A DNA stretch of 64,000 nt, taken from Gammaproteobacteria bacterium. GTDB taxonomy: Bacteria; Pseudomonadota; Gammaproteobacteria; Eutrophobiales; Eutrophobiaceae. Positions within the stretch are counted from its first letter, which is position 1. Each line of letters begins with the position of its first letter. Under the pieces are notes generated by a model. That model saw nothing but the letters and a program-made list of their open reading frames with translations. It was not told where the DNA came from and ran no database searches. This document shows, in pieces, positions 1 through 64,000 of the stretch. Position numbers and translations under genes: made by a program. Location: assembly GCA_963422205.2 (NCBI GenBank), contig CAXMWX010000012.1, positions 1 through 64,000 of the forward strand, written 5' to 3'.

Positions 1-526
1 CTTTGGCATTGATCACGGTGCGTAGATATAAGCCCTGCTGCTCACGTGCCATTGCCGCACCAAAGAGGCGAGTCGCCCCATAGCCGGCCCCCACCACCCC
101 CAGCATCTTGCCGCGTAACTCCCTGAGGCGCCCAGCGGCGCCCTGCTTCCGGGTCAAACGTTTCTGTATGGTCTCAGTCTGCCGTAATTCTTTCTGTAGC
201 TTCTCGTGCTCACGCACCACCTGGCCTATCTGTATCCCATAGGACTTGGCTTCTGCCCTGGCTGCCCGGTAGCGCCGCTGTACCTCACCAATCCCTCGCT
301 CAAGCTGTTTGCTGGAACCGCCCAAGGCCACCTGCTTGGCCTTGAGTTCGCCCAGGAGCTTTTTGTACTTGATCACATCGCCGGTGGCTTTTAGCTTCTT
401 GTTGGTGACCGCCCATTGCTTGCCCAGACGAGCGGCGCGTTGCCCGGCGGTCTCAACACTGCGAAAGAACCCCTTGCCGAGAGCCGCACCGATGACTACA
501 CTGAAGCCTAGAGTGGTTTTATCCAT
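1..526 (-). CDS. Tail tape measure protein, N-terminal part (runs off the window)
   Basis: Manually translated open frame from ATG 526 (MDKTTLGFSVVIGAALGKGFF...), helical and K/R/A-rich, downstream of the tail chaperone. Confidence 0.8.
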   Translation of the reverse strand, partial: MDKTTLGFSVVIGAALGKGFFRSVETAGQRAARLGKQWAVTNKKLKATGDVIKYKKLLGELKAKQVALGGSSKQLERGIGEVQRRYRAARAEAKSYGIQIGQVVREHEKLQKELRQTETIQKRLTRKQGAAGRLRELRGKMLGVVGAGYGATRLFGAAMAREQQGLYLRTVINAK

Positions 527-560
527 GAGTGTGCTTGCGCCGGGAAATGAATATATTGCG

Positions 561-866
561 ATGAGTGACCACCTGACATCTTCTGATCGCCTTGATGATC
601 GTCTCTACAACTTTATTGGTGATTATGGCGCGCATGTTGTTTTCTATGGTCTGTGGTTGTTCTGGACAGTGGTCGCTGTGTTGATTAGCCCGACCCCGGC
701 ATCCATGCTGGAATGGGCAGAAATACTCTTTGCCAGTTTAATCATGACTCTTATCATATTGATTCCCGTGGCGTTCATCATTGGCTTGGTCGCGAACGCC
801 CTCTTTTACGTCTATTGGACGATTAGGGACGTGATTGACGAGATACGCTATCGTCAAGGCTCTTAA
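561..866 (+). CDS. Small two-TM membrane protein (moron) antisense to the tail operon
   Basis: MSDHLTSS...RQGS with two hydrophobic segments; the longer ORF call from 309 overlaps the tape measure gene. Confidence 0.6.
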   Translation: MSDHLTSSDRLDDRLYNFIGDYGAHVVFYGLWLFWTVVAVLISPTPASMLEWAEILFASLIMTLIILIPVAFIIGLVANALFYVYWTIRDVIDEIRYRQGS

Positions 867-981
867 GCCAAGCCAGCAATTCCTCCCCATCCATAGCCAG
901 TAACTCAGCGAGTGCCCAGCCCGTGTGTGAGGCCAGGGCCAACACCGCCCGTCTCACATCCGCGGGACTCAGGATAAAAAA
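823..981 (-). other. Programmed -1 frameshift site (T TTT TTA, 981-975) and gpE'-like extension frame
   Basis: Slippery heptamer just before the chaperone stop; -1 frame reads ILSPADVRRAVLALASHTGWALAELLAMDGEELLAWL..., stop at 823, as in P2 E/E'. Confidence 0.8.
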
Positions 982-1232
982 TCCTGGTAGGACTCCTGGA
1001 GTTGTGCATAATCGGCCATATCCAACTCCTCAATCACCGAGGGGGCGACTTCACACAGGTTGGCAAAGACACGGACTTCTTTCTCGGCATCACTGCCGGT
1101 GGCCTTATCCGCCGCCAGCATGTCCCGTACTTTGGGGCGGCGCAGGGCCAGTTGGGCAAGCACATCGCCATCCACCGTGACAGGGCGTTTCAGTGTGATG
1201 ATCTCTGCGGACGATGCGGCAGTCTGACTCAT
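969..1232 (-). CDS. Tail assembly chaperone (P2 gpE / Mu gp41-like)
   Basis: LRRPKVRD...ELDMADY motif; lies between tube and tape measure genes. Confidence 0.85.
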   Translation of the reverse strand: MSQTAASSAEIITLKRPVTVDGDVLAQLALRRPKVRDMLAADKATGSDAEKEVRVFANLCEVAPSVIEELDMADYAQLQESYQDFLS

Positions 1233-1426
1233 GAGTTAACCTCCTTAGTTTGTGTGGCTCTCTTGCCCGGCTTGGGAGCAGCAGGCTTGACCTGCTCCAA
1301 CACCCCACTGGTCAGCAGGAACACTGCCTGGCGGGGATATAGCTCCACTGTGGCTCCCGGTTCTACGGTGCCCAGTCCATGCAGATGCACGGGCTGCACG
1401 ACCTGGTAGGTTTGTTTATCGTTCAT
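1229..1426 (-). CDS. Hypothetical phage protein
   Basis: 65 aa, GAGGAGG RBS, overlaps the next start. Confidence 0.65.
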   Translation of the reverse strand: MNDKQTYQVVQPVHLHGLGTVEPGATVELYPRQAVFLLTSGVLEQVKPAAPKPGKRATQTKEVNS

Positions 1427-1437
1427 GGTGAACCTCC

Positions 1438-1947
1438 TCAGAGTCCCAAATGGGCACGGGTTTGTTTGAGTTGATCCTGCCCATCGATGAGGCGTACCAT
1501 GTTGGCCGGGTCAATCTCATAGATCACCTGGCCGGAATGGGTCAGCTTGTAGTAGCTGAGTGCCATCATCACTTTCAAGCTGCCCTTGTCCCCCGGCTTC
1601 CAACTGCCCATGTCCACCTCCCTTAGCATCCCTCTGAGGTTGATTTGAACAGGCCGCTCTGTACCATCCTCAGAGAACAGGCTGCCCTTAATCGTGAGTG
1701 GCTTGTGATTACCGGGGGCCAGGCCAAAGAGGGACAGGACATCCTTGTTATAGCCGTTTAAGGTAAAGATACATTCCAGCTTCTCCATGCCCATCTCCAC
1801 CTCAATGGGTGCATCCATACCCCCGGCACGGAACTCCTCGGTCTTCATGGTGAGCTTGGGCAGCTCTATTTCTTCCACCTGACCGGCATAGCCTCGTCCA
1901 TCCACGAACAGGGTCAGGTTCTTTAATACATCTTTTATCGTTGCCAT
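1438..1947 (-). CDS. Major tail tube protein (P2 FII-like)
   Basis: LPKLTMKTEEFRAGGMDAPIEVEMGMEKLE; YEID..NMVRLIDG. Confidence 0.95.
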   Translation of the reverse strand: MATIKDVLKNLTLFVDGRGYAGQVEEIELPKLTMKTEEFRAGGMDAPIEVEMGMEKLECIFTLNGYNKDVLSLFGLAPGNHKPLTIKGSLFSEDGTERPVQINLRGMLREVDMGSWKPGDKGSLKVMMALSYYKLTHSGQVIYEIDPANMVRLIDGQDQLKQTRAHLGL

Positions 1948-1971
1948 GTCATGGCCTCCTTAAGTTATCAG

Positions 1972-3159
1972 TTAGGCGGCGCTGGCCTGGGGCAAGAGCT
2001 CCACCAGGTAGCGGTTGGTGATATGAGTATAAAAACCGAGTTGCTCAAGGGGCGGCACGGGCGTGTAGTCATAGTCCAGCCACAGCTTGCCAGCTTCCAG
2101 GGTACTCTGGGTGTTTAACTCCGGGTCAAGATAACAGTTGGCACCCACGATATAGCCCTGGGCTTTGAGTTCCCGGAACTTCGCATTCACGCCTTCCATC
2201 AGGTCTTCAATCAGCGTCTGTGACATGGGCTTATCCACTGCCCATAGATGGGAGTCTGCGATGGTGTCAGCCAGGACATCACCTGTTCTAACGGCGCTTT
2301 CAAAGGCGAACTTGGGATCGATCGAGCAGGTACGGCTGCCCCAGAAGCGATGCCCCTGGTGCTGGATTAGGGTGGTGACTTCGTTGGCATTGAGGTAACC
2401 GGCCTTGGTGGATGGGTTCTGCACGTCCCAGTCGACATCGGCGGTCAAGCCAGAGACCCCGTTCACGGCGATATTGCTCAAGACCTTGTGCCAGCCGCTA
2501 TCGTTGTCGAGCTTGGCTCGTAACCCCAGGGCACGGGCAGAGGCTGGCTGGTTGAGATAACCCGCACTCGGCACATCAAAGACCTGAAAGCCTGGCCAGA
2601 GCAGCATCAAGCGTTTGTTACCAAACAGGTTGCGGTGGGTCACAGCGGCCTCGGCGGTAGACCCGGGTGCATCGGCATAAGCAAAGCCCTTGAGCTTCTC
2701 GGCAAGGCTGGCCAACTCCTCAGCGATGGCCTGGATATGACTGAACCCTGGGCAACCTAAAATGCGGGGTTTGAGCCCCAGGGTGCTCTGGGCGGCCAGC
2801 AGGACTTTCAGTCCCGTGAACTTGCCAGCGGCTGTGACCGTGCCAATGAGCTTGCTGGTCTGGGTGGCCGCCACGTCACTGGTCTCAACCCGCACCACCA
2901 CGATGAGCGGGGCGATCTGGTCAAAGATGGCATCCATGACGGCTGGCAGCGTCCCCTGGCCGTTGCCTGCGGTATCCAGCTTGGCGGCTTTCGCCCTGGA
3001 ACCGGCAATCAGGACGGGTGTGTCTAAGGGAAAGGTGGCCGCATCGGCATCGGGGGCGGTGCCCACCACGCCGATGATGCCGGTCTCTATGGTGCGGATA
3101 GGGCGGGTGCCATCGTCTTTTTCGATGACACGCACGCCGTGATGGTAATCAGTTGGCAT
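1972..3159 (-). CDS. Tail sheath protein (P2 FI-like)
   Basis: YHHGVRVIE start; GWHKVLSN; RFWGSRTCS; DYDYTPVPPLE. Confidence 0.95.
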   Translation of the reverse strand: MPTDYHHGVRVIEKDDGTRPIRTIETGIIGVVGTAPDADAATFPLDTPVLIAGSRAKAAKLDTAGNGQGTLPAVMDAIFDQIAPLIVVVRVETSDVAATQTSKLIGTVTAAGKFTGLKVLLAAQSTLGLKPRILGCPGFSHIQAIAEELASLAEKLKGFAYADAPGSTAEAAVTHRNLFGNKRLMLLWPGFQVFDVPSAGYLNQPASARALGLRAKLDNDSGWHKVLSNIAVNGVSGLTADVDWDVQNPSTKAGYLNANEVTTLIQHQGHRFWGSRTCSIDPKFAFESAVRTGDVLADTIADSHLWAVDKPMSQTLIEDLMEGVNAKFRELKAQGYIVGANCYLDPELNTQSTLEAGKLWLDYDYTPVPPLEQLGFYTHITNRYLVELLPQASAA

Positions 3160-3161
3160 CG

Positions 3162-3575
3162 TCAGTCTCCTGTGGTATCAGATGGGGTTGTGGGTGTGTG
3201 GTTGGCGAGTGCCTCGGCCACGGCGCTCGCCCTGCGTTCAATATCGCCCATCACCACTTCCAGTCCTTTGGTCTGATAGGGCAGTCTGACCTCGCCGGAT
3301 TCAACCCTGGCGAGAAAGGGACTGGCGAGGGTAGCAAAGGGGGCGGCGGCCTCCCTGACTTCGGCCAGCGTGGTGGCAGTGTGCAGGTGGCTGACCAACA
3401 TCGCAACGTGATACAGCAGTAGCTGTGTGGCATCGGCCGTGGTGCCGAGCAAGGACAAGGGATCGCCGGCTTCAGCTTTGATGTCTGCCCGCAGGCGTTT
3501 TTTATGGATGTGGGCGACCTCGGCTTCGGCCAGGGCCACCGCCTCATCGTGGGTCAGTGTGATCTCCTCAGTCAT
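3162..3575 (-). CDS. Hypothetical protein, possible tail fibre assembly protein
   Basis: Immediately after the tail fibre gene, same operon. Confidence 0.55.
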   Translation of the reverse strand: MTEEITLTHDEAVALAEAEVAHIHKKRLRADIKAEAGDPLSLLGTTADATQLLLYHVAMLVSHLHTATTLAEVREAAAPFATLASPFLARVESGEVRLPYQTKGLEVVMGDIERRASAVAEALANHTPTTPSDTTGD

Positions 3576-3578
3576 GGT

Positions 3579-4649
3579 CTAATCCTCGGTCGGCTCTTCC
3601 AGGGCGGTGAACGGTATGCGCTGCACATACCAGCGGGTGTTGTATTGCTCAGTCAGTACCGCTCTGGCGGTGGCACTGTTCTCATCGGCCAGGCGTATCA
3701 GGTTCAGCGGCCAGTTCGATGAGAAGCGGTAGCGCAGCCCGCCACCCCGCAGATAAATCCCGCTGTGGGTGTAGTTGGTATTGGCAGCGCCGTACAGCGC
3801 TACCCCGGTGGCATTGATTTTCTCTCGCCTGGCATAGCCCATATAGCGCAGGTGCGAGGCGGTTTTGTGGTATTGACGGAAGTATTTCAAGACCTTCATA
3901 TACTCAGCATCACCGCCCCAGGGCGCATCATTGCCCTCTAGTTGCAAAAGCAGGGACGCCACCCGATAGGGCTGGTCGTAGTCGTTGGGAAGCACGCCCT
4001 GGTTCCAGCCGTAATGGCGGCTGATCTCCAGTTTGCCTACGCCGAAGCGATTATCGGGAAACTGCCAGAACACCGGATACAGGTAATTGGTCGAGCCGGC
4101 GATGGTGATGGTCTGCACATGGCGTTTCTCGGTCGTACCCTCCAGGGTGGTCAGGCGCCCATCCTGCGCCTGCTGGCTGCGGTTATAGGTGCTAAGCGGC
4201 GCATACTCCCCGTGGGCATGGGCATTACCCAGATGCCGGGTCAGCGCATCGGCCTCGGCCTTGGTGGTGAGCTGGCTGACCACCCAGTCATAGAGCGAGC
4301 GCACAGCGCTGGCCAGGGCCAGCTTACTGGGGCTGGCATCGGTATAGCGGCTGGCGGTAGAGAGCCGGGACAGACTCAAGGTGCCACGGGTAATCTCACT
4401 GGCATTGTGGTTATGAGCGCTGGCCGCCTTGCCATTCAAGGCCGCTGGCAAACCAGAAACATCATCAATACCGATAGCATTCAGTTCAGATAGCAGTTGC
4501 TCCACCTGGGATTTCAGCCAGGCCGTGCGGTTGGCGAGTTGCTTGGCCTGGGTGTTACTGATGCCGTCCGGGCCGCCGACGACCGGGTCGGTGGTCTCCA
4601 GTTGGTAGATGCCGTCAGGGTAATTAGCCTGCTCTGTCAGGTTGGCCAT
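3579..4649 (-). CDS. Tail fibre protein
   Basis: MANLTE..YQLETTDPVVGGPDGISN.QAKQLANRT.WLK N-terminus typical of P2-like fibres; HNH repeat; beta-rich C-terminus. Confidence 0.9.
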   Translation of the reverse strand: MANLTEQANYPDGIYQLETTDPVVGGPDGISNTQAKQLANRTAWLKSQVEQLLSELNAIGIDDVSGLPAALNGKAASAHNHNASEITRGTLSLSRLSTASRYTDASPSKLALASAVRSLYDWVVSQLTTKAEADALTRHLGNAHAHGEYAPLSTYNRSQQAQDGRLTTLEGTTEKRHVQTITIAGSTNYLYPVFWQFPDNRFGVGKLEISRHYGWNQGVLPNDYDQPYRVASLLLQLEGNDAPWGGDAEYMKVLKYFRQYHKTASHLRYMGYARREKINATGVALYGAANTNYTHSGIYLRGGGLRYRFSSNWPLNLIRLADENSATARAVLTEQYNTRWYVQRIPFTALEEPTED

Positions 4650-4655
4650 GAGCGG

Positions 4656-4708
4656 ACAGTAGCGGACATTGGCGGATAAATGTATGCGTGAAATTTTTCA
4701 CGCAGTCA
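4656..4708 (-). promoter_or_regulatory. Late promoter: activator palindrome plus -10 (TACTGT) upstream of the tail fibre gene
   Basis: TGCGTGAAAAATTTCACGCA at 4685-4704; 26/28 match to 24350-24377. Confidence 0.75.
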
Positions 4709-4713
4709 TCGGC

Positions 4714-5280
4714 TTACACCACGCCGTGGGTGTAGGTGCCATCGTAGGCAATGGTGTGGTCATACAGATGCAGCGCCCGGGTAAAATGCAGACCGGCCAG
4801 ATGACAGCGGGCCGGAGCGGTGTGTGCCAACAGGGTGCGTACCTGGGCGGCCTGGGCAATGGTGATGGGGCGGGCGAAATAGACTCGGTACATTGCCCAG
4901 TGTCTGTCATCCTGGCCATAGAAATGACTGCCACTGCAGGTGATCGCCCCATCGTAACGCTCGGCATCCAGCCCCTCCAAGATATGCGCATCGCCATAGC
5001 CAGCGGCGTCCAGTACCCGGCGGATGCTGGCTACCGTGCCCTTGTGGGCATGGATAGCATAGCTGCTTGCCACACTCTGACGCTTCTGATCATCCGACCA
5101 GTCATCGTCCCACTCATCGACCGACAGCGCCCAGGCGAGCCAGGGCAGCAGGGCGTCAGGGCAGGTATCGGGGCGCCAGGTATCGCGTAGTGGCACCGGG
5201 ATGCCGTTGATGCTGACCTTGATGGCGGTATCAAGTGATTGCTCCAAGGTTGAAGCATTGGGAGGTAACAAACTACGCAT
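4714..5280 (-). CDS. Tail protein I (P2 gpI-like)
   Basis: SLLPPNAS..CP..LLPWLAWALSVDEWD..HKGT. Confidence 0.93.
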   Translation of the reverse strand: MRSLLPPNASTLEQSLDTAIKVSINGIPVPLRDTWRPDTCPDALLPWLAWALSVDEWDDDWSDDQKRQSVASSYAIHAHKGTVASIRRVLDAAGYGDAHILEGLDAERYDGAITCSGSHFYGQDDRHWAMYRVYFARPITIAQAAQVRTLLAHTAPARCHLAGLHFTRALHLYDHTIAYDGTYTHGVV

Positions 5281-6187
5281 CGCTGTCTCCAACTGTGATA
5301 CTTATCGCTGTACACCAGGCCGCCTGCTGTGACTGGACAGCAATATCGGCCGCAGGTGACTCAAGCATGACATTCTGCACCCCGGGCTGATGTAAGGCCG
5401 CATAGAGGCCAGACAGGGTAATAGCCTGCCCCAGCGCATGATGTTCGGCCACATACGCGGTCACCGCCTGGCTTGCCGCTGTTCGTACCACCTCGGCATC
5501 CGGGCCGGTAGCCAGGGTTAAAGTGGCGACAATCTCATAGTGGATAATCTCAGCGCCCTGTACGCTCACCCGATCGGTCAGGGGGCGTACTTCCTCATGA
5601 TTGAGGGCCAAGGTGACCCTATCCAGCAGGGCGCGGGCCGGCGTACCATCTGCTGCCTGTGACAGCACGGTCACCTGCACACGGCCCGGTGCCGGGCTTT
5701 GCACGTCAATGTCTTTGACCTTTGGATCAGCGCTCAATCCCCAGAACACATAGCTGCCCACTGGGCCGGCGGTGCTATGCCCTTCCAGGGACAACTGCAC
5801 CCGCTGACGCAAGCGCTCATCAGTCTCATAGGTCGGTGGTAGGGGTGGACGGGCATCCGGGTTGCCTGCGTCCACTACTTGCCGGGCCACACCAAACAGG
5901 GCGGCCAGGTTGTCCAGGTCGGCACCTGTTGCATAAGCCAACATCACCCCATGTGCCGCATCATTGACCCGTTGCCGCAGATGCAGCACGGTATAGGCAG
6001 CGGATTCCAGCAGCTTGACCAGAGGTTCAGATTCCAGGTCCAGCACAGCGGCCTGTGCTGGTGCCCGGCGGGCAAAGTCATCCTTGATGGCTTGCAGCAA
6101 GCGCTCATAGTCCAGGGTCTCGACCACCTGGGGTGCGGGCAGACGAGATAAGTCAATGGCGGTAAAGCCCCCCTGACGATTTGTCAT
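5273..6187 (-). CDS. Baseplate J protein
   Basis: IDLSRLPAPQVVETLDYE; STAGP..Y; VRPLTDRV. Confidence 0.95.
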   Translation of the reverse strand: MTNRQGGFTAIDLSRLPAPQVVETLDYERLLQAIKDDFARRAPAQAAVLDLESEPLVKLLESAAYTVLHLRQRVNDAAHGVMLAYATGADLDNLAALFGVARQVVDAGNPDARPPLPPTYETDERLRQRVQLSLEGHSTAGPVGSYVFWGLSADPKVKDIDVQSPAPGRVQVTVLSQAADGTPARALLDRVTLALNHEEVRPLTDRVSVQGAEIIHYEIVATLTLATGPDAEVVRTAASQAVTAYVAEHHALGQAITLSGLYAALHQPGVQNVMLESPAADIAVQSQQAAWCTAISITVGDSDA

Positions 6188-6525
6188 AGGACAATGCCCT
6201 CCAGGGTGACTTCCCGGCCCTCAGGCAGGTACTCGCCGGTCAGAGTGAGTTGCATCTTCCCCGCCGCATTCACACCACGGCTGGTGACCTGGGTTAAGCG
6301 AAAGCGTGGCTCCCATCTTGCCAGCGCCTCAGCAGTAGCGGCATAGAGATCAATCAGCGTGGCCGGGGTCACTGGCGCATCAATGAGTTCAAACAAGCGT
6401 GACCCGTATTCACGGCGCATCACCCGGCTGCCCACTGGGGTGGTGAGGATGTCGGTGATGGATTGCTTCAAGTGTGCAAGACCGTCCAGGCGTTTACCAG
6501 TGCCCCCGTGCATACCCGTCATCAC
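6184..6525 (-). CDS. Baseplate W / gp25-like protein
   Basis: HLKQSITDILTTPVGSRVMRREYGS; WEPR. Confidence 0.95.
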   Translation of the reverse strand: MMTGMHGGTGKRLDGLAHLKQSITDILTTPVGSRVMRREYGSRLFELIDAPVTPATLIDLYAATAEALARWEPRFRLTQVTSRGVNAAGKMQLTLTGEYLPEGREVTLEGIVL

Positions 6526-7061
6526 GAGGGTTCTCCCGTATTCGCCGCCCCCGGCTTGACGCCACTGTGGGTATGCTGCTGGGCCGAGATACCATCGGAG
6601 GTGATGTCCCCGCCCGTCTGGGTAACCGGCCCGGTGATGGTGTGTCCGGCGGCATTCAAGGTCAGCGTGCCAGCCACATCCATAGTCAAATTGCCCTGAC
6701 AGGTGATGTTCATAGCGCCGCTGACCACGTTGTGACTTAACACGGCGCCGTTGGTAAATGCAATCAGGTCGCTATCCGGATCGGCAGATGGGGCATCCAG
6801 GGCTTGCGTGTAGAGCATACCGACAATCACCGCTTGCGCCAGATCGCCCGAAGGGCTGGCCAGGATGACTTGCTGGCCAACTGCTAAGGGCCGCCAGCGG
6901 CGATAGTTCCGTCCCATCTCGGCTGGCCAGGGCAGCCAGCCAGTGACGGTCTTGCTGCGTACCTTCAGGCGCTTGGCCTCATGGTCAACCTGCTCAATCC
7001 GCCCTAAGCAGATGAGATCGGCCAGCAACCGGTCGTGCTCGGTCTGGGTGAAGTCATCCAT
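6522..7061 (-). CDS. Baseplate spike V protein
   Basis: TGWLPW, GQQV..SPSGDL, C-terminal HTHSGV. Confidence 0.93.
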   Translation of the reverse strand: MDDFTQTEHDRLLADLICLGRIEQVDHEAKRLKVRSKTVTGWLPWPAEMGRNYRRWRPLAVGQQVILASPSGDLAQAVIVGMLYTQALDAPSADPDSDLIAFTNGAVLSHNVVSGAMNITCQGNLTMDVAGTLTLNAAGHTITGPVTQTGGDITSDGISAQQHTHSGVKPGAANTGEPS

Positions 7062-7633
7062 CAGATGGCTTCGGCTCCCAGTGGTTTATAGTTGTTCTTA
7101 TGGGCAAGCCCTACCTCCGGCGCCAGGCCCAGACTGACCGCATCGGGGAAACTGGCAAACTCGGTCAGGGAGGCATCGGCGGTCAAACAGATAGGCAACT
7201 CAAAACTCAAGCCCCAGAGTGACACGCCCTGGGACTGTAGGCCAGCACTGAAGAGGTTTTGAACACGTTTTAAGGCGAGCATACCCTGGCCGGGGATGAC
7301 TAACTGATGCAGGTGTGGTGCCAAGATAGCGATCATCTCATAAGCGCCCATCTGCCGGGCATCCCCGCGCCGTTGCGCGGCCTGACCGCTGGCATGGGCA
7401 GTCAACAGATACAGCCCCCAACTGCTGGCAAGCTGTACGCCCCCATCAACTGGCTCGGTGCGCCCGCCTAAGAATGACCAGTAGGCACCGGGGCTACCCG
7501 CCATCAATCTTTTGAGCAAGGCCGCATCCAGTTCGCCCGGCAGAGACATCACCTGCCGGTACTTGCGCTCCCCGCCCACCGTCAAAGCGGCTTTGGTCTC
7601 GGCAATCAGCTTATCTTCTATGGTGGCAATCAT
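7061..7633 (-). CDS. Mu gp37-like (DUF1834) tail terminator/completion protein
   Basis: MIATIED start, RRG..GAY motif, position. Confidence 0.7.
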   Translation of the reverse strand: MIATIEDKLIAETKAALTVGGERKYRQVMSLPGELDAALLKRLMAGSPGAYWSFLGGRTEPVDGGVQLASSWGLYLLTAHASGQAAQRRGDARQMGAYEMIAILAPHLHQLVIPGQGMLALKRVQNLFSAGLQSQGVSLWGLSFELPICLTADASLTEFASFPDAVSLGLAPEVGLAHKNNYKPLGAEAI

Positions 7634-8088
7634 GGTCTTGCCGCCTGATTGAGATGCCGTTGCACAGCATTGAAGACAATGGCGTCAATCTCTTGGGCGT
7701 CATCATCATCGATGCCCAGCACCGGTCGGGCCGGTAAGGTCACCGCATGATGGCGTCCGGCCTCGCCACCGAAATGATGTATGGCCGCATAGACAGCATC
7801 CGAGCCGACCTCCACGCCCGACCCATCAGCGAACACCTTATAGGTATAGCTATCTCGGAGATGACCCCTGTCAATCAAGGTCTTGCCGCCATCCTTTTGC
7901 GCTCGTTTGGATGGCTTGAGCGGCTTGCCCTTGACATCTACCTGTTGCTCCAGGCGATGGCTGACCTGATCGGCCAGGTAACGCCCAATCGCATCAAACA
8001 CCCCTTGCATATCTATGTTTTGCAGGTTGGCCAGACCCGCCTTAAAGGCAGCATCATCAATATTGATGTTCAGCTGAACACCGGCCAC
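7630..8088 (-). CDS. Virion morphogenesis protein (Mu gpG / P2 gpS-like)
   Basis: YAAIHHFGGEAGR...LPARPVLG. Confidence 0.9.
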   Translation of the reverse strand: MAGVQLNINIDDAAFKAGLANLQNIDMQGVFDAIGRYLADQVSHRLEQQVDVKGKPLKPSKRAQKDGGKTLIDRGHLRDSYTYKVFADGSGVEVGSDAVYAAIHHFGGEAGRHHAVTLPARPVLGIDDDDAQEIDAIVFNAVQRHLNQAARP

Positions 8089-8532
8089 CTAATAACTCGC
8101 CCAATCAAAATTGCCTGATGTTCCCTGCGCTGTGCGTATCCGCCTGGCAGCCGGAGCCACCTCGGTATCACCAACTCCCAGGCTCGCCTTACCACCCTGC
8201 GCCGCCTTCAGCCAGCCAATGGCATGGGTATAACGCTTCTCACTCTCCTCGGCCGCCACATCATCCTGTAACAGATAAATGACGATATCCCCAGCGATAC
8301 GCGGCAAGGGACTGGCAGCAATCACAGCCTGATCTAATGGCAGGGGATAACGAGGGGAAAGGTACGAGTCGATCAGCTTGCCAGCATCAGCAATGGCCGC
8401 CGCCAGCACCGCCGCATCAAGGCGACCAGTACCCTGCGAATCGCAGAGTTGCACCAGCTTGTCCTCACCATAGCGGGTGATCAGTTGTGCTTGCGTGATA
8501 TAGGCCACAGGCTCAAACTCTGGCCTGTTCAT
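8089..8532 (-). CDS. Mu gp36-like (DUF1320) head-tail adaptor
   Basis: YIT..LITRYGE..AIADA..IDSYL..RYPLPL. Confidence 0.88.
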   Translation of the reverse strand: MNRPEFEPVAYITQAQLITRYGEDKLVQLCDSQGTGRLDAAVLAAAIADAGKLIDSYLSPRYPLPLDQAVIAASPLPRIAGDIVIYLLQDDVAAEESEKRYTHAIGWLKAAQGGKASLGVGDTEVAPAARRIRTAQGTSGNFDWASY

Positions 8533-8890
8533 TCAACGCCCGCCAGGCGCTGTTGCGCTCCTTCGCACTGATGTCAAAGCTCAAGCGCTGCTCCAGCGCC
8601 TTGACTTCCGGCATCCCGTCCTTGCGCCAGCAGTCATCACGCTGCTTGTCCGGATCATCGGCCAGTAAGGTCTGCATGACCTCCATGATGGTCTGCTCAA
8701 GGGCAGCGGCATCAGCCGGGCGATGTGCTGTATCCTCAGTCTGCTCGGCATCACCACCCACCCGTGAGATGGCCAGGCAAGCGAGTAGCGCCTGGGTGTT
8801 ATTATCTGCCGGGTCAAGTGCAAGGTGCTGCCCCGCCTCAACGTCCACGCCCTTAATCGGCGTGTTCACCATGTAGTGTTGTTTACTCAT
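8513..8890 (-). CDS. Hypothetical phage head-associated protein
   Basis: DG.PEVKAL..ISAKERN.AW motif; position after the capsid gene. Confidence 0.6.
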   Translation of the reverse strand: MSKQHYMVNTPIKGVDVEAGQHLALDPADNNTQALLACLAISRVGGDAEQTEDTAHRPADAAALEQTIMEVMQTLLADDPDKQRDDCWRKDGMPEVKALEQRLSFDISAKERNSAWRALNEQARV

Positions 8891-8905
8891 CTGTCATCCG
8901 ACCTC

Positions 8906-8979
8906 TGGTAGCGGGAGCAAGAATCGAACTTGCATCTCCAGGGTATGAACCTGACGTGGCGCCATTCCACTATCCCGCA
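8906..8979 (-). tRNA. tRNA-Met(CAU), initiator-like, with encoded CCA
   Basis: Full 74-nt cloverleaf: TGCGGGA TA GTGG AATGGCG CCAC G TCAGG TTCATAC CCTGG AGAT GCAAG TTCGATT CTTGC TCCCGCT A CCA. Confidence 0.88.
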
Positions 8980-8986
8980 ATCATCA

Positions 8987-9919
8987 CTAAGCAACGGCAT
9001 TCTGAATCAGATACCCGGCCTCGGGCATCAGCAACTGCGTATCGGTATCACTGTCCACCGGATACACCCAGGCGCGGTTCTTCTTGCGGTAGTAGGGCAT
9101 CTCCACGGTGGGCGTACCACGCAGGCGGAAGGTATAACCAAAGGACGGCTCATCCTGCACGGGTGATGCCGGCACGTGCGCCACAACCACATGCTTGCCC
9201 CAGATCCGCTGACGTACCCCGTTCACCTTTTTCAAGGACTTGCCACAGACCACCTTGGCAACACCCCACAAGCTCGCCAGCAACTCTTCCGTGACGATGC
9301 TGCGCTCGGTGTGTTTGATCTTCTCACTGATAGCCTGGTTGGTACGCAAGGCATTCATTACCTCCACACCCAGATGCACCACGATATGGGTGCCGCCACA
9401 GTCCAACTCAATCGCATTGATGGCACGGATAATGTCCTCGGTGGGGTCTATATCCGGCTTGTCCCACTTGTTTGTACCTGTCAAAGCCAGCTTGTGAGAA
9501 GCCGCGTAGTTATTGGCATCCTGGGCCATAGCCGCCTGGGCTATCTCAATGTTCCGTTGTACCGGCTTTAAGGCCCGATTAACGGCGGCTGAGGCCAGAT
9601 CGACCGAGGGCACGTTCATGGCATCGTTATGCACCTCCCGCGGCACCACGGCATCTAAGCCATGCGTCTCTAAGGCGTAGGTCCGCTTGCCATAACGTAC
9701 CTGTACCTCAGCGGCATCCGCACCGGGCGCACGCAAGGTCTCTATCTGCTCGGTTAAGTGATCTTCAAAGTCCACGATCTTCCCCCCATGCAGCGTGACT
9801 TCCACATACGGGAATAACTCATGGCCGGTAAAGGTGGGTTCCTGATGGCCAATGGCATGGCTGGTCAGAATAGGGTCAACCAGCCTCGCCTCGGCTGGGG
9901 TCATTTGCGATACGGGCAT
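8987..9919 (-). CDS. Major capsid protein
   Basis: Start MPVSQMTPAEARLVDPILT after GAGGAGG; PSFGYTFRL and AGYLIQNAV C-terminus. Confidence 0.88.
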   Translation of the reverse strand: MPVSQMTPAEARLVDPILTSHAIGHQEPTFTGHELFPYVEVTLHGGKIVDFEDHLTEQIETLRAPGADAAEVQVRYGKRTYALETHGLDAVVPREVHNDAMNVPSVDLASAAVNRALKPVQRNIEIAQAAMAQDANNYAASHKLALTGTNKWDKPDIDPTEDIIRAINAIELDCGGTHIVVHLGVEVMNALRTNQAISEKIKHTERSIVTEELLASLWGVAKVVCGKSLKKVNGVRQRIWGKHVVVAHVPASPVQDEPSFGYTFRLRGTPTVEMPYYRKKNRAWVYPVDSDTDTQLLMPEAGYLIQNAVA

Positions 9920-9932
9920 GGTGTTGCCTCCT

Positions 9933-10275
9933 CTAGTTCGCGTTAAGATGAATGCGGATAAGATCGCCAGAAGCACTGGCCGCTTCCGCCGCCCGGCCAA
10001 GTGCCACGCCCGCATCGGTTGCAGGGATGGCACGTCCTTCAGCATCGCTTTGCACCGCAGCGCCCAGGGTAATGGCAGCCCCGGCTGTCACTGGCACCAC
10101 GCCGTGGGTGTCAATGGCTACGGCCTCACCCGCCGCCGCATCATGGCGGGCAACTCCATAAGCGGCTTCGTTATTGCCGGCCTGAGCGCCATCGTGTTTG
10201 ACGAAATGCTGGCCCTTGATAGCACCGGATGCCTTGACGGTGTCGGTGCATAATCGGATGACTTCTCTCACTCAT
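9933..10275 (-). CDS. Capsid cement/decoration protein (DUF2190-like); apparent 1-nt insertion near 10251
   Basis: G/A-rich GVA..DAAAGE..AGAAIT.GA.VQSDA.GRA; the RBS-supported ATG at 10275 is out of frame by one base. Confidence 0.75.
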
Positions 10276-10279
10276 TCTC

Positions 10280-11505
10280 TTAACCTCCTACCGCCTTAAC
10301 GGCCTCAATGTAATCCGTGTTCGGATGGTTACGCTGATATTCCAGCGCTTTGCTGTGCAAGGCCAGACGCTCGGCATCTACCACCGCCTTGTTATCGACC
10401 AGGGCAAAGCTGGCGGTGTCCTGATTATCCGGTGCGCTACCCGCACCGCCTAAGCTCGTACTCTAAATCAAGCTGCTTGCCGAGCTTGCCGATAAATGCC
10501 TCGAAGAACTGCATCGGCGTCTGTTTGACCTCTTCGGCTTTATCGTCTTCGCCCCGGCTAAATGTGAACGGGGCATCAGCGCCATCGGGCAGGGCCAGCA
10601 TGAACTCGACCAGGCCCTCACTCTGTGCTGGGCTTAAGCGGCCCTCAGAGACCGCCTTGTCCACCTGTGACTGATACGCACCGGCCAGACGCTCACGGCG
10701 TACCTTATCGAGTTCGCCTTTCAGCGCCGCATTGTCTTTGGCAAAGGCAGCCTGGCTTTCCGCTTTAGCAGCCTTGACCGCCGCATCCAGCTCGGCTTGT
10801 GTGAAATGGTGTGTCTCCGGCATGGGTTCATCTCCTGTCGGTTGGTAGTATGTAGAACTATCGAACTTGGGCGGGCTGGTCAGATCGGTGGCGTGTTCCT
10901 GAATAGATTCCACCTCATATTCCGGCATGACCTTGTCGGCAGCATCCACCCCGAAATACTCGACAATAAACTCCCGCAGGCGGCGCATGGCACGGCCAAG
11001 TACACGGGGGGTAGTGGCATCGGGCGCAAACTCACCGGCATATTCATACGCAGGTCGGCCCGACAAGCCATACTGCATGGGGGTGAGTTGCAAAGCTGGC
11101 GGCACCGCACCTAAGAAGCCGATATGCCGCACCTTAAATCCGCCTTGACCATCCGGGTCAATGGCAATGGAACGTTCGGGAAAACGCTTGTCGGCCACCA
11201 TCTGCTCAAAAGTCGGCTCAATATCCTTAGCCTTGAACCACAGCTTACCCGCAGCATCCAGCTTGTACTCGGACACCTGCCCATAACGTGGGTCATCGCT
11301 CGCTGGATGACCGATAACCAGGGGCGCCGGATGGGACGCATCATGGTTGGCCACCAGGGAGTTCAGATCATCGGCTGACCAGTAACGGCGTATTACCATT
11401 TGAGTCGGTATGTTCACCGGTCTCAAAGATATGGATCCAGTCGGCAAAAGCTCGCGCTGAGCGTGTTGAAGTGCCCTGGTATTGATGTGCTGTACGCATC
11501 GGCAT
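10280..11505 (-). pseudogene. Mu gpI-like prohead protease/scaffold with two apparent 1-nt insertions (~11388, ~10463)
   Basis: N-terminal FADWIHIFETGEHTDSNG, core APLVIGHP..RHIGFLGAVPPA and C-terminal DAERLALHSKALEYQRNHPNTDYIEAVKAV lie in three successive frames. Confidence 0.75.
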
Positions 11506-11511
11506 GGACGC

Positions 11512-11562
11512 ACCATGCCACAGCCTGGACATCAAAAATGACTACGTGAAATATTTCACGCA
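11512..11562 (-). promoter_or_regulatory. Late promoter for the head/tail operon (palindrome plus candidate -10 CATGGT)
   Basis: TGACTACGTGAAATATTTCACGCA at 11539-11562 is identical to 24350-24373. Confidence 0.75.
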
Positions 11563-11854
11563 GGGAAGGAGAATAATCGGGGGGCAGATGGATGCTATTT
11601 AACGCCTAAAACAGACCGGAGGGAAGGATATATGGTTTAAGCCCAAGTTGGCGACAGGCCCTGGTGCCTCTCCCGATCAACCGATTCAGCATCGCCTGTT
11701 GGTTGCACTCAAATCCAAGACAAAATGGCGTGAAAAATACTTAAATATCGTCTTGCTAATGTTCAAAAATACAGTATGTTCGCCCTTATAAACTACCCGG
11801 AAACCTAGTAGTGTCCCTTAAAGTTGTTTTCTTTCCTAAAACCTAGGAATAATA

Positions 11855-12670
11855 ATGAATTTAGGCATAACTAACGCACATTTGTATACAGCTTTCCGTA
11901 TCAAAACAAACTTTTGTCTACGGGAAGGTAATGAGAAAATACTTAATGGAACCTGTTTTTTTGTAAAAAACTCAAGAGAACAATTATGCTTGATTACAAA
12001 TAGGCATATATTTGAGCTCTGTTATAGCGGAACAGGCAAGTATGTGGGTTCAGTATTACAGTCTGTGATTATTGAAGGCTACATGGCTCTTGATGGTAAC
12101 ATTGATAATGTACCCCGAGGCCGTATCAGCTTCAAGATTTTAAACTTCTCCGATGTAACGTATGCAGGTGACTATCATGAAGATGTAGCCTGTATAGTTA
12201 ATCCACTGCCCGAACCGGAACAAGGATGTAATCAAAATATAAAGCTAGATTATTTTTTAGGGTATGAGTATTTAGCTGACGATAAATGGATACATGATTT
12301 TGTATCAGTTTATGATTTCCTCGTGTACCCCGGTTTTCCTGATTGGCATGATAAACTTGAGAATAGACCAATATTACGTACAGGCACTATTTCAAGCGAT
12401 CCAAGAACAAATTACTCAAATAAAAATGAACCAAGGGGAAGGCGAGTAGTGTATGAAGGTTTTTCATTTAGAGGGTCATCTGGCAGTCCTATGTTTGTTA
12501 CAGAAAAGGGGATTAAAGCAGGAAAAGGGCTTATTGGTGGCGGATTCAGGGAGTCACGTTTGATTGGAATTAATGCAGGGCATCTTATAGGAGATTTTGG
12601 ACAACATTCAGGGGTTTCCTATTTTATAAAGTCATCTGCAATTCTTGAGCTTGTTGATAAGCTGGCATGA
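11855..12670 (+). CDS. Trypsin-like serine protease (moron)
   Basis: Triad motifs LITNRH, DVAC, GSSGSP; AT-rich relative to the phage. Confidence 0.85.
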   Translation: MNLGITNAHLYTAFRIKTNFCLREGNEKILNGTCFFVKNSREQLCLITNRHIFELCYSGTGKYVGSVLQSVIIEGYMALDGNIDNVPRGRISFKILNFSDVTYAGDYHEDVACIVNPLPEPEQGCNQNIKLDYFLGYEYLADDKWIHDFVSVYDFLVYPGFPDWHDKLENRPILRTGTISSDPRTNYSNKNEPRGRRVVYEGFSFRGSSGSPMFVTEKGIKAGKGLIGGGFRESRLIGINAGHLIGDFGQHSGVSYFIKSSAILELVDKLA

Positions 12671-12774
12671 TACCTCATGGATGGTTCTAGGTTCGACCAC
12701 TAAGTAACTGACGAGAACTCGGCAACGTATTTTAGGGAAATCATGGCCGATGGCGGGTAAATCGAGCGTTTTCC

Positions 12775-12910
12775 CCCAATGACGCATCAAAGCCAGGTAC
12801 AACCCGCTTTAAAACCCCTTTAAAAGCCTTCAAAAGCGTTTAAGAATTTTTTCTAAGGGGCAAGTAGCCCCTGCGGGATAAAACGGCCAGAAAAAGCACA
12901 CGGGCGGTAT
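12775..12910. other. Phased A-tract region, candidate Mu-type strong gyrase site
   Basis: ccgctttaaaa-cccctttaaaa-gccttcaaaa-gcgtttaagaa with 10-11 bp period; intergenic, near the gpI promoter. Confidence 0.5.
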
Positions 12911-12931
12911 TGTGTATTGGCAACGAGCAGC

Positions 12932-13597
12932 TCAACTGTTACCAGAATACTGTTTACATGTTTTTCCTAAAAGCTCTCTGGTTTCAGTATCCAGTAAATA
13001 GCCATGAGACTTAAGCAATGGCGGTATATATTCCTGCGCACATGACCAAGCATGATGTATTTGATCATTGCTTGCGCAATACTCTAATAGTTTCTTGTAT
13101 TGCTCATCTTGCAATTCTTCAATATGAGGTAAAAGACGTTGAAAGTTTTTCTCTGCGCTTCGAAAATCCCCTGATCTTCCAATGATTTCGATGATTGCAT
13201 CTGTCCCCACTTTAAAATCCTGCTTAATTAGTCCAGGCAGTAGATCGTCTATTATTATCCTGCCTGGCTCCACCTTGGTAGACTGAATATAGGTAATAAA
13301 ACCTCGTGGAGTTGTGCCATCGATCGACAAAGGGATAATCGTTAAATTCTTTCGATAGGCGGCGATACCGGATTCTTGCACACACCATGCCGAGGAAAAA
13401 TAGCGTTTGCTAAGTATACTGATGAAAATTTTCGCACTAGCGATCTCATCTAGTATTTTGACGCGCCACTCTTCTGAGACATCGATATCTTCATGCGCTA
13501 AAAAGGATTCAACCCCAATTCTCTCTAAAATATTTTTTATTTCCCTGGCAACTAATTTGTCGTCAGTTTGGTAACTGATAAATGCGTAGGCCCCCAT
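12932..13597 (-). CDS. TIR domain protein with C-terminal helical domain (moron)
   Basis: AFISY...FLAHEDI..SEEW...S.WCVQE with catalytic Glu; AT-rich. Confidence 0.88.
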   Translation of the reverse strand: MGAYAFISYQTDDKLVAREIKNILERIGVESFLAHEDIDVSEEWRVKILDEIASAKIFISILSKRYFSSAWCVQESGIAAYRKNLTIIPLSIDGTTPRGFITYIQSTKVEPGRIIIDDLLPGLIKQDFKVGTDAIIEIIGRSGDFRSAEKNFQRLLPHIEELQDEQYKKLLEYCASNDQIHHAWSCAQEYIPPLLKSHGYLLDTETRELLGKTCKQYSGNS

Positions 13598-13740
13598 TTT
13601 ATCTACTCAGAAACTCAACGCCCACCATCTCTGCCGCTGCCTTAATCCGATATTCATATTTACCAACCTTGCCGTCCGTGTCATAAATCACAACTGTTGA
13701 CCGCTGTTCGGGCTGAGGTTAGATGGGATGACAAGAATAA

Positions 13741-14274
13741 CTATTCCCACCGCCATTTCCAGCCTATGCGATTTGTTGTGTCACAGCAGGATTTTGGTTC
13801 TTTGATAATATGAGCAATAGGGTCGGCCGGGCCGCATCTCTCATGCCTTTCAATCTTGTATATAGGGCCCCATTCAGCTTTGATCTTACAGTGGTAGTTG
13901 TAAGTGACATGCCCGGACAAGTCTTTATTATTCTCTTCCCAATGATCTGGTTCTCCCCAATGAATTGAAACGCCGATGGCTTGTTCCTTTTCTCTCTTGA
14001 GATTATTGCAATGCCATATTGGGCTCTTGCCACCTCCAATCCAACCAGAACTACTTTCCACTACCTCGGTATACTTGTAACCCTCGATCTTATTGATGTT
14101 TTCACATGCTTTCCATTGGTTAGACTTAGTTACTTTGGTTACTTCTTTGTAACCGCAAATTTCGCCATCTGTTACACACAGGTATCTTGGCTCAATCAAT
14201 GCAACAACACCAACAGCTAAGGTTGCTATGGCAACAATCAAGGCTACTGTTCTGTGTGTGTTTATTGACATCAC
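13741..14274 (-). CDS. Membrane-anchored Cys-rich hypothetical protein (moron)
   Basis: N-terminal TM helix, 8 Cys. Confidence 0.65.
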   Translation of the reverse strand: MMSINTHRTVALIVAIATLAVGVVALIEPRYLCVTDGEICGYKEVTKVTKSNQWKACENINKIEGYKYTEVVESSSGWIGGGKSPIWHCNNLKREKEQAIGVSIHWGEPDHWEENNKDLSGHVTYNYHCKIKAEWGPIYKIERHERCGPADPIAHIIKEPKSCCDTTNRIGWKWRWE

Positions 14275-14292
14275 TTTAATTATAACAAGCGG

Positions 14293-14811
14293 CTACTCAC
14301 AACTCTCCAACCGCTCACCTTTGCGCCACTTGCTAGGCATTACGAACTCACCCGCCCATAAACCCACTTTATTTTGCTTAGCCTCATTCTCAGCACTGAT
14401 GTAATCGTTTTTCAATGGTCCCGGTAGATAATTACGATACGCAACTGCCCAGCCTTCTTTCAGCATTTCTAGGTGAATGTCTTTATCACCATCATAAGCC
14501 GTGACAACAGGGCGACCGTACCTACCAACATCCCAAATTTTGAAATTCAGTTTTTTGAACTTGCACTTTTCCTTGCCGCTATCCAAACAGATCATGGACA
14601 GTAAGGCTTGCTTTGCCTCTTCGCCACAGGCATAACATTCACCGTTCCGACTGCATTGCTGTTTTGACTCCGGCGTATCAATGCCCTGAGACCGGAAACT
14701 GATCTTGTAGGTATCCCCATCTGAAACACCTCTCGGCACTACGTCATCTATCGTTTGCCCTAATGCAATGGTCGGCAACATTAGCATAAGCACTATCATA
14801 ATCGTTTGCAT
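14293..14811 (-). CDS. Secreted thermonuclease (SNase family)
   Basis: Signal peptide; DGDT, GIDTPE, GRYGR, AE..AK..K.GLW. Confidence 0.9.
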   Translation of the reverse strand: MQTIMIVLMLMLPTIALGQTIDDVVPRGVSDGDTYKISFRSQGIDTPESKQQCSRNGECYACGEEAKQALLSMICLDSGKEKCKFKKLNFKIWDVGRYGRPVVTAYDGDKDIHLEMLKEGWAVAYRNYLPGPLKNDYISAENEAKQNKVGLWAGEFVMPSKWRKGERLESCE

Positions 14812-14813
14812 TT

Positions 14814-16133
14814 CTACCCCCGCAACGTTCGCGCCATCCACACCACCTCACCAACCACCTCGGCATCAGCAGGCAGGGGAATATCCTCCCAAGCCGGATG
14901 ATCACTCACCATCAGGTGCTGACCACCCTCATCCACACCTGCACGCTTGACCACCAGACCATCACCCGTGCGGACAACATAAATCGTATCAGCACGCCAG
15001 TCCGTGCGCAACCGGTTGACTAGTATCTTTGCCCCCGCCACCAAGGTCGGCTCCATGCTCTCACCTGCTACTCCGATGATGGCGCATTGAGTAGCATCAA
15101 GGCCGTGTTCGTCCAGCCAGTCACGGCGAAACCATAACTGACCGGTGGTCTGCTCCAGATCAATCGCCATACCCCCGCCTGCGGCTGCTTGTACCTCCAC
15201 CACAGACACGGGCCTGGCCGCCAACGGTATATCGCCGTTCTCAGCCACCGCAGTACCAGGTAGCAATACATCACGCAGATCATCCGGTATCGGGTCGCCC
15301 CCCGCCTCATGCACCGCACGTACCAGCCCCTGGGTGTGATCCTCAACAGCCGTTTTCTCAACGCCTTTGACAGGCGGTGCTAACGGCGCCTGCTGCCACT
15401 CATACGCCCGTGGGTCAGGGGCTGGTATAGCTGTCATCCCCGCCTTCGGCTTATCCTGGAATACCCCCACCACGGCACCCTGGCGAGTAATAAAGCTCCG
15501 CTTGGCTTGCTCATTCACGCTGCCCACCCGGCCTGTGTTCGGCTCACCCCAGCCCCGCAGCGTCAAGTCCGTGTCAGTAAAACCTAGCAAACGCTTGATG
15601 CGTCCGGTGCCATTGCCATCATCCATCCACAGCCTCTGGCCCACTGCCAGTGGGGTATTGGGCGAGATAAGGCAGTAGTCCCCCGGCGAGATACCTTCCG
15701 GGATCATGGATGTCCCTTCAGCCACGACATAAAACACATCCGGATCATCGCTTAAGCCCTCCGGTTCTGGCAACTCATCCTCAGTGATCGGGGCAACATA
15801 GTGGCGATGTTTCTGCACATCCATGCCGCATTGCGCACGGCCATTGAACGGCAACTCTGTCGCAATAAAGGTGAGCGGGGTAGGCTCATAGGCGGGGGGC
15901 AATTCGGCTACATGGTCATGCGTATCTCCACGGGGCGGGCCGATATAGAACTCCAAGCCGAGGGCACGGCAGATTTCAGCGGCACGATTAATTGTGGGCA
16001 CCTGTCCTTCAGACAAAACACCATAGAGACTCCTAACTGGCACACCAAATTCAAGGGCAGCCGCACGGACTGAAATGCCTTTGTCAGCCAGCCTATCTTT
16101 GACAGATGCAACAAAGTGGTCGTTTGTGTCCAT
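14814..16133 (-). CDS. CI-like repressor: XRE HTH plus two tandem S24 peptidase domains
   Basis: HTH at the N-terminus; GTSM..IKRL and GESM..VKRA Ser/Lys dyads; divergent from a cro-like gene. Confidence 0.85.
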   Translation of the reverse strand: MDTNDHFVASVKDRLADKGISVRAAALEFGVPVRSLYGVLSEGQVPTINRAAEICRALGLEFYIGPPRGDTHDHVAELPPAYEPTPLTFIATELPFNGRAQCGMDVQKHRHYVAPITEDELPEPEGLSDDPDVFYVVAEGTSMIPEGISPGDYCLISPNTPLAVGQRLWMDDGNGTGRIKRLLGFTDTDLTLRGWGEPNTGRVGSVNEQAKRSFITRQGAVVGVFQDKPKAGMTAIPAPDPRAYEWQQAPLAPPVKGVEKTAVEDHTQGLVRAVHEAGGDPIPDDLRDVLLPGTAVAENGDIPLAARPVSVVEVQAAAGGGMAIDLEQTTGQLWFRRDWLDEHGLDATQCAIIGVAGESMEPTLVAGAKILVNRLRTDWRADTIYVVRTGDGLVVKRAGVDEGGQHLMVSDHPAWEDIPLPADAEVVGEVVWMARTLRG

Positions 16134-16135
16134 AG

Positions 16136-16237
16136 TGCATTTTATTGCAACTAGGCTATTGCACAACTTGTTTGCATTAAAGCGTAAATCAGGCTTGACA
16201 TGGTTTGCGTTATAGCGCATCTTTGCATTATGACGCA
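16136..16237. promoter_or_regulatory. Immunity region: four 14-bp imperfect palindromic operators and the early promoter
   Basis: TGCATTTTATTGCA, TGCATTAAAGCGTA, TGCGTTATAGCGCA, TGCATTATGACGCA; TTGACA(16195)-17bp-CATCTT. Confidence 0.7.
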
Positions 16238-16493
16238 AACCACCCAAATCGTATTGCTGATTGAAGTGCTGGCTGAAGCAACTGGCCTCAGCCCAAATAC
16301 GATTGCCCGTTATGTATCGGGGAACGGAGACTTTTACGCCCGCCTCAAATGTGGTCACGATCTTACCACTCGCCGTGCAGTCAGGGTCATACAACAGATA
16401 TCTAACCGCTGGCCAGCCAACACGCCTTGGCCTGCTGGCATTTCCCGTCCTGTTCCGTCACCGGATTCGCCAGCCGCACAGGCGGCGGCATGA
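16230..16493 (+). CDS. Cro/Ner-like HTH regulator
   Basis: Small HTH protein divergent from the repressor, ending WP..TPWP.GI.RP. Confidence 0.75.
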   Translation: MTQTTQIVLLIEVLAEATGLSPNTIARYVSGNGDFYARLKCGHDLTTRRAVRVIQQISNRWPANTPWPAGISRPVPSPDSPAAQAAA

Positions 16494-16741
16494 TCTACCT
16501 GCACCCGGCCTGCTGCGTATCACCTGAGCATGTACAGGCCGTGCAGGCAGCCACGGGTTTGACTGCTGTTATCAATGTGGATGGTCAGGCAATTTTACGG
16601 CCGCCGACCTCTTCCTCAGGCCGTGAACATAAGGCGGCCCCTTCACCCATCGCACCGGGTCATGTTTCCCCTGGCAGTGACACAGCCGCCGGTGCGGTGG
16701 GTGTTTTTTATCGCCACAAAGAGGATACCCATGCCAACTAA
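16490..16741 (+). CDS. Hypothetical phage protein
   Basis: MIYLHPA..VQAVQAATGL; ATGA coupling with the upstream gene. Confidence 0.55.
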   Translation: MIYLHPACCVSPEHVQAVQAATGLTAVINVDGQAILRPPTSSSGREHKAAPSPIAPGHVSPGSDTAAGAVGVFYRHKEDTHAN

Positions 16742-17759
16742 ATCCTTGAGCAAACTCACCCCGCCGAAACACGTGGCGGCGTTTCTTGATCAGTTAGACC
16801 TATTGCCTTTGCCGGAGATGTTGGCCTTGCCAGCCAGTCAGCGTGTCATCCATGCGGCGGCGGGTATGAAGATGCAACTGGCCGGGGCTTTGTATACCGG
16901 CTATGCCTTGCGTAGCTTAAAAGCCGAGTTGCCACATGGGGAGTATATGGCGGCGACCAGTGAGATAGGTATGCCTGATAGAACTGCCCGGCGCTACATT
17001 CAGTTGGTTGATTTATTTGAAGGGTTGAAGTCCTCAAAATGGCCAGCGCTGGCCGATTTGGAACTGACAAAAATCTATGAACTGATGTCCTGGGGAGCAG
17101 GGGAACTGGATGCGTTATGTAGTGGCAAGGAAGTCAATGGCATTACCCTGGAAGCAGCGAAAGAGCTATCTACCCGCGAGTTGTCTGCAACCATCAAAGA
17201 GGCCGCAGAAGCTGATACGCACAAGCAGCTTATCAAGCTGGAGAAGGAGAAGAACAACCTGGCGGCCAGGCTACAGGACAAGGACAACACTATTCGTGCG
17301 TTACGGTGCAGCCGGGGTGAGAGTCCAGCGCATGGTTTCCCGGACTTTGTCACCACAGCGAGACAGGAGGCCAACGCAGCGGCAGAGAAGGTGGGCTTGT
17401 GTGTGGATGATATGACCGCCCTGCATGCGGAGCTCGCCCGGCTGTGGGGCCTGCAACGTAATGATGAGCGCTTGCGTGAGTACTGGCATATCGCTGCGGC
17501 TGCCATCTACTACCAGACAAAAGCGATGACCGCGCAGACCACGGCCTTGCTGACCAGGCTGGAAGCCGAGTTGCCCGAGGCGGTAACAGGTGAGTTGGTC
17601 GGTGAGTACCTCTATACCGAGGATGAGGTCAAGCAGGTAATCGCCGATCGCAACCTCATCATCCAGTTACATGATCATGAGAAGATCTGTCGGGACAACG
17701 CTCGTCATCAGGGGCGGCGGGGCCGGCCCAGAAAGCATACGGCCAAGGCGAAGGGCTAA
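16731..17759 (+). CDS. DUF3102-like early protein with coiled coil
   Basis: G..L..LK.ELPHGEY...RTARRY motif; GAGGA RBS; precedes the transposase. Confidence 0.7.
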   Translation: MPTKSLSKLTPPKHVAAFLDQLDLLPLPEMLALPASQRVIHAAAGMKMQLAGALYTGYALRSLKAELPHGEYMAATSEIGMPDRTARRYIQLVDLFEGLKSSKWPALADLELTKIYELMSWGAGELDALCSGKEVNGITLEAAKELSTRELSATIKEAAEADTHKQLIKLEKEKNNLAARLQDKDNTIRALRCSRGESPAHGFPDFVTTARQEANAAAEKVGLCVDDMTALHAELARLWGLQRNDERLREYWHIAAAAIYYQTKAMTAQTTALLTRLEAELPEAVTGELVGEYLYTEDEVKQVIADRNLIIQLHDHEKICRDNARHQGRRGRPRKHTAKAKG

Positions 17760-17762
17760 GTC

Positions 17763-19430
17763 ATGCCTGCCCTGGCGAAGGTGTTGAAACTTCCCCGACC
17801 GCCTGCCCAATTGAAAGGAGCAGCGCCCGCATCAGCGCTGGAAGGTATCAATGAGCATCAACGCAGGATAGTGCTTAACCGCAAGCAACTGGTGCAGATC
17901 ATCCTAGCAGAGCATCAGGCCGGGGTTTCTATTCGGGTAGCAGCCAGGAACCTGGTGGCAGCGATTGTGGCCGGTCAGGTAGCAGAGGCGACCCGTACCG
18001 CCGCCCGTTCGCTGGCCAAGGGCAGCAAGCCCTCTCCCAGCCATCAGGTCTTGGAGCGCTGGACAAGCGCCTATATGAAGCAGGGGATTAACGGTCTTAT
18101 TCCGAAGCATAAAGGCTCACAGCGTAAGGCGTATGGTTGGGAGGCGAGGGCCTTGGAACTGTATCAGCGACCAGTGAAGGCGGCCATGAGTACGGTGGCC
18201 TACTGGTTGCAGGACGAGGGCTTTGAGAGTGCCACGATAAGCCGGGTACGCCGCTATCTTAACTCCCTACCCGCCCGGCTCACCACCAGCGCACCGAAGC
18301 GTTTAGGTCAGCATTACCATCGCCAGAACGTAACACCGTATGTGGTGCGCGATGCGTCCGTGCTGCCAGTCGGATTTATCTATGAGGGCGATGGGCATAC
18401 CTGTGATGTGCATATTGCCCACCCTAAGACGGGCAAGGCGTATCGGCCGGAACTCACGGTCTGGCTGGATGTGCGCAGTCATTATTGTGTCGGCTGGTAT
18501 CTGGATAATGCAGAGAAGGCGACCAGCACGCTGTTCAGCTTATCCCATGCCATCACTTCACACGATCACGTGCCGGCCGCCATTCATGTTGACCCCGGTT
18601 CAGGCTTTAAGAACAAGCTGATGGTCGGTGAAGCGGTGAGTTACTGCGAGCGCCTGTCCATTGAGTTCATGGCGGCCCTGCCGGGCAATGCCAGAGGTAA
18701 GGGTCTGGTGGAAGGGTTCTTTCATATCTTCGAGGAGCGCTGTGGCAAGCGGTTTGATACCTACTGCGGGCATAATCGCACCGACCATGCACTAAGTGAC
18801 TTAAGCGGCAAGGTGAAGCGTGGCGAGATCATCCTGCCTACCCAGGCGCAGTATAGGGATGCTATCACGGCGTTCATTGACCGCTACAACCACACAGCAC
18901 AGCGGGGCTTAGGATGTCCACCGGCTGATCTCTGGCAGCAGTTGGAGCAGACACCATTAGAGACACCTGCCGAGGCCCTTATGCGGCCGCAGGCGGTGCG
19001 GGTGGTGCGCCGTGGCCAGGTAGAGCATGACCGACGGCTGTATCGTCACGTTGAGCTGGCCAGCTACGAGGGGCAGGAGATAGCGCTGGAGTATAACTTG
19101 CACAACGATGCTTATGTGACCATCCGCACCTTGACCGGGCAGTTCATTTGTGAGGCTGAACAGGTCGAACCTAAGCCCTGGCTGCCGGCCTCACGTCTTG
19201 AGGAGCAGGAACTGAAACGGCTCAAAGGGCAGATTGCTCGCAAGGAAAAAGCCATTACTGAGGATAAGGCCCGGGCCGGGCTGGCGATTACCCACGAGCA
19301 TGACCTTGCTCACCTTAACGCCATGCCTGTCCTTAATGACCCTGAGCCACTGGCACATAACACGAGAGCCGGCCCCGCGAGCGCAGCGAGTGCTGTGGGT
19401 ATCGATTTGAATGTCTTTGATGATGATTAA
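17763..19430 (+). CDS. Mu-type DDE transposase (MuA-like)
   Basis: EGDGH, VDPGSGF, KGLVEGFF catalytic motifs; Mu-transposase C-terminal region. Confidence 0.93.
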   Translation: MPALAKVLKLPRPPAQLKGAAPASALEGINEHQRRIVLNRKQLVQIILAEHQAGVSIRVAARNLVAAIVAGQVAEATRTAARSLAKGSKPSPSHQVLERWTSAYMKQGINGLIPKHKGSQRKAYGWEARALELYQRPVKAAMSTVAYWLQDEGFESATISRVRRYLNSLPARLTTSAPKRLGQHYHRQNVTPYVVRDASVLPVGFIYEGDGHTCDVHIAHPKTGKAYRPELTVWLDVRSHYCVGWYLDNAEKATSTLFSLSHAITSHDHVPAAIHVDPGSGFKNKLMVGEAVSYCERLSIEFMAALPGNARGKGLVEGFFHIFEERCGKRFDTYCGHNRTDHALSDLSGKVKRGEIILPTQAQYRDAITAFIDRYNHTAQRGLGCPPADLWQQLEQTPLETPAEALMRPQAVRVVRRGQVEHDRRLYRHVELASYEGQEIALEYNLHNDAYVTIRTLTGQFICEAEQVEPKPWLPASRLEEQELKRLKGQIARKEKAITEDKARAGLAITHEHDLAHLNAMPVLNDPEPLAHNTRAGPASAASAVGIDLNVFDDD

Positions 19431-19445
19431 GGGGGTACATCAACC

Positions 19446-20495
19446 ATGAGTAAGCTACTGCATCATCCGGCCGCAGCGATGGTCTATCCGAATGGCTACA
19501 CGGCCAGTTATACCGCTACTGACAAGCAGTCAGTCTGTCAGGTCATTGACTGGCTGAATGCCGGGCAGGTACCGGGGATTGCCAACCCGCGCACCCAGGC
19601 ACAATTAGCCAAGGCCACGGGGGTCAGTGCCGCCAGCATCAGTCAGTTGCTGAAAGGCACTTATCCGAGTAGCCCGGGCAAGCACGTCAAAGCCCTGGCG
19701 GATTATGTCGCCCGTTGCCGGCAGCGTGAAGAGGAGAGACTGGATGCCGGGCAAGTGGTAGCCACGTCCGTGTTCAAGGTCGTACAGAAAGTCTGCAAGC
19801 GTGCCAGGCTGATGCGGGATATTGGTTATGTCTCGGCCGTGGTGGGTACGGGCAAGACCACGGCCTTGAAGTTCTATGCGGAGAACAGCCCTGGGGTCTA
19901 TCTGATTGAGGGTGATCCTGACATGAGTGCGGCGGTGTTTATCAACGAGTTGGTGGTACTCACCAACGCCACTGTCGCCAGGGCAAACAAGTACAGCCAA
20001 GGCACCAAGGCTGACCGCTATGCGGCTGTGGTACATGCCTTGTCTGGCACGGATTCGCTGCTCATTCTGGATGAGGCTGACAAGGTCAGAGACACCACGC
20101 TGGAGTACCTGCGGCGCTTATCCGACAAGGCTGGCATTGGTGCGGTGCTATCGGGTACCCAACGACTCTATGCCATGCTTGCCAATCCAGCCGCCGGTGG
20201 ACGCTTTGACCAGCTTGGCTCCCGAGTGGGTTTCCGGTCACAACTGATTAAGTCCATCCTGGAGAAGGATTCTCAGTTGATGGTCAGTGCTGCCTTTGAG
20301 GGTGAGGACGTTGATCTCACCGATGAGATACAGGCGGCTTTCTGGCAGGTCTGTGGTGGTTCTGCCCGTACCTTATCCAAGCTCATCCCGAATGTGCGGG
20401 ACTTTGGCCTGCGCAAGGGTCATGTGTTGAGTGCCGATCTGATCTATGCCGCCGGTCAGCAGACGATGGGTTTGAAGCCGGTGAGGGTGAGTTAG
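19446..20495 (+). CDS. MuB-like AAA ATPase with N-terminal HTH
   Basis: VGTGKTT Walker A, LLILDEAD Walker B. Confidence 0.92.
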   Translation: MSKLLHHPAAAMVYPNGYTASYTATDKQSVCQVIDWLNAGQVPGIANPRTQAQLAKATGVSAASISQLLKGTYPSSPGKHVKALADYVARCRQREEERLDAGQVVATSVFKVVQKVCKRARLMRDIGYVSAVVGTGKTTALKFYAENSPGVYLIEGDPDMSAAVFINELVVLTNATVARANKYSQGTKADRYAAVVHALSGTDSLLILDEADKVRDTTLEYLRRLSDKAGIGAVLSGTQRLYAMLANPAAGGRFDQLGSRVGFRSQLIKSILEKDSQLMVSAAFEGEDVDLTDEIQAAFWQVCGGSARTLSKLIPNVRDFGLRKGHVLSADLIYAAGQQTMGLKPVRVS

Positions 20496-20693
20496 TGACA
20501 TCTAAGCAGGAACAAACCTATCCGGTGAGTTGGCCGAGATTTACAGCATGGTTTCTGGTGGCTTTGCTGCTGCTGATTTTTGGCTGAGACATACTTTGCG
20601 CCAAAGAGAGAAGAAAAAATACAGGCTTCGGTGAAGCCAGCGAATGAAAAAATCATCTATGTGATCAAATGCCCGGCCACGCACCATGACTGA
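20495..20693 (+). pseudogene. Small membrane protein with apparent 1-nt insertion in a T5 run (20577-20581)
   Basis: Removing one T gives a 65-aa ORF overlapping both the MuB stop and the next start. Confidence 0.45.
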
Positions 20694-20949
20694 CAAGCAA
20701 ATCAACATCCTGGCTGTCAGAGATGACGATAACGTCTTTGTGCAATGTGCGCAGTTGCCTGGGCAGACATGGGTACGTTCCATTGAAGAGAACCGCATCA
20801 CAAAAGACCTCATCGCCGTTGAGTGTGTTATTGCCAAGGTGCTGGAAGAGATTGTCTTCGCCTATCGGCTACACCATGAATGCAAGGCCAAGACCAGGCG
20901 GGTAACTATCACCGTACAGCTGGATGCCGATGACAACCAAGCCACTTAA
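20686..20949 (+). CDS. Hypothetical phage protein
   Basis: Overlapping ORF in the early operon. Confidence 0.55.
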   Translation: MTDKQINILAVRDDDNVFVQCAQLPGQTWVRSIEENRITKDLIAVECVIAKVLEEIVFAYRLHHECKAKTRRVTITVQLDADDNQAT

Positions 20950-21736
20950 TCTCATCTCTCTGGGTGCGGGTGTGCAGAGCAGCACAATGGCACTGATGGC
21001 CGCATCAGGTGAGCTGGCTCCGATGCCGGATGCGGCCATCTTTGCCGACACGGGTGCCGAGCCGGGTTACGTCTATGACTGGCTGGAGCGGCAGTTGCCT
21101 TTTTTGGTATACCGGGTGATGCAGGATAAGGGCTTAGAGCAAGCCATACACGACTCGTTCACAGCGGATAAATGGTATCCCGCCATCCCGTTCTTTGCCT
21201 TATCGCCTGAGGGCAAAAAGGGCATCCTGCGCCGCCAGTGTACCAGCCATTTTAAGCTCAAGCCGATCATACAAAAGACCCGTGAGTTGCTAGGGCTAAA
21301 GCCAGGCGAGCAAGCTAGGAAAGGCATACAGGTCATCCAGTGGGTGGGTATATCCTTAGATGAGGCGCACCGCATGAAGCCATCCCCACAGCATTACATT
21401 AAAAGCATCTATCCCCTGGTGGATAACAGAATAACCCGTCATGACTGCTACCAATGGATGGAGCAGCACGGCTATCCTGAACCGGCCCGTTCCGCCTGCT
21501 ACTTCTGCCCCTATCATTCACGTACATCCTGGCGCTGGATCAAAGACAACCACCCCGATGAGTTCGACCGGGCAGTCAAGATAGATGCACTGATACGCAC
21601 AGGGGTCAGAGGTGTTCAGCATCAGTTGTTTATCAATGACAGCAGACAGCCGCTGGATGAGATCGATCTCACCCAAGCCGATGATCACCAGATCGATCTG
21701 TTCGGCAATGAATGCGAGGGGATGTGTGGCGTATGA
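20930..21736 (+). CDS. PAPS reductase-like / PP-loop adenine nucleotide alpha-hydrolase
   Basis: ISLGAGVQSS, FADTG.E, RQCT..FK, SACYFCPYH, C-terminal CEGMCG. Confidence 0.8.
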   Translation: MTTKPLNLISLGAGVQSSTMALMAASGELAPMPDAAIFADTGAEPGYVYDWLERQLPFLVYRVMQDKGLEQAIHDSFTADKWYPAIPFFALSPEGKKGILRRQCTSHFKLKPIIQKTRELLGLKPGEQARKGIQVIQWVGISLDEAHRMKPSPQHYIKSIYPLVDNRITRHDCYQWMEQHGYPEPARSACYFCPYHSRTSWRWIKDNHPDEFDRAVKIDALIRTGVRGVQHQLFINDSRQPLDEIDLTQADDHQIDLFGNECEGMCGV

Positions 21737-22074
21737 ACACTATCACCCGCGATACTGTACTGGTCGCCTTGCGTGAACACATCGGCAAGGAAAACGGCAT
21801 CAGCGCTGCCCGCCTGGTACGAAAAATATCCGGCGATATGTTCTGCCTGCTGGATGAGCGGCAGTTGCGGCAGGTGATCGTTGAGTTACGCCATGAGGGA
21901 CATCATATCGGCGCACATCCCTCAGCCGGTTATTACCTGTGCCGAAGCCCAGCAGAGTTAAATGAAGCCTGCCTATTTCTCTATGAGCGGGCAATGACTT
22001 CCCTTACCCAAATCTCGGCCATGAAGCGCATATCACTGCCTGATCTGGCCGGCCAACTGAAACTACCCACATAA
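21733..22074 (+). CDS. Winged-helix phage protein
   Basis: ERQLRQVIVELR.EG..IG....GYY motif. Confidence 0.7.
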   Translation: MNTITRDTVLVALREHIGKENGISAARLVRKISGDMFCLLDERQLRQVIVELRHEGHHIGAHPSAGYYLCRSPAELNEACLFLYERAMTSLTQISAMKRISLPDLAGQLKLPT

Positions 22075-22086
22075 CAGGAGGACACC

Positions 22087-22602
22087 ATGAACATTCACAC
22101 CATAGAACAACTAACCGCTGAGTATGCAGCGGCCCATCGTGCGCTGGCTGGCTTTGCGACCGAGTTGGATGATGAGTTACAACACATCAAACGTCAGCGC
22201 CGAGAGAGGCTGAATGCGCTTATCTCCCAGGCAGCGGATGCCAAGCTCAAGCTCAAAGCCGCCATTGAACAGGCGCCGGCCTTATTCGATAAACCCCGCA
22301 CCCGCATCCTGCATGACATCAAGGTGGGGTTCCGTAAAGGCAAGGGTCGACTGAAATGGCAGAGTGCGGTAGGCGTGATCAATAAGATCAAGCAACTGTT
22401 TGATGATGAGTGTGGGGTGTTGATCAAGACCGAGGAGAAGCCTAACAAGGATGCCCTGGAGAAGCTGCCGACTGCTGAGTTAAAGCGCTTAGGGATAACC
22501 ATTGAGGGGGCCGGCGATCAGGTCGTTATCCGTCCGGTTGAGGGTGACATTGACAAGCTGGTGGATGCCTTGCTGGTCGATGAGTTGGGGGAAGGCGAAT
22601 GA
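22087..22602 (+). CDS. gam: Host-nuclease inhibitor Gam-like protein
   Basis: LFDKPRT..L..IKVGFRKGKG; IKTEEKPNKDAL. Confidence 0.8.
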   Translation: MNIHTIEQLTAEYAAAHRALAGFATELDDELQHIKRQRRERLNALISQAADAKLKLKAAIEQAPALFDKPRTRILHDIKVGFRKGKGRLKWQSAVGVINKIKQLFDDECGVLIKTEEKPNKDALEKLPTAELKRLGITIEGAGDQVVIRPVEGDIDKLVDALLVDELGEGE

Positions 22603-22817
22603 GCGGCGATGCGCTGCACCCATATTATCCGTTCGATGGCGGTTATATGGGTAAGGCCCCGCTGATGGTGCGTGACAGTGCCGAGCGTTGCCGCCTCGCC
22701 AGTGATTTCACTGTAGCAGAGTGCCGGGCCGCCCTTGCCAATGAGCGGATGGTGTTACAAAAGACAGTGGTGCGCCGTATCCAGCGGCGATTACGCAAGC
22801 TGGGAGAGGTGGCATGA
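22599..22817 (+). CDS. Hypothetical phage protein
   Basis: ATGA coupling in the early operon. Confidence 0.55.
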   Translation: MSGDALHPYYPFDGGYMGKAPLMVRDSAERCRLASDFTVAECRAALANERMVLQKTVVRRIQRRLRKLGEVA

Positions 22818-23002
22818 AGATCAAGGCCGATATTGATTTCACTGTCGCTGACGATCAGAATCACGTCATTGCCACCCTTAACTTGCGCCTTCCCTTTGCG
22901 CCATTGATGGCGGTCATGAGCCGGTTATATGCGCTTTACACCTCGCTTAAAGGGCATCCAGCGGGACAGCAAGCCCTGTACATAGGTAAGGCTGATGAGT
23001 GA
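22814..23002 (+). CDS. Hypothetical phage protein
   Basis: ATGA coupling, GGAGAGG RBS. Confidence 0.5.
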   Translation: MKIKADIDFTVADDQNHVIATLNLRLPFAPLMAVMSRLYALYTSLKGHPAGQQALYIGKADE

Positions 23003-23231
23003 GATCGACAGCCAACCGAAGCAATCGCACATCTGGTGCTTTGATGCCGGCATGTTGGGTGAGGCGTTGGAGGCCTTATATCAATCACGGCAGCCAGACG
23101 ATGCCGAGGCGAGAGAAGCGGCTGCCGAGGAAATGGAGCAGATTCGGCGTTTCCTTAATTCGGACATTGCCAGGGAGTATAAGCTGATTGTGAAGATCAG
23201 CAAGCGGCGGCCGCCTGCTGAGGAGACATAA
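22995..23231 (+). CDS. Hypothetical phage protein
   Basis: Overlapping ORF in the operon. Confidence 0.55.
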   Translation: MSEIDSQPKQSHIWCFDAGMLGEALEALYQSRQPDDAEAREAAAEEMEQIRRFLNSDIAREYKLIVKISKRRPPAEET

Positions 23232-23429
23232 ATGACTGAATGGTACTTGCTCTATCTCATCACCGTATGTGCGCCAGCCTGTACTTCCGTTGAACTCATT
23301 GTGCCAGTCGCCAATGAGCAGAGTTGTCATGCCTTAGCTCGTGCCATCCGCCTGCCTGAGAAGGCCAGTGCAGTAGCGCAGTGTCAGCTAAAAGCCATCA
23401 AGACAGGCCAGCCGGAGTGGGCGGCGTAA
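23232..23429 (+). CDS. Hypothetical Cys-containing small protein
   Basis: GAGGAG RBS, abuts the previous stop. Confidence 0.5.
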   Translation: MTEWYLLYLITVCAPACTSVELIVPVANEQSCHALARAIRLPEKASAVAQCQLKAIKTGQPEWAA

Positions 23430-23434
23430 GACCG

Positions 23435-23896
23435 ATGCGTTCTGCCCGTAAAATCGATCACCGCCAGCGTTGTTATACCTTGCTGGCGATAGCGAAAAAG
23501 CAGTTAGGTCTGGATGAGGATACCTATCGGGCTTTCCTTGCCAGTCAGGGCGCCAGGGTCAAGGATGGGCGCATCAGTGCCACCACGATGAGTATCGGGC
23601 AGTTGATGGGTGCGGTGGATGTCCTGCACAAGCGTGGCTTCAAACCCACCCGCAGCAACAAGTATGAGCAGACCTGGCGGCAGCGTATGGAAGGCAAGAT
23701 AGCGAAGCTGTGGTTCTTAGGGTATGAGCATGGTGTCATCCGTGATGAGAGCAAACAGGCAATGGAGAATTGGTGTCTTAAGGTGGCGGGAGTGGCAGCG
23801 ATTAACTGGTTTGAAGCGAAACATTACAACCGCTGCATTGAGGGCTTGAAGTCCTGGCTGAAGCGTGAAGGAGTACCCATCGATGGGGGATGCTGA
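23435..23896 (+). CDS. gemA: GemA (Mu gp16, DUF1018) family protein
   Basis: IAKKQLGLDEDTYRAFL; KI..LW; IEGLKSW..R. Confidence 0.85.
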   Translation: MRSARKIDHRQRCYTLLAIAKKQLGLDEDTYRAFLASQGARVKDGRISATTMSIGQLMGAVDVLHKRGFKPTRSNKYEQTWRQRMEGKIAKLWFLGYEHGVIRDESKQAMENWCLKVAGVAAINWFEAKHYNRCIEGLKSWLKREGVPIDGGC

Positions 23897-24290
23897 TACA
23901 CAGCTTAAGTTCAGCATTGACACGGCTTCTCTGCCGCCATTGGTCAAGCGCTTAATCCAGCTGATCGGCTTATCTGAGACCTACAAACTCTTAACAGCAC
24001 GGGGTGCTTTGACCACAGTCATCCCGGCCACGCTGGAACGTTCCTCGGAGTTGCAAAAGATCATCTCACCCGCCGCGGTCAAGGCACTGGTGGCTGCCAT
24101 GCCCAATGCCCGCCTGGAATTGACCTCAACGCGCAAGTTCCGTGATCAGCTACGCAATGCCACTATCCGGCAAGACCGCCAGAGCATGACCTACCCGGAA
24201 CTGATGCAAAAGTATGGCCTGACCCGGCGGATGCTGATCAATATCTGCGGTTCGGAGGACAGAATACAGAAAACAGAAGACAGATTGTAA
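23883..24290 (+). CDS. mor: Mor/C-family transcriptional activator
   Basis: LP...L..LIG; RN..I...L..KYGLT.R C-terminal HTH; last gene before the late promoter. Confidence 0.8.
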   Translation: MGDADTQLKFSIDTASLPPLVKRLIQLIGLSETYKLLTARGALTTVIPATLERSSELQKIISPAAVKALVAAMPNARLELTSTRKFRDQLRNATIRQDRQSMTYPELMQKYGLTRRMLINICGSEDRIQKTEDRL

Positions 24291-24351
24291 GGAATGCCGC
24301 AGGGCGGCATACGCTATAGTCCGTCCTCTGATCTCTGTCCTCCGTATTCTG
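24253..24351 (+). repeat. Heptamer-repeat hairpin element, copy 1
   Basis: (CAGARRA)n arm, core GGAATGCCGC-agg-GCGGCATAC, (TCYTCYG)n arm. Confidence 0.75.
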
Positions 24352-24402
24352 ACTACGTGAAATATTTCACGCATACAAAACCCGGCTGTAATCGGTCATG
24401 CT
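24350..24402 (+). promoter_or_regulatory. Late (lysis/packaging) promoter: palindrome plus candidate -10 CATGCT
   Basis: TACGTGAAATATTTCACGCA at 24354-24373, repeated at 11543 and 4685. Confidence 0.75.
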
Positions 24403-24411
24403 GGCCGTATC

Positions 24412-24849
24412 ATGCGATTAAGTCCGAACTTCACCCTGGCCGAGATGGAACGCTCCCCGACGGCCCTGCGCTTAGGAATAGATAATCAGGCACCGGATGA
24501 TGCGATTAAGCAACTCACATTGCTTTGCCAAGAGGTACTGCAACCTCTGCGTGATCACTTCGGCCCGGTCACTGTGTCCAGTGGTTATCGTTGCCCGGCA
24601 CTGAACCAGCACATTGGTGGATCGGTACGCTCGCAGCACTGCTTGGGTCAGGCTGCCGATATTGTCATTACTGGTGTGACCCCGCTTGATGTGTGTCGCT
24701 GGTTTGTGGATGTGCAGATCAGTTTTGATCAGCTGATCTACGAGGGTACCTGGACACATATCAGCATCAGTGACACCCCTAGAGCTAAAGTACTGACCGC
24801 ACACTTTTCGAATGGTCGGGTACGCTACAGCCGGGGCCTGGTGGCATGA
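24412..24849 (+). CDS. Endolysin, peptidase M15 family
   Basis: LSPNFTLAEM; SSGYRCPALN..IGGS..SQH..GQAAD; W.HIS. Confidence 0.92.
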   Translation: MRLSPNFTLAEMERSPTALRLGIDNQAPDDAIKQLTLLCQEVLQPLRDHFGPVTVSSGYRCPALNQHIGGSVRSQHCLGQAADIVITGVTPLDVCRWFVDVQISFDQLIYEGTWTHISISDTPRAKVLTAHFSNGRVRYSRGLVA

Positions 24850-24911
24850 GCAACCCATGTTGTTACTTCACTGTTATCTTTTCACTCTTTAATTAACCAT
24901 AGGAGAGACCC

Positions 24912-25301
24912 ATGAAACTTATGCACTTTATCCTTATGCTGCTCATCATGCCGCTACTTGGCTTAACATCCGGCTGCGGCTCCCTGCCCTGGAACCCGCA
25001 GGGCAATGCGGGCATCACCAATGTACAAATGCAGGGCTGCGAAGCGGATGAGGGTATTGATGGTCAGTTGTTCTGCGATATCCATATCCTGGACGGCAAG
25101 GAGAAGACGAATGTGGATGTAGAAGTCATCAGAGACTTAGATGAGAACACCATCAAGGCCAGCTACACGGCCAGGAACGTAGAAGCCTTTGAAGGCCAGG
25201 CCATACGTGGTGAAGTAGAGCGGGCGATCGCTGAGACATTCAGGGAAGTCCTGCCGGGCATGACCCGTGAAATCATTGAGGGCATCACGGGCAGTCCATG
25301 A
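24912..25301 (+). CDS. Phage lipoprotein
   Basis: Signal peptide with lipobox LTSG-C. Confidence 0.7.
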   Translation: MKLMHFILMLLIMPLLGLTSGCGSLPWNPQGNAGITNVQMQGCEADEGIDGQLFCDIHILDGKEKTNVDVEVIRDLDENTIKASYTARNVEAFEGQAIRGEVERAIAETFREVLPGMTREIIEGITGSP

Positions 25302-25876
25302 GTGCGGTGGTTCATCTCATTCACGGCTTTAATGTCTGGAAGCCAGAGCGCACGGTGGGTAAGCTGGCGCCGTATTTCCTGAGTGCTGGCCTGCCAACCA
25401 ACATGGTCAATTATCTCTGGACGGGGCTATACCTTGCCCGTAAACGAAACTCCAGGGTAGCAGCCAGGTTGTGCAAGGTGGTGAGGCCAGATGACATTGT
25501 GGTCGGGCACTCCAATGGCTGTGCGATTATCAAGCTGGCCTTGGATTTAGGCATGGTCTGCCAACGCGCCATCCTGATTCATCCGGCCTTGCCGGTCAGC
25601 GTCACCTTTCCTGAGCGGGTAGCGCGCATTGATGTCTGGCATGATGCTTCCGATGTGCCAGTCAAATGGGCGGCGATTTTAAGCAGCCTCATACCCGATA
25701 GCTGGTTTGCTGCCCGCCCCTGGGGGGCGGCCGGGGCCTATGGGATTAACACCCGCGATGCACGCATCCACAACCACAACGAATCGGCATGTGGCTTCCC
25801 AGATCTTGGACACTCCGGGCTGTTTCGCTGGGATGTGTTGCCCTTGCTGGGGCCGAAGGTGGTGGCCTTGCCATGA
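25298..25876 (+). CDS. Alpha/beta hydrolase in the lysis cassette
   Basis: IHGF oxyanion motif, GHSNG nucleophile elbow, D.V, GHSG. Confidence 0.8.
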   Translation: MSAVVHLIHGFNVWKPERTVGKLAPYFLSAGLPTNMVNYLWTGLYLARKRNSRVAARLCKVVRPDDIVVGHSNGCAIIKLALDLGMVCQRAILIHPALPVSVTFPERVARIDVWHDASDVPVKWAAILSSLIPDSWFAARPWGAAGAYGINTRDARIHNHNESACGFPDLGHSGLFRWDVLPLLGPKVVALP

Positions 25877-26097
25877 CCAGCGCAGATAACAACTTACAAC
25901 GCGCCATTGGTCGTATGGAAGGCAAGCTCGATGCGGTGCATGAGGAGATCTGCCAGTTACGTCAAACCCATCAGTCCTTAGACCGGCGCCTCCGGCATGC
26001 TGAGATACAGGCGGCCAAGTACGGCGGCACCACCGGAGCGGTGGTGGCCGTCTGTGTTGAGATGCTGAAGACCAAGATCGGACTTGGCGGTGGCTGA
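25873..26097 (+). CDS. Small coiled-coil protein with C-terminal hydrophobic segment (XhlA/holin-like)
   Basis: IGRMEGKLD...LDRRLR..E followed by a hydrophobic tail; usual position before DUF1804. Confidence 0.6.
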   Translation: MTSADNNLQRAIGRMEGKLDAVHEEICQLRQTHQSLDRRLRHAEIQAAKYGGTTGAVVAVCVEMLKTKIGLGGG

Positions 26098-26595
26098 ATG
26101 GCCTATACCCAAGGCAAGCGCACCGCCGTGCGTGGCAGCTATGTCTATGAGCGCCTGCCCCTGAAAGCTGCCGCTGCCAAACATCACATCAACCATCAGA
26201 CCGCCCGACGCTGGAAGCAGGCGGCTTTGGAACAAGGTGATGACTGGGACAAGGCGAGAGCCGCCTCACGGGTCGCCGCCGGTGGCTTAGGTGAGCTGAC
26301 CGCACAGTTAGTCGAAGACTTTGCCCTGCTGTTTCAAGCCACTGTTGCGCAGATCAAGCAATCGACCACGCCAGCCAACGAGAAAGCGGAAGCCCTGGCC
26401 AGGCTGACTGATGCTTACACCAAGATGATGGCAGCGGCGGCCAGGGGGAGTCCTGCGATCGCCGAGTTATCCATCGTATTACAAGTCCTGGAAGAGCTAA
26501 CCGCCTTTATTCGCCAACACTACCCCCAGGACTTGTCACGTTTCTCAGTCATCCTGGAACCCTTCGGTCAGCATATCACCCAGGTGTTCAAGTGA
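26098..26595 (+). CDS. DUF1804 family protein, probable terminase small subunit
   Basis: MAY....R..VR..YV...TARRWK....GDDWDKARAA. Confidence 0.85.
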   Translation: MAYTQGKRTAVRGSYVYERLPLKAAAAKHHINHQTARRWKQAALEQGDDWDKARAASRVAAGGLGELTAQLVEDFALLFQATVAQIKQSTTPANEKAEALARLTDAYTKMMAAAARGSPAIAELSIVLQVLEELTAFIRQHYPQDLSRFSVILEPFGQHITQVFK

Positions 26596-28340
26596 TTGCC
26601 AGTGCGACCAGCTCCAGAGCGTTCCTGGATGAGTTAAGCGATCTGGCCCGCACACTGCGCCAGGAGATTGAAGCGCATGCGGCGGGTATTGACCCCTCAG
26701 CCGAGGCCATCAAGCAACGCCGCCAGCGGGTGTTGCAGAGTGACTTTCAGTTCTTTGCTTACACCTACTTCCCGCACCATATCCGTGGTGAACCCTCGCG
26801 CTTCCAGGCACACTGCTGTCAGTTGTTCCCGAAGCTGCTTTTCTCGGCTCGCGGTGCCAAGCACGTCTGGGTTGCCCCCCGAGGTGAGTGCAAGAGTTCA
26901 TTGCTGGGTAAGATCGGCGTGGTCTATGTGCATGTGATTGCCTTGCTGCAACGTCCCGACATCCGCCGGGAAGTGGGCTGGCGGGGCAAGCCTCCATACT
27001 TCATTGACTATGTGAATCTCTTAGGGGCCGAGACCCGCCTGCCGACCAAGCTGATGGAGGTCGGCAAGGTAGAACTCACTGTCAATGCCGCACTGGCAAT
27101 GGATTTTCCTGAAGTGACTGGCCGAGGTGAACTCTGGAAAGTCGGTGAGTATATCGGCCGCACGGGTGTTAAGGTTGAACCCTTCGGCGCTGAACAAGCC
27201 ATCCGTGGCACCTTTGCCGGAGCATCCAGGCCCAAGCTCCTGATACCGGATGATCTCATCACCGACAAGGAAGCCAAATCCCCCACTGAGCGCGATAACC
27301 GCTGGAACTGGCTGGAAGCCGCTGTCGATTATCTCGGCCCGCCTGATGGCACTGTCAAGCTCTGTGGTGCGGGTACGATCTTAAATAGTGATGATCCCAT
27401 CTCCCGTGCCAAACACACCATCGGCTATCAGGTGCATCACTTCAAAGCCATTGAACGGCTGCCGGCACGCATGGACTTGTGGGATCAGTGCGAGCAGTTG
27501 ATCCGCAATGAGGACAAGCGGGTACAGGACAGGCTGACACAACAAGGCAAGGAAGTCACCGATGCAGCGCTGCCCTCCTATCAGTTCTATCTCAAGCACA
27601 AGCGCAAGATGGACAAGGGAGCGATCACATCCTGGCCAGCCGTGCGCTCACTCTACTGGCTAATGAAGCAGCGTGCCAAGAACCCTCGCAGCTTCGGTAC
27701 AGAAATGCAGGGCGAGGCACGTAACGATGAGGACAGGGTGTTTACCGACATGCAATTCTGGGTCTCACGCCTTAAGCACTGGGTGTATCTCGCTGGCTGT
27801 GACCCGTCTATGGGCAAGAGTGAGACTGCCGATCCTTCGGCCATTGTGGTGGGCGGGCTGGACTTGGAAAGCAAACGCCTGCACATCATCCATGCCAGCA
27901 TCAAGCGCCGGCTGCCGACCAAGCTCTTTGCTGACATGCGCGCCATGCAAGGTGAGTACAACATCCAGGGCTGGGGCTTTGAGAATAACAGTGCCTTTGA
28001 GTTCATGCGTACCCGGTTCATCAAGGATGCACTTGACCATCAGGTCATCCTGCCCCTGGTACCCTTTACCGAGACCGTACCCTTGGAAGTCCGTATCGAA
28101 TCCTTAGAGCCATTCATCAATGGGGCGGAAGCCAGTATTGCTTTTCATGCCAGCCTGACACCGCTATTGAACGAGCTTAACGACTTCCCATTACCACAGG
28201 CCAATCACCACTACGATGGCCTATCGGCTTTGTACCTGCTGTTCAAGCTCGCCACCACCCGCCGCTATGCTGTGCCTGCTATCAAGACAGCCAGACCGGG
28301 CCGGCGAGGATTAACACGTACCCACTACCGAGGTTACTGA
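26592..28340 (+). CDS. Terminase large subunit
   Basis: APRGECKS, RP.L.IPDD, DPSMGK..DPSAI, HYDG. Confidence 0.9.
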   Translation: MIASATSSRAFLDELSDLARTLRQEIEAHAAGIDPSAEAIKQRRQRVLQSDFQFFAYTYFPHHIRGEPSRFQAHCCQLFPKLLFSARGAKHVWVAPRGECKSSLLGKIGVVYVHVIALLQRPDIRREVGWRGKPPYFIDYVNLLGAETRLPTKLMEVGKVELTVNAALAMDFPEVTGRGELWKVGEYIGRTGVKVEPFGAEQAIRGTFAGASRPKLLIPDDLITDKEAKSPTERDNRWNWLEAAVDYLGPPDGTVKLCGAGTILNSDDPISRAKHTIGYQVHHFKAIERLPARMDLWDQCEQLIRNEDKRVQDRLTQQGKEVTDAALPSYQFYLKHKRKMDKGAITSWPAVRSLYWLMKQRAKNPRSFGTEMQGEARNDEDRVFTDMQFWVSRLKHWVYLAGCDPSMGKSETADPSAIVVGGLDLESKRLHIIHASIKRRLPTKLFADMRAMQGEYNIQGWGFENNSAFEFMRTRFIKDALDHQVILPLVPFTETVPLEVRIESLEPFINGAEASIAFHASLTPLLNELNDFPLPQANHHYDGLSALYLLFKLATTRRYAVPAIKTARPGRRGLTRTHYRGY

Positions 28341-29878
28341 TGCCAGACTCAACCATTACTCGCCTGACCCGCCGGCACATACGCACCGAGGTGGCCACAA
28401 GAGCAGTTGACCCCCTGTTCACCTCCGCACTACAGGTACTGCCCAACCCTGACCGGGTACTAAGAAAGATGGGCAAGTCTTATGAAGTCTATGCCGATAT
28501 GTTCGGTGATGCCCATATCCTGGGCGAGCTACGCGCCGTGCGTGCCGCCCTCTTGGCCTTTGAATGGCAACTTACCCCCGGCGGTGACAGGGCGGCTGAT
28601 GTGCGGGCCGTGGAGTTGTGCGATACGCTGATGGCTGGCCGACCTGCTCCCCGGATGCACTGGACAGATGTTCTCTGGAGCATGGGACTGTCGGTGTTCT
28701 ATGGCTTTGCGGTGCATGAAGTGGTGTGGGAACACGCAGATGGCCTGTGGCTGCCCGCAGCGATCCTCGACCGCCCGCAGCGCCGCTTTGTGTTCGATGC
28801 CGATAATCACCTGCGCATTTTAACCCGAAGCGCCCCCGTGACCGGTGATCTGTTAGGGGATTACAAATGGCTGATCACCTCGCACATGGCCAGCCATGAG
28901 AACCCCTATGGCGTAGCGGTACTCTCGGCCTGCTTCTGGCCGTATGTGTTCAAGCATGGCGGTTTTAAGTTCTTTAGCAAGTTCTGTGAGAAATACGGCA
29001 TCCCCTGGGCGATTGGCAAATACCCACCCGGGACAGCAGAGACTGAGCAGGACAAACTGCTGGATAGCTTGGCGGCCATGATCGAAGAGGCCTGCGTGGT
29101 CACCGATACCGATAGCCAGATTGAACTCATTGAAGCCACAGCCAATGCCCGACCGATACAGGAACGGCTGATCGACCTCTGCAATCGGGAACTCTCCAAG
29201 GCACTCACTTCACAAACCCTGGCCACCGAGATACAGGGGCAGGGCGCCAGAGCCGCCAGCCAGACCCACAGAGAAAGGGAGATCACTGTCAATCAGTCTG
29301 ACCGCATCGTCATTGAGCAGTCCTTCAATCAACTCTTTGCCTGGATAACCCAACTCAATGTGGCCGATGCCGCCCCGCCACGCTTTCGCTTCTATGAGGA
29401 AGCAGAAGCACGTAAAGACATGGCCGAGTATCTCAATGAAGCCCACCAACTGATCGATATGAAACGCTCAGAAGTCTACGAGCGCCTGCAACTGACCGCA
29501 CCACAGGCCGATGATGAGATCATACCAAGAGCCAGCTCACCAGCAGAGCAACCAGAGGGTAATACGGCAACACCAGAGGCAGCCGAGTTCACGTACTGCC
29601 CGGCTTGCAGCCAGGGCAGTGACCAGGGTTATACCTTTGCTGAGGATGATGCTGACCCCCTGGTCAATCAAGCAGTCAATGCGGCGGATGCGGTCATTGA
29701 GACCCTGCCGGCCAGCGTCTATGACACCTTGCTGGAATTTGAACAGGCGGGCAAGTCATTAGCGGAGTTCGAAGCGGCCCTGCCGGAACTCATGCCTGAG
29801 CTGGATGAGACGGCACTGGCTCAGATCGTCCAACTGGTCTTGACCACCAGTTACCTTGCTGGCATGGATGATGGGTAA
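28340..29878 (+). CDS. Portal protein (Mu gp29, DUF935)
   Basis: NPYG..LS.CFWP..FK.GG..F..F.EKYG.PW. Confidence 0.92.
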   Translation: MPDSTITRLTRRHIRTEVATRAVDPLFTSALQVLPNPDRVLRKMGKSYEVYADMFGDAHILGELRAVRAALLAFEWQLTPGGDRAADVRAVELCDTLMAGRPAPRMHWTDVLWSMGLSVFYGFAVHEVVWEHADGLWLPAAILDRPQRRFVFDADNHLRILTRSAPVTGDLLGDYKWLITSHMASHENPYGVAVLSACFWPYVFKHGGFKFFSKFCEKYGIPWAIGKYPPGTAETEQDKLLDSLAAMIEEACVVTDTDSQIELIEATANARPIQERLIDLCNRELSKALTSQTLATEIQGQGARAASQTHREREITVNQSDRIVIEQSFNQLFAWITQLNVADAAPPRFRFYEEAEARKDMAEYLNEAHQLIDMKRSEVYERLQLTAPQADDEIIPRASSPAEQPEGNTATPEAAEFTYCPACSQGSDQGYTFAEDDADPLVNQAVNAADAVIETLPASVYDTLLEFEQAGKSLAEFEAALPELMPELDETALAQIVQLVLTTSYLAGMDDG

Positions 29879-29880
29879 AT

Positions 29881-29971
29881 CAGAAGACAGAGGACTGAAT
29901 ACAGACTGGTGGAATGCCGCTCTGCGGCATACTTTATTTTCCGTCTTCCGTCATCTGTCATCTGTCCTCCG
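29881..29971 (+). repeat. Heptamer-repeat hairpin element, copy 2
   Basis: cagaaga cagagga ctgaata cagactg / GGAATGCCGC-tct-GCGGCATAC / tcttccg tcatctg tcatctg tcctccg. Confidence 0.75.
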
Positions 29972-29986
29972 AATAGAGCGGCCATA

Positions 29987-31222
29987 ATGCCTGAAGTCAA
30001 GCTCGGTGCGGTACCTTTCACTGAGGCCATTGCCTATCTCAAGGACAAGGTCGATATACCCACTGAACACTGGGATGACTTGCTTGGTGATATTAGGGCC
30101 AGGAGCTTTGCTGTGGCCGGTGCAGTCAAGGTCGATATGGTCAAAGACTTCAGGGAAGCACTGATCAAGGTGAGAGAGAAAGGTGGGACGATTGCTGACT
30201 TCCGAAAAGCGTTCGATCGTATCGTAGCCAGGTATGGCTGGAGCTACAAGGGCAGCCGAGGCTGGCGAACACGGGTCATCTTTGGCAACAACATGCGATC
30301 CGCATCAATGGCCGGTCGCTGGCAACAAATGCAGCGCACTAAAGCCACCCGTCCCTATCTGGAATACTTATCAGTCGGCGATACCCGTGTCCGACCTGAA
30401 CATGCCGCCTGGCATGGGCTTATTCTGCATATTGACGATCCCTGGTTTGATACGCACTACCCGCCCAATGGCTTCGGCTGTCGCTGCACGGTCAGAACCT
30501 TGAGTGAACGCCAGCTTGAGCGGGAAGGTAAGACTTTAAGCAAAGCCCCGGCACTTAAGAGAACCAAGCGCATCAATACCCGTACCGGGGAAGTCTATGG
30601 CGATGTCCCCAAGGGCATTGGTGTGGGCTGGGATTATAACGTCGGCAAGGCCTGGATTGCCCCGGAGAGTGTCTTTGGACAGAAGCTCGCCAGCCTGCCC
30701 AAACCCCTGCGTGATGCCGCCCTTGAACAGTTGCCTAAGTTCACCCGCCACCTGCATCGGCCGTATAAGCGCTGGGCAGAGCAGGTGCTTCAACCTGACT
30801 ATCAGACACAGAACAAACAAAGAGTGGTTGGCTATCTGAGCGCACCTGTTGTGAATTATCTTAAAAGCCTGAAAGATGAGAAATTGGTACCTAAAAACCT
30901 GGCTATTACGCTGACGGATGTCCGCCTAAGACGCATGGTCAGGGATTTGAAAAAGCGTGAGGGGATAGATATTCCGGACGATGAACTACTCAACCTGTCC
31001 AGACACATTGAACATCCGCAGGCCGTGTTGTTTGATAAAGTCAATCCGGCACTGCTCTATATTTTTGATGCCGACGAGGATGTGCGTTTGGGTAAGATAG
31101 TGGTTCGGGTGAACTACCAGGAAAGAGGTAAGCCCACTAACAGTATTCGCTCCGGCGGTATGGTGCGGCCTATTCATTTGAAAGATAAGGTACAGTATAA
31201 ATTGATAGAGGGAGGTTTATAG
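29987..31222 (+). CDS. MuF head morphogenesis protein with ~160-aa C-terminal extension
   Basis: PF.EAI.Y, D.RVRP.H, YPPNGFGCRCTV, GWDYNVG, then an extra domain. Confidence 0.9.
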   Translation: MPEVKLGAVPFTEAIAYLKDKVDIPTEHWDDLLGDIRARSFAVAGAVKVDMVKDFREALIKVREKGGTIADFRKAFDRIVARYGWSYKGSRGWRTRVIFGNNMRSASMAGRWQQMQRTKATRPYLEYLSVGDTRVRPEHAAWHGLILHIDDPWFDTHYPPNGFGCRCTVRTLSERQLEREGKTLSKAPALKRTKRINTRTGEVYGDVPKGIGVGWDYNVGKAWIAPESVFGQKLASLPKPLRDAALEQLPKFTRHLHRPYKRWAEQVLQPDYQTQNKQRVVGYLSAPVVNYLKSLKDEKLVPKNLAITLTDVRLRRMVRDLKKREGIDIPDDELLNLSRHIEHPQAVLFDKVNPALLYIFDADEDVRLGKIVVRVNYQERGKPTNSIRSGGMVRPIHLKDKVQYKLIEGGL

Positions 31223-31225
31223 ATG

Positions 31226-31348
31226 CCTGCCGCGTAGCGGGACGCCACCCAGGTCACAATGCCTGGCACCCCCGCATCGGGCTGTCACTATTGCTAAGAT
31301 AGGATCTCCCCGCTGGCCCGACGATTTTCCAGCTATTACGCAGCAGGT
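31226..31348 (-). ncRNA. Putative structured ncRNA convergent with MuF
   Basis: 11-bp closing stem (31226-31236/31337-31347), two internal arms, extended -10 promoter just upstream on the minus strand. Confidence 0.6.
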
Positions 31349-31353
31349 ACTTC

Positions 31354-31362
31354 AGTATAGCA
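31354..31362 (-). promoter_or_regulatory. Extended -10 promoter TG-C-TATACT
   Basis: Predicted +1 at ~31347-31348, the first base of the closing stem. Confidence 0.6.
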
Positions 31363-31404
31363 TCAAACCCGCTTCAAAGCAGCCGTAAATGGCTATTAAC
31401 CGCC

Positions 31405-31615
31405 CTCAAAATGATCACTTTTCGGGTAATTGTGAGCATAAAATGCACATTTTAGGATGATTTTTTGTACATTTTATTAGCATTAAATGCACATTTTTAT
31501 CTCAAAATGAACGTTTTTAAAATTCTACCCCCATCTGCCCGAAACCCTTATCCACACGAGCTTTCAGCGATTTTTTCTCTATTTTTCTCTGTCTCAAAAT
31601 GATCACCACCACCCA
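31405..31615. repeat. Prophage end: three putative transposase-binding repeats and terminal CA
   Basis: CTCAAAATGA at 31405, 31501, 31593; AGCAT(A/T)AAATGCACATTTT at 31435 and 31479. Confidence 0.7.
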
Positions 31616-31794
31616 CGAGGCGGCACAAGATCAGCGTTGCGCCTTTTTTTATCGTTGAGCAGGATGATGGCGAACAGGCCGTGTATACGATCTACCTTCG
31701 GTTCCTGAAAGAGGTGTTAGAACAGCGAGGCGGCAGCGCACAGCAGGAGGCAGCAGAGTGCATGGACAAAGACCCCTCGCTGGATTATCTGTGA
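31616..31794 (+). pseudogene. 3' remnant of a host gene interrupted by the prophage (thioredoxin-like conserved protein)
   Basis: Start-less frame RRHKISVAPFFIVEQDDGEQAVYTIYLRFLKEVLEQ...DPSLDYL*. Confidence 0.6.
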
Positions 31795-31825
31795 GTCGCC
31801 AGCCTGTCACCGCCACCCGCACGGC

Positions 31826-32800
31826 CTAGTATCGGGGCAAATCGATAGCTGCAAACACGGCCTCCAATTCATGATGAATCTTGCTCTGCATCGCCTGCAT
31901 GGTCAGCGCTTTCGTCAGGTGCGGGGCAAATTGCTCAATAAAATCATACATGAAATTGCGTAGATAGATACCGCGCCGAAAGCCAATTTTTGTCGTGCTG
32001 GATTCAAATAAATGGGACGCATCCAGCGCCACCAGATCCGCATCCAGCACCTTGTCATGGGCGATGCTGGCGATGATGCCCACCCCCATCCCCAGTCTGA
32101 CATAGGTCTTGATGACATCGGCATCGGCGGCGGTAAAGACAACGTTGGGCTGCAAGCCGGCCGCATTGAATGCCTTGTCCAGCTGAGAGCGTCCGGTAAA
32201 GCCAAAGACATAGGTGACAATCGGGTACTGCGCGATGCTGGATAGGGCCAATGTCGGTAAGGCGGCCAGGGGGTGATCCTGCGGCACGATCACGCTGCGG
32301 TTCCAGCGGTAGCACGGCAGCATGATCAGGGTGTCAAACAATTCCAGGGCCTCGGTGGCGATGGCAAAATCCACCGTGCCGTTGGCAGCCAGCTCCGATA
32401 TCTGCATGGGCGTGCCCTGGTGCATGTTCAGCGTCACATCGGCATATTTTTTCCTGAATTGGCTGATGATGGGCGGGAGAACATAGCGCGCCTGGGTGTG
32501 TGTGGTGGCAATAGATAAGGTGCCGCGATTCTCTGTGGTGAACTCCTGCGCCAGATGGCGAATATTCTCAACCTTGTCCAGTATCTCACCGGCCAGGGCG
32601 ATGATCGCCTTGCCAGCGGGCGTGATCTCCTTGAGGTGTTTACCGCTGCGGTTGAATATCCTCAAGCCCAACTCCTCTTCAAGCAGGCTGATTTGCTTGC
32701 TGATCCCCGGCTGTGAGGTGTGGATATTTTCAGCAGTGACCGAGACGTTGAGATGATATCGGGCGACTTCCCAGATATAGCGCAGTTGTTGCAGCTTCAT
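31826..32800 (-). CDS. cysB: LysR-family cys regulon activator CysB
   Basis: MKLQQLRYIWEV..TSQPGISKQI; IATTHTQARY; VTYVFGFTGRS. Confidence 0.95.
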   Translation of the reverse strand: MKLQQLRYIWEVARYHLNVSVTAENIHTSQPGISKQISLLEEELGLRIFNRSGKHLKEITPAGKAIIALAGEILDKVENIRHLAQEFTTENRGTLSIATTHTQARYVLPPIISQFRKKYADVTLNMHQGTPMQISELAANGTVDFAIATEALELFDTLIMLPCYRWNRSVIVPQDHPLAALPTLALSSIAQYPIVTYVFGFTGRSQLDKAFNAAGLQPNVVFTAADADVIKTYVRLGMGVGIIASIAHDKVLDADLVALDASHLFESSTTKIGFRRGIYLRNFMYDFIEQFAPHLTKALTMQAMQSKIHHELEAVFAAIDLPRY

Positions 32801-32906
32801 TTTTATACTTTTTAATTATAAAAATATGTGAAAAAATTACTTTTAATTATAGTTAAGCCTGTAATAAAGTCGCAAGTTCAATTCTCATCTCCTTTAATAC
32901 GGCGGT

Positions 32907-33695
32907 ATGGATCCTGCACTGACACTTGCTGGCTTTCTCGTTGGCTTTATCGTTGGCCTCACTGGTGTGGGCGGTGGCTCGCTGATGACGCCGATACTGG
33001 TGTTGGTATTTGCTGTTAAGCCAGCCGTTGCCGTGGGGACTGATCTGCTGTATGCCGCGGTCACCAAAAGCGGCGGCATCCTCGCCCATCAGGTACGTAA
33101 CACGATTAACTGGCAGGTAGTCGGCTGGCTGTCTCTGGGCAGCATCCCGGCCACCCTGGTGGCGCTCGGCATCATCGGGCAACTGCACCAGCAGGGCGTG
33201 AATTACGATCACATCATCACCCATACGCTTAGCTTTGCGCTGGTGCTGACGGCGCTGGCAATCATCTTTAAAGACAAACTCATGCGCCTGGGCGAAAAAG
33301 AGCAGTTTGCCATTATCAAGGCATGTCATACTACCTTGCTTAAACCCGCCACTGTCCTGTCCGGTGCGCTCATAGGTGCCCTGGTCAGTTTCTCATCTGT
33401 CGGGGCCGGTGCCCTGGGAGCCGCCGTTTTATTTTTTCTCTATCCGGGAATGAGGGCAATACGGATCATCGGCACTGATCTGGCACATGCGGTGCCCATC
33501 ACGGCGATAGCCGGTGCAGGTCACTGGCATATCGGCACGGTGGACTTTACCTTGCTGTTTGCGCTGCTCATCGGCTCACTGCCGGGCATTTATCTTGGCA
33601 GCCGGGTGGGGGCGGGCTTGCCGGATAAATATCTCAGGCCGATCCTCGCCACGGTACTGCTGTTGATCGGCAGTAAACTGGCAATCGCCGGATAG
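32907..33695 (+). CDS. TauE/SafE sulfite exporter family protein
   Basis: VGLTGVGGGSLMTP; AVGTDL; GTDLAHAVP. Confidence 0.92.
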   Translation: MDPALTLAGFLVGFIVGLTGVGGGSLMTPILVLVFAVKPAVAVGTDLLYAAVTKSGGILAHQVRNTINWQVVGWLSLGSIPATLVALGIIGQLHQQGVNYDHIITHTLSFALVLTALAIIFKDKLMRLGEKEQFAIIKACHTTLLKPATVLSGALIGALVSFSSVGAGALGAAVLFFLYPGMRAIRIIGTDLAHAVPITAIAGAGHWHIGTVDFTLLFALLIGSLPGIYLGSRVGAGLPDKYLRPILATVLLLIGSKLAIAG

Positions 33696-33711
33696 CGGCT
33701 TGCAGCAGGCG

Positions 33712-33939
33712 TTAATTCAGAGTCGTTTGTTTATACTGGCTGATAATGGCTGCCATCTGATCTTTCAGCAACAGCTTTCTCTTCTTCATATCCTCCAGAT
33801 GATAGTCATCAACCGTTGTACTTTTGCTGTTCGCTGCATCCACTTTTTCATTTAATTCAGCATGTTTGTGGTACAGACGTTTGAAGTTACTATCCTCTGA
33901 AAGTAACGTATCAACGATGTGCTGCTCATGTTCGAACAT
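33712..33939 (-). CDS. DUF465 (YdcH-like) coiled-coil protein
   Basis: FKRLY.KH..L...V....LE.MKK.KL.LKD. Confidence 0.8.
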   Translation of the reverse strand: MFEHEQHIVDTLLSEDSNFKRLYHKHAELNEKVDAANSKSTTVDDYHLEDMKKRKLLLKDQMAAIISQYKQTTLN

Positions 33940-34198
33940 AAAAAATCCCCCTGGTGTTAAGTTGGTGTCTGTTTGTGTCGGGTTTTGCTGCCGGGTGCCA
34001 GCAACATAAACAGCTGCTGGAGCAGTTGCCTTAACAGTGGTAAGGGCAGTGGTGAGATTGATTATCATACGGTATCGGTGTTAAACATAGCCGAAAAAAC
34101 GACAGATCACAAGCACTAAACCGTACTGACATTGCGATACATAACTGGTAAAATCATTATTTATCAATCAGTTAAAATATCTCTACGGAACAAAACCC

Positions 34199-35155
34199 AT
34201 GCCCGATAACAAAATTCATGGCCGCCTGCTGCGGTTACTCATCGCCATCCTACCCGGTTTGTATCTGCTCGCTTATGCAGTCAGCAGCACCGCATCCTCA
34301 AACCCGGCATTCAACTTAACGGAGGTTGCCACGGGTATTTATGTGCATCAGGGACAGCATCTTTCAATCGAGGCGCCGGATAACGATGACATTGCCAATA
34401 TCGGTTTTATTATTGGCGATGATTGTATTGCCGTGATTGATACGGGTGGCTCGGTAGAGACAGGCCGACAGCTGCGAGAAGCCATCGAGGCGCTGTCTAC
34501 CCTGCCGGTGTGTTATGTCATCAATACGCATATTCACTTTGATCATGTGCTTGGCAATCGTGCTTTTCAGAATGGCATGACCAGGTTCATCGGCCATCAG
34601 CACATGGCCGATGAGATACCGGCAAACCGGGAGTTTTTTCTGCAACGTTTCGCCGATAATCTCGGCAAGGCGGGCGGTGACGCCGTCATCGGCCCGGATA
34701 TTACCGTTAAAGATACACTGGAGTTGGATCTGGGTAACCGTATCTTGCGGCTCACCGCCCGACCCGTTGCCCATTCGCATACCGACTTGACGGTATACGA
34801 TAAAAACACCAGCACCTTATGGCTGTCAGATCTGTTATTTCAAGACCGTATTCCGGCATTGGACGGCAGCTTGACGGGCTGGCTGGCGCTGATGGCTGAC
34901 TTAACACAGCAACGCATCAAGCAGGTCATCCCCGGACACGGGCCGGCGGTGTTGGCCTGGCCAGCGGCGGCGACTGATCAACAGCGCTACTTAAATGCCC
35001 TGCTGCAACAAACCCGCAAGGCGATTGCCGAGGGCAGGTTCATGGAGGAGATCATCGATACGGTGGGCCGTGAAGAGAAGCACAACTGGCTGCTGCATGA
35101 GGAGAATCACCGGCGTAACGTGACCCGTGCCTTTACTGAGCTGGAATGGGAATAA
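34199..35155 (+). CDS. Exported MBL-fold metallohydrolase (quinoprotein relay / SoxH-like)
   Basis: Signal peptide, THIHFDH, AHS, IPGHG, ends ELEWE. Confidence 0.85.
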   Translation: MPDNKIHGRLLRLLIAILPGLYLLAYAVSSTASSNPAFNLTEVATGIYVHQGQHLSIEAPDNDDIANIGFIIGDDCIAVIDTGGSVETGRQLREAIEALSTLPVCYVINTHIHFDHVLGNRAFQNGMTRFIGHQHMADEIPANREFFLQRFADNLGKAGGDAVIGPDITVKDTLELDLGNRILRLTARPVAHSHTDLTVYDKNTSTLWLSDLLFQDRIPALDGSLTGWLALMADLTQQRIKQVIPGHGPAVLAWPAAATDQQRYLNALLQQTRKAIAEGRFMEEIIDTVGREEKHNWLLHEENHRRNVTRAFTELEWE

Positions 35156-35234
35156 CATCACACCTGACCGAAGGCCGGTATACGTCAGCACATGCCATAA
35201 CATCCACGCCCTGCCCTATCGGCTGCTATCAAAT

Positions 35235-36101
35235 ATGAACGCATGGGTTGAAGGGTTGCTTGGCCTGTTACTGCTGGAACGCCTTGACGATAACATCTTT
35301 CGTGGTCCTAGCCGCGATATTGGCACGGATCGTGTCTACGGCGGGCAGGTGCTCGGGCAAGCGCTCAAGGCCGCCCAGTATACGGTTGAAAACCGGCAGA
35401 TACATTCACTGCATGCCTATTTTCTCCGCCAGGGTGATCACGATTTCCCGATTATTTATGAGGTGGATCGCAGCCGTGATGGCAGGAGCTTTGCCGCCAG
35501 ACGGGTGGTGGCTATTCAGCACGGGCAGCCGATATTCACGCTGTCCGCCTCTTTTCAACATGCCGAAACCGGGCTTGAGTATCAACGTGATATGTCAACC
35601 CCTGTGCCTGCACCTGAAGACCTGCCAGCGATGGACGCACTGGATTCGGAGAGAGTCGGCGAGCTGTCGGAGAAATTCCAGCGCATCGTGAATTTATCCG
35701 CACCGTTTGACTTGCGCCCGGTCGGCCCGATGCAGCAGCTGACCTCGGCAAATTCCGAGCCTCGCCGCCAGTTCTGGTTCAAGACCCTGGATACATTGCC
35801 GGATGATGATGACCTGCATCGTGCCATACTGGCCTATGTCTCAGATTATGGTTTGCTGACCACCACGCTCATACCGCATGGATTTCACATGTTTGACAAC
35901 CAGCTTACCCTGGCAAGCATTGATCATGCAATGTGGTTTCATCGCCCTTTCCGCATGGACGACTGGCTGTTGTATGATTTTGAAGCCCTGTCCACCTCAA
36001 ATGCACGCGGGCTGGCGAAAGGCACCATCTATCAGCAGGATGGCAGGATGGTGGCAACCACCATCCAGGAAGGGCTGATCAGGGTGAGAGAAAAGCCCTG
36101 A
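35235..36101 (+). CDS. tesB: Acyl-CoA thioesterase II
   Basis: VYGGQVLGQ, HSLHAYFLR, ASIDHAMWFHRPF, QEGLIR. Confidence 0.93.
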   Translation: MNAWVEGLLGLLLLERLDDNIFRGPSRDIGTDRVYGGQVLGQALKAAQYTVENRQIHSLHAYFLRQGDHDFPIIYEVDRSRDGRSFAARRVVAIQHGQPIFTLSASFQHAETGLEYQRDMSTPVPAPEDLPAMDALDSERVGELSEKFQRIVNLSAPFDLRPVGPMQQLTSANSEPRRQFWFKTLDTLPDDDDLHRAILAYVSDYGLLTTTLIPHGFHMFDNQLTLASIDHAMWFHRPFRMDDWLLYDFEALSTSNARGLAKGTIYQQDGRMVATTIQEGLIRVREKP

Positions 36102-36118
36102 TGCGCATACATGTACGC

Positions 36119-37768
36119 TCACATATTGGGATAGTGCGGGCCGCCACCGCCCTCCGGTGTCACCCAGACAATATTCTGACCGGGGTCTTTGATATCGCAG
36201 GTTTTACAATGCACACAATTCTGTGCATTAATCTGCAATGTCTGCTTACCGTCTGCTTCAATAAACTCATAAACACCCGCCGGGCAATAACGCTGTTCAG
36301 GCCCGGCATAGTCTTGCAGATTACGCCGGATGGGCAGCGTGTCATCTTTTAATGTCAAATGACACGGCTGATCCTCCCCATGATGGGTATTGGATACAAA
36401 CACCGAGGAAAGCCGGTCAAAACTCAACACGCCATCCGGCTTGGGATAGCTGATCTGCTGGCACTGGCTGGCAGGTTTTAATGCACAGTGATCAGGCTGC
36501 GTATCGTGTAATGTGAAGGGCAACCGGCCATGGCAGAGCCCCTGATCAAGATAATTAAACGCACTTCCCAGATACAGGCCAAACTTATGCAGGGCCGGCC
36601 CGAAATTACGTGAACGATAGATCTCCTCCCCGGCCCAACTCTGCCTGAAATGCTCATCAAATTGCTGCAAGTCCTTGCCTGCTGCCCCCTCATTCGTCAG
36701 CGCAGCAAACAGGGTCTCAGCGGCAACCATGCCCGACTTCATCGCCGTATGTGTGCCTTTTATCTTGGCAAAATTCAAGGTGCCAGCATCACAGCCCACC
36801 AGCAAACCGCCCGGCATGGACATCCTGGGCAGGGAATTCAACCCGCCTTTACAGATCGCACGGGCGCCATAGGCCAGCCTTTTACCTGCGCCAAGTGTGC
36901 TGGCAATCACCGGATGGTGTTTCAGGCGCTGAAATTCATCGAACGGACTCAACCAGGGGTTCTGATAATTCAGATCAACGATTAAGCCGACCGCCACCTG
37001 ATTATCCTCCAGATGATAAAGAAAAAACCCGCCTGAGGCGTCCTTATCCAGCGGCCAGCCCACACCATGCACCACCAACCCCGGCCGGTGGTGTTCAGGT
37101 GTCACCTCCCAAAGCTCCTTTAGGCCGATCCCATAGTGTTGCGGGTCACGACCGCTCGCCATATCGAATCTCTCCAGTAACTGCCGACCCAAATGACCAC
37201 GACACCCCTCGGCAAATACGGTATATCGGGCAAGCACCTCCAACCCGGCTTCAAAACCCTCTTTCTGTTCCCCGTTGGCCGCAACACCCATGTCGCCTGT
37301 GGCAACCCCCTTAATACTGCCCGCCTCGTCATAGAGAATTTCAGCGGCGGCAAAACCGGGGTAGATTTCAACGTCAAGGGCTTCGGCCTGTTCGGCCAGC
37401 CAGCGGCAGACATTGCCCAGGCTGACGATATAGTTACCGGCATTGTGCATCGGCGCTGGCAGCAGAAAATGGGGGATTTTGATTGCGCTGCGCGCACCGG
37501 TGAGCAGATAAAACGCATCTCGTTCAGCAATCGTTGTTAAGGGGGCGCCCGCCTCCTGCCAGCCGGGCAGCAACTCATGCAAGGCCCGTGGCTCTATCAC
37601 GGCACCGGAGAGAATATGTGCGCCCACCTCCGAACCCTTCTCCAACACACAGACAGTATCGTCCCTGCCCTCTGCCCTGGCCAGTTGCTTTAACTTAATG
37701 GCCGTGCTCAGCCCGGCCGGACCTGCGCCCACGATAACGACATCATATTGCATGGACTCACGCCCCAT
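36119..37768 (-). CDS. ETF-ubiquinone oxidoreductase
   Basis: GAGPAG, EKGSEVGAHILSGA, NCVHCKTCDIKDP. Confidence 0.96.
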   Translation of the reverse strand: MGRESMQYDVVIVGAGPAGLSTAIKLKQLARAEGRDDTVCVLEKGSEVGAHILSGAVIEPRALHELLPGWQEAGAPLTTIAERDAFYLLTGARSAIKIPHFLLPAPMHNAGNYIVSLGNVCRWLAEQAEALDVEIYPGFAAAEILYDEAGSIKGVATGDMGVAANGEQKEGFEAGLEVLARYTVFAEGCRGHLGRQLLERFDMASGRDPQHYGIGLKELWEVTPEHHRPGLVVHGVGWPLDKDASGGFFLYHLEDNQVAVGLIVDLNYQNPWLSPFDEFQRLKHHPVIASTLGAGKRLAYGARAICKGGLNSLPRMSMPGGLLVGCDAGTLNFAKIKGTHTAMKSGMVAAETLFAALTNEGAAGKDLQQFDEHFRQSWAGEEIYRSRNFGPALHKFGLYLGSAFNYLDQGLCHGRLPFTLHDTQPDHCALKPASQCQQISYPKPDGVLSFDRLSSVFVSNTHHGEDQPCHLTLKDDTLPIRRNLQDYAGPEQRYCPAGVYEFIEADGKQTLQINAQNCVHCKTCDIKDPGQNIVWVTPEGGGGPHYPNM

Positions 37769-37860
37769 AGCCTCACCTCGTTTTTATGGCCTGGCGGGGG
37801 CGGCCTGATGGTTCAAAGACATCACCGAAGTTCAACCGTCATCCACATCAGGTGAGGGGT

Positions 37861-39189
37861 TTACCGTCTGACTTTTTTGCTTTGCAGACTTCTCTCCAAC
37901 TCGGCCTTGCGCTTCATCTCTGTGCTGACATAGTGCAACCAAGTCTCAGCCGTTTTACGCGATTGTTTATCTTTGGCCGCTTCACGAAATGAAGTGAGTG
38001 AAGAGTTAAAGCGTTGCAATTCAAACTCTGCCAGCCCCTTCATGATATACGCCTGGCCTCGACGCTTGATGCCGCCTTTTTTGAAAGCGGTTTGCAGGGA
38101 ATCCACCGCCTCTTTGTATTGATCCAGGTTCATATAGGCCTGGGCAAGGCGCACATTCAAATCACCATCGCTGGAAATACTGGCCGCTCGCTTTAACGGC
38201 GGGATAGACTTCTCGCTTTCCTGGGCCTGTAACCAGGCCTGTGACAGCAATCTCAGATTACGGATATTGCGCTCGATCTTCTGCTCCTGCATGCCTTTAT
38301 CCAGCAAGACCGCCGCCTTGTAAGGGGCTTCATGTAACAGATAAAGATTGGCCAGGTTAAGCTGTTGATTGCCACGTTCCAGATTGCCCTGATCATAGAG
38401 CATCTCCAGTATGGCCATCTGTTTATCCAGGCGCTTTAGCTCCGAGTAGGCGCCGGCCATGGTCAGCCAGTATTCATTTTTTGGATACAAGGCGACCAAC
38501 TCCTTCAATGTCTTGACCATGTTCTTGTAATCGCCCAGATTAAAATAATCCACGCGCATGAGTAACAACAGGTTTTCTTTCGGCTTGTCACCACGCTCCT
38601 TGACCAGCTTATACGCCTGCTTTAAGGGCACCAGCGATTCCTTGTACTTGCCTAACTGATAATACCCCTGCCCCAGCAGCATATAGGCATTTTCAGTCGG
38701 CTTCGGTGTGATGGCAAACCAGCGCTTGATGGTATCCACCGCTTTTCTGTAGTCTTCCAGGATAAAATATAATTGGGCCAGGGTGTAAAGTGAGTTCTGT
38801 ATCAGCGCTTCCGGCAGGTCTGGCTGGGCCAGGACTTTCTCATAGGAACGAATGGCCTCTTTATATTTCTCCAGAGTAAAGTAGGTATAGGCGAAGTAGT
38901 TATAAAGCTGGGCTTTCTCATAAGGCGTGAGCTTGGGCTGCTTCTCCAACTCACGCAGCTTGGCAAGGCCAGCATTATAATCCTTCGCTTCAATCAACTC
39001 CTGTGCTTCGGTCAGCTTTTTGTAGACCTTCTCGCCCATGGAAGGCGTCTTTGTCGTCTTGCGCTTCTCACCATCACCGGCAGCACCGGCTTCAACAACA
39101 GGGGTATGGATGAGGGCCGGCACGATACTGCAAACCACCAACAGCACAGCAACACGACATGTATTCAACATTCGTTGCATGGGTTTCAT
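37861..39189 (-). CDS. TPR protein of the TonB2-type operon
   Basis: Signal peptide and TPR repeats; follows tonB. Confidence 0.85.
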   Translation of the reverse strand: MKPMQRMLNTCRVAVLLVVCSIVPALIHTPVVEAGAAGDGEKRKTTKTPSMGEKVYKKLTEAQELIEAKDYNAGLAKLRELEKQPKLTPYEKAQLYNYFAYTYFTLEKYKEAIRSYEKVLAQPDLPEALIQNSLYTLAQLYFILEDYRKAVDTIKRWFAITPKPTENAYMLLGQGYYQLGKYKESLVPLKQAYKLVKERGDKPKENLLLLMRVDYFNLGDYKNMVKTLKELVALYPKNEYWLTMAGAYSELKRLDKQMAILEMLYDQGNLERGNQQLNLANLYLLHEAPYKAAVLLDKGMQEQKIERNIRNLRLLSQAWLQAQESEKSIPPLKRAASISSDGDLNVRLAQAYMNLDQYKEAVDSLQTAFKKGGIKRRGQAYIMKGLAEFELQRFNSSLTSFREAAKDKQSRKTAETWLHYVSTEMKRKAELERSLQSKKVRR

Positions 39190-39193
39190 CACT

Positions 39194-39814
39194 CTACTCC
39201 TCAATCGCAAAGGTGATTTTATTTTGCACACCGGGCACCTCAATCGGCTGCCCGTCGACGATCCTCGGCTTGTACTTAAACTTGCCCGCTGCCTGAGTCG
39301 CCGCCTTTTCGAACATGCCCTTCGGCTTGGCCTCAACGATGAAGATATCCTTGGTCGTGCCCTGCTTGGTCACGGTAAATTCGACGATCACATACCCTTC
39401 AATACCACGGGAGAGCGCTCTTCTGGGGTAGACCGGCTGGACTTTGACAATCGGCAGATACTCACCATCACTGGGCGCCAGACCAAACCCGCTGGCATCC
39501 AGATTAATGCTGGTATTGACGGGGGCTGCCGAGACCTGCATGGCCTGGGCCTCCGGATTAATATCATCCATCGCTGGCGGCGGCGGTTCCGGGGGTGGCT
39601 CATCCGGCGGCGGGGGTTTCTTGGGCTTGGGTTTTTTCGGGTTCACCAGCTCTTCCGGGGGTACCCGGACAAAATCCAAGATACGCCCCACCTCATCCTC
39701 ATCCAGGGGTTTTTTTGACAGTGCAATCAGATGCTGCATCAAAAAGAACAGGCCAAATACCACCACGCCTGCTATCAGTACGACAACAATAGAGCGTATG
39801 ACAAGCGCCGGCAT
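39194..39814 (-). CDS. tonB: Energy transducer TonB
   Basis: N-terminal TM, Pro-rich linker, YPRRA..GIEG.V.V.F. Confidence 0.93.
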   Translation of the reverse strand: MPALVIRSIVVVLIAGVVVFGLFFLMQHLIALSKKPLDEDEVGRILDFVRVPPEELVNPKKPKPKKPPPPDEPPPEPPPPAMDDINPEAQAMQVSAAPVNTSINLDASGFGLAPSDGEYLPIVKVQPVYPRRALSRGIEGYVIVEFTVTKQGTTKDIFIVEAKPKGMFEKAATQAAGKFKYKPRIVDGQPIEVPGVQNKITFAIEE

Positions 39815-39817
39815 GGC

Positions 39818-40219
39818 TTATCTTTCAGCCGCCAGTGCAATGTTATACACACCCGCCTGGCGGGCGGCATCCATGACCTCGACCAGTAATTTATTTTTTG
39901 ACTCCTCATCCGCCTGAATGACCACAGAGCCTTGCGGATTCTCAGCATGCAGCCGCTCAATATTCGGCCTCACCGCCCGGACATCAACCTTGCGCCTGTC
40001 AATCCAGATATTATTATTCGCATCAATGGCCACCAGAATATTGGCCTTCTTTTTGACCTCGGCGGTCGGGGCATCCGGCTTGTTGACATCGATACCGGTT
40101 TCTTTGATAAAGGTGGCTGTGACGATAAAGAAAATCAACATGATAAACACCACATCAATCAGTGGTGTCAGGTCTACCTGAGATTCATCATCGCCAGCCG
40201 CTTGAGTTATTCTTCGCAT
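39818..40219 (-). CDS. exbD: ExbD
   Basis: DLTPLIDVVFIMLIFFIVT. Confidence 0.94.
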   Translation of the reverse strand: MRRITQAAGDDESQVDLTPLIDVVFIMLIFFIVTATFIKETGIDVNKPDAPTAEVKKKANILVAIDANNNIWIDRRKVDVRAVRPNIERLHAENPQGSVVIQADEESKNKLLVEVMDAARQAGVYNIALAAER

Positions 40220-40243
40220 AAAGCACCTGTGTCGGGTTAGTCA

Positions 40244-40825
40244 CTAATGATCCATCGTCATGTGTTCACCTAGCATCTCAACCTCCGCATCGGCCTTGCG
40301 TTGCAGGTACACACTGATAAACAAACCGGAAAGCGCCGCCACCATCCCGGACATGGTCGGCACGGTGGCCTTGGAGACGCCAGCCGCCATCGCCCTGGCA
40401 TTGCCCGTACCCAGCAAGGACATGACTTCAAACACGGCAATCATGCCAGTCACCGTACCCAGCAGCCCCATTAATGGACACAGGGCAACGCAGGCCTGGA
40501 TCAGGCCAAGGTAACGGGTCGCCGAAAGACGCACTTCGGAGATCAATGCTTCACGCACCCGGCGAGCATGCCATGACCGGCGCTCATCCCGTGCCTCCCA
40601 GCGATCGATGGTCTGCCGGACAACGTGTTTGTGATCGGTAGCGAAATAGAGAAAACGCTCAATGATCATAATCCACATAATGGTCAACACAAACGCTATC
40701 AGCAGCAGGACATCGCCGCCCAGTTCCATAAAATCCCGGATCGCCTCCCACATGTTCACAAAGCCCTGCTCCAGGCCAACCACGCCGGTGATGGCTCTTA
40801 ATATGGCGTAGATAATCTCGATCAT
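40244..40825 (-). CDS. exbB: ExbB/MotA/TolQ proton channel protein
   Basis: PLMGLLGTVTGMI; MAAGVSKA. Confidence 0.9.
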   Translation of the reverse strand: MIEIIYAILRAITGVVGLEQGFVNMWEAIRDFMELGGDVLLLIAFVLTIMWIMIIERFLYFATDHKHVVRQTIDRWEARDERRSWHARRVREALISEVRLSATRYLGLIQACVALCPLMGLLGTVTGMIAVFEVMSLLGTGNARAMAAGVSKATVPTMSGMVAALSGLFISVYLQRKADAEVEMLGEHMTMDH

Positions 40826-40857
40826 CAGTCGCTCTGCCTCATGCTCAACTCATCCGG

Positions 40858-42243
40858 CTAACCCTTCTGGCTTTGGGATGCCTCGGCAACCAGCCCGGTC
40901 GCCTGCTCTTCCAGCAACTCAACGATACGTTTGCTGCGACCGGCAACCAGCGCATGCAAAAAGACCGTCGGGATGGCGACACACAGGCCCAGCATGGTGG
41001 TCACCAGGGCCTGCGAGATCCCGCCGGCCATCAGTTTCGGATCACCCGTACCGAATAGGGTAATCGCCTGGAAGGTGAGGATCATACCGGTCACCGTACC
41101 CAGCAGCCCCAGCAGGGGAGCAACCACGGCAATGACTTTTAGCAGGGTATTGAAGCGGTTCAGGCCCGGCACCTCGCGCAACACCGCCTCCCCCATCTTC
41201 AACTCCAGCGACTCAACATCCATGTTCTTGTTATCAGCATAGACCTGTAACACCCGGCCGAGCGGGTTACCTTGATTCGGGCTGCGAAGGTTGCGCCGTT
41301 GGGCGGCGACCTTCATGCTCATCAGCATCAGCCAGATGGCACGTAACACCGCAACGATAAAGGCAAACAGACCGAGGAAGATAATAATGCGACCAATCAC
41401 ACCGCCCTGCTCCCAGGCGCGCTCCCGCCAGCTCGGCTCTTCCACCAGCAGGCCGAGCAGTTGACCTCGGGTGGGGTCCAGGCCCATCTTCACCAAGCCG
41501 CTGTCGGCTACGCTCAACTCCTCTGCCGTGTTCACAAAACGGGGCTTGGGCTGGCGGATTAACTCCGAGACCTTTTCGGTTTCAAAATCGTATTTCAGGT
41601 ATTTGCCATCGGCGATGATATTAAACAGCCCGACCCGAATCACATCGGTGTCTGCCTCATTACCCTCAGCGAGGACATCGGTATTGAAGCGACTGACCTT
41701 GCCCGACTCGGTCATTTCCCGCTGCAATTCAAACCATAGCCGCTCGATCTCCTCCAGTGAGGCCAGCTGGGAAGTGGAACTCATCTTCTCGACCAATTCG
41801 GTCAGGAATGCGCCCCGGTCAGGGTATTGAATATTGGTGAGCGAGCTGTCGAAATTACCGCGGGCATCGCCCGCCGCCTGTTGCAACACGCCGAATAACT
41901 CCTTCAAAGAACCCAGGCGTTTATTCAGCAGATCGGCCAGTTCAGCAATCTGCAACTCGTTCTCATCAAACCTGGCCTCCATCTGCGCGCTGATGGCCTC
42001 TTGCTGTGCGCGCTCTTGCCTCGCCTGTTCCATTAGCTGCGCCTGCCTGGCCTTGTTGCGGGCAAACTCGGCCTCGCGCGCCTTGTTACGCTGGTTCTCC
42101 TGCAAGGCGGCTTCTCTGACCTGTTTTAATAATTGATCCAGCGTGGCCGCTTTTTGCTGCGCGCCCGGCTGGAGGGAAAACAGGCAGGCCACGATGGCAA
42201 CGATGGCAACGTATGCCCGGGCAGTATATGTCAGGGCGCTCAT
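40858..42243 (-). CDS. Large MotA/TolQ/ExbB protein (TtpC-like)
   Basis: Periplasmic coiled coil plus APLLGLLGTVTGMI..GDPKLMAGGISQALVTT. Confidence 0.9.
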   Translation of the reverse strand: MSALTYTARAYVAIVAIVACLFSLQPGAQQKAATLDQLLKQVREAALQENQRNKAREAEFARNKARQAQLMEQARQERAQQEAISAQMEARFDENELQIAELADLLNKRLGSLKELFGVLQQAAGDARGNFDSSLTNIQYPDRGAFLTELVEKMSSTSQLASLEEIERLWFELQREMTESGKVSRFNTDVLAEGNEADTDVIRVGLFNIIADGKYLKYDFETEKVSELIRQPKPRFVNTAEELSVADSGLVKMGLDPTRGQLLGLLVEEPSWRERAWEQGGVIGRIIIFLGLFAFIVAVLRAIWLMLMSMKVAAQRRNLRSPNQGNPLGRVLQVYADNKNMDVESLELKMGEAVLREVPGLNRFNTLLKVIAVVAPLLGLLGTVTGMILTFQAITLFGTGDPKLMAGGISQALVTTMLGLCVAIPTVFLHALVAGRSKRIVELLEEQATGLVAEASQSQKG

Positions 42244-43019
42244 TGTGCATCTCCGGCGGCGTTGACCGGCAGCATAATCAGATCAGGGGCGACCTGCTTG
42301 CGGGCTATCTTCAAGCCCTTGGCAATATGATTGCGGTACTCAGCAGCATCAAGCTCAACCCATTGCCGTGCCTGCTGATCCCATGCCTTGTTCAGTTTGC
42401 CCGTCTCATCCTGATAGACCAGCGATACCCGACCGAAACGCAGCAGGCTGACCTCTATCCCGTCGATCACATCCTTGTAAGCCTCAATGGTGCGGCCATA
42501 GTCGTTCTCGATCTGATAGGCCTCCAGCACGTTTCTGAATTTCTCAGCGGCGGTCACATCCGCCCGGCCTATGGTATCGCGCAGACGGACAATGCGATCA
42601 CGCCGCTCTTCCAGCAAAAACGGCACATCCAGCTCAATAAACTGCGCCAGCGCATCGACCATTTTCAGCATCAGCGGCGTGATTTGCCGTTCGATAATGG
42701 AAACCTCTTCTATCGAATCCCTTAACTGCTGCATCTCATCAGTTTGCAATTCAAGCTGTTTACGCAGCAGCGTGTTGTAGACCTTCAACCCATCGATCAC
42801 CTTCAACTCTTTTTTATAGCGGGCAACGATCTTCTCGGTCGACTCTGAGATGGTATCGATCTTTTTTTGCGAGGCGGCCGCTGTTTTGTTCCTGGTCACG
42901 CCCGTATCAACGACTTTATCGACCTTGTCCTGCGCCTGCACCTGCTGGGTCAACGCCAGTGTGAACAGGAAGATCAGCCACCACGGATTGCGGATACATA
43001 AAAATTTTAAAGTTTCCAT
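42240..43019 (-). CDS. DUF3450 family protein
   Basis: LDVPFL.EER; EKFR.VLEAYQIE.DYGR. Confidence 0.88.
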   Translation of the reverse strand: METLKFLCIRNPWWLIFLFTLALTQQVQAQDKVDKVVDTGVTRNKTAAASQKKIDTISESTEKIVARYKKELKVIDGLKVYNTLLRKQLELQTDEMQQLRDSIEEVSIIERQITPLMLKMVDALAQFIELDVPFLLEERRDRIVRLRDTIGRADVTAAEKFRNVLEAYQIENDYGRTIEAYKDVIDGIEVSLLRFGRVSLVYQDETGKLNKAWDQQARQWVELDAAEYRNHIAKGLKIARKQVAPDLIMLPVNAAGDAQ

Positions 43020-43463
43020 AAGCTAAGCAAGGCCTCCACCAGATGGTGATTATTTCGATGGTAATGTGTTATTAAAGTGTCAAGTTGATCGTAATTTGCA
43101 CAGTCCTGCTAATGACTATCTCCGGCATTTATTATTATAATCTGTCAGAAGGTGCCAGGGTAATTGAAGTTCTCACAATATATCAATCGTTATCAATTAT
43201 TGAGCGTATGCCCCTCATCCCAAGTCGCACAACAAAACCATCATACCACGATAGTCTGCCCGAATTTTACGTTGACATCATCCAGAGTGCAAACGGGAAG
43301 TAAGTTATTTGACTGCCGCCCTGACATACACCCAGAACCAAGGAGAGTCCATGCACACCAGAGAACTTGCCATAAGCCATCATGATGCCATGTTCACGCT
43401 GGCCAGCCGGGCCGGGACACCCCGTACAGGCGAATTTGCCGCTTAACAGAAGCCGAATGCAAG

Positions 43464-44513
43464 ATGCATAATAGCAGCATAGATTCGGCCACAGCAGCCC
43501 TGACGGCCTACGGTTTGCAGGACAGCACCATCACCCGTCTGGACTCTGGCCTCATCAATCACAGCTTTTTGGTGCAAAGCAACAATCGGGGCGATTTTAT
43601 CCTGCAAGCCGTCAGCCCGATGTTCAGCCCCTTGAGTATGACCGATATTGACCATATCACGGCCTGTCTGGACAGCGCCGGGATACTCACCCCAAGGCTG
43701 ATCCGCACCCGGAAAAACCGGCTGTTTACCCATGCCAACGGGCATCTCTGGCGGCTGTATAACCGCATTCATGGCGAGACCAGACACCGCCTGTCCACCC
43801 CTGATGCGGCACACTCGGCCGGTGTCTTGCTGGCAGATATTCACCAGGCCCTGGCCGGACTGGACTACCGGCCATGTTCTCCCCGGCCGGACGTACACGA
43901 TACCGCCAGGCATATAGACCACCTGCAACAGTGCCTTAAAACACACGCCGACCACCCCGCCTTTGGTGCCGTAGAGCCCCTGGCACAGGAGATTCTGGCG
44001 CACTATCAGCACGTGCCGAGATTGCCTGTTGTGCCGGCCCGGCTGGTGCATGGCGATCCGAAAATATCCAACTTCCTCTATGCGGCAGGGACAGAGACCG
44101 CAATCTGCATGGTCGATTTCGACACCTTCGGTGACATGCCGCTGTGCCTGGAAATCGGCGATGCCCTGCGCTCCTGGGCCAACCCTGAAGGTGAGGACAC
44201 AGCACAGGGCAGGTTCCTGCTCGATACAGCCGTGGCTGCCCTGTCCGGTTACGCCAGCAGGGCAAAGCGCCTCATCCGGCCGGATGAGTGGCGGCCTATC
44301 GCCACGGCAACACAGACTGTTTACATTGAACTGGCCGCCAGGTTCTGTGCCGATGCCTTGACCGAAGATTATTTTGGCTGGGACGAACAATGCTTCCAGA
44401 GCCATTCCGAACATAGCCAGGTACGTGCCAGAGGCCAGTTAAATGCCGCCCTGTCACTGCAAGCACAACGGCATGAACTGCAAACGGCACTGGCGGATGT
44501 GTTTGCAGCATAA
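43464..44513 (+). CDS. Aminoglycoside phosphotransferase-family kinase
   Basis: GLINHSF, HGDPKISN, MVDFDT. Confidence 0.85.
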   Translation: MHNSSIDSATAALTAYGLQDSTITRLDSGLINHSFLVQSNNRGDFILQAVSPMFSPLSMTDIDHITACLDSAGILTPRLIRTRKNRLFTHANGHLWRLYNRIHGETRHRLSTPDAAHSAGVLLADIHQALAGLDYRPCSPRPDVHDTARHIDHLQQCLKTHADHPAFGAVEPLAQEILAHYQHVPRLPVVPARLVHGDPKISNFLYAAGTETAICMVDFDTFGDMPLCLEIGDALRSWANPEGEDTAQGRFLLDTAVAALSGYASRAKRLIRPDEWRPIATATQTVYIELAARFCADALTEDYFGWDEQCFQSHSEHSQVRARGQLNAALSLQAQRHELQTALADVFAA

Positions 44514-44632
44514 CCCCACCCGCTACCATGCGCCCGCATCGCACCCCGGGCCGGGTAAGGCTGTCAGCATAGAGCGATTTGATGATAAGATTGGTCAGCT
44601 CAATGACAAGCGGGAAGAACAGGGGTAAAAAA

Positions 44633-45409
44633 ATGCGCGATACCGTACTGTATGAAACCGATGCGGCCGTTGCCACCATCACCCTCAACCGGCCGGATGC
44701 CTTGAATGCCTTTACCCGGGAGATGCGGCTGGCACTCATTGAGGCCACCGCCAGGGCAAAAGCAGATCCGGCCATCCGTGCGGTGGTACTGACCGGGGCA
44801 GGACGCTGCTTCAGTGCAGGGGCCGATCTGAAGGCCGGGTTTCAAAGCGGGGCTGATGTGCAGCAACACCTCAATACAGAATATGCCCCCAGCCTCATCA
44901 ATATCGCCGAAATGGAGAAGCCGGTGATCAGTGCCATCAGCGGTTTTGCTGCTGGCATCGGCTTATCGTATGCATTGGCGGCAGACCTTGCTGTCATGGG
45001 CGAGAGGGCGTTTCTGCTCTCGCCATTCAGTACCATCGGCCTGGTGCCGGATGGCGGGGCAACCTGGCTGTTGACCCATGGCCTGGGCTACCACCGTGCC
45101 TATGAGATGGCGATTGACAATGAGCGATACACCGCTGCAAAGGCCCTGGAGACGGGGCTGGTTAATCGGGTGGTCGCTGATGATCACGTGCTGTCCACCG
45201 CCCGGGAGTGGGCGCAGGAGTTGAGCCAAAAAGCCCCGCTGGCACTGGGGCGGACAAAGCAACTGATGCGCCAGGCGGCCACAAGCCGCTTTAGCGATAC
45301 CATAGCCAATGAGGCCGCCCTGCAATGTCTGTGTGCTGACAGCAACGATGCCAAAGAAGGCGTAGCGGCGTTTCTTGAGAAGCGTCAGCCGGTATTCAAG
45401 GGAGGGTGA
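44633..45409 (+). CDS. Enoyl-CoA hydratase/isomerase
   Basis: ITLNRPDALNA, FSAGADL, IGLVPDGG. Confidence 0.93.
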   Translation: MRDTVLYETDAAVATITLNRPDALNAFTREMRLALIEATARAKADPAIRAVVLTGAGRCFSAGADLKAGFQSGADVQQHLNTEYAPSLINIAEMEKPVISAISGFAAGIGLSYALAADLAVMGERAFLLSPFSTIGLVPDGGATWLLTHGLGYHRAYEMAIDNERYTAAKALETGLVNRVVADDHVLSTAREWAQELSQKAPLALGRTKQLMRQAATSRFSDTIANEAALQCLCADSNDAKEGVAAFLEKRQPVFKGG

Positions 45410-46905
45410 GCAAGATAAATATCCGCCCCCAGCCCCAGCGGCAGATCGAACATTATCCACAACAATAATAACGCTGACCAGGCGATCAGCAGGGCGATGC
45501 TGTAGGGGATCATCATGGCGATGATCGTACCGATACCCGCCTCCTTGTCGTATTGCCTGACAAAGGCCACGACAACGCCAAAATACGGCATCAGCGGCGT
45601 GATGATATTGGTGGTACTGTCGCCAATACGGTAGGCCATTTGGGTCGCCTCCGGGGAGATCCCCAGCAGCAAAAACATCGGAATAAAAATGGGCGCAACC
45701 AGGGCCCATTTGGCCGATGCACTGCCGATGAACACATTAATACATGCCGCCATCAGGATAAAAATGATCAGCAGCAGGGCGGAATGCAGTTGCAGATGGG
45801 CGAGCAACTCCGCCCCTCTGATGGCGATAATACTGCCGATATGACTCCAGCTAAAATAACTCACGAACTGGGCAGCGAAAAACATCAACACCAGATAAGC
45901 AGCCATGATCGCCATGTGTTTTTCCATGCCCGCCACAAACTCACCACTGCTTCGATAACTGCCACTGATGCGGCCATAGATAATGCCAGCCACCGCTGCA
46001 TAGGCTGAGATGACCGTGACGATGCCACTGATAAAAGGCGAGCGCAGCACAGAGTGCGTTGCCTGGTCACGCAATATACCGGCTTGAGGCACAAGGCAAA
46101 GCAGCAAGACAATAACCACCACCAGGGTAAACAGCGCAACGGCTAACAAGCCCTTTCGCTCCTGGGGGCTGACCGTCTCTATTTCGGTGCTTTGCTGCCC
46201 ACCGGAGGGGAAACGCCGGCTGGTTATCTTCTCGGTGATCACGGTGGCCACCAGGGTAACGAGCACTGTCGATGCGATAATAAAATAATAATTCCCCGCC
46301 GCACTGACTTCATAGCCGGCCTGTATCAATGCCGCCGCTTCCGTGGACAAGCCCGCCAGCAAGGCATCTAAGGGGCCGATCAGCAAATTGGCACTGAATC
46401 CACCCGACACGCCCGCAAATGCGGCCGCTATCCCGACCACCGGATGACGATTGGCGCTGATAAAAACCAGCGCCGCCAGAGGGATCAACACAACATAGCC
46501 AGTGTCCGCCGCCAGGCTGGATAACACACCGGCCAACACCACCGTCAAGGTGAGCAGTTTTTGCGGTGTTCTGATCACGATGAGGCGCAGCAGGGCCGAG
46601 AGCAGCCCGGCATGTTCGGCCACCCCGATACCCATGATGGCAACCAGCACCGTACCCACGGGCGCAAAGCCGGTGAAGTTTGTCACGGTGTCGGTCAAGA
46701 TGCGATGCAGGCCCGCCACACTGAGCAGATTAACCACCTCTATCTGCTCGCCGGTGATTGGATGCACGGCACTAAATGCCAACACTGAAAACAGCGCCGA
46801 GGCCAACAACACGATGATGCACAACCAGACAAACAACAGGGTCGGATTAGGCAGCCGGTTACCCGTCGTCTCGATAAAATTCAAGATCGTGTGCAGGGAC
46901 ATCAC
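45385..46905 (-). CDS. abgT: AbgT family transporter
   Basis: GNRLP.P; AFAGVSGGFSANL; YRIGDS.TNIITPLMPY. Confidence 0.93.
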   Translation of the reverse strand: MMSLHTILNFIETTGNRLPNPTLLFVWLCIIVLLASALFSVLAFSAVHPITGEQIEVVNLLSVAGLHRILTDTVTNFTGFAPVGTVLVAIMGIGVAEHAGLLSALLRLIVIRTPQKLLTLTVVLAGVLSSLAADTGYVVLIPLAALVFISANRHPVVGIAAAFAGVSGGFSANLLIGPLDALLAGLSTEAAALIQAGYEVSAAGNYYFIIASTVLVTLVATVITEKITSRRFPSGGQQSTEIETVSPQERKGLLAVALFTLVVVIVLLLCLVPQAGILRDQATHSVLRSPFISGIVTVISAYAAVAGIIYGRISGSYRSSGEFVAGMEKHMAIMAAYLVLMFFAAQFVSYFSWSHIGSIIAIRGAELLAHLQLHSALLLIIFILMAACINVFIGSASAKWALVAPIFIPMFLLLGISPEATQMAYRIGDSTTNIITPLMPYFGVVVAFVRQYDKEAGIGTIIAMMIPYSIALLIAWSALLLLWIMFDLPLGLGADIYLAHPPLNTG

Positions 46906-47002
46906 ACGGCGCTGCCGCTCATTTAAGCGGCACAGCAGAAATAATGCGGATGCTCTCGATCATGCCCGATTATATGACCAGGTGCGCCCATAAAAAAATG
47001 GA

Positions 47003-47950
47003 TTATTGCTCGCTATGCGTTAAGTTTCCGCCGGCTGGCAGCAGGTCCTTATCCGATAACAGGCTGGCCTCGGTAATGAATTCAAAGTCATGGATGAGTT
47101 CAAGGTGGGCATAAGGCAAGCTGTCATCAGCATCACCTCGGCTGCCGGATAATAATAATTTTGCCTCTCTGGAATCGGGAAATTTGTTGCGTAACAGCAA
47201 GGTATAACTGGCCAGCAGGTCTTTATCGCCGAGTATACGCTGCAAACGGACGCCTAACCAGAGTGTCTGCGGGGTATGTTTCGCCACATCAAGGTAACGC
47301 TTCAAATACGAGTTGGCCGCAAAATAATTCTGCTTGCCGTATTCAATATCCGCCATGGCATACAAGGCCCTGGCCACGCTGGGATTGATCTTCAAGGCCT
47401 GCTCAAAATAGGCAATGGCATCTCGCTCCCGCCCTTCCATCAACACACAAGAGCCGGCATTGGTCAGCGCCACTTCAGGAGTCCGGTAGAGCGGATCTGC
47501 CGCCGCCAGATTAAACAATTCTTCCGCCTCATCCAGCCGGCCCTGGCTGCACAGGAACTGCCCGTAGTTATTCATCGTGCCGGGGTTGTCTTTATCCAGT
47601 TTGAGCGAATGCTTAAAATTCTCCTCGGCCTGCTGCACCTCGCCCAGCCCCTGATACAACACCCCCAGGGCGTTATAGGCAGGGGCGTAATCCGGCTTGA
47701 CCTCCCTGGCCTTGTTTAATCGTATCCGTGCCGTTTCATAATCGCCCTGGCGAATATACTCAGCCCCCACCAGAAAATTAGCCCTGGCAATCTCCAGCCG
47801 CTTGGGCTCTGCTATCGCCTCCCGCTGATGCCTGTCATCAACGGTCTTGATCAGCGTTGAGCCGACCATGCCCACAGCAGAATACGGCCCGCAGGCCGAC
47901 AAACACAACACCAGCATACCAACACAACACGCGTTAATCAGCTTTAGCAT
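47003..47950 (-). CDS. pilW: Type IV pilus pilotin PilW/PilF-like TPR lipoprotein
   Basis: Lipobox LSAC; NNYGQFLC; P.Y.TPE.ALTNAG.C; FPDS.EA; start uncertain. Confidence 0.8.
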   Translation of the reverse strand: MLKLINACCVGMLVLCLSACGPYSAVGMVGSTLIKTVDDRHQREAIAEPKRLEIARANFLVGAEYIRQGDYETARIRLNKAREVKPDYAPAYNALGVLYQGLGEVQQAEENFKHSLKLDKDNPGTMNNYGQFLCSQGRLDEAEELFNLAAADPLYRTPEVALTNAGSCVLMEGRERDAIAYFEQALKINPSVARALYAMADIEYGKQNYFAANSYLKRYLDVAKHTPQTLWLGVRLQRILGDKDLLASYTLLLRNKFPDSREAKLLLSGSRGDADDSLPYAHLELIHDFEFITEASLLSDKDLLPAGGNLTHSEQ

Positions 47951-48143
47951 ACACACCGGAGCCCTGGCTTCTATCACTGCCTGATTATAGCCGCTTTTCA
48001 GCATGTTAGCCGCATTTTATCCTGCCGTATTGACCCGTGATGCTGGCCGCCACCCATCTCCACTGATTATCTGCACCTGCCAACCCCGGCACGAAACAAG
48101 CCATCCGATGATCCGAATGCCTCTCACCTGCTGGCTGTGCCGC

Positions 48144-49787
48144 CTAACGGCAGAGGGCTTTCCGGTTCTGTGGCAGCATAATATATTGCCAGGGCGATGG
48201 CATCGCCTGCTGTACCGGCACCTCAATCAACACCGGCCCGCCGGTGGCGAACGCCCTCTCCAGTACCATCCTCAATTCATCGGGACTGCCCGCCCGCATC
48301 CCGGTGGCACCGAACACCTCGGCCAGCCTGACGAAATCGGGATTATGCAGATCCGAGCAGATACGACGGCCACCGAACCACTCATCCTGCTGCCGTTGCA
48401 CATTGCCGTATTTATTGTCGTTGAATATGACCGTGACAACAGGAATCCGGTACTGCACCGCCGTGCTGAGTTCCTGCACAGTGAACATAAAGCCGCCATC
48501 ACCGCTGATCTGCACGACCTGCCTGCCCGGATTGGCAACGGCAACGCCCAGGGCGGTGGCAAACCCGTAACCCAGGGTGCCCATCTCGCCGCATGTCACA
48601 TGCTGGTATGGCGCATAGACGGGAAAGCCGAACCAGGACGCAAACCCCACCTGCGTGATCTCATCAACGAACAAGCCATCACGGGGCAGCACATCCCGGA
48701 TCGCATCCAGGTAGGCCATCTGCGGCGCCAGCCGCTCACGCACCTCGCTGGCAAAGGCCGCCTTGAGTGCGCCCAACTCCTCGGCCCGTGAAGGGCGTGG
48801 CTTATTGTGCTTGCCGAGGGCGGCATATATGTCCTGGATGACCCGCCTGGCATCGCCGACAATCCCGATCTCAGGCACGCAAATACGCGTGATCTCAACC
48901 GGATCAGCATCAACCCGTATGAGCTGCAAGTCTGCATCTTTCCCCCAGGCCGTCAGACACTCGCGCAAACGTGTGCCAATGGCCAGCACGACATCCGCCT
49001 GTCCCCACAAGCGATGCCCCAGGGGGGCATTCATGGCAAGGTAATGTTCAGCGCTGATCACGCCTTTGCCGTTGCGCTTGGCCACCACGGGTGCCTGCAG
49101 GGCATCTGCCAGTGCCAGCAATTCATCACTGCAATGATTCGCCCCGCCACCGATGACGATCACGGGCTGCCTGGCCTGGCCCAGCAATTTTGCCGCGGCC
49201 TCAACTCTCTCGCTGTCAATAGCGGCCTGTTCATAGGTGACAACCGGCGCCAGCAGTTCAACATCTGCGGTCTGTCCCATCTGATCCATCGCCATCTCAA
49301 CCACCACCGGACGCGGGCGAGCGGTTCGCAGCTGTCTGAATGCCTCACGGATGACCGCTGGCGTCTCTGCTGGTGCGTCAATACGCTGCGACCACTTGGT
49401 GACATGGCTGATCATACCCAGTTGATCATCGATCTCATGCAGCTCGCCATACCCCCTGCCGATGGCCAGCGATGGGATCTGGCCAGCGATACACAGCAGC
49501 GGCGTGTTATTCCCCCAGGCCGTGCCGAGGGCAGCGCTGGCGTTCAACAGACCCGGGCCAGGCACCACGCTGCACACCCCAACCCTGCCGGTAGACTTGG
49601 CATAACCAAAGGCCATGTAGGCCACCCCCTGCTCATGGCGTGAATGAATCACCTGCAAGTCATCACCCGCCCGATACATGGCATCAAACAGGTGATCCAA
49701 CTGGCCGCCAGGCAGGGCGAACAGCGTGTTCACTTCATATTGCCGCAGCGATTCGATGATCGCCTCCGCCCCGGTCATTCGTCTCAT
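48144..49787 (-). CDS. Thiamine pyrophosphate-dependent enzyme (ALS-like)
   Basis: RHEQG..YMA.GYA; GDGGFMF...N motif. Confidence 0.92.
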   Translation of the reverse strand: MRRMTGAEAIIESLRQYEVNTLFALPGGQLDHLFDAMYRAGDDLQVIHSRHEQGVAYMAFGYAKSTGRVGVCSVVPGPGLLNASAALGTAWGNNTPLLCIAGQIPSLAIGRGYGELHEIDDQLGMISHVTKWSQRIDAPAETPAVIREAFRQLRTARPRPVVVEMAMDQMGQTADVELLAPVVTYEQAAIDSERVEAAAKLLGQARQPVIVIGGGANHCSDELLALADALQAPVVAKRNGKGVISAEHYLAMNAPLGHRLWGQADVVLAIGTRLRECLTAWGKDADLQLIRVDADPVEITRICVPEIGIVGDARRVIQDIYAALGKHNKPRPSRAEELGALKAAFASEVRERLAPQMAYLDAIRDVLPRDGLFVDEITQVGFASWFGFPVYAPYQHVTCGEMGTLGYGFATALGVAVANPGRQVVQISGDGGFMFTVQELSTAVQYRIPVVTVIFNDNKYGNVQRQQDEWFGGRRICSDLHNPDFVRLAEVFGATGMRAGSPDELRMVLERAFATGGPVLIEVPVQQAMPSPWQYIMLPQNRKALCR

Positions 49788-49798
49788 TAATCCTGTCC

Positions 49799-50068
49799 TT
49801 AAAGTGTGTGTGGCTGTTGTTGTTTTGCTGCTTTTCGGCGGCGATAGCGGATGAGAAAAAAGGGAAAGGCGATGATATAAAGCCAGAGCATCGGCGTTGC
49901 CATAGCGCTTTTGAGACCAGCGAGCATATCGTTCGGACTGATATAGACCCGGGTCTGCATACGCTGCTCCGGCGCACTGTGGACGATCAGGTGATCTTTC
50001 TTGTACTCAATGGCGCCGAATTGAAAATCCACATCGGCCAGTTTACTTTTTACCTTCATTATCTCCAC
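49799..50068 (-). CDS. Hypothetical small membrane protein
   Basis: C-terminal TM segment; in the operon. Confidence 0.65.
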   Translation of the reverse strand: MEIMKVKSKLADVDFQFGAIEYKKDHLIVHSAPEQRMQTRVYISPNDMLAGLKSAMATPMLWLYIIAFPFFLIRYRRRKAAKQQQPHTL

Positions 50069-50073
50069 CTGTC

Positions 50074-51234
50074 TCAGCTTTTTTTTAACCTGCCGGTGTC
50101 CTGGGCATACTGAATACGCTGTGCTAACAATTCAGAGACATCTTCCGGCGCCATGCCCGCCGGCGGGGTAAACTGCCCGCGGCCATAAAGATCGTCAAAC
50201 ACCGCTTTGCAGATAGCGACCTTCTCCGACAAGCTGCGCGGCGACTTGCCGGAGGGGAAGCGATTCGGCGGGTAGATGGATTGTTCATAAATCTGCCGGA
50301 AGCCCTCGGTGCGGACATCCACCCAGCAATTATGCGCGGTGCGTGTGCGGTATTGCCGCAAGGCTTCAATATCGACAGTGACCGCCAGCACCTGCTCTTC
50401 GGGGTAAGGGGCATGCCGTAACACCATGCCGGTATAATCAATGGCGAAGGAATGACCGGGGCAAAAAGCGCGCGGGTAATAGGCATAATCCACCTTACCC
50501 CAGTTCGATCCCAGCAGATAACACATATTGTCATGGGCGCGGGTACGGCGGGTGAACATCCAGAAATCCCACGGCTCTGAGACCCCCTCCACTTCCTGGA
50601 TAGCGCCCGGGTGACAGATAACTTCCACGCCGTTATAGCCTAAGGCGCGTGAGACTTCCGGTGTGCAGCCATCATGGCAGGTCATGGTACCCAGCTTGCC
50701 GATAGGCGTATCGATCACGGGAAACAGGGTCTTGATATCGCCGCCAATCTTGTCGCAGTATTCATCATAGATATCGTGCGGACTGGTGCCTAAACCGATA
50801 TAGGCCGGAATATGCCATTTATGGTATTTCAGCGCTATCTCACCCTCAGGGCCGATAATAAAATTGCAATTAAACCAGCGATCAGGAAATTCAGGCAGCT
50901 CCTCAACGACACCGCCAGCGACAATATATAACCCATATTGCCTGGCGAGTTCGCCCAGTTGATCCGACTCCGGGCCGGGAATGGTCACCACCTTCTTCAT
51001 CTGATCTTCAATGCGGCTCTCACCCTTGCCCGGCGTACCCACGCCCTGCATGAAATATTCGGGTAACACCACCAGCCGCACCGGCACTTCCCAAAAATAC
51101 CCCACACCGAAATGGATCATATTGCACACCCGATCCAGGTTCTTGTTAATGTCCCGGCGCTCCTCCACCACGGTCACTTCAGGCTGCACGATTAATGCAG
51201 TGTAGGGATCGATACGCGCTGCTTTTGCTGCCAT
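50074..51234 (-). CDS. Nitrilase/amidase (CN hydrolase)
   Basis: E-K-C triad: LPEY, KYHK, TCHD. Confidence 0.88.
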   Translation of the reverse strand: MAAKAARIDPYTALIVQPEVTVVEERRDINKNLDRVCNMIHFGVGYFWEVPVRLVVLPEYFMQGVGTPGKGESRIEDQMKKVVTIPGPESDQLGELARQYGLYIVAGGVVEELPEFPDRWFNCNFIIGPEGEIALKYHKWHIPAYIGLGTSPHDIYDEYCDKIGGDIKTLFPVIDTPIGKLGTMTCHDGCTPEVSRALGYNGVEVICHPGAIQEVEGVSEPWDFWMFTRRTRAHDNMCYLLGSNWGKVDYAYYPRAFCPGHSFAIDYTGMVLRHAPYPEEQVLAVTVDIEALRQYRTRTAHNCWVDVRTEGFRQIYEQSIYPPNRFPSGKSPRSLSEKVAICKAVFDDLYGRGQFTPPAGMAPEDVSELLAQRIQYAQDTGRLKKS

Positions 51235-51256
51235 CGTCTACTCCTTAAAACCTCAC

Positions 51257-52840
51257 TTAAAAATCGAACTCATCCTCATCACTTTTGATACCCAAGTCTT
51301 TGAGGATCTCATTGGCGGCGATCGTCCCCATGCCACAGATCCCGCCGCCCGGATGACAAGAAGGCCCGGTCATGTAGAACTTATCCAGCGGGCCCCGGTA
51401 GTTGGCATAATTGGGAAACGGCCTGAAGGCGCCCATCTGCGCCAGCGTCCGTTCACCGCCAGTGGTCGAACCCCGATAAAAACACCGGTTGGCCTGCGCC
51501 AGGCTGGGGCCGGTTTCCACATACTCGGCCAGGATATTATCATCACTCATATTGGACGTGTAATGGCGTAACTGCCTCAGCAGGGTATCCCGCACATAGG
51601 CCGGGCCAATGGCCTGCCAGTCCTCGCCGCTAGCCAGATCGATCGGCACGAAGGTATCCATGATCAAGGTGTGTTTGCCCGCCGGCGCACGGATGGGATC
51701 CATGGTGGTCCAGGCCGCTGTCCATAAAAACGGATCCGTGGGCGCAAGCCCCATTGCGATTTCCCGGTATTGCTTGTCGATATCAGCGACCGTGCCGAAG
51801 ATACGCTGAAAGGCTGTCCTGTCCATGTCCGGGCCATTGTTAAACCTCGGCGCTTCATCCAACGCATAATGCACTCGCACGATAGTCACCTCGCCAAAGC
51901 TGAAATGACGCACCTGTTGCACAAAATCGGCCGGCAACACGCCCTCATCAAAGCCGTGCAAGTATGTCTGGTACGGATCCAGCGCCGATACCACGCCCTT
52001 ATCTGCGGTCAGTTCAGTGCCGTCCTCAAGCCGAAGGCCGATGCAGCGATTGCGCTCGACCATGAACCTGGCCACCGTGGCACAGGTCATCACCGTACCG
52101 CCCTCCGCCTCAATGTAACGCTGCATGGCCACGGCCAGCATGCCGCTGCCGCCCTCGGGGATAGCCTGGCCGTAATAGTGAATGCTGGGGATCATCACAT
52201 AAAAACCGGCCGCCGTGCCGAGTTGATCCGGCAGGGTCTGTGGCGCCATCGCCCACCCCAGAATGAACGCCCGCACATGATCATGCTGAAAATTCTCCAG
52301 CGTAAACTGGCGCGAACTTAACTGATAATCACGCAGGCGATGCAGGCCGGCGGGGTTATTTTCCATGGCCTGATACAGATAGCTGGGCGGTGCGGGCGGG
52401 GCAAACATGCCTTTGATCACGCCTTCCTTAATCTCGCCGAATTCCTCGTAGATTTCGCGATAGCGCCTGGCATCGGCCTTACTGTACTCGGCGATCGTAT
52501 CGCAGGTCTTGTCCACGTCTTTGTAGACGATGATGCCCTGGCCCTCGTATTTATTCGGATGGCCGGTGATATGATCGGTCGACCAGATATACTTCAAGCC
52601 GTGTTTTTCAAATGCCGGCCGCAGCCGGACAAAATCCGGATTTAGGTGAATCCAGACATGCGATGAGCCGAACATATCGTGCTTGAAGCCCGGCAAGGTC
52701 ACTTCCCGCGTCACCACGCCGCCGCCCACCCAGGCATTGCGCTCCACGACCAGCACCTTGAGATCGTGTTCTGCCAGCACCGAGGCCGCAATCAGTGCGT
52801 TATGTCCGCCGCCAGCGATAATGATGTCATAATCTGCCAT
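51257..52840 (-). CDS. Phytoene dehydrogenase-like FAD oxidoreductase
   Basis: GGGHN, GG.VT.E.TLPGF.HD, HPGGG. Confidence 0.88.
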   Translation of the reverse strand: MADYDIIIAGGGHNALIAASVLAEHDLKVLVVERNAWVGGGVVTREVTLPGFKHDMFGSSHVWIHLNPDFVRLRPAFEKHGLKYIWSTDHITGHPNKYEGQGIIVYKDVDKTCDTIAEYSKADARRYREIYEEFGEIKEGVIKGMFAPPAPPSYLYQAMENNPAGLHRLRDYQLSSRQFTLENFQHDHVRAFILGWAMAPQTLPDQLGTAAGFYVMIPSIHYYGQAIPEGGSGMLAVAMQRYIEAEGGTVMTCATVARFMVERNRCIGLRLEDGTELTADKGVVSALDPYQTYLHGFDEGVLPADFVQQVRHFSFGEVTIVRVHYALDEAPRFNNGPDMDRTAFQRIFGTVADIDKQYREIAMGLAPTDPFLWTAAWTTMDPIRAPAGKHTLIMDTFVPIDLASGEDWQAIGPAYVRDTLLRQLRHYTSNMSDDNILAEYVETGPSLAQANRCFYRGSTTGGERTLAQMGAFRPFPNYANYRGPLDKFYMTGPSCHPGGGICGMGTIAANEILKDLGIKSDEDEFDF

Positions 52841-52875
52841 GGTCTTGAGGTCTCCTTAAATAACGATCCAGCCAG

Positions 52876-54084
52876 TCACCAATGCCAGATACTGCCATCT
52901 TCCAACCGGTTGACGGGCAGGTAAGCACGCTGATAAGGAAATTTTGCCGCCAGCTTCTCATCGATATCAACACCATGACCGGGCGCCTCCCCGGGGTAGA
53001 GATAACCATCAGCAAAATGGTAGGCATGGGGGAAGACCGCCTCCGTCTGTTCGGTATGACGCATGTATTCCTGAATGCCAAAATTCGGCACCCAGGTATC
53101 GAAATGCAGCGCCGCCCCCATGCACACCGGCGACAGATCGGTAGCGCCATGGCAACCGGTACGTACCTGATACAACGCGGCCAAATCAGCGATCCGGCGC
53201 AGCTGGCTGATCCCGCCCGCATGTGCCACCGTGGTGCGGATATAATCGATCAGCTGCTCCTCAATGAGCTGCTTGCAATCCCATATCGTATTGAACACCT
53301 CGCCAGTGGCAAGTGCCGTGGTGGTGTGCTGACGCAGCAGACGAAAGGCCGCCTGATTCTCCGCCGGCACGGCATCCTCCAGCCAGAACAGGCGATACTC
53401 CTCCAGCGACTTACCAAGGTACGCCGCCTCGATGGGCGTGAGACGATGATGCACATCATGCAGCAAGTGTGGCGCAAAGCCAAAGGTCTCGCGCAGCTTC
53501 TCAAACAACTGTGGCAGATGATCAAGGTATTTTTCACTCGACCAGCGAACTTCGGGGGGTAAACCCGCCTCGGCTGGCTCATAAAACAGCTTGTCCCTGG
53601 CGACACCGTAGGTTGACTGCAAGCCCGGCACGCCAGTTTGCGCCCGCACGGCTTTGTAACCCATCTCCAGATAGCGGGCCACCTCATCCACCGTGGCGGC
53701 GATGTCAGGGCCGTTGGCATGACCATAGACCAACACACCATCACGGCTGCGCCCCCCCAGCAACTGATACAGGGGCAGCCCGGCCTGCTTGGCCTTGATA
53801 TCCCACAGGGCGGTATCGACTGCCCCAATCGCCGTCATGGTCACCGGGCCACGCCGCCAGTAGCCGCCCCGATACAGGTAGTGCCAGATGTCCTCAATCT
53901 GCTGTGCATCCCGCCCCAGCAGGCACGGGATCACATGCTCCTCAAGATACGCCACCACGGCCAATTCACGGCCATTGAGCGTAGCATCGCCGATGCCGTA
54001 GATGCCCTGATCGGTCGCTATCTTCAAGGTGACGAAGTTTCGCCCCGGGCAGGTGACAATCACATTGGCAGCGGTAATCCTCAT
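52876..54084 (-). CDS. rspA: D-mannonate dehydratase ManD/RspA (enolase superfamily)
   Basis: [13 protein letters not shown]; [12 protein letters not shown]; [15 protein letters not shown]; HGATDLSP. Confidence 0.93.
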
Positions 54085-54212
54085 CTCTACCTTTATATAA
54101 GCCATTGAATGACAAGCGTTTTCAATTTTATGCCAGCAATCAGTTCAGGCATAAACCATATCCTGCCAGATAGCGATATGTCAAAATAAAACACCCCCCC
54201 TAACTGCCCGAT

Positions 54213-55589
54213 TTACAGCAGCCCAAAGACAAGCACACAGCCCACCCCCAGCACCGCCGGATAGCGAGTTAAGACATCCCAGAGACGATACGCCTGATCA
54301 CTTTTGATGCCTATCTCCTGTCGTAACAGCTTGTGCGACATCACCCAACCGGCAAACACAGCGATCAAAAAAGCGGTAAGCGGCAGTAAGATACTGGAAA
54401 CCGAATATTCAATGATGCCAAAGACAGACTTGCCGGCATACAGCGGAATAAACGCCAGGGGCTTGATATCTTCCCAATGGTTAAAAGACAGCACAGAGGC
54501 CAGGCTGATCAACCAGACGATGCTCCCGGTCAGGGCGGTCATCTTCAACCGCCGATACCCTTTATCTTCCAAGTAGGCGATGAATGGCTCCAACATGGCA
54601 AGCGATGAGCTGAAGGCGGCAAAAAATACCAGCACAAAGAACAGCGTGCTGAAGAAGTGCCCGCCCGGCATGTGGCCCAAGGCCAGGGGCAGGGTCTCAA
54701 ACATCAGGCCCGGGCCGCTGGTCGGATCCAGGCCAGCAACGAACACAATGGGAAAAATCGCCAGCCCGGCCAGCAAGGCAGCCAGCGTATCACAGCCAGC
54801 GATCAGACAACTCGGCCCGACGATACGCATGTCTCTGGCAAGGTAAGCACCATAAGTGAGCAAGGCACCCGTGCCGACCGAGATGGAAAATAACGCCTGC
54901 CCCAGGGCCTCCAGCATACTCTGCCAGGTGAGCCGGGAGAAATCCGGCAAGAACATAAATTCCCATGCCGCTGCCGGGTCGCCCTCAATATGCCCATAGA
55001 TGACCAGCAAGACGATCATAACGAACAAGGCCGGCATCATAAAGCTGGTGACCGATTCGATCCCTTTTTTAATGCCTTTGCCGACGATATACACAGTGGC
55101 CGCAAGATACAGGCTGCTCCAAAAAACCAACCGCAGGGGAGAGGCCAGCAACTCGGCAAACTGCTCGCCCGCCGCCCCGGCAGAGATATTGACGAATCTG
55201 CCCTGCACTGCATGGTAGATATAATCCAGCGACCAACCGGCCACAACGGCATAAAACGTGAGCGTGATCAGCGGCGTCAACGTACTCAACCAGCCGATAA
55301 CAACCCAGAAACGGCGATGCCCCCCCTGATTGATCAGGGCGATCAACGAGGTGATCGGGCTGCCGTCGCCACGCCTTCCCATCGCCAGCTCGGCCATCAC
55401 CAAAGGTACGCAGACGATCAGAATAATTGCCAGATAAACGATGATGAAGGCACCGCCGCCGTTCTCACCGGCAACATAAGGAAAACGCCACAGATTGCCC
55501 AGGCCGATGGAAGCACCGACCATGGCAAAGAAAAACGTCAGCCGGGACGACCACTGGCGGTTATTACGCACGTCAGCCTGCGTTATCAT
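54213..55589 (-). CDS. Sodium-dependent (NSS) transporter
   Basis: W.SR..F....G.SIGLGNLWRFPY..GENGGGAF. Confidence 0.93.
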   Translation of the reverse strand: MITQADVRNNRQWSSRLTFFFAMVGASIGLGNLWRFPYVAGENGGGAFIIVYLAIILIVCVPLVMAELAMGRRGDGSPITSLIALINQGGHRRFWVVIGWLSTLTPLITLTFYAVVAGWSLDYIYHAVQGRFVNISAGAAGEQFAELLASPLRLVFWSSLYLAATVYIVGKGIKKGIESVTSFMMPALFVMIVLLVIYGHIEGDPAAAWEFMFLPDFSRLTWQSMLEALGQALFSISVGTGALLTYGAYLARDMRIVGPSCLIAGCDTLAALLAGLAIFPIVFVAGLDPTSGPGLMFETLPLALGHMPGGHFFSTLFFVLVFFAAFSSSLAMLEPFIAYLEDKGYRRLKMTALTGSIVWLISLASVLSFNHWEDIKPLAFIPLYAGKSVFGIIEYSVSSILLPLTAFLIAVFAGWVMSHKLLRQEIGIKSDQAYRLWDVLTRYPAVLGVGCVLVFGLL

Positions 55590-56553
55590 CTGCGGTTAAG
55601 TGTGCCAGGGTTGGGGTATGGTGTTCGGGAATAATCGCGCCGGGGAATTGGATAACCTGCGCTGAGAGTCGTTGTGCGGCGGCAATCGCTGTGGCGATAT
55701 CATAACCGCCAAGGCGGGCTGAAATATACGCGGCATTGAATGAATCCCCGGCGGCGGTGGTGTCCTGCACAGCATGTTGTGCTGGCTGTTTGACAGGGTA
55801 CGTCTGCTGTGCATCTGTGGTCTTTACTGTACACGGTTCAGCACCGTTTTTCACTACGATTTCCGGCACGCCAAGGCTGGCGATGCGCTCGGCGGTCGCC
55901 AGGGGCGAGCTATCGGCAAAGACCGCCGACTCATCGGCATAACTGACCAGCGCCAGGCTGACATAAGGATACAACCCGGCATAAGCACAGCGCGCCTCCT
56001 GCACGCTTGACCACAGCACAGGACGGTAGTTTGAGTCAAACACGATGCTGACATGGGCGGCATGTAGCCGTTTCACCAAATCATACAACTGCTCGCGCTC
56101 GGCCTGGCTGAGAATCGCCATGGATATGCCGGAGAGATAAAACAGCGTATAGCCTTGCAATGCGGCAGACAGGCGGGCGCTGCTGGTTGCACGGAACAAG
56201 TCCCGGACGGCCGCCGCTGTTCGATCATAGTGAAAGCCCCGCTCGCCATCAGCCGCCGTGACGATGGTATAACGGCCCGGCGCCTTGCCCGCAATGCAGC
56301 TCACCAGGGCGGTGTCTATCCCCATCAGCTGCCAGGCCGCCAGCATATCCCGGCTGATGGCATCATCGCCCAGGGCGGTGATGTAGCTGATCTTCGCCTC
56401 GGTGGCCGCCAGCAAACGGCGCAGATACACCGCCGTGTTGCAGGTATCCCCGGCATAGGCATGAGGCACATCGGGGGCAGCGGCCAGATACTCCACCATA
56501 CACTCACCCAACAGCGCAAGGCGAGCGGGCTTATCGTTGGCGAAATTGATCAT
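55573..56553 (-). CDS. kdgK: 2-keto-3-deoxygluconate kinase (PfkB family)
   Basis: GECMVE, GDT.NTAVYL.R, DTTAAGDSF. Confidence 0.88.
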   Translation of the reverse strand: MINFANDKPARLALLGECMVEYLAAAPDVPHAYAGDTCNTAVYLRRLLAATEAKISYITALGDDAISRDMLAAWQLMGIDTALVSCIAGKAPGRYTIVTAADGERGFHYDRTAAAVRDLFRATSSARLSAALQGYTLFYLSGISMAILSQAEREQLYDLVKRLHAAHVSIVFDSNYRPVLWSSVQEARCAYAGLYPYVSLALVSYADESAVFADSSPLATAERIASLGVPEIVVKNGAEPCTVKTTDAQQTYPVKQPAQHAVQDTTAAGDSFNAAYISARLGGYDIATAIAAAQRLSAQVIQFPGAIIPEHHTPTLAHLTADDNAG

Positions 56554-56700
56554 GGAAGCGAGCTGTCTGGATGGACATCAGGGCGGTAGATTCACTGTGG
56601 GGTTAAATACAGGGATGGGTATTGTATCAAGATGGGGCCGCATTGATTCACCTGCAACCTTGACCAGCACGACAAGACAGGGCTTTGCAGTCTGTGCGCT

Positions 56701-57834
56701 TTAGCTCAAGAACCGGGTCAATGCCACGCCAATAAAAGTTGCGATCACATAACCAAAGATGCCGCACATGATCCCCGGCATGATGAGATCACGCCAGCCC
56801 CTGGAGATGGCAATGGCCGCCGTCACTGTAGGGCCGACCAGGGCAGCACCGGAGGCAACGATCGCCTCGGCCAGGTCAATCTTGAAAAACTTCGCCACCA
56901 CCAGCACCACCCCTAAGTGAAACAGGATGATAAACATCCCGTAAATAAACAGGATAAAGGCTTCGCCTAAAAACCGGGTTGCATCTGTGCCCGCCCCCGC
57001 CACGGCAAAAAACAGATACATCATCAGTATGCCCAGTTCAAAATCGCCCTCCAGTTTATTCAAAATCGTCGGGATCATGTTGACGATGATAATGGTCAAC
57101 ACGGTGATGAACAATATCTTGTACTGCCCAAGCCCCAGCCCCGCCGCCATATAATCGGCCAGCGCACAAATAACAAAACTCAGGGCGATCGCACCGCTGA
57201 TGTGCGTCAATTTCATGGCTGGCAGCTTAACGGCGATCAGGCTGGTCTGTTGCTGATTATCCAGCGAAGCCAGCGTTTTCGAGGGAATGTGCTTGAGAAA
57301 AAATGTCATCGAGGGGATGGCCAGCAAGCAGACCAGGGCGAAAATACTGACAAAGCTGCTGGCACCGATGGCCACGCTGAACTGCTGTGGCGTCATCTCC
57401 ACCGCCTGGGAGACCGCCAGAAAATTCACCGCCCCGCCTATCCAGCCGCCCGTATACACCCCGGCCACCTTCGGCCCTATCTCGCCCAGATCGATCAAAT
57501 AAAATCCCAATACCGCCCCCAGCACGGTGGCAAAACTGGCGATGCAAAAGGTGAGCATCACCATGCCGCTTTCCTGGAAAATCTTGCGTAAGTCGGCCTT
57601 GAATAACAACAACGGTATCGCCAGGGGCACCAGAGTCCCGCCCACCAGATCATAGGCAGGGGCGGCCAGCGGGATGATACGGACGTTGGACAGAACCATG
57701 GCAATCGTCAGCACCCACACCACCCCGGAGGTCTTTTTCCCTATCGGCAGGCCATCTATCCAGAAACCCAGCCAGGCCAGCCCGAACAGCACAGCACCGA
57801 TGGCAAAGGTGTTATCGGCGGGGATGAGGGGCAT
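56701..57834 (-). CDS. DUF819 family membrane protein
   Basis: PLAIPLLLF.ADLR; GGAVNF.AV; multiple TM segments. Confidence 0.85.
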   Translation of the reverse strand: MPLIPADNTFAIGAVLFGLAWLGFWIDGLPIGKKTSGVVWVLTIAMVLSNVRIIPLAAPAYDLVGGTLVPLAIPLLLFKADLRKIFQESGMVMLTFCIASFATVLGAVLGFYLIDLGEIGPKVAGVYTGGWIGGAVNFLAVSQAVEMTPQQFSVAIGASSFVSIFALVCLLAIPSMTFFLKHIPSKTLASLDNQQQTSLIAVKLPAMKLTHISGAIALSFVICALADYMAAGLGLGQYKILFITVLTIIIVNMIPTILNKLEGDFELGILMMYLFFAVAGAGTDATRFLGEAFILFIYGMFIILFHLGVVLVVAKFFKIDLAEAIVASGAALVGPTVTAAIAISRGWRDLIMPGIMCGIFGYVIATFIGVALTRFLS

Positions 57835-58249
57835 CGGGAAAACGCAGAGTCAACGTATCGAAAAAAGGCGGCATAGTAACGACCTCAGTTATCAGCGGTG
57901 CGATGCTGGATGTGCCTCTTAACTGGCGCAATCGGGCAGCAACTTAAAGATACTGCTTAATATAATTGTTCAGCAAACCGACAAACAGTGCCAGTAATGC
58001 GCCGCAGCGCTCTCTGCTCATCATGCGCCCTGACTTCTGCCTTTCCTGGTAAATCCCTGCTATCTTCAAACCCTCGGGGTTCATGATTTACCTGCTCATC
58101 ATCTGCTGCCAGCGGGTTATGAGGGAGATAATTTTAGCCGCCATCCTCTTGCTGGCAATTATGGATAGTTGATTCGCCACGCGGATCCGTGCGGCCAACA
58201 GCCCCTTGAAATGATCCTAAGAACGGCATGACAGTGATAGCCATGATAT

Positions 58250-58483
58250 TCAAAGAACGGCTTTTAGGTATGGGATAATTTCGACCAAAATGACCAGGCC
58301 AATCATCCATTTGATCAAGCGCTGGTCTGCTCTTAACTCTTGAAGCTCAAATTTCAGGCCAGAGATATCAGACTTGGTCGCCACGCTTTCAGTCGCTATG
58401 GCCTCAGCCGCTGCACGCGCCTTGTCTTCGGCTATACCGACAGAGCGGAAGGCATTATAAACTTCCGAAATCATTGTAGCCAT
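58250..58483 (-). CDS. Small DUF1640-like coiled-coil protein with C-terminal TM
   Basis: EVY.A..SVG..EDKA.AAAEA; ATKSD; LIKWMIG. Confidence 0.7.
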   Translation of the reverse strand: MATMISEVYNAFRSVGIAEDKARAAAEAIATESVATKSDISGLKFELQELRADQRLIKWMIGLVILVEIIPYLKAVL

Positions 58484-58829
58484 AAAAGCCAGTCCCACCA
58501 TGTAAACAAGCACACCACAGCATAATGGTAACCGCCCCGGCTGGCAATAATGGGTTGACGATATATCATCACTACCTGCGGTGCGCCTTAGTCTGGCATC
58601 CCGGCAAGCGAGACTGCCTGCCGATAAAGCCAGGCACCTGGTATTGTCGGCAAACACAGATCTTAAAAATACGCCCCCACGACAACATCGCCCGCACTCG
58701 GCAACTGCCAATCAGCAGCATTGCCTGGCTCGCGCGTCCCTGCACCGCAGCGTACCGCACATCCTGTGCTGTGCATTGCACATAAACATCAGGGGCGGCC
58801 TGGATAGGCCGCCCAATCAACTGCCCCGG

Positions 58830-61283
58830 CTAAATCCCGCCAAAGCTGTAGCTGACATTGGCGCCGTATATCCGCGGGTGCGGTCTTAATCTGAAACCAC
58901 TCAAGCCGAAGTCTTCCTGGGTGCCGGTGTAGTAATCCTCTTCAAAGAGGTTCTCAATGAACAGCGTCACTGACAAACCTTCGCTGTACTCATAACCGGC
59001 GCGCAGGTTGACGACATTATAAGACGGCGCCACATACGGAAAGCCGCTGGGGTTGGCCGGCACAAAGCCCGTGCCAGCGGGCGTGACCCTGCCGCTGGTC
59101 TGTGTATAGGTGGCGCCTTCAATATCCGTGGTCTGCGAATCCCGATAGATGTAGTCGGCGCGGAACCAGGCTTCCCCCAATCCCACGGGCTGGCGGTATT
59201 CCGCCGAGACGGTGGCCGTCCACTCCGGCGAGCGCGGCAAGGTGACGCCTTTCAGATCCACCGGAAAACTGGCCTTGATCTGAACGGTTTGATCACTGGT
59301 GATCTCCGCATCCAGATAGCCCACCGCTGCCGAGAAGCTGAGGCGATCGCTAATGGCCGCCAGCGTCTCCACTTCAAAGCCGTAGGCCCTGGCATCTTCG
59401 ACATTGATCACAAACTCGGCATTGGAGGTCAAATCCCCCGGCGTCAGGAAACGAAATGACTCCAGTTGCAGGTTGTTCCAGTCCAGATAAAAGCCGGCGG
59501 CATTGACGCGCAGGCGGTTATCCAGCCACTCAGATTTGAAGCCCACTTCATAATTCCACAGGGTCTCTTTTTCATAGGGACTGCTCAACAGGCGCCGGTC
59601 TAATGCCGGATCGCTATTACCCCCGGCATTATTTAACGCCGTCCCCCCAGCCTTGTAGCCCTTGGAGATGTTGGCGTAGACGCCGACATCATCCGTGATC
59701 TGATACTGGGCGACAAAGCGCGGGGCAAAGTCGCTGAAATCACGCTCGGCCACGCCACTGGGACGCAGATCCCCGGCATTGGTGGTGACACGCCGGTTGG
59801 AGCGCGTTTGTGTGACCGTCTCATCGGTGTAGCGAAAGCCGAAGGTCAGATCCAGCGCCTCGGTCGCACGCCAGGTGAAGTCAGAGAAAATGGCGAAACC
59901 CTCGGTCTGGTAAATCTTGGTCACGCAGGCCAAGCAGATAGGTGGTGCGCCTACTCTACCGGGGAGACCGATCACAAAAGCCGGTGCCCGATTCATTCCC
60001 GTACCCGTCAACGGCCCGAATACCGGGCCAGTGGCCTGCACGCCATCGATGCGGTTGATGATGTCATCGGCATACAGGCCGCCGATGATCAGATCATAGC
60101 GCTCGGCGCTGATCTCGGTACGTAATTCGGTACTCCAGGAAGTGGCGTCAATTTCATTCTCGCGCAACAGGCCGGTCGAGCCGCCCAGGAGATCGTTATC
60201 AAACAGGCGGCTGTTGGTAGCACCGATGATGCCGGTCACGGATTTCACCACAAACCCATCGGCCAGCTCATGGGCAATATTCAAAACTCCTAAGGTGGTG
60301 GTGTTTTTGTTGTGTTCGTCCAGGTCGCGGCTGGTCTTGTTATAGTTGCCGGTCTGCCAGTTCCCAATCGGTGCGCCATTGATAATATTGGCATCCACCG
60401 GTGCGGTTAAGGGACTGGTGCTATTGTTGTTACAACCAGTCGCCGCCCCGTTACAGCCCAAACCAAAGCTGCTAACCGTATCAATATCCCACACACCGGA
60501 GGGGACGTTCTCATCGGTGCCCTGATCCTCATCGGCGTGCATGATAAGGAAATTCACCTCCGTGGTGTCGCCGAGGGTATAGGCAAAGTTCAGTCGACCG
60601 ACAAAATAATCATGGCCGCTGTTATTGCCGCCCGGGTTGACGTTCTCCACCAGGCCGGTGCTGTCCTCATAATAAGCCACCGCCCTGAACCCAAACCGCT
60701 CCGTCACCGGCACATTCAGCACGGTGGTAACGCCAAACTGCTCGCCCGCGCTCTCGAATGACTCACCGCTGACAGAAATCTTGGCGCCCACCTCATCCGT
60801 GGGTTTACGGGTGGTCAGGTTCAGGGCGCCGCCGACGGCATTGCGACCGAAGTACGTCCCTTGCGGGCCACGCAACACCTCAATCCGCTCAATGTCCTGC
60901 AACTGCGGGTTGGCGACACCCGTCGGCACCGAGGCCACGCTGAAGCCATCAATGTAGACGCCGATGGAGTTGACGAAGCTGTTCTCATCCGTGACATTGT
61001 TGGTGACCCCACGCACCCCTATGCCGAGACCCCGTGAACCAACGGAGAAACCTTCCGTAAACGACACATTCGGCGTTAAGGCCAGATAATCGGCGGCCTC
61101 GTTGACATTGGCCTGCTCCAGGCGCGCACCGGTGAAGGCCGTGACACTGACCGGCACATCTTGTAATGATTGCTCGCGGCGTTGTGCCGTTACAACAATT
61201 TCTTCCAGAGCGATTTGCGGGTAGGCTGGCATGGCCAGGCAGACCGCCAATATACCAAGAATACAACGGGAATAGTTGATCAT
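58830..61283 (-). CDS. TonB-dependent receptor
   Basis: LEEIVVTAQRRE, IERIEVLRGPQGT..GRNA.GG, C-terminal PR.YG..VSYSF. Confidence 0.95.
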   Translation of the reverse strand: MINYSRCILGILAVCLAMPAYPQIALEEIVVTAQRREQSLQDVPVSVTAFTGARLEQANVNEAADYLALTPNVSFTEGFSVGSRGLGIGVRGVTNNVTDENSFVNSIGVYIDGFSVASVPTGVANPQLQDIERIEVLRGPQGTYFGRNAVGGALNLTTRKPTDEVGAKISVSGESFESAGEQFGVTTVLNVPVTERFGFRAVAYYEDSTGLVENVNPGGNNSGHDYFVGRLNFAYTLGDTTEVNFLIMHADEDQGTDENVPSGVWDIDTVSSFGLGCNGAATGCNNNSTSPLTAPVDANIINGAPIGNWQTGNYNKTSRDLDEHNKNTTTLGVLNIAHELADGFVVKSVTGIIGATNSRLFDNDLLGGSTGLLRENEIDATSWSTELRTEISAERYDLIIGGLYADDIINRIDGVQATGPVFGPLTGTGMNRAPAFVIGLPGRVGAPPICLACVTKIYQTEGFAIFSDFTWRATEALDLTFGFRYTDETVTQTRSNRRVTTNAGDLRPSGVAERDFSDFAPRFVAQYQITDDVGVYANISKGYKAGGTALNNAGGNSDPALDRRLLSSPYEKETLWNYEVGFKSEWLDNRLRVNAAGFYLDWNNLQLESFRFLTPGDLTSNAEFVINVEDARAYGFEVETLAAISDRLSFSAAVGYLDAEITSDQTVQIKASFPVDLKGVTLPRSPEWTATVSAEYRQPVGLGEAWFRADYIYRDSQTTDIEGATYTQTSGRVTPAGTGFVPANPSGFPYVAPSYNVVNLRAGYEYSEGLSVTLFIENLFEEDYYTGTQEDFGLSGFRLRPHPRIYGANVSYSFGGI

Positions 61284-61649
61284 TTTTTTATGCCCCTGAA
61301 CCTGAGGTTCATTATGGTGAATTGGAATGTAAGTCCTGACAGGCACTTACAAAATTCGATGGGCGTGATTTAAGGGGAAATCAGCGCCCCTGTCAAGCAG
61401 TTCATGCCCGATGATACCAGGAAGCCATATCCCGCCCAGAGAACAAACCAGTACATTTTCTGTGGTATTTATGCAACTAAGATGGCGTGGGTTAGAATAG
61501 CGGTTGAATCACGCCCGTTAAATAATCAATAGCGTAGAGAAACGAAAGCCAAACATGGTAGTCGGCGCATACGGCGCTTTGTTATTCAGGGTTGGTCATG
61601 TGTTATCATTTCGGGAGAGGTTGGGTAAAAACATACCAGCGACATCGCT

Positions 61650-62006
61650 ATGAAATCAGACCAACAAGAGCAGCAATCTTTTTGGCAAATCTTTGCCTCG
61701 CTCTGGCTCAAGGAACTTCCCGAAGGGAAAGAATTAGGGCTGCTGATGCGATGGTTTATTGCCGCATCTGGAACATTTAGCTTCATAATCGTCTACTCTC
61801 TACTTGATCCTGATATTATTAGCACCCTCTATGTGGTAGATATTGTTATGACACTCTTAATATTATCGATATCTGTCTTCCTTGGATTCATCCTGGCATG
61901 GAAACGTGAAAAGGCAGGGCCGGTTCGCTTGTATATCTGGAGTCGCCCTGCCCTCTCTTGTACTTGTTTTTGTACGCCTCTCCAAAGCCCGCTAATCGGT
62001 AACTGA
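61650..62006 (+). CDS. Hypothetical membrane protein, possibly frameshifted near 61935
   Basis: Two TM segments; an alternative frame continues as hydrophobic SGVALPSLVLVL. Confidence 0.5.
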   Translation: MKSDQQEQQSFWQIFASLWLKELPEGKELGLLMRWFIAASGTFSFIIVYSLLDPDIISTLYVVDIVMTLLILSISVFLGFILAWKREKAGPVRLYIWSRPALSCTCFCTPLQSPLIGN

Positions 62007-62008
62007 CT

Positions 62009-62623
62009 ATGCCATCAAAAAACAGAGGGATTTATATTACTTTCGTGCTCGCTTCCCTGTTCTCTGCGGGTGCGTTTTCCGAATACCCCTTAAATCAAGA
62101 AAGACAGCTGGATTTTGGACAGTTTTCAACCGTGGTTGCTGTAGACGAACTCAACTTCATGGACAAGTTGAAATTAGCCACCATGGAAATTGTAAAAGCA
62201 CCGGCAGCAGAGCGGATCGTATTTTTATATAAATACAGTGCAGAGGATATTAAGAATATTAATTGTTCGGATTATGAACTGGGCAAACTTGGTAAACTCG
62301 GTAGTTACCGCGCTCTGCTCGTTCGCCCCACCCAGAATAACGGCGAGCCTAAATGGCGCGAAGTCTCTTTTGCCAATTCCTGTAACCTGCAAAAAGAACT
62401 GCAAAAAATCATAGACACTCTTTCGGATGAAGCAGGATGGCTTCCCGTGCAAGATAAAAAGCTGGAATCAATAATTAATACCGAAAATGCCACAAAAAAT
62501 AATGCCCCTGATATTGATATTATTCTCACCAAACCACTCTCTTCAGGACATCTCCAGCAATACTTCGCCGAGTGTAAGCCGGGGGAGACGGGCGCAACGC
62601 TTTGCGCCAGGAACAGAAACTAA
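62009..62623 (+). CDS. Hypothetical exported protein
   Basis: Signal peptide; AT-rich. Confidence 0.6.
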   Translation: MPSKNRGIYITFVLASLFSAGAFSEYPLNQERQLDFGQFSTVVAVDELNFMDKLKLATMEIVKAPAAERIVFLYKYSAEDIKNINCSDYELGKLGKLGSYRALLVRPTQNNGEPKWREVSFANSCNLQKELQKIIDTLSDEAGWLPVQDKKLESIINTENATKNNAPDIDIILTKPLSSGHLQQYFAECKPGETGATLCARNRN

Positions 62624-62641
62624 GCAGGAGAGCGTACCGAT

Positions 62642-63060
62642 TTATTTGCTCAGCGCAAACATCTGATCACTACGCTCGCTGCCTCCCCTATCTGCACCAC
62701 CGCATCTTCGACTTTTGCCAGCACGCCAGCAGGCTTTCATACTCCCCGGCCATTTTCCGTTATAAGGTGCGACCCGCTGCGATGAGCGCCACCACAAAGG
62801 CGCCTCGGTCGGTGTCGGTTCACGTTCGCTCAATCCCGCTTCAGACAGGCGCCCGGCAACGCCGGTGACATTGCCTTTGCTCACCATCGCCCAGCGTGAC
62901 AACTCGCCCACCATCAAACCCCCGGTGACCCGTTCCAGGGCAGAGGGCAATTCAAAACGTGGCAGTGCCATCGCAAATTTCTCATCGCAACATGGGGCGT
63001 ATTTCCATGTCCACCGCCTCTGAACACGACATGATATACAACCCTAACCGCCGCCCTTCT
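62642..63060 (-). pseudogene. Degraded MarR-family regulator
   Basis: LPRFEL..LER..GGL.VGELS..MVS.GNVTG...RL core with frameshifts on both sides. Confidence 0.65.
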
Positions 63061-63230
63061 TTACTCTTATCGGAATCTGTTGCACTTTGCTCTTAAACGA
63101 TCTGTCATTGTTTCACCATGCTGCGCCATCCCTGTTGAACGGGGAGCGCTGGTCTCGCCAGGCAAATGGGTTTACACTTAAAATCGTCTTTGCCTAATGA
63201 AATGCAGGGCTTGCCCCTGTCAATCAGACA

Positions 63231-64000
63231 ATGAGAAAAATCATCCCGCATGCACGTGCTGTGGTGGACAGTCTCCAGCCATATCAGCAGGGGAAAAGCG
63301 CGCTTTTGGGCAGCCAGAAGCCAATCAAGCTCTCCAGCAATGAATCGGCCTACGGCCCCAGCCCGAAGGCCATCGCCGCCTATCATGACGCCGCCGCCAG
63401 CCTGTGCCGCTACCCCGATGGATCACAGCGACAATTAAGGCAGGCCATTGCCGAGACGCTTGATCTGGATAGCGAGCGGCTGGTCTGTGGCAATGGCTCA
63501 GAGGAGCTCATCGGGCTGACCATTCGCGCCTATGCAGAGCCTGACGATGCGTTGTTGTTAAGCGCAAATCACTTCATCATGTGTCCGGTCTATGGCAGGT
63601 TGCAGGGCGCCAGCATCGTCCTGGCCGCCGAGCAGAACTTCATGATGGTGGTGGATAACATCCTGGCAAAAATCAGCGATAAAACACGCCTGGTGATCAT
63701 CGCCAACCCGAACAACCCGACCGGCACCTATCTGCCCGCCAGCGAAGTCAGGCGCCTGCATGACAACCTGCCGGGCGATGTGTTGCTGCTGCTCGATGGC
63801 GCTTATGCCGAGTACGTCACGGCCGGGGATTACGATGCTGGCACGGGGCTGGTGGAGCAATATGAGAATGTGATGATCACCCGCACGTTTTCGAAGATAC
63901 ACGCCCTGCCGGCGCTGCGTATCGGCTGGGCCTACTGCCCGCCCGCCGTGGCACAGAATCTCAACAAAATCCGCACACCATTTAACGCCAACACCGCCGC
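63231..64000 (+). CDS. hisC: Histidinol-phosphate aminotransferase (runs off the window)
   Basis: Manual translation: IKLSSNES.YGPSP, GNGSEELI, ANPNNPTG, DGAYAEY, RTFSK...LRIGW. Confidence 0.9.
   Translation, partial: MRKIIPHARAVVDSLQPYQQGKSALLGSQKPIKLSSNESAYGPSPKAIAAYHDAAASLCRYPDGSQRQLRQAIAETLDLDSERLVCGNGSEELIGLTIRAYAEPDDALLLSANHFIMCPVYGRLQGASIVLAAEQNFMMVVDNILAKISDKTRLVIIANPNNPTGTYLPASEVRRLHDNLPGDVLLLLDGAYAEYVTAGDYDAGTGLVEQYENVMITRTFSKIHALPALRIGWAYCPPAVAQNLNKIRTPFNANTA

Follow-up and report, generated by a model that had tools for sequence, protein, structure and literature searches.

A candidate conserved structured RNA gene adjoining MuF at the end of a Mu-like prophage

The pRNA of phage phi29 is a structured phage RNA with a multi-helix junction and loop-loop pairing, and Rfam also holds phage-associated motifs such as Mu-gpT-DE. 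Among toxin-antitoxin systems, RNA antitoxins of type III have ToxI-like tandem repeats and lie upstream, on the same strand, of an endoribonuclease toxin gene that is transcribed together with them, and those of type I are antisense RNAs with 3′ overlap. Mu-like phages package with TerS/TerL, and no RNA requirement is known for this process. For the MuF protein of phage Mu, gp30, Iyer et al. (2017; PMC5512222) describe an inactive PBECR domain and predict an RNA-binding role for it.

The window, meaning the whole stretch of 64,000 nucleotides that was analysed, contains a Mu-type prophage with MuA-like and MuB-like genes, in which a plus-strand arm runs from the DUF1804 small terminase through the large terminase and Portal_Mu, a Mu-type portal gene, and closes with MuF immediately behind them (Table 1). 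The position after the portal is shared with Mu gp30, for which PMC5512222 describes a C-terminal domain of BECR type without the catalytic His; the window MuF probably has a similar fold. The 3′ side differs: the F gene of phage Mu runs into G with no RNA gene behind it, whereas in the window and in a clade of relatives a putative RNA gene abuts the MuF stop codon, and in the window prophage MuF is the terminal gene. With the phi29 pRNA the element has in common, by analogy only, a length in the range of ~120–170 nt, a junction of several helices, a probable loop-loop pairing and a place near the genome end beside packaging and head genes; with motifs of the Mu-gpT-DE type it has in common that a conserved structured RNA is tied to a phage structural gene.

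In the window MuF, the Pfam Phage_Mu_F profile matches residues 57–169 only (67.5 bits; cutoff 29.6) and PHROG 220 matches residues 6–381 (E 3e-93), while tblastn aligns the protein to Mu gp30 over 9–376, to B3 over 7–393 and to Curvibacter phage TJ1 over 1–411. Megablast of window positions 28000–33000 against the phage collection gave no match, and a sequence search of MuF against the PDB gave 0 matches at E≤1. The AF2 model of whole MuF was poor (pLDDT 62.6), and Foldseek searches with it were uninformative. TJ1 (MH766655.1), an isolated Mu-like phage, provides a parallel to the locus as well as to the protein. Its MuF, 40.6% identical from end to end, is likewise the last gene, and the 364 nt between it and the end of the genome hold a structured element in convergent orientation that has both a −10-like box and a terminator. 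The motif or a relative of it is thus present in two culturable systems, Curvibacter sp. AEP1.3 with phage TJ1 and Colwellia psychrerythraea ND2E (locus L010). TJ1 differs in that this element matches our model weakly (12.4 bits, E 0.015 in 2 kb), and in that its genome arms are arranged otherwise, with the packaging arm opposite to the early genes.

Table 1. Features of the MuF 3′ region and prophage right end (window coordinates).
Feature	Position	Strand	Basis
MuF (gp30-like minor head / DNA pilot protein)	29987-31222	+	411-aa ORF
MuF-C / PBECR-like (BECR fold) C-terminal domain, residues ~303-401	30893-31189	+	model, profiles, homologue alignment
Predicted structured small RNA body, four-way junction P1-P4	31226-31347	-	covariance models, 30-sequence alignment
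P1 closing stem	31226-31236/31337-31347	-	sequence, alignment
P4 with inner hairpin: GCGGG/CCCGC (31237-31241/31271-31275), CCAGG/CCTGG (31249-31253/31262-31266)	31237-31275	-	
P3	~31279-31311	-	GGGC pairs with C-run ahead of GCTGG
P2 hairpin, GCTGG/CCAGC	31312-31316/31329-31333	-	conserved loop AAAAUCGUCGGG on RNA strand
-10 box TATACT (31359-31354) with TG extension (31362-31361)	31354-31362	-	read from sequence, TGCTATACT
Mu-type transposable prophage right end (attR region)	31366-31615	+	37% G+C, terminal CA at 31614-31615
CTCAAAATGA repeats, three	31405-31414, 31501-31510, 31593-31602	+	motif search in right end
AAATGCACATTT palindromes	31441-31452, 31485-31496	+	motif search in right end
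LysR-type regulator, first host gene past prophage end	31829-32800	-	Pfam HTH_1 plus LysR_substrate

A sequence-only reading of this region had taken the last ~160 residues of MuF to be an extra domain, part of a candidate virion effector system. These residues align to Mu gp30 up to residue 376 and fall in the stretch that PHROG 220 covers up to residue 381; the C-terminus is conserved across relatives and common to Mu, B3 and TJ1, with no variable toxin module seen. It is best taken as an ordinary MuF-C/PBECR domain, as in Mu gp30, and not as an added toxin. The same reading had likened it to BECR/PBECR folds, possibly inactive for want of an obvious catalytic His, and here model and profiles lean the same way. 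The AF2 model of the last 170 residues is good (pLDDT 94.3), and its best VIA-align rows are BrnT (Z 4.7), RelE (4.3) and colicin D tRNase (4.2), with HigB, CdiA-CT, YoeB and ParE among further rows. A BECR fold consists of an N-terminal helix and an antiparallel sheet, as RelE, colicin D and BrnT have it. In the structure comparison nearly every leading VIA-align row is an RNase toxin of this fold, with low Z values (3.5–4.7), and Foldseek with this model returned nothing at E≤0.001. Among homologous C-termini, 17 of 23 match Pfam MuF_C and 6 of 23 match PBECR3 at E≤0.1 (best values 1e-5 and 2.6e-6), and the window's own C-terminus scores 14.8 bits against MuF_C, under the cutoff of 27.6. Active versions of the domain have a catalytic His in the first helix and a Thr/Ser near the C-terminus. 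No His occurs in the invariant or near-invariant columns of either alignment (10 full-length or 23 C-terminal sequences), in keeping with the inactive form that PMC5512222 reports for Mu gp30; the window domain is probably inactive.

The observation that no ORF follows MuF was accurate, as the sole plus-strand ORF of at least 40 aa on its 3′ side is a 45-aa TTG frame within the AT-rich end repeats. The conclusion drawn from it, that an RNA occupies the place of an immunity gene, is not borne out. There is no ORF after MuF because the prophage ends at ~31615, ~393 nt past the stop codon, and in relatives the genes after the RNA vary (phage end, DNA methyltransferase, gpG-like, head protease, unknown), with L151 a further locus among these varied neighbourhoods. 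The right end carries a 22-nt tandem repeat, and the CTCAAAATGA repeats are putative transposase-binding-type motifs. The three copies in the window's own genome and four to five of the five copies in genome G015 have a common sequence to ~31615 and then unrelated flanks. At left ends (C5 in the own genome, ~4150; G015, ~694670) a related repeat is found inverted, in three copies, and these ends also terminate in CA. The left end of the window's own prophage copy lies off the contig, and the C5 left end, which has a different flank, may be that of another copy. Past the LysR-type regulator on the host side come TauE and then a metallo-beta-lactamase-fold gene. A missing downstream ORF here marks the end of a transposable prophage and not a lost immunity gene, which corrects the logic of the annotation.

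Between MuF and this end, a multi-stem element had been proposed to begin 3 nt after the MuF stop codon, and both covariation and conservation across a 30-locus alignment uphold it. The R1 covariance model, made from eight copies in three genomes of the window's family, scores the window copy at 145 bits and finds the element at the equal place and on the equal strand in distant loci; R2 scores the window copy at 96.9 bits. The closing stem and the GCGGG/CCCGC and CCAGG/CCTGG pairings were read correctly. The proposed TCGGGC/GCCCGA arm was not, since GCCCGA lies in the P2 loop, and in place of three helices the alignment has a four-way junction. Covariation among relatives, put forward as a check, is extensive: alignment A5, of 30 sequences, shows compensation with both sides changed at 29 of 32 pairs, and 90.2% of its cells pair as against 39–45% with slid partners, although pair counts are inflated because A4 and A5 were fitted to the model. 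The A5 pairing measures were reached by 0 of 500 shuffles. Single-sequence MFE folds, with structures read by eye, give P1 plus at least three hairpins in ~22 of 30 sequences. For the window copy alone, comparison of the single-sequence fold with shuffles gave z −0.76 on the minus strand and z −2.51 on the plus strand; the minus-strand fold is not above chance and the plus-strand fold exceeds it mildly, and the case beyond chance is comparative. The conserved P2 loop (GAAAAUCGCCG) and the P4 loop GGCG probably pair with each other, on the strength of few independent changes: one compensatory cell and six wobble cells in aligned columns, the remainder being judged by eye. Per-sequence shuffle tests of this P2/P4 complementarity were not significant, and short GC-rich loops pair by chance.

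Searches against described RNAs gave no counterpart. Rfam (release 15, 4227 families) was searched at E≤10 in the window and at E≤1 in nine other loci, and no family matched the element; full-text searches of the literature turned up no account of an RNA next to MuF. When the own genome was scanned for sequences complementary to the P2 loop, the prophage yielded no target. Comparison of homologous loci indicates that the element is one copy of a conserved RNA family outside the catalogued Rfam families. A tRNA-like identity was rejected, as ARAGORN found no tRNA or tmRNA at the element and our own comparison found no T- or D-loop motifs. A riboswitch was set aside because phage copies have no downstream gene on the RNA strand and the P1 of locus L146 is itself the terminator stem; a retron, bridge RNA or omega RNA, because the neighbouring ORFs that were scanned include no partner enzyme; and a strong gyrase site or other DNA-level signal, because the G-U bias and the −10 box favour an RNA.

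The assignment to the minus strand draws on pairing, on a promoter element and on terminators. C-A mismatches on the plus strand had been said to become G-U pairs on the minus strand, and this was confirmed across relatives: read on the minus strand, the alignment has 77 G-U against 24 A-C combinations (51 against 22 outside the window's family), and 37 pairs are kept as compared with 33 on the plus strand, with a longer closing stem. The promoter proposed on this strand stands as regards the extended −10 motif; a simple promoter scan at the element found the −10 box alone, with no −35/−10 pair. Conservation of the box, which was also suggested as a check, was found: TAnnnT occurs 3–14 nt upstream of P1 in 28 of 30 relatives, compared with 11% for 17-nt segments drawn at random from these loci, a count that is inflated since the box is part of the model's 5′ flank, and 16 of the 30 boxes are TATACT or TATAAT. 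Its position would put the first transcribed base at the edge of P1 or shortly ahead of it. On the RNA strand, terminators were seen in TJ1 (a GC hairpin plus U5, fold z −3.78), in L146 (an extended P1 plus a U-run) and in L034 (a small hairpin plus U4); most phage copies are without one. The element is best read as a minus-strand RNA with its own −10 box, and we consider it very probable that 31226–31362 holds a real RNA gene on that strand.

The covariance model places the RNA opposite to MuF in strand, abutting a MuF gene or fragment, in 27 of 30 aligned loci, a biased count given that most MuF-adjacent loci were found by searching next to MuF. The match lies −9 to +9 nt from the MuF stop in 23 of 24 measured loci and at −38 in L120, and in collinear phages the element sits within the operon, between MuF and gpG or protease. 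P1 touches the MuF stop codon, a tight coupling that would not be expected if the RNA were a free-standing moron and that suggests some connection to MuF or to the MuF mRNA. When two overlapping samples of 150 other genomes each (fewer than 300 distinct) were searched whole with the model, four genomes matched, with only one match beside MuF. Genomes G094, G210, G157 and G028 carry the RNA, and whole-genome searches with the window MuF found no homologue in them; in G280 two tandem copies lie next to host genes and to a truncated piece of a Mu-like gpI. Between the −10 box and P1 the G094 copy is an exact match, and double changes preserve its P3. There are solitary copies without an upstream gene on the plus strand, and these could be decaying relics instead of retained genes. 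Two of them are linked to c-di-GMP genes (HD-GYP, GGDEF-EAL), an association too slight to support a conclusion. Of 27 IMG/VR loci that have a full-length MuF and could be assessed, about 8 have no RNA match even with filters off, and possible RNA-like elements after MuFs of 381–382 aa with non-aligning C-termini match weakly (16.6 and 8.6 bits). Pattern scans returned one locus in genome contigs (the G094 copy), none in viral contigs and three in metagenome contigs (two chance matches in a coding region and the G094 copy again); a looser viral scan returned two, of which one lies on the contig already represented by L069 and the other, L151, was new. The persistence of the RNA in genomes where the window MuF finds no homologue runs counter to a role as an obligate MuF antidote, and its occurrence without detectable MuF and beside a decayed Mu-like remnant points to an autonomous gene.

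Three other accounts of the element have to be weighed. The RNA may be a ligand of the probably inactive MuF-C domain, as an assembly or packaging cofactor in the virion, a neutraliser of MuF-C (as the sequence-only reading suggested) or a lysogen decoy for the injected MuF of incoming related phages, which we regard as possible but unlikely. The tight adjacency in 27 of the 30 aligned loci, maintained while the downstream neighbour varies, argues for such a link, as do an RNase-toxin fold without a conserved His and the RNA binding predicted for the inactive PBECR of Mu gp30 by Iyer et al. 2017 (PMC5512222); a decoy would also account for RNA retained in MuF-less genomes. The adjacency count is biased, however, and the two genome samples gave a single match by MuF among four matching genomes. 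Phage Mu carries MuF-C, but its F/G overlap leaves no space for the RNA; the ~8 of 27 full-length MuF loci without a match and the solitary copies also count against it, as would the possible RNA-like elements, weakly matched, after MuFs with non-aligning C-termini. The layout resembles RNA antitoxin systems in that an RNA gene adjoins a gene for a protein of RNase-toxin fold, convergently as in some type I pairs. It differs from type III antitoxins in lying downstream and on the opposite strand, with no tandem repeats found by a search inside 31226–31347, and from RNA antitoxin systems at large in that MuF is a virion protein without conserved catalytic residues and the RNA occurs without MuF.

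Regulation in cis is a further alternative, and an improbable one: an antisense RNA would pair with the late head operon mRNA, whose 3′ UTR or intergenic region carries the mirror-image structure, and control its stability, processing or termination. A similar arrangement is found where an antitoxin RNA covers the 3′ end of a type I toxin mRNA. The convergent layout, in which P1 reaches the stop codon in almost every phage copy, fits this account, as do helices that can mostly form on both strands, the element's location inside the operon in collinear phages, and the scarcity of terminators on the RNA strand, which makes read-through into MuF antisense likely. Against it, antisense pairing needs far less than a four-way junction that has conserved loops and probably a tertiary contact, the target mRNA is absent at solitary copies, and TJ1, L146 and L034 end the RNA ahead of any overlap. 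It is highly improbable that the plus strand is the functional one, in which case the element would stabilise or terminate the late mRNA, or mark a processing site, from its 3′ UTR or from between genes, and the minus-strand features would be incidental. The plus-strand shuffle z-score of the window copy, the 33 pairs kept and a structure that begins 3 nt past the stop codon are in its favour; the roughly 3 to 1 excess of G-U over A-C, the longer closing stem (37 against 33 pairs), the conserved −10 box, the minus-strand terminators of TJ1, L146 and L034, and solitary copies with no upstream plus-strand gene all favour the minus strand.

Structured RNAs with such covariation and a probable tertiary contact usually hold specific biochemical jobs. 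Our preferred explanation, to which we give about an even chance, is that 31226–31362 is a self-contained folded RNA gene of ~120 nt in Mu-like phages, placed tail-to-tail with MuF and serving the lysogen in trans; that the main function of the RNA is autonomous and in trans falls just short of that mark in our estimation. RNA polymerase would start 6–9 nt past the −10 box, and because P1 joins the 5′ and 3′ ends, read-through transcripts could be cut down to a stable RNA. So intricate a fold, together with the conserved loops, suggests recognition of a protein or ligand instead of simple antisense pairing, and intact copies that outlive a decayed prophage suggest a trans-acting function useful to the lysogen. 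The likeliest product of the element is a lysogen RNA that binds protein and acts in trans; MuF-C is one candidate for its partner and the first for testing. We think it rather unlikely that the RNA is the long-predicted partner of the inactive MuF-C, whether as a virion-associated cofactor or as a decoy that catches injected MuF. If the cofactor version were true, tailed phages beyond the phi29 group would also have a packaging or pilot RNA; if the decoy version were true, it would amount to an RNA-based superinfection immunity of lysogens and domesticated remnants against incoming Mu-like phages. The C-terminal RNase-fold domain of MuF, which has been without a known function since RNA binding was predicted for it in 2017, gains a concrete candidate ligand, and the survival of the RNA in decayed prophages suggests that it may benefit the host.

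Eight distinct copies of the RNA element, from three genomes of the family, yield a four-way junction on the minus strand (helices P1–P4; P1 is the closing stem), with compensatory changes in 9 of its 37 pairs. A covariance model built from these copies (R1) matched the element in distant prophages in which MuF is only 35–50% identical, and every such match lay on the strand opposite to MuF, straight after its stop codon; a second model, from 22 sequences (R2), increased the count of loci. In a 30-sequence alignment, standard pairs fill 90.2% of cells versus 39–45% when partners are slid by 1–3 columns, both-sided changes occur in 29 of 32 pairs, and none of 500 shuffles attained any of five measures; these alignments were fitted to the covariance model, which favors the structure in pair counts. 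MFE folding of each sequence singly, a partial check, gave the closing stem and at least three hairpins in ~22 of the 30. Judged from these comparisons, the RNA element is conserved and real. The closing stem and the GCGGG/CCAGG arm proposed in the sequence-only reading stand, but its third arm does not, as GCCCGA sits in the P2 hairpin loop. Covariation and a conserved −10 box among homologues, two of the checks proposed with that reading, were both found.

The P2 loop (GAAAAUCGCCG) and distal P4 (GGCG, then U or A) are conserved and mutually complementary. The three loop-loop pairs are 95% paired in aligned columns (1 compensatory and 6 wobble cells), and inspection by eye of other lineages showed CGCU:AGCG, CGUU:GACG and a swapped UGGC:GCCG. 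Per-sequence shuffle tests of this complementarity were not significant, and the P2-P4 loop pairing is a candidate tertiary contact.

Read on the minus strand, the alignment holds 77 G-U pairs versus 24 A-C mismatches (51 versus 22 outside the window's family), in keeping with the earlier observation that C-A mismatches on the plus strand become G-U pairs on the minus strand. The closing stem is also longer on this strand. A TAnnnT hexamer ends 3–14 nt before P1 in 28 of 30 sequences, compared with 11% of random windows, and takes the form TATACT or TATAAT in 16; no −35 was evident near the window's −10 box. Intrinsic terminators follow P1 on the RNA strand in Curvibacter phage TJ1 and at L146, a solitary copy, with a weak form at L034, a copy in genome G094; most phage copies have none. 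P1 abuts the MuF stop codon, and the model match lies −9 to +9 nt from it, a range that takes in 7 unpaired flank positions of the model, in 23 of 24 loci measured (L120, −38). The G-U excess, longer closing stem, TAnnnT box and terminators favor the minus strand for the RNA.

Features of the window and of related loci (3′ neighbors are those past the RNA, in the reading direction of MuF)
Feature	Position or locus	Strand	Remark
RNA element	31226-31347	-	four-way junction P1–P4
−10 box TGCTATACT	31362-31354	-	read from the window
MuF	29987-31222	+	ORF, 411 aa
LysR	31829-32800	-	host gene past the prophage
Structural arm	1-11516, running past contig start	-	protease, capsid, P2-like baseplate, fiber, sheath, tube, tape-measure
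tRNA-Met	8906-8979	-	in structural arm, between major capsid gene and next head/tail gene
Early, lysis, terminase, portal, MuF arm	16575-31222	+	
Trypsin-like peptidase	11855-12667	+	
TIR-domain protein	12935-13597	-	
Staphylococcal-nuclease homologue	14296-14841	-	
S24-peptidase repressor	14817-16394	-	unusually long, 526 aa
RNA copy and CRISPR array	L034 (G094), 129-598 and 1494-1640		
3′ genome end	window, G015		
3′ DNA methyltransferase	L004, L067, L068, L069, L089		
3′ gpG-like gene	L098		
3′ head protease	L097		
3′ genes without assigned function	L005, L120		
3′ further structural genes	L151		

The two divergent arms constitute a Mu-like prophage organization across 1-31615 of the window. 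Small terminase (DUF1804), large terminase and a Mu-type portal precede MuF; farther upstream are a MuA-like transposase, MuB-like ATPase, Gam, GemA and an M15 lysin, with the S24 repressor on the opposite strand and the capsid, protease and P2-like tail genes to its left. Genes between the arms are likely accessory or defense-type. A second copy on contig C8 of the same genome and a deletion derivative in G015, a related genome of the family, share the two-arm topology, so that MuF is truly the terminal gene; it is also terminal in the isolated phage TJ1, 364 nt from the genome end.

The window's own genome has three copies of the 143 nt past the MuF stop, which all agree in sequence as far as ~31615 and then continue into unrelated DNA. 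G015 has five copies of the post-MuF stretch, four of which follow MuF homologues (~76% identity) or fragments, and four of the five stop at the window's terminus. Within the final 250 nt (31366-31615; 37% G+C), which terminate in CA, lie three CTCAAAATGA repeats together with AAATGCACATTT palindromes; left ends on contig C5 of the window's own genome and in G015 carry the CTCAAAATGA repeat three times, inverted, and likewise end in CA. This layout is that of a Mu-type transposable phage end. The sequence-only reading was right that no credible ORF follows MuF (ORF scan, 31223-31825), but this is because the prophage terminates there, host genes (LysR, TauE and a metallo-beta-lactamase-fold protein) lying beyond, and its framing of an effector missing an immunity gene falls away.

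Between the transposase-type end repeats, a 22-nt unit with palindrome AAATGCACATTT is repeated ~2.9 times (31434-31497), just upstream of the promoter of the RNA, and may serve as operator-like or host-factor sites. Mu-like prophage sequence recurs, as several copies and fragments, on contigs C8, C9 and C14 of the window's own genome: C14 (~149-162 kb) has segments 94-98% identical to window 14814-15934 and 20952-22818, C9:173233-174676 matches window 3166-4609 at 100% identity, and an IS3-like transposase remnant adjoins one right end on C8. Contig breaks are probably due to such repeats.

The MuF C-terminus had been read as an extra domain. The Pfam Phage_Mu_F match is confined to residues 57-169, but PHROG 220 ("minor head protein and DNA pilot") spans 6-381 and tblastn aligns MuF with phage Mu gp30 over 9-376, B3 over 7-393 and TJ1 over 1-411; the domain is no addition, being the ordinary one of Mu gp30. 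The guess of a BECR/PBECR-type fold fared better. Of 23 homologous C-termini, Pfam MuF_C picks up 17 and PBECR3 6 (E<=0.1); that of the window scores 14.8 bits to MuF_C, under the cutoff. A confident AF2 model of the last 170 aa (pLDDT 94.3) has as nearest structures, among 48,161 chains compared, almost exclusively BECR RNase toxins, at low Z values (BrnT 4.7, RelE 4.3, colicin D 4.2, then HigB, CdiA-CT, YoeB and ParE); Foldseek gave no match at E<=0.001. As anticipated, no histidine is conserved among the homologous C-termini. In Iyer et al. 2017 (PMC5512222), MuF-C is described as inactive in Mu, with a predicted RNA-binding role. Our tests agree weakly with assignment to a MuF-C/PBECR-type domain (residues ~303-401).

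Downstream neighbors of the RNA differ among phage contexts, and the RNA therefore tracks the MuF 3′ end rather than the genome end in these loci, which came from searching beside MuF. No model match was obtained at about 8 of the 27 assessable IMG/VR loci that have a full-length MuF, and in phage Mu the F and G genes overlap, leaving no space for such an RNA. A whole-genome model search of 150 class and 150 phylum genomes (overlapping samples, <300 distinct) matched four, of which only G189 has the RNA beside MuF. G210 (L146) and G157 (L147) carry solitary copies. G280 (L153, ~1500-1900) carries two tandem, sequence-divergent copies (60 and 45 bits, ~117 nt apart) beside a truncated Mu-like gpI protease fragment (145 aa), flanked by host genes (cold-shock and glutathione-synthetase-like); it looks like a prophage remnant retaining RNA genes alone. 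With the window's MuF as query, whole-genome searches found no MuF homologue in G094, G210, G157 or G028. The G094 copy is an exact match from −10 box to P1, and its P3 is preserved by double substitutions.

The G094 copy, also solitary, lies ~900 nt from the CRISPR array (7 repeats, Rfam CRISPR-DR16) and adjoins an ORF resembling a ribbon-helix-helix antitoxin. L146 and L147 adjoin c-di-GMP turnover genes (HD-GYP-type HD_5 with DUF3391, and GGDEF-EAL), and L004 has a sub-threshold c-di-GMP-I-UAU riboswitch-like match (27.7 bits versus 65.9) ~1.2 kb downstream of the RNA; these cyclic-di-GMP associations may be coincidence.

That the minus strand carries a real RNA gene is very probable, and a functional plus-strand mRNA structure, to which the strand-specific features above run counter, is most improbable. 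A cis-antisense regulator of the late operon would suit an RNA lying opposite and next to MuF; copies also occur in genomes in which no MuF homologue was found, and we consider this role improbable. A partnership with the MuF-C domain, closest to the sequence-only reading, draws on the tight RNA-MuF adjacency across deep divergence and on the independent prediction of RNA binding by the domain, and in a decoy version would explain the solitary copies as well; we nonetheless hold it to be unlikely. Best supported is the reading that Mu-like phages carry an autonomous small RNA gene, retained after prophage decay. Action mainly in trans, independent of MuF in cis, has a little under an even chance in our estimation, and the fold of the RNA suggests that it is recognized by a protein or a ligand.

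No family in Rfam 15 matches the element, and a full-text literature search, judged mainly at the level of abstracts, returned no description of an RNA beside MuF. The RNA is therefore placed among the phage-borne structured small RNAs, a known kind, as a family not catalogued so far, and could amount to more should the link to MuF-C prove right.
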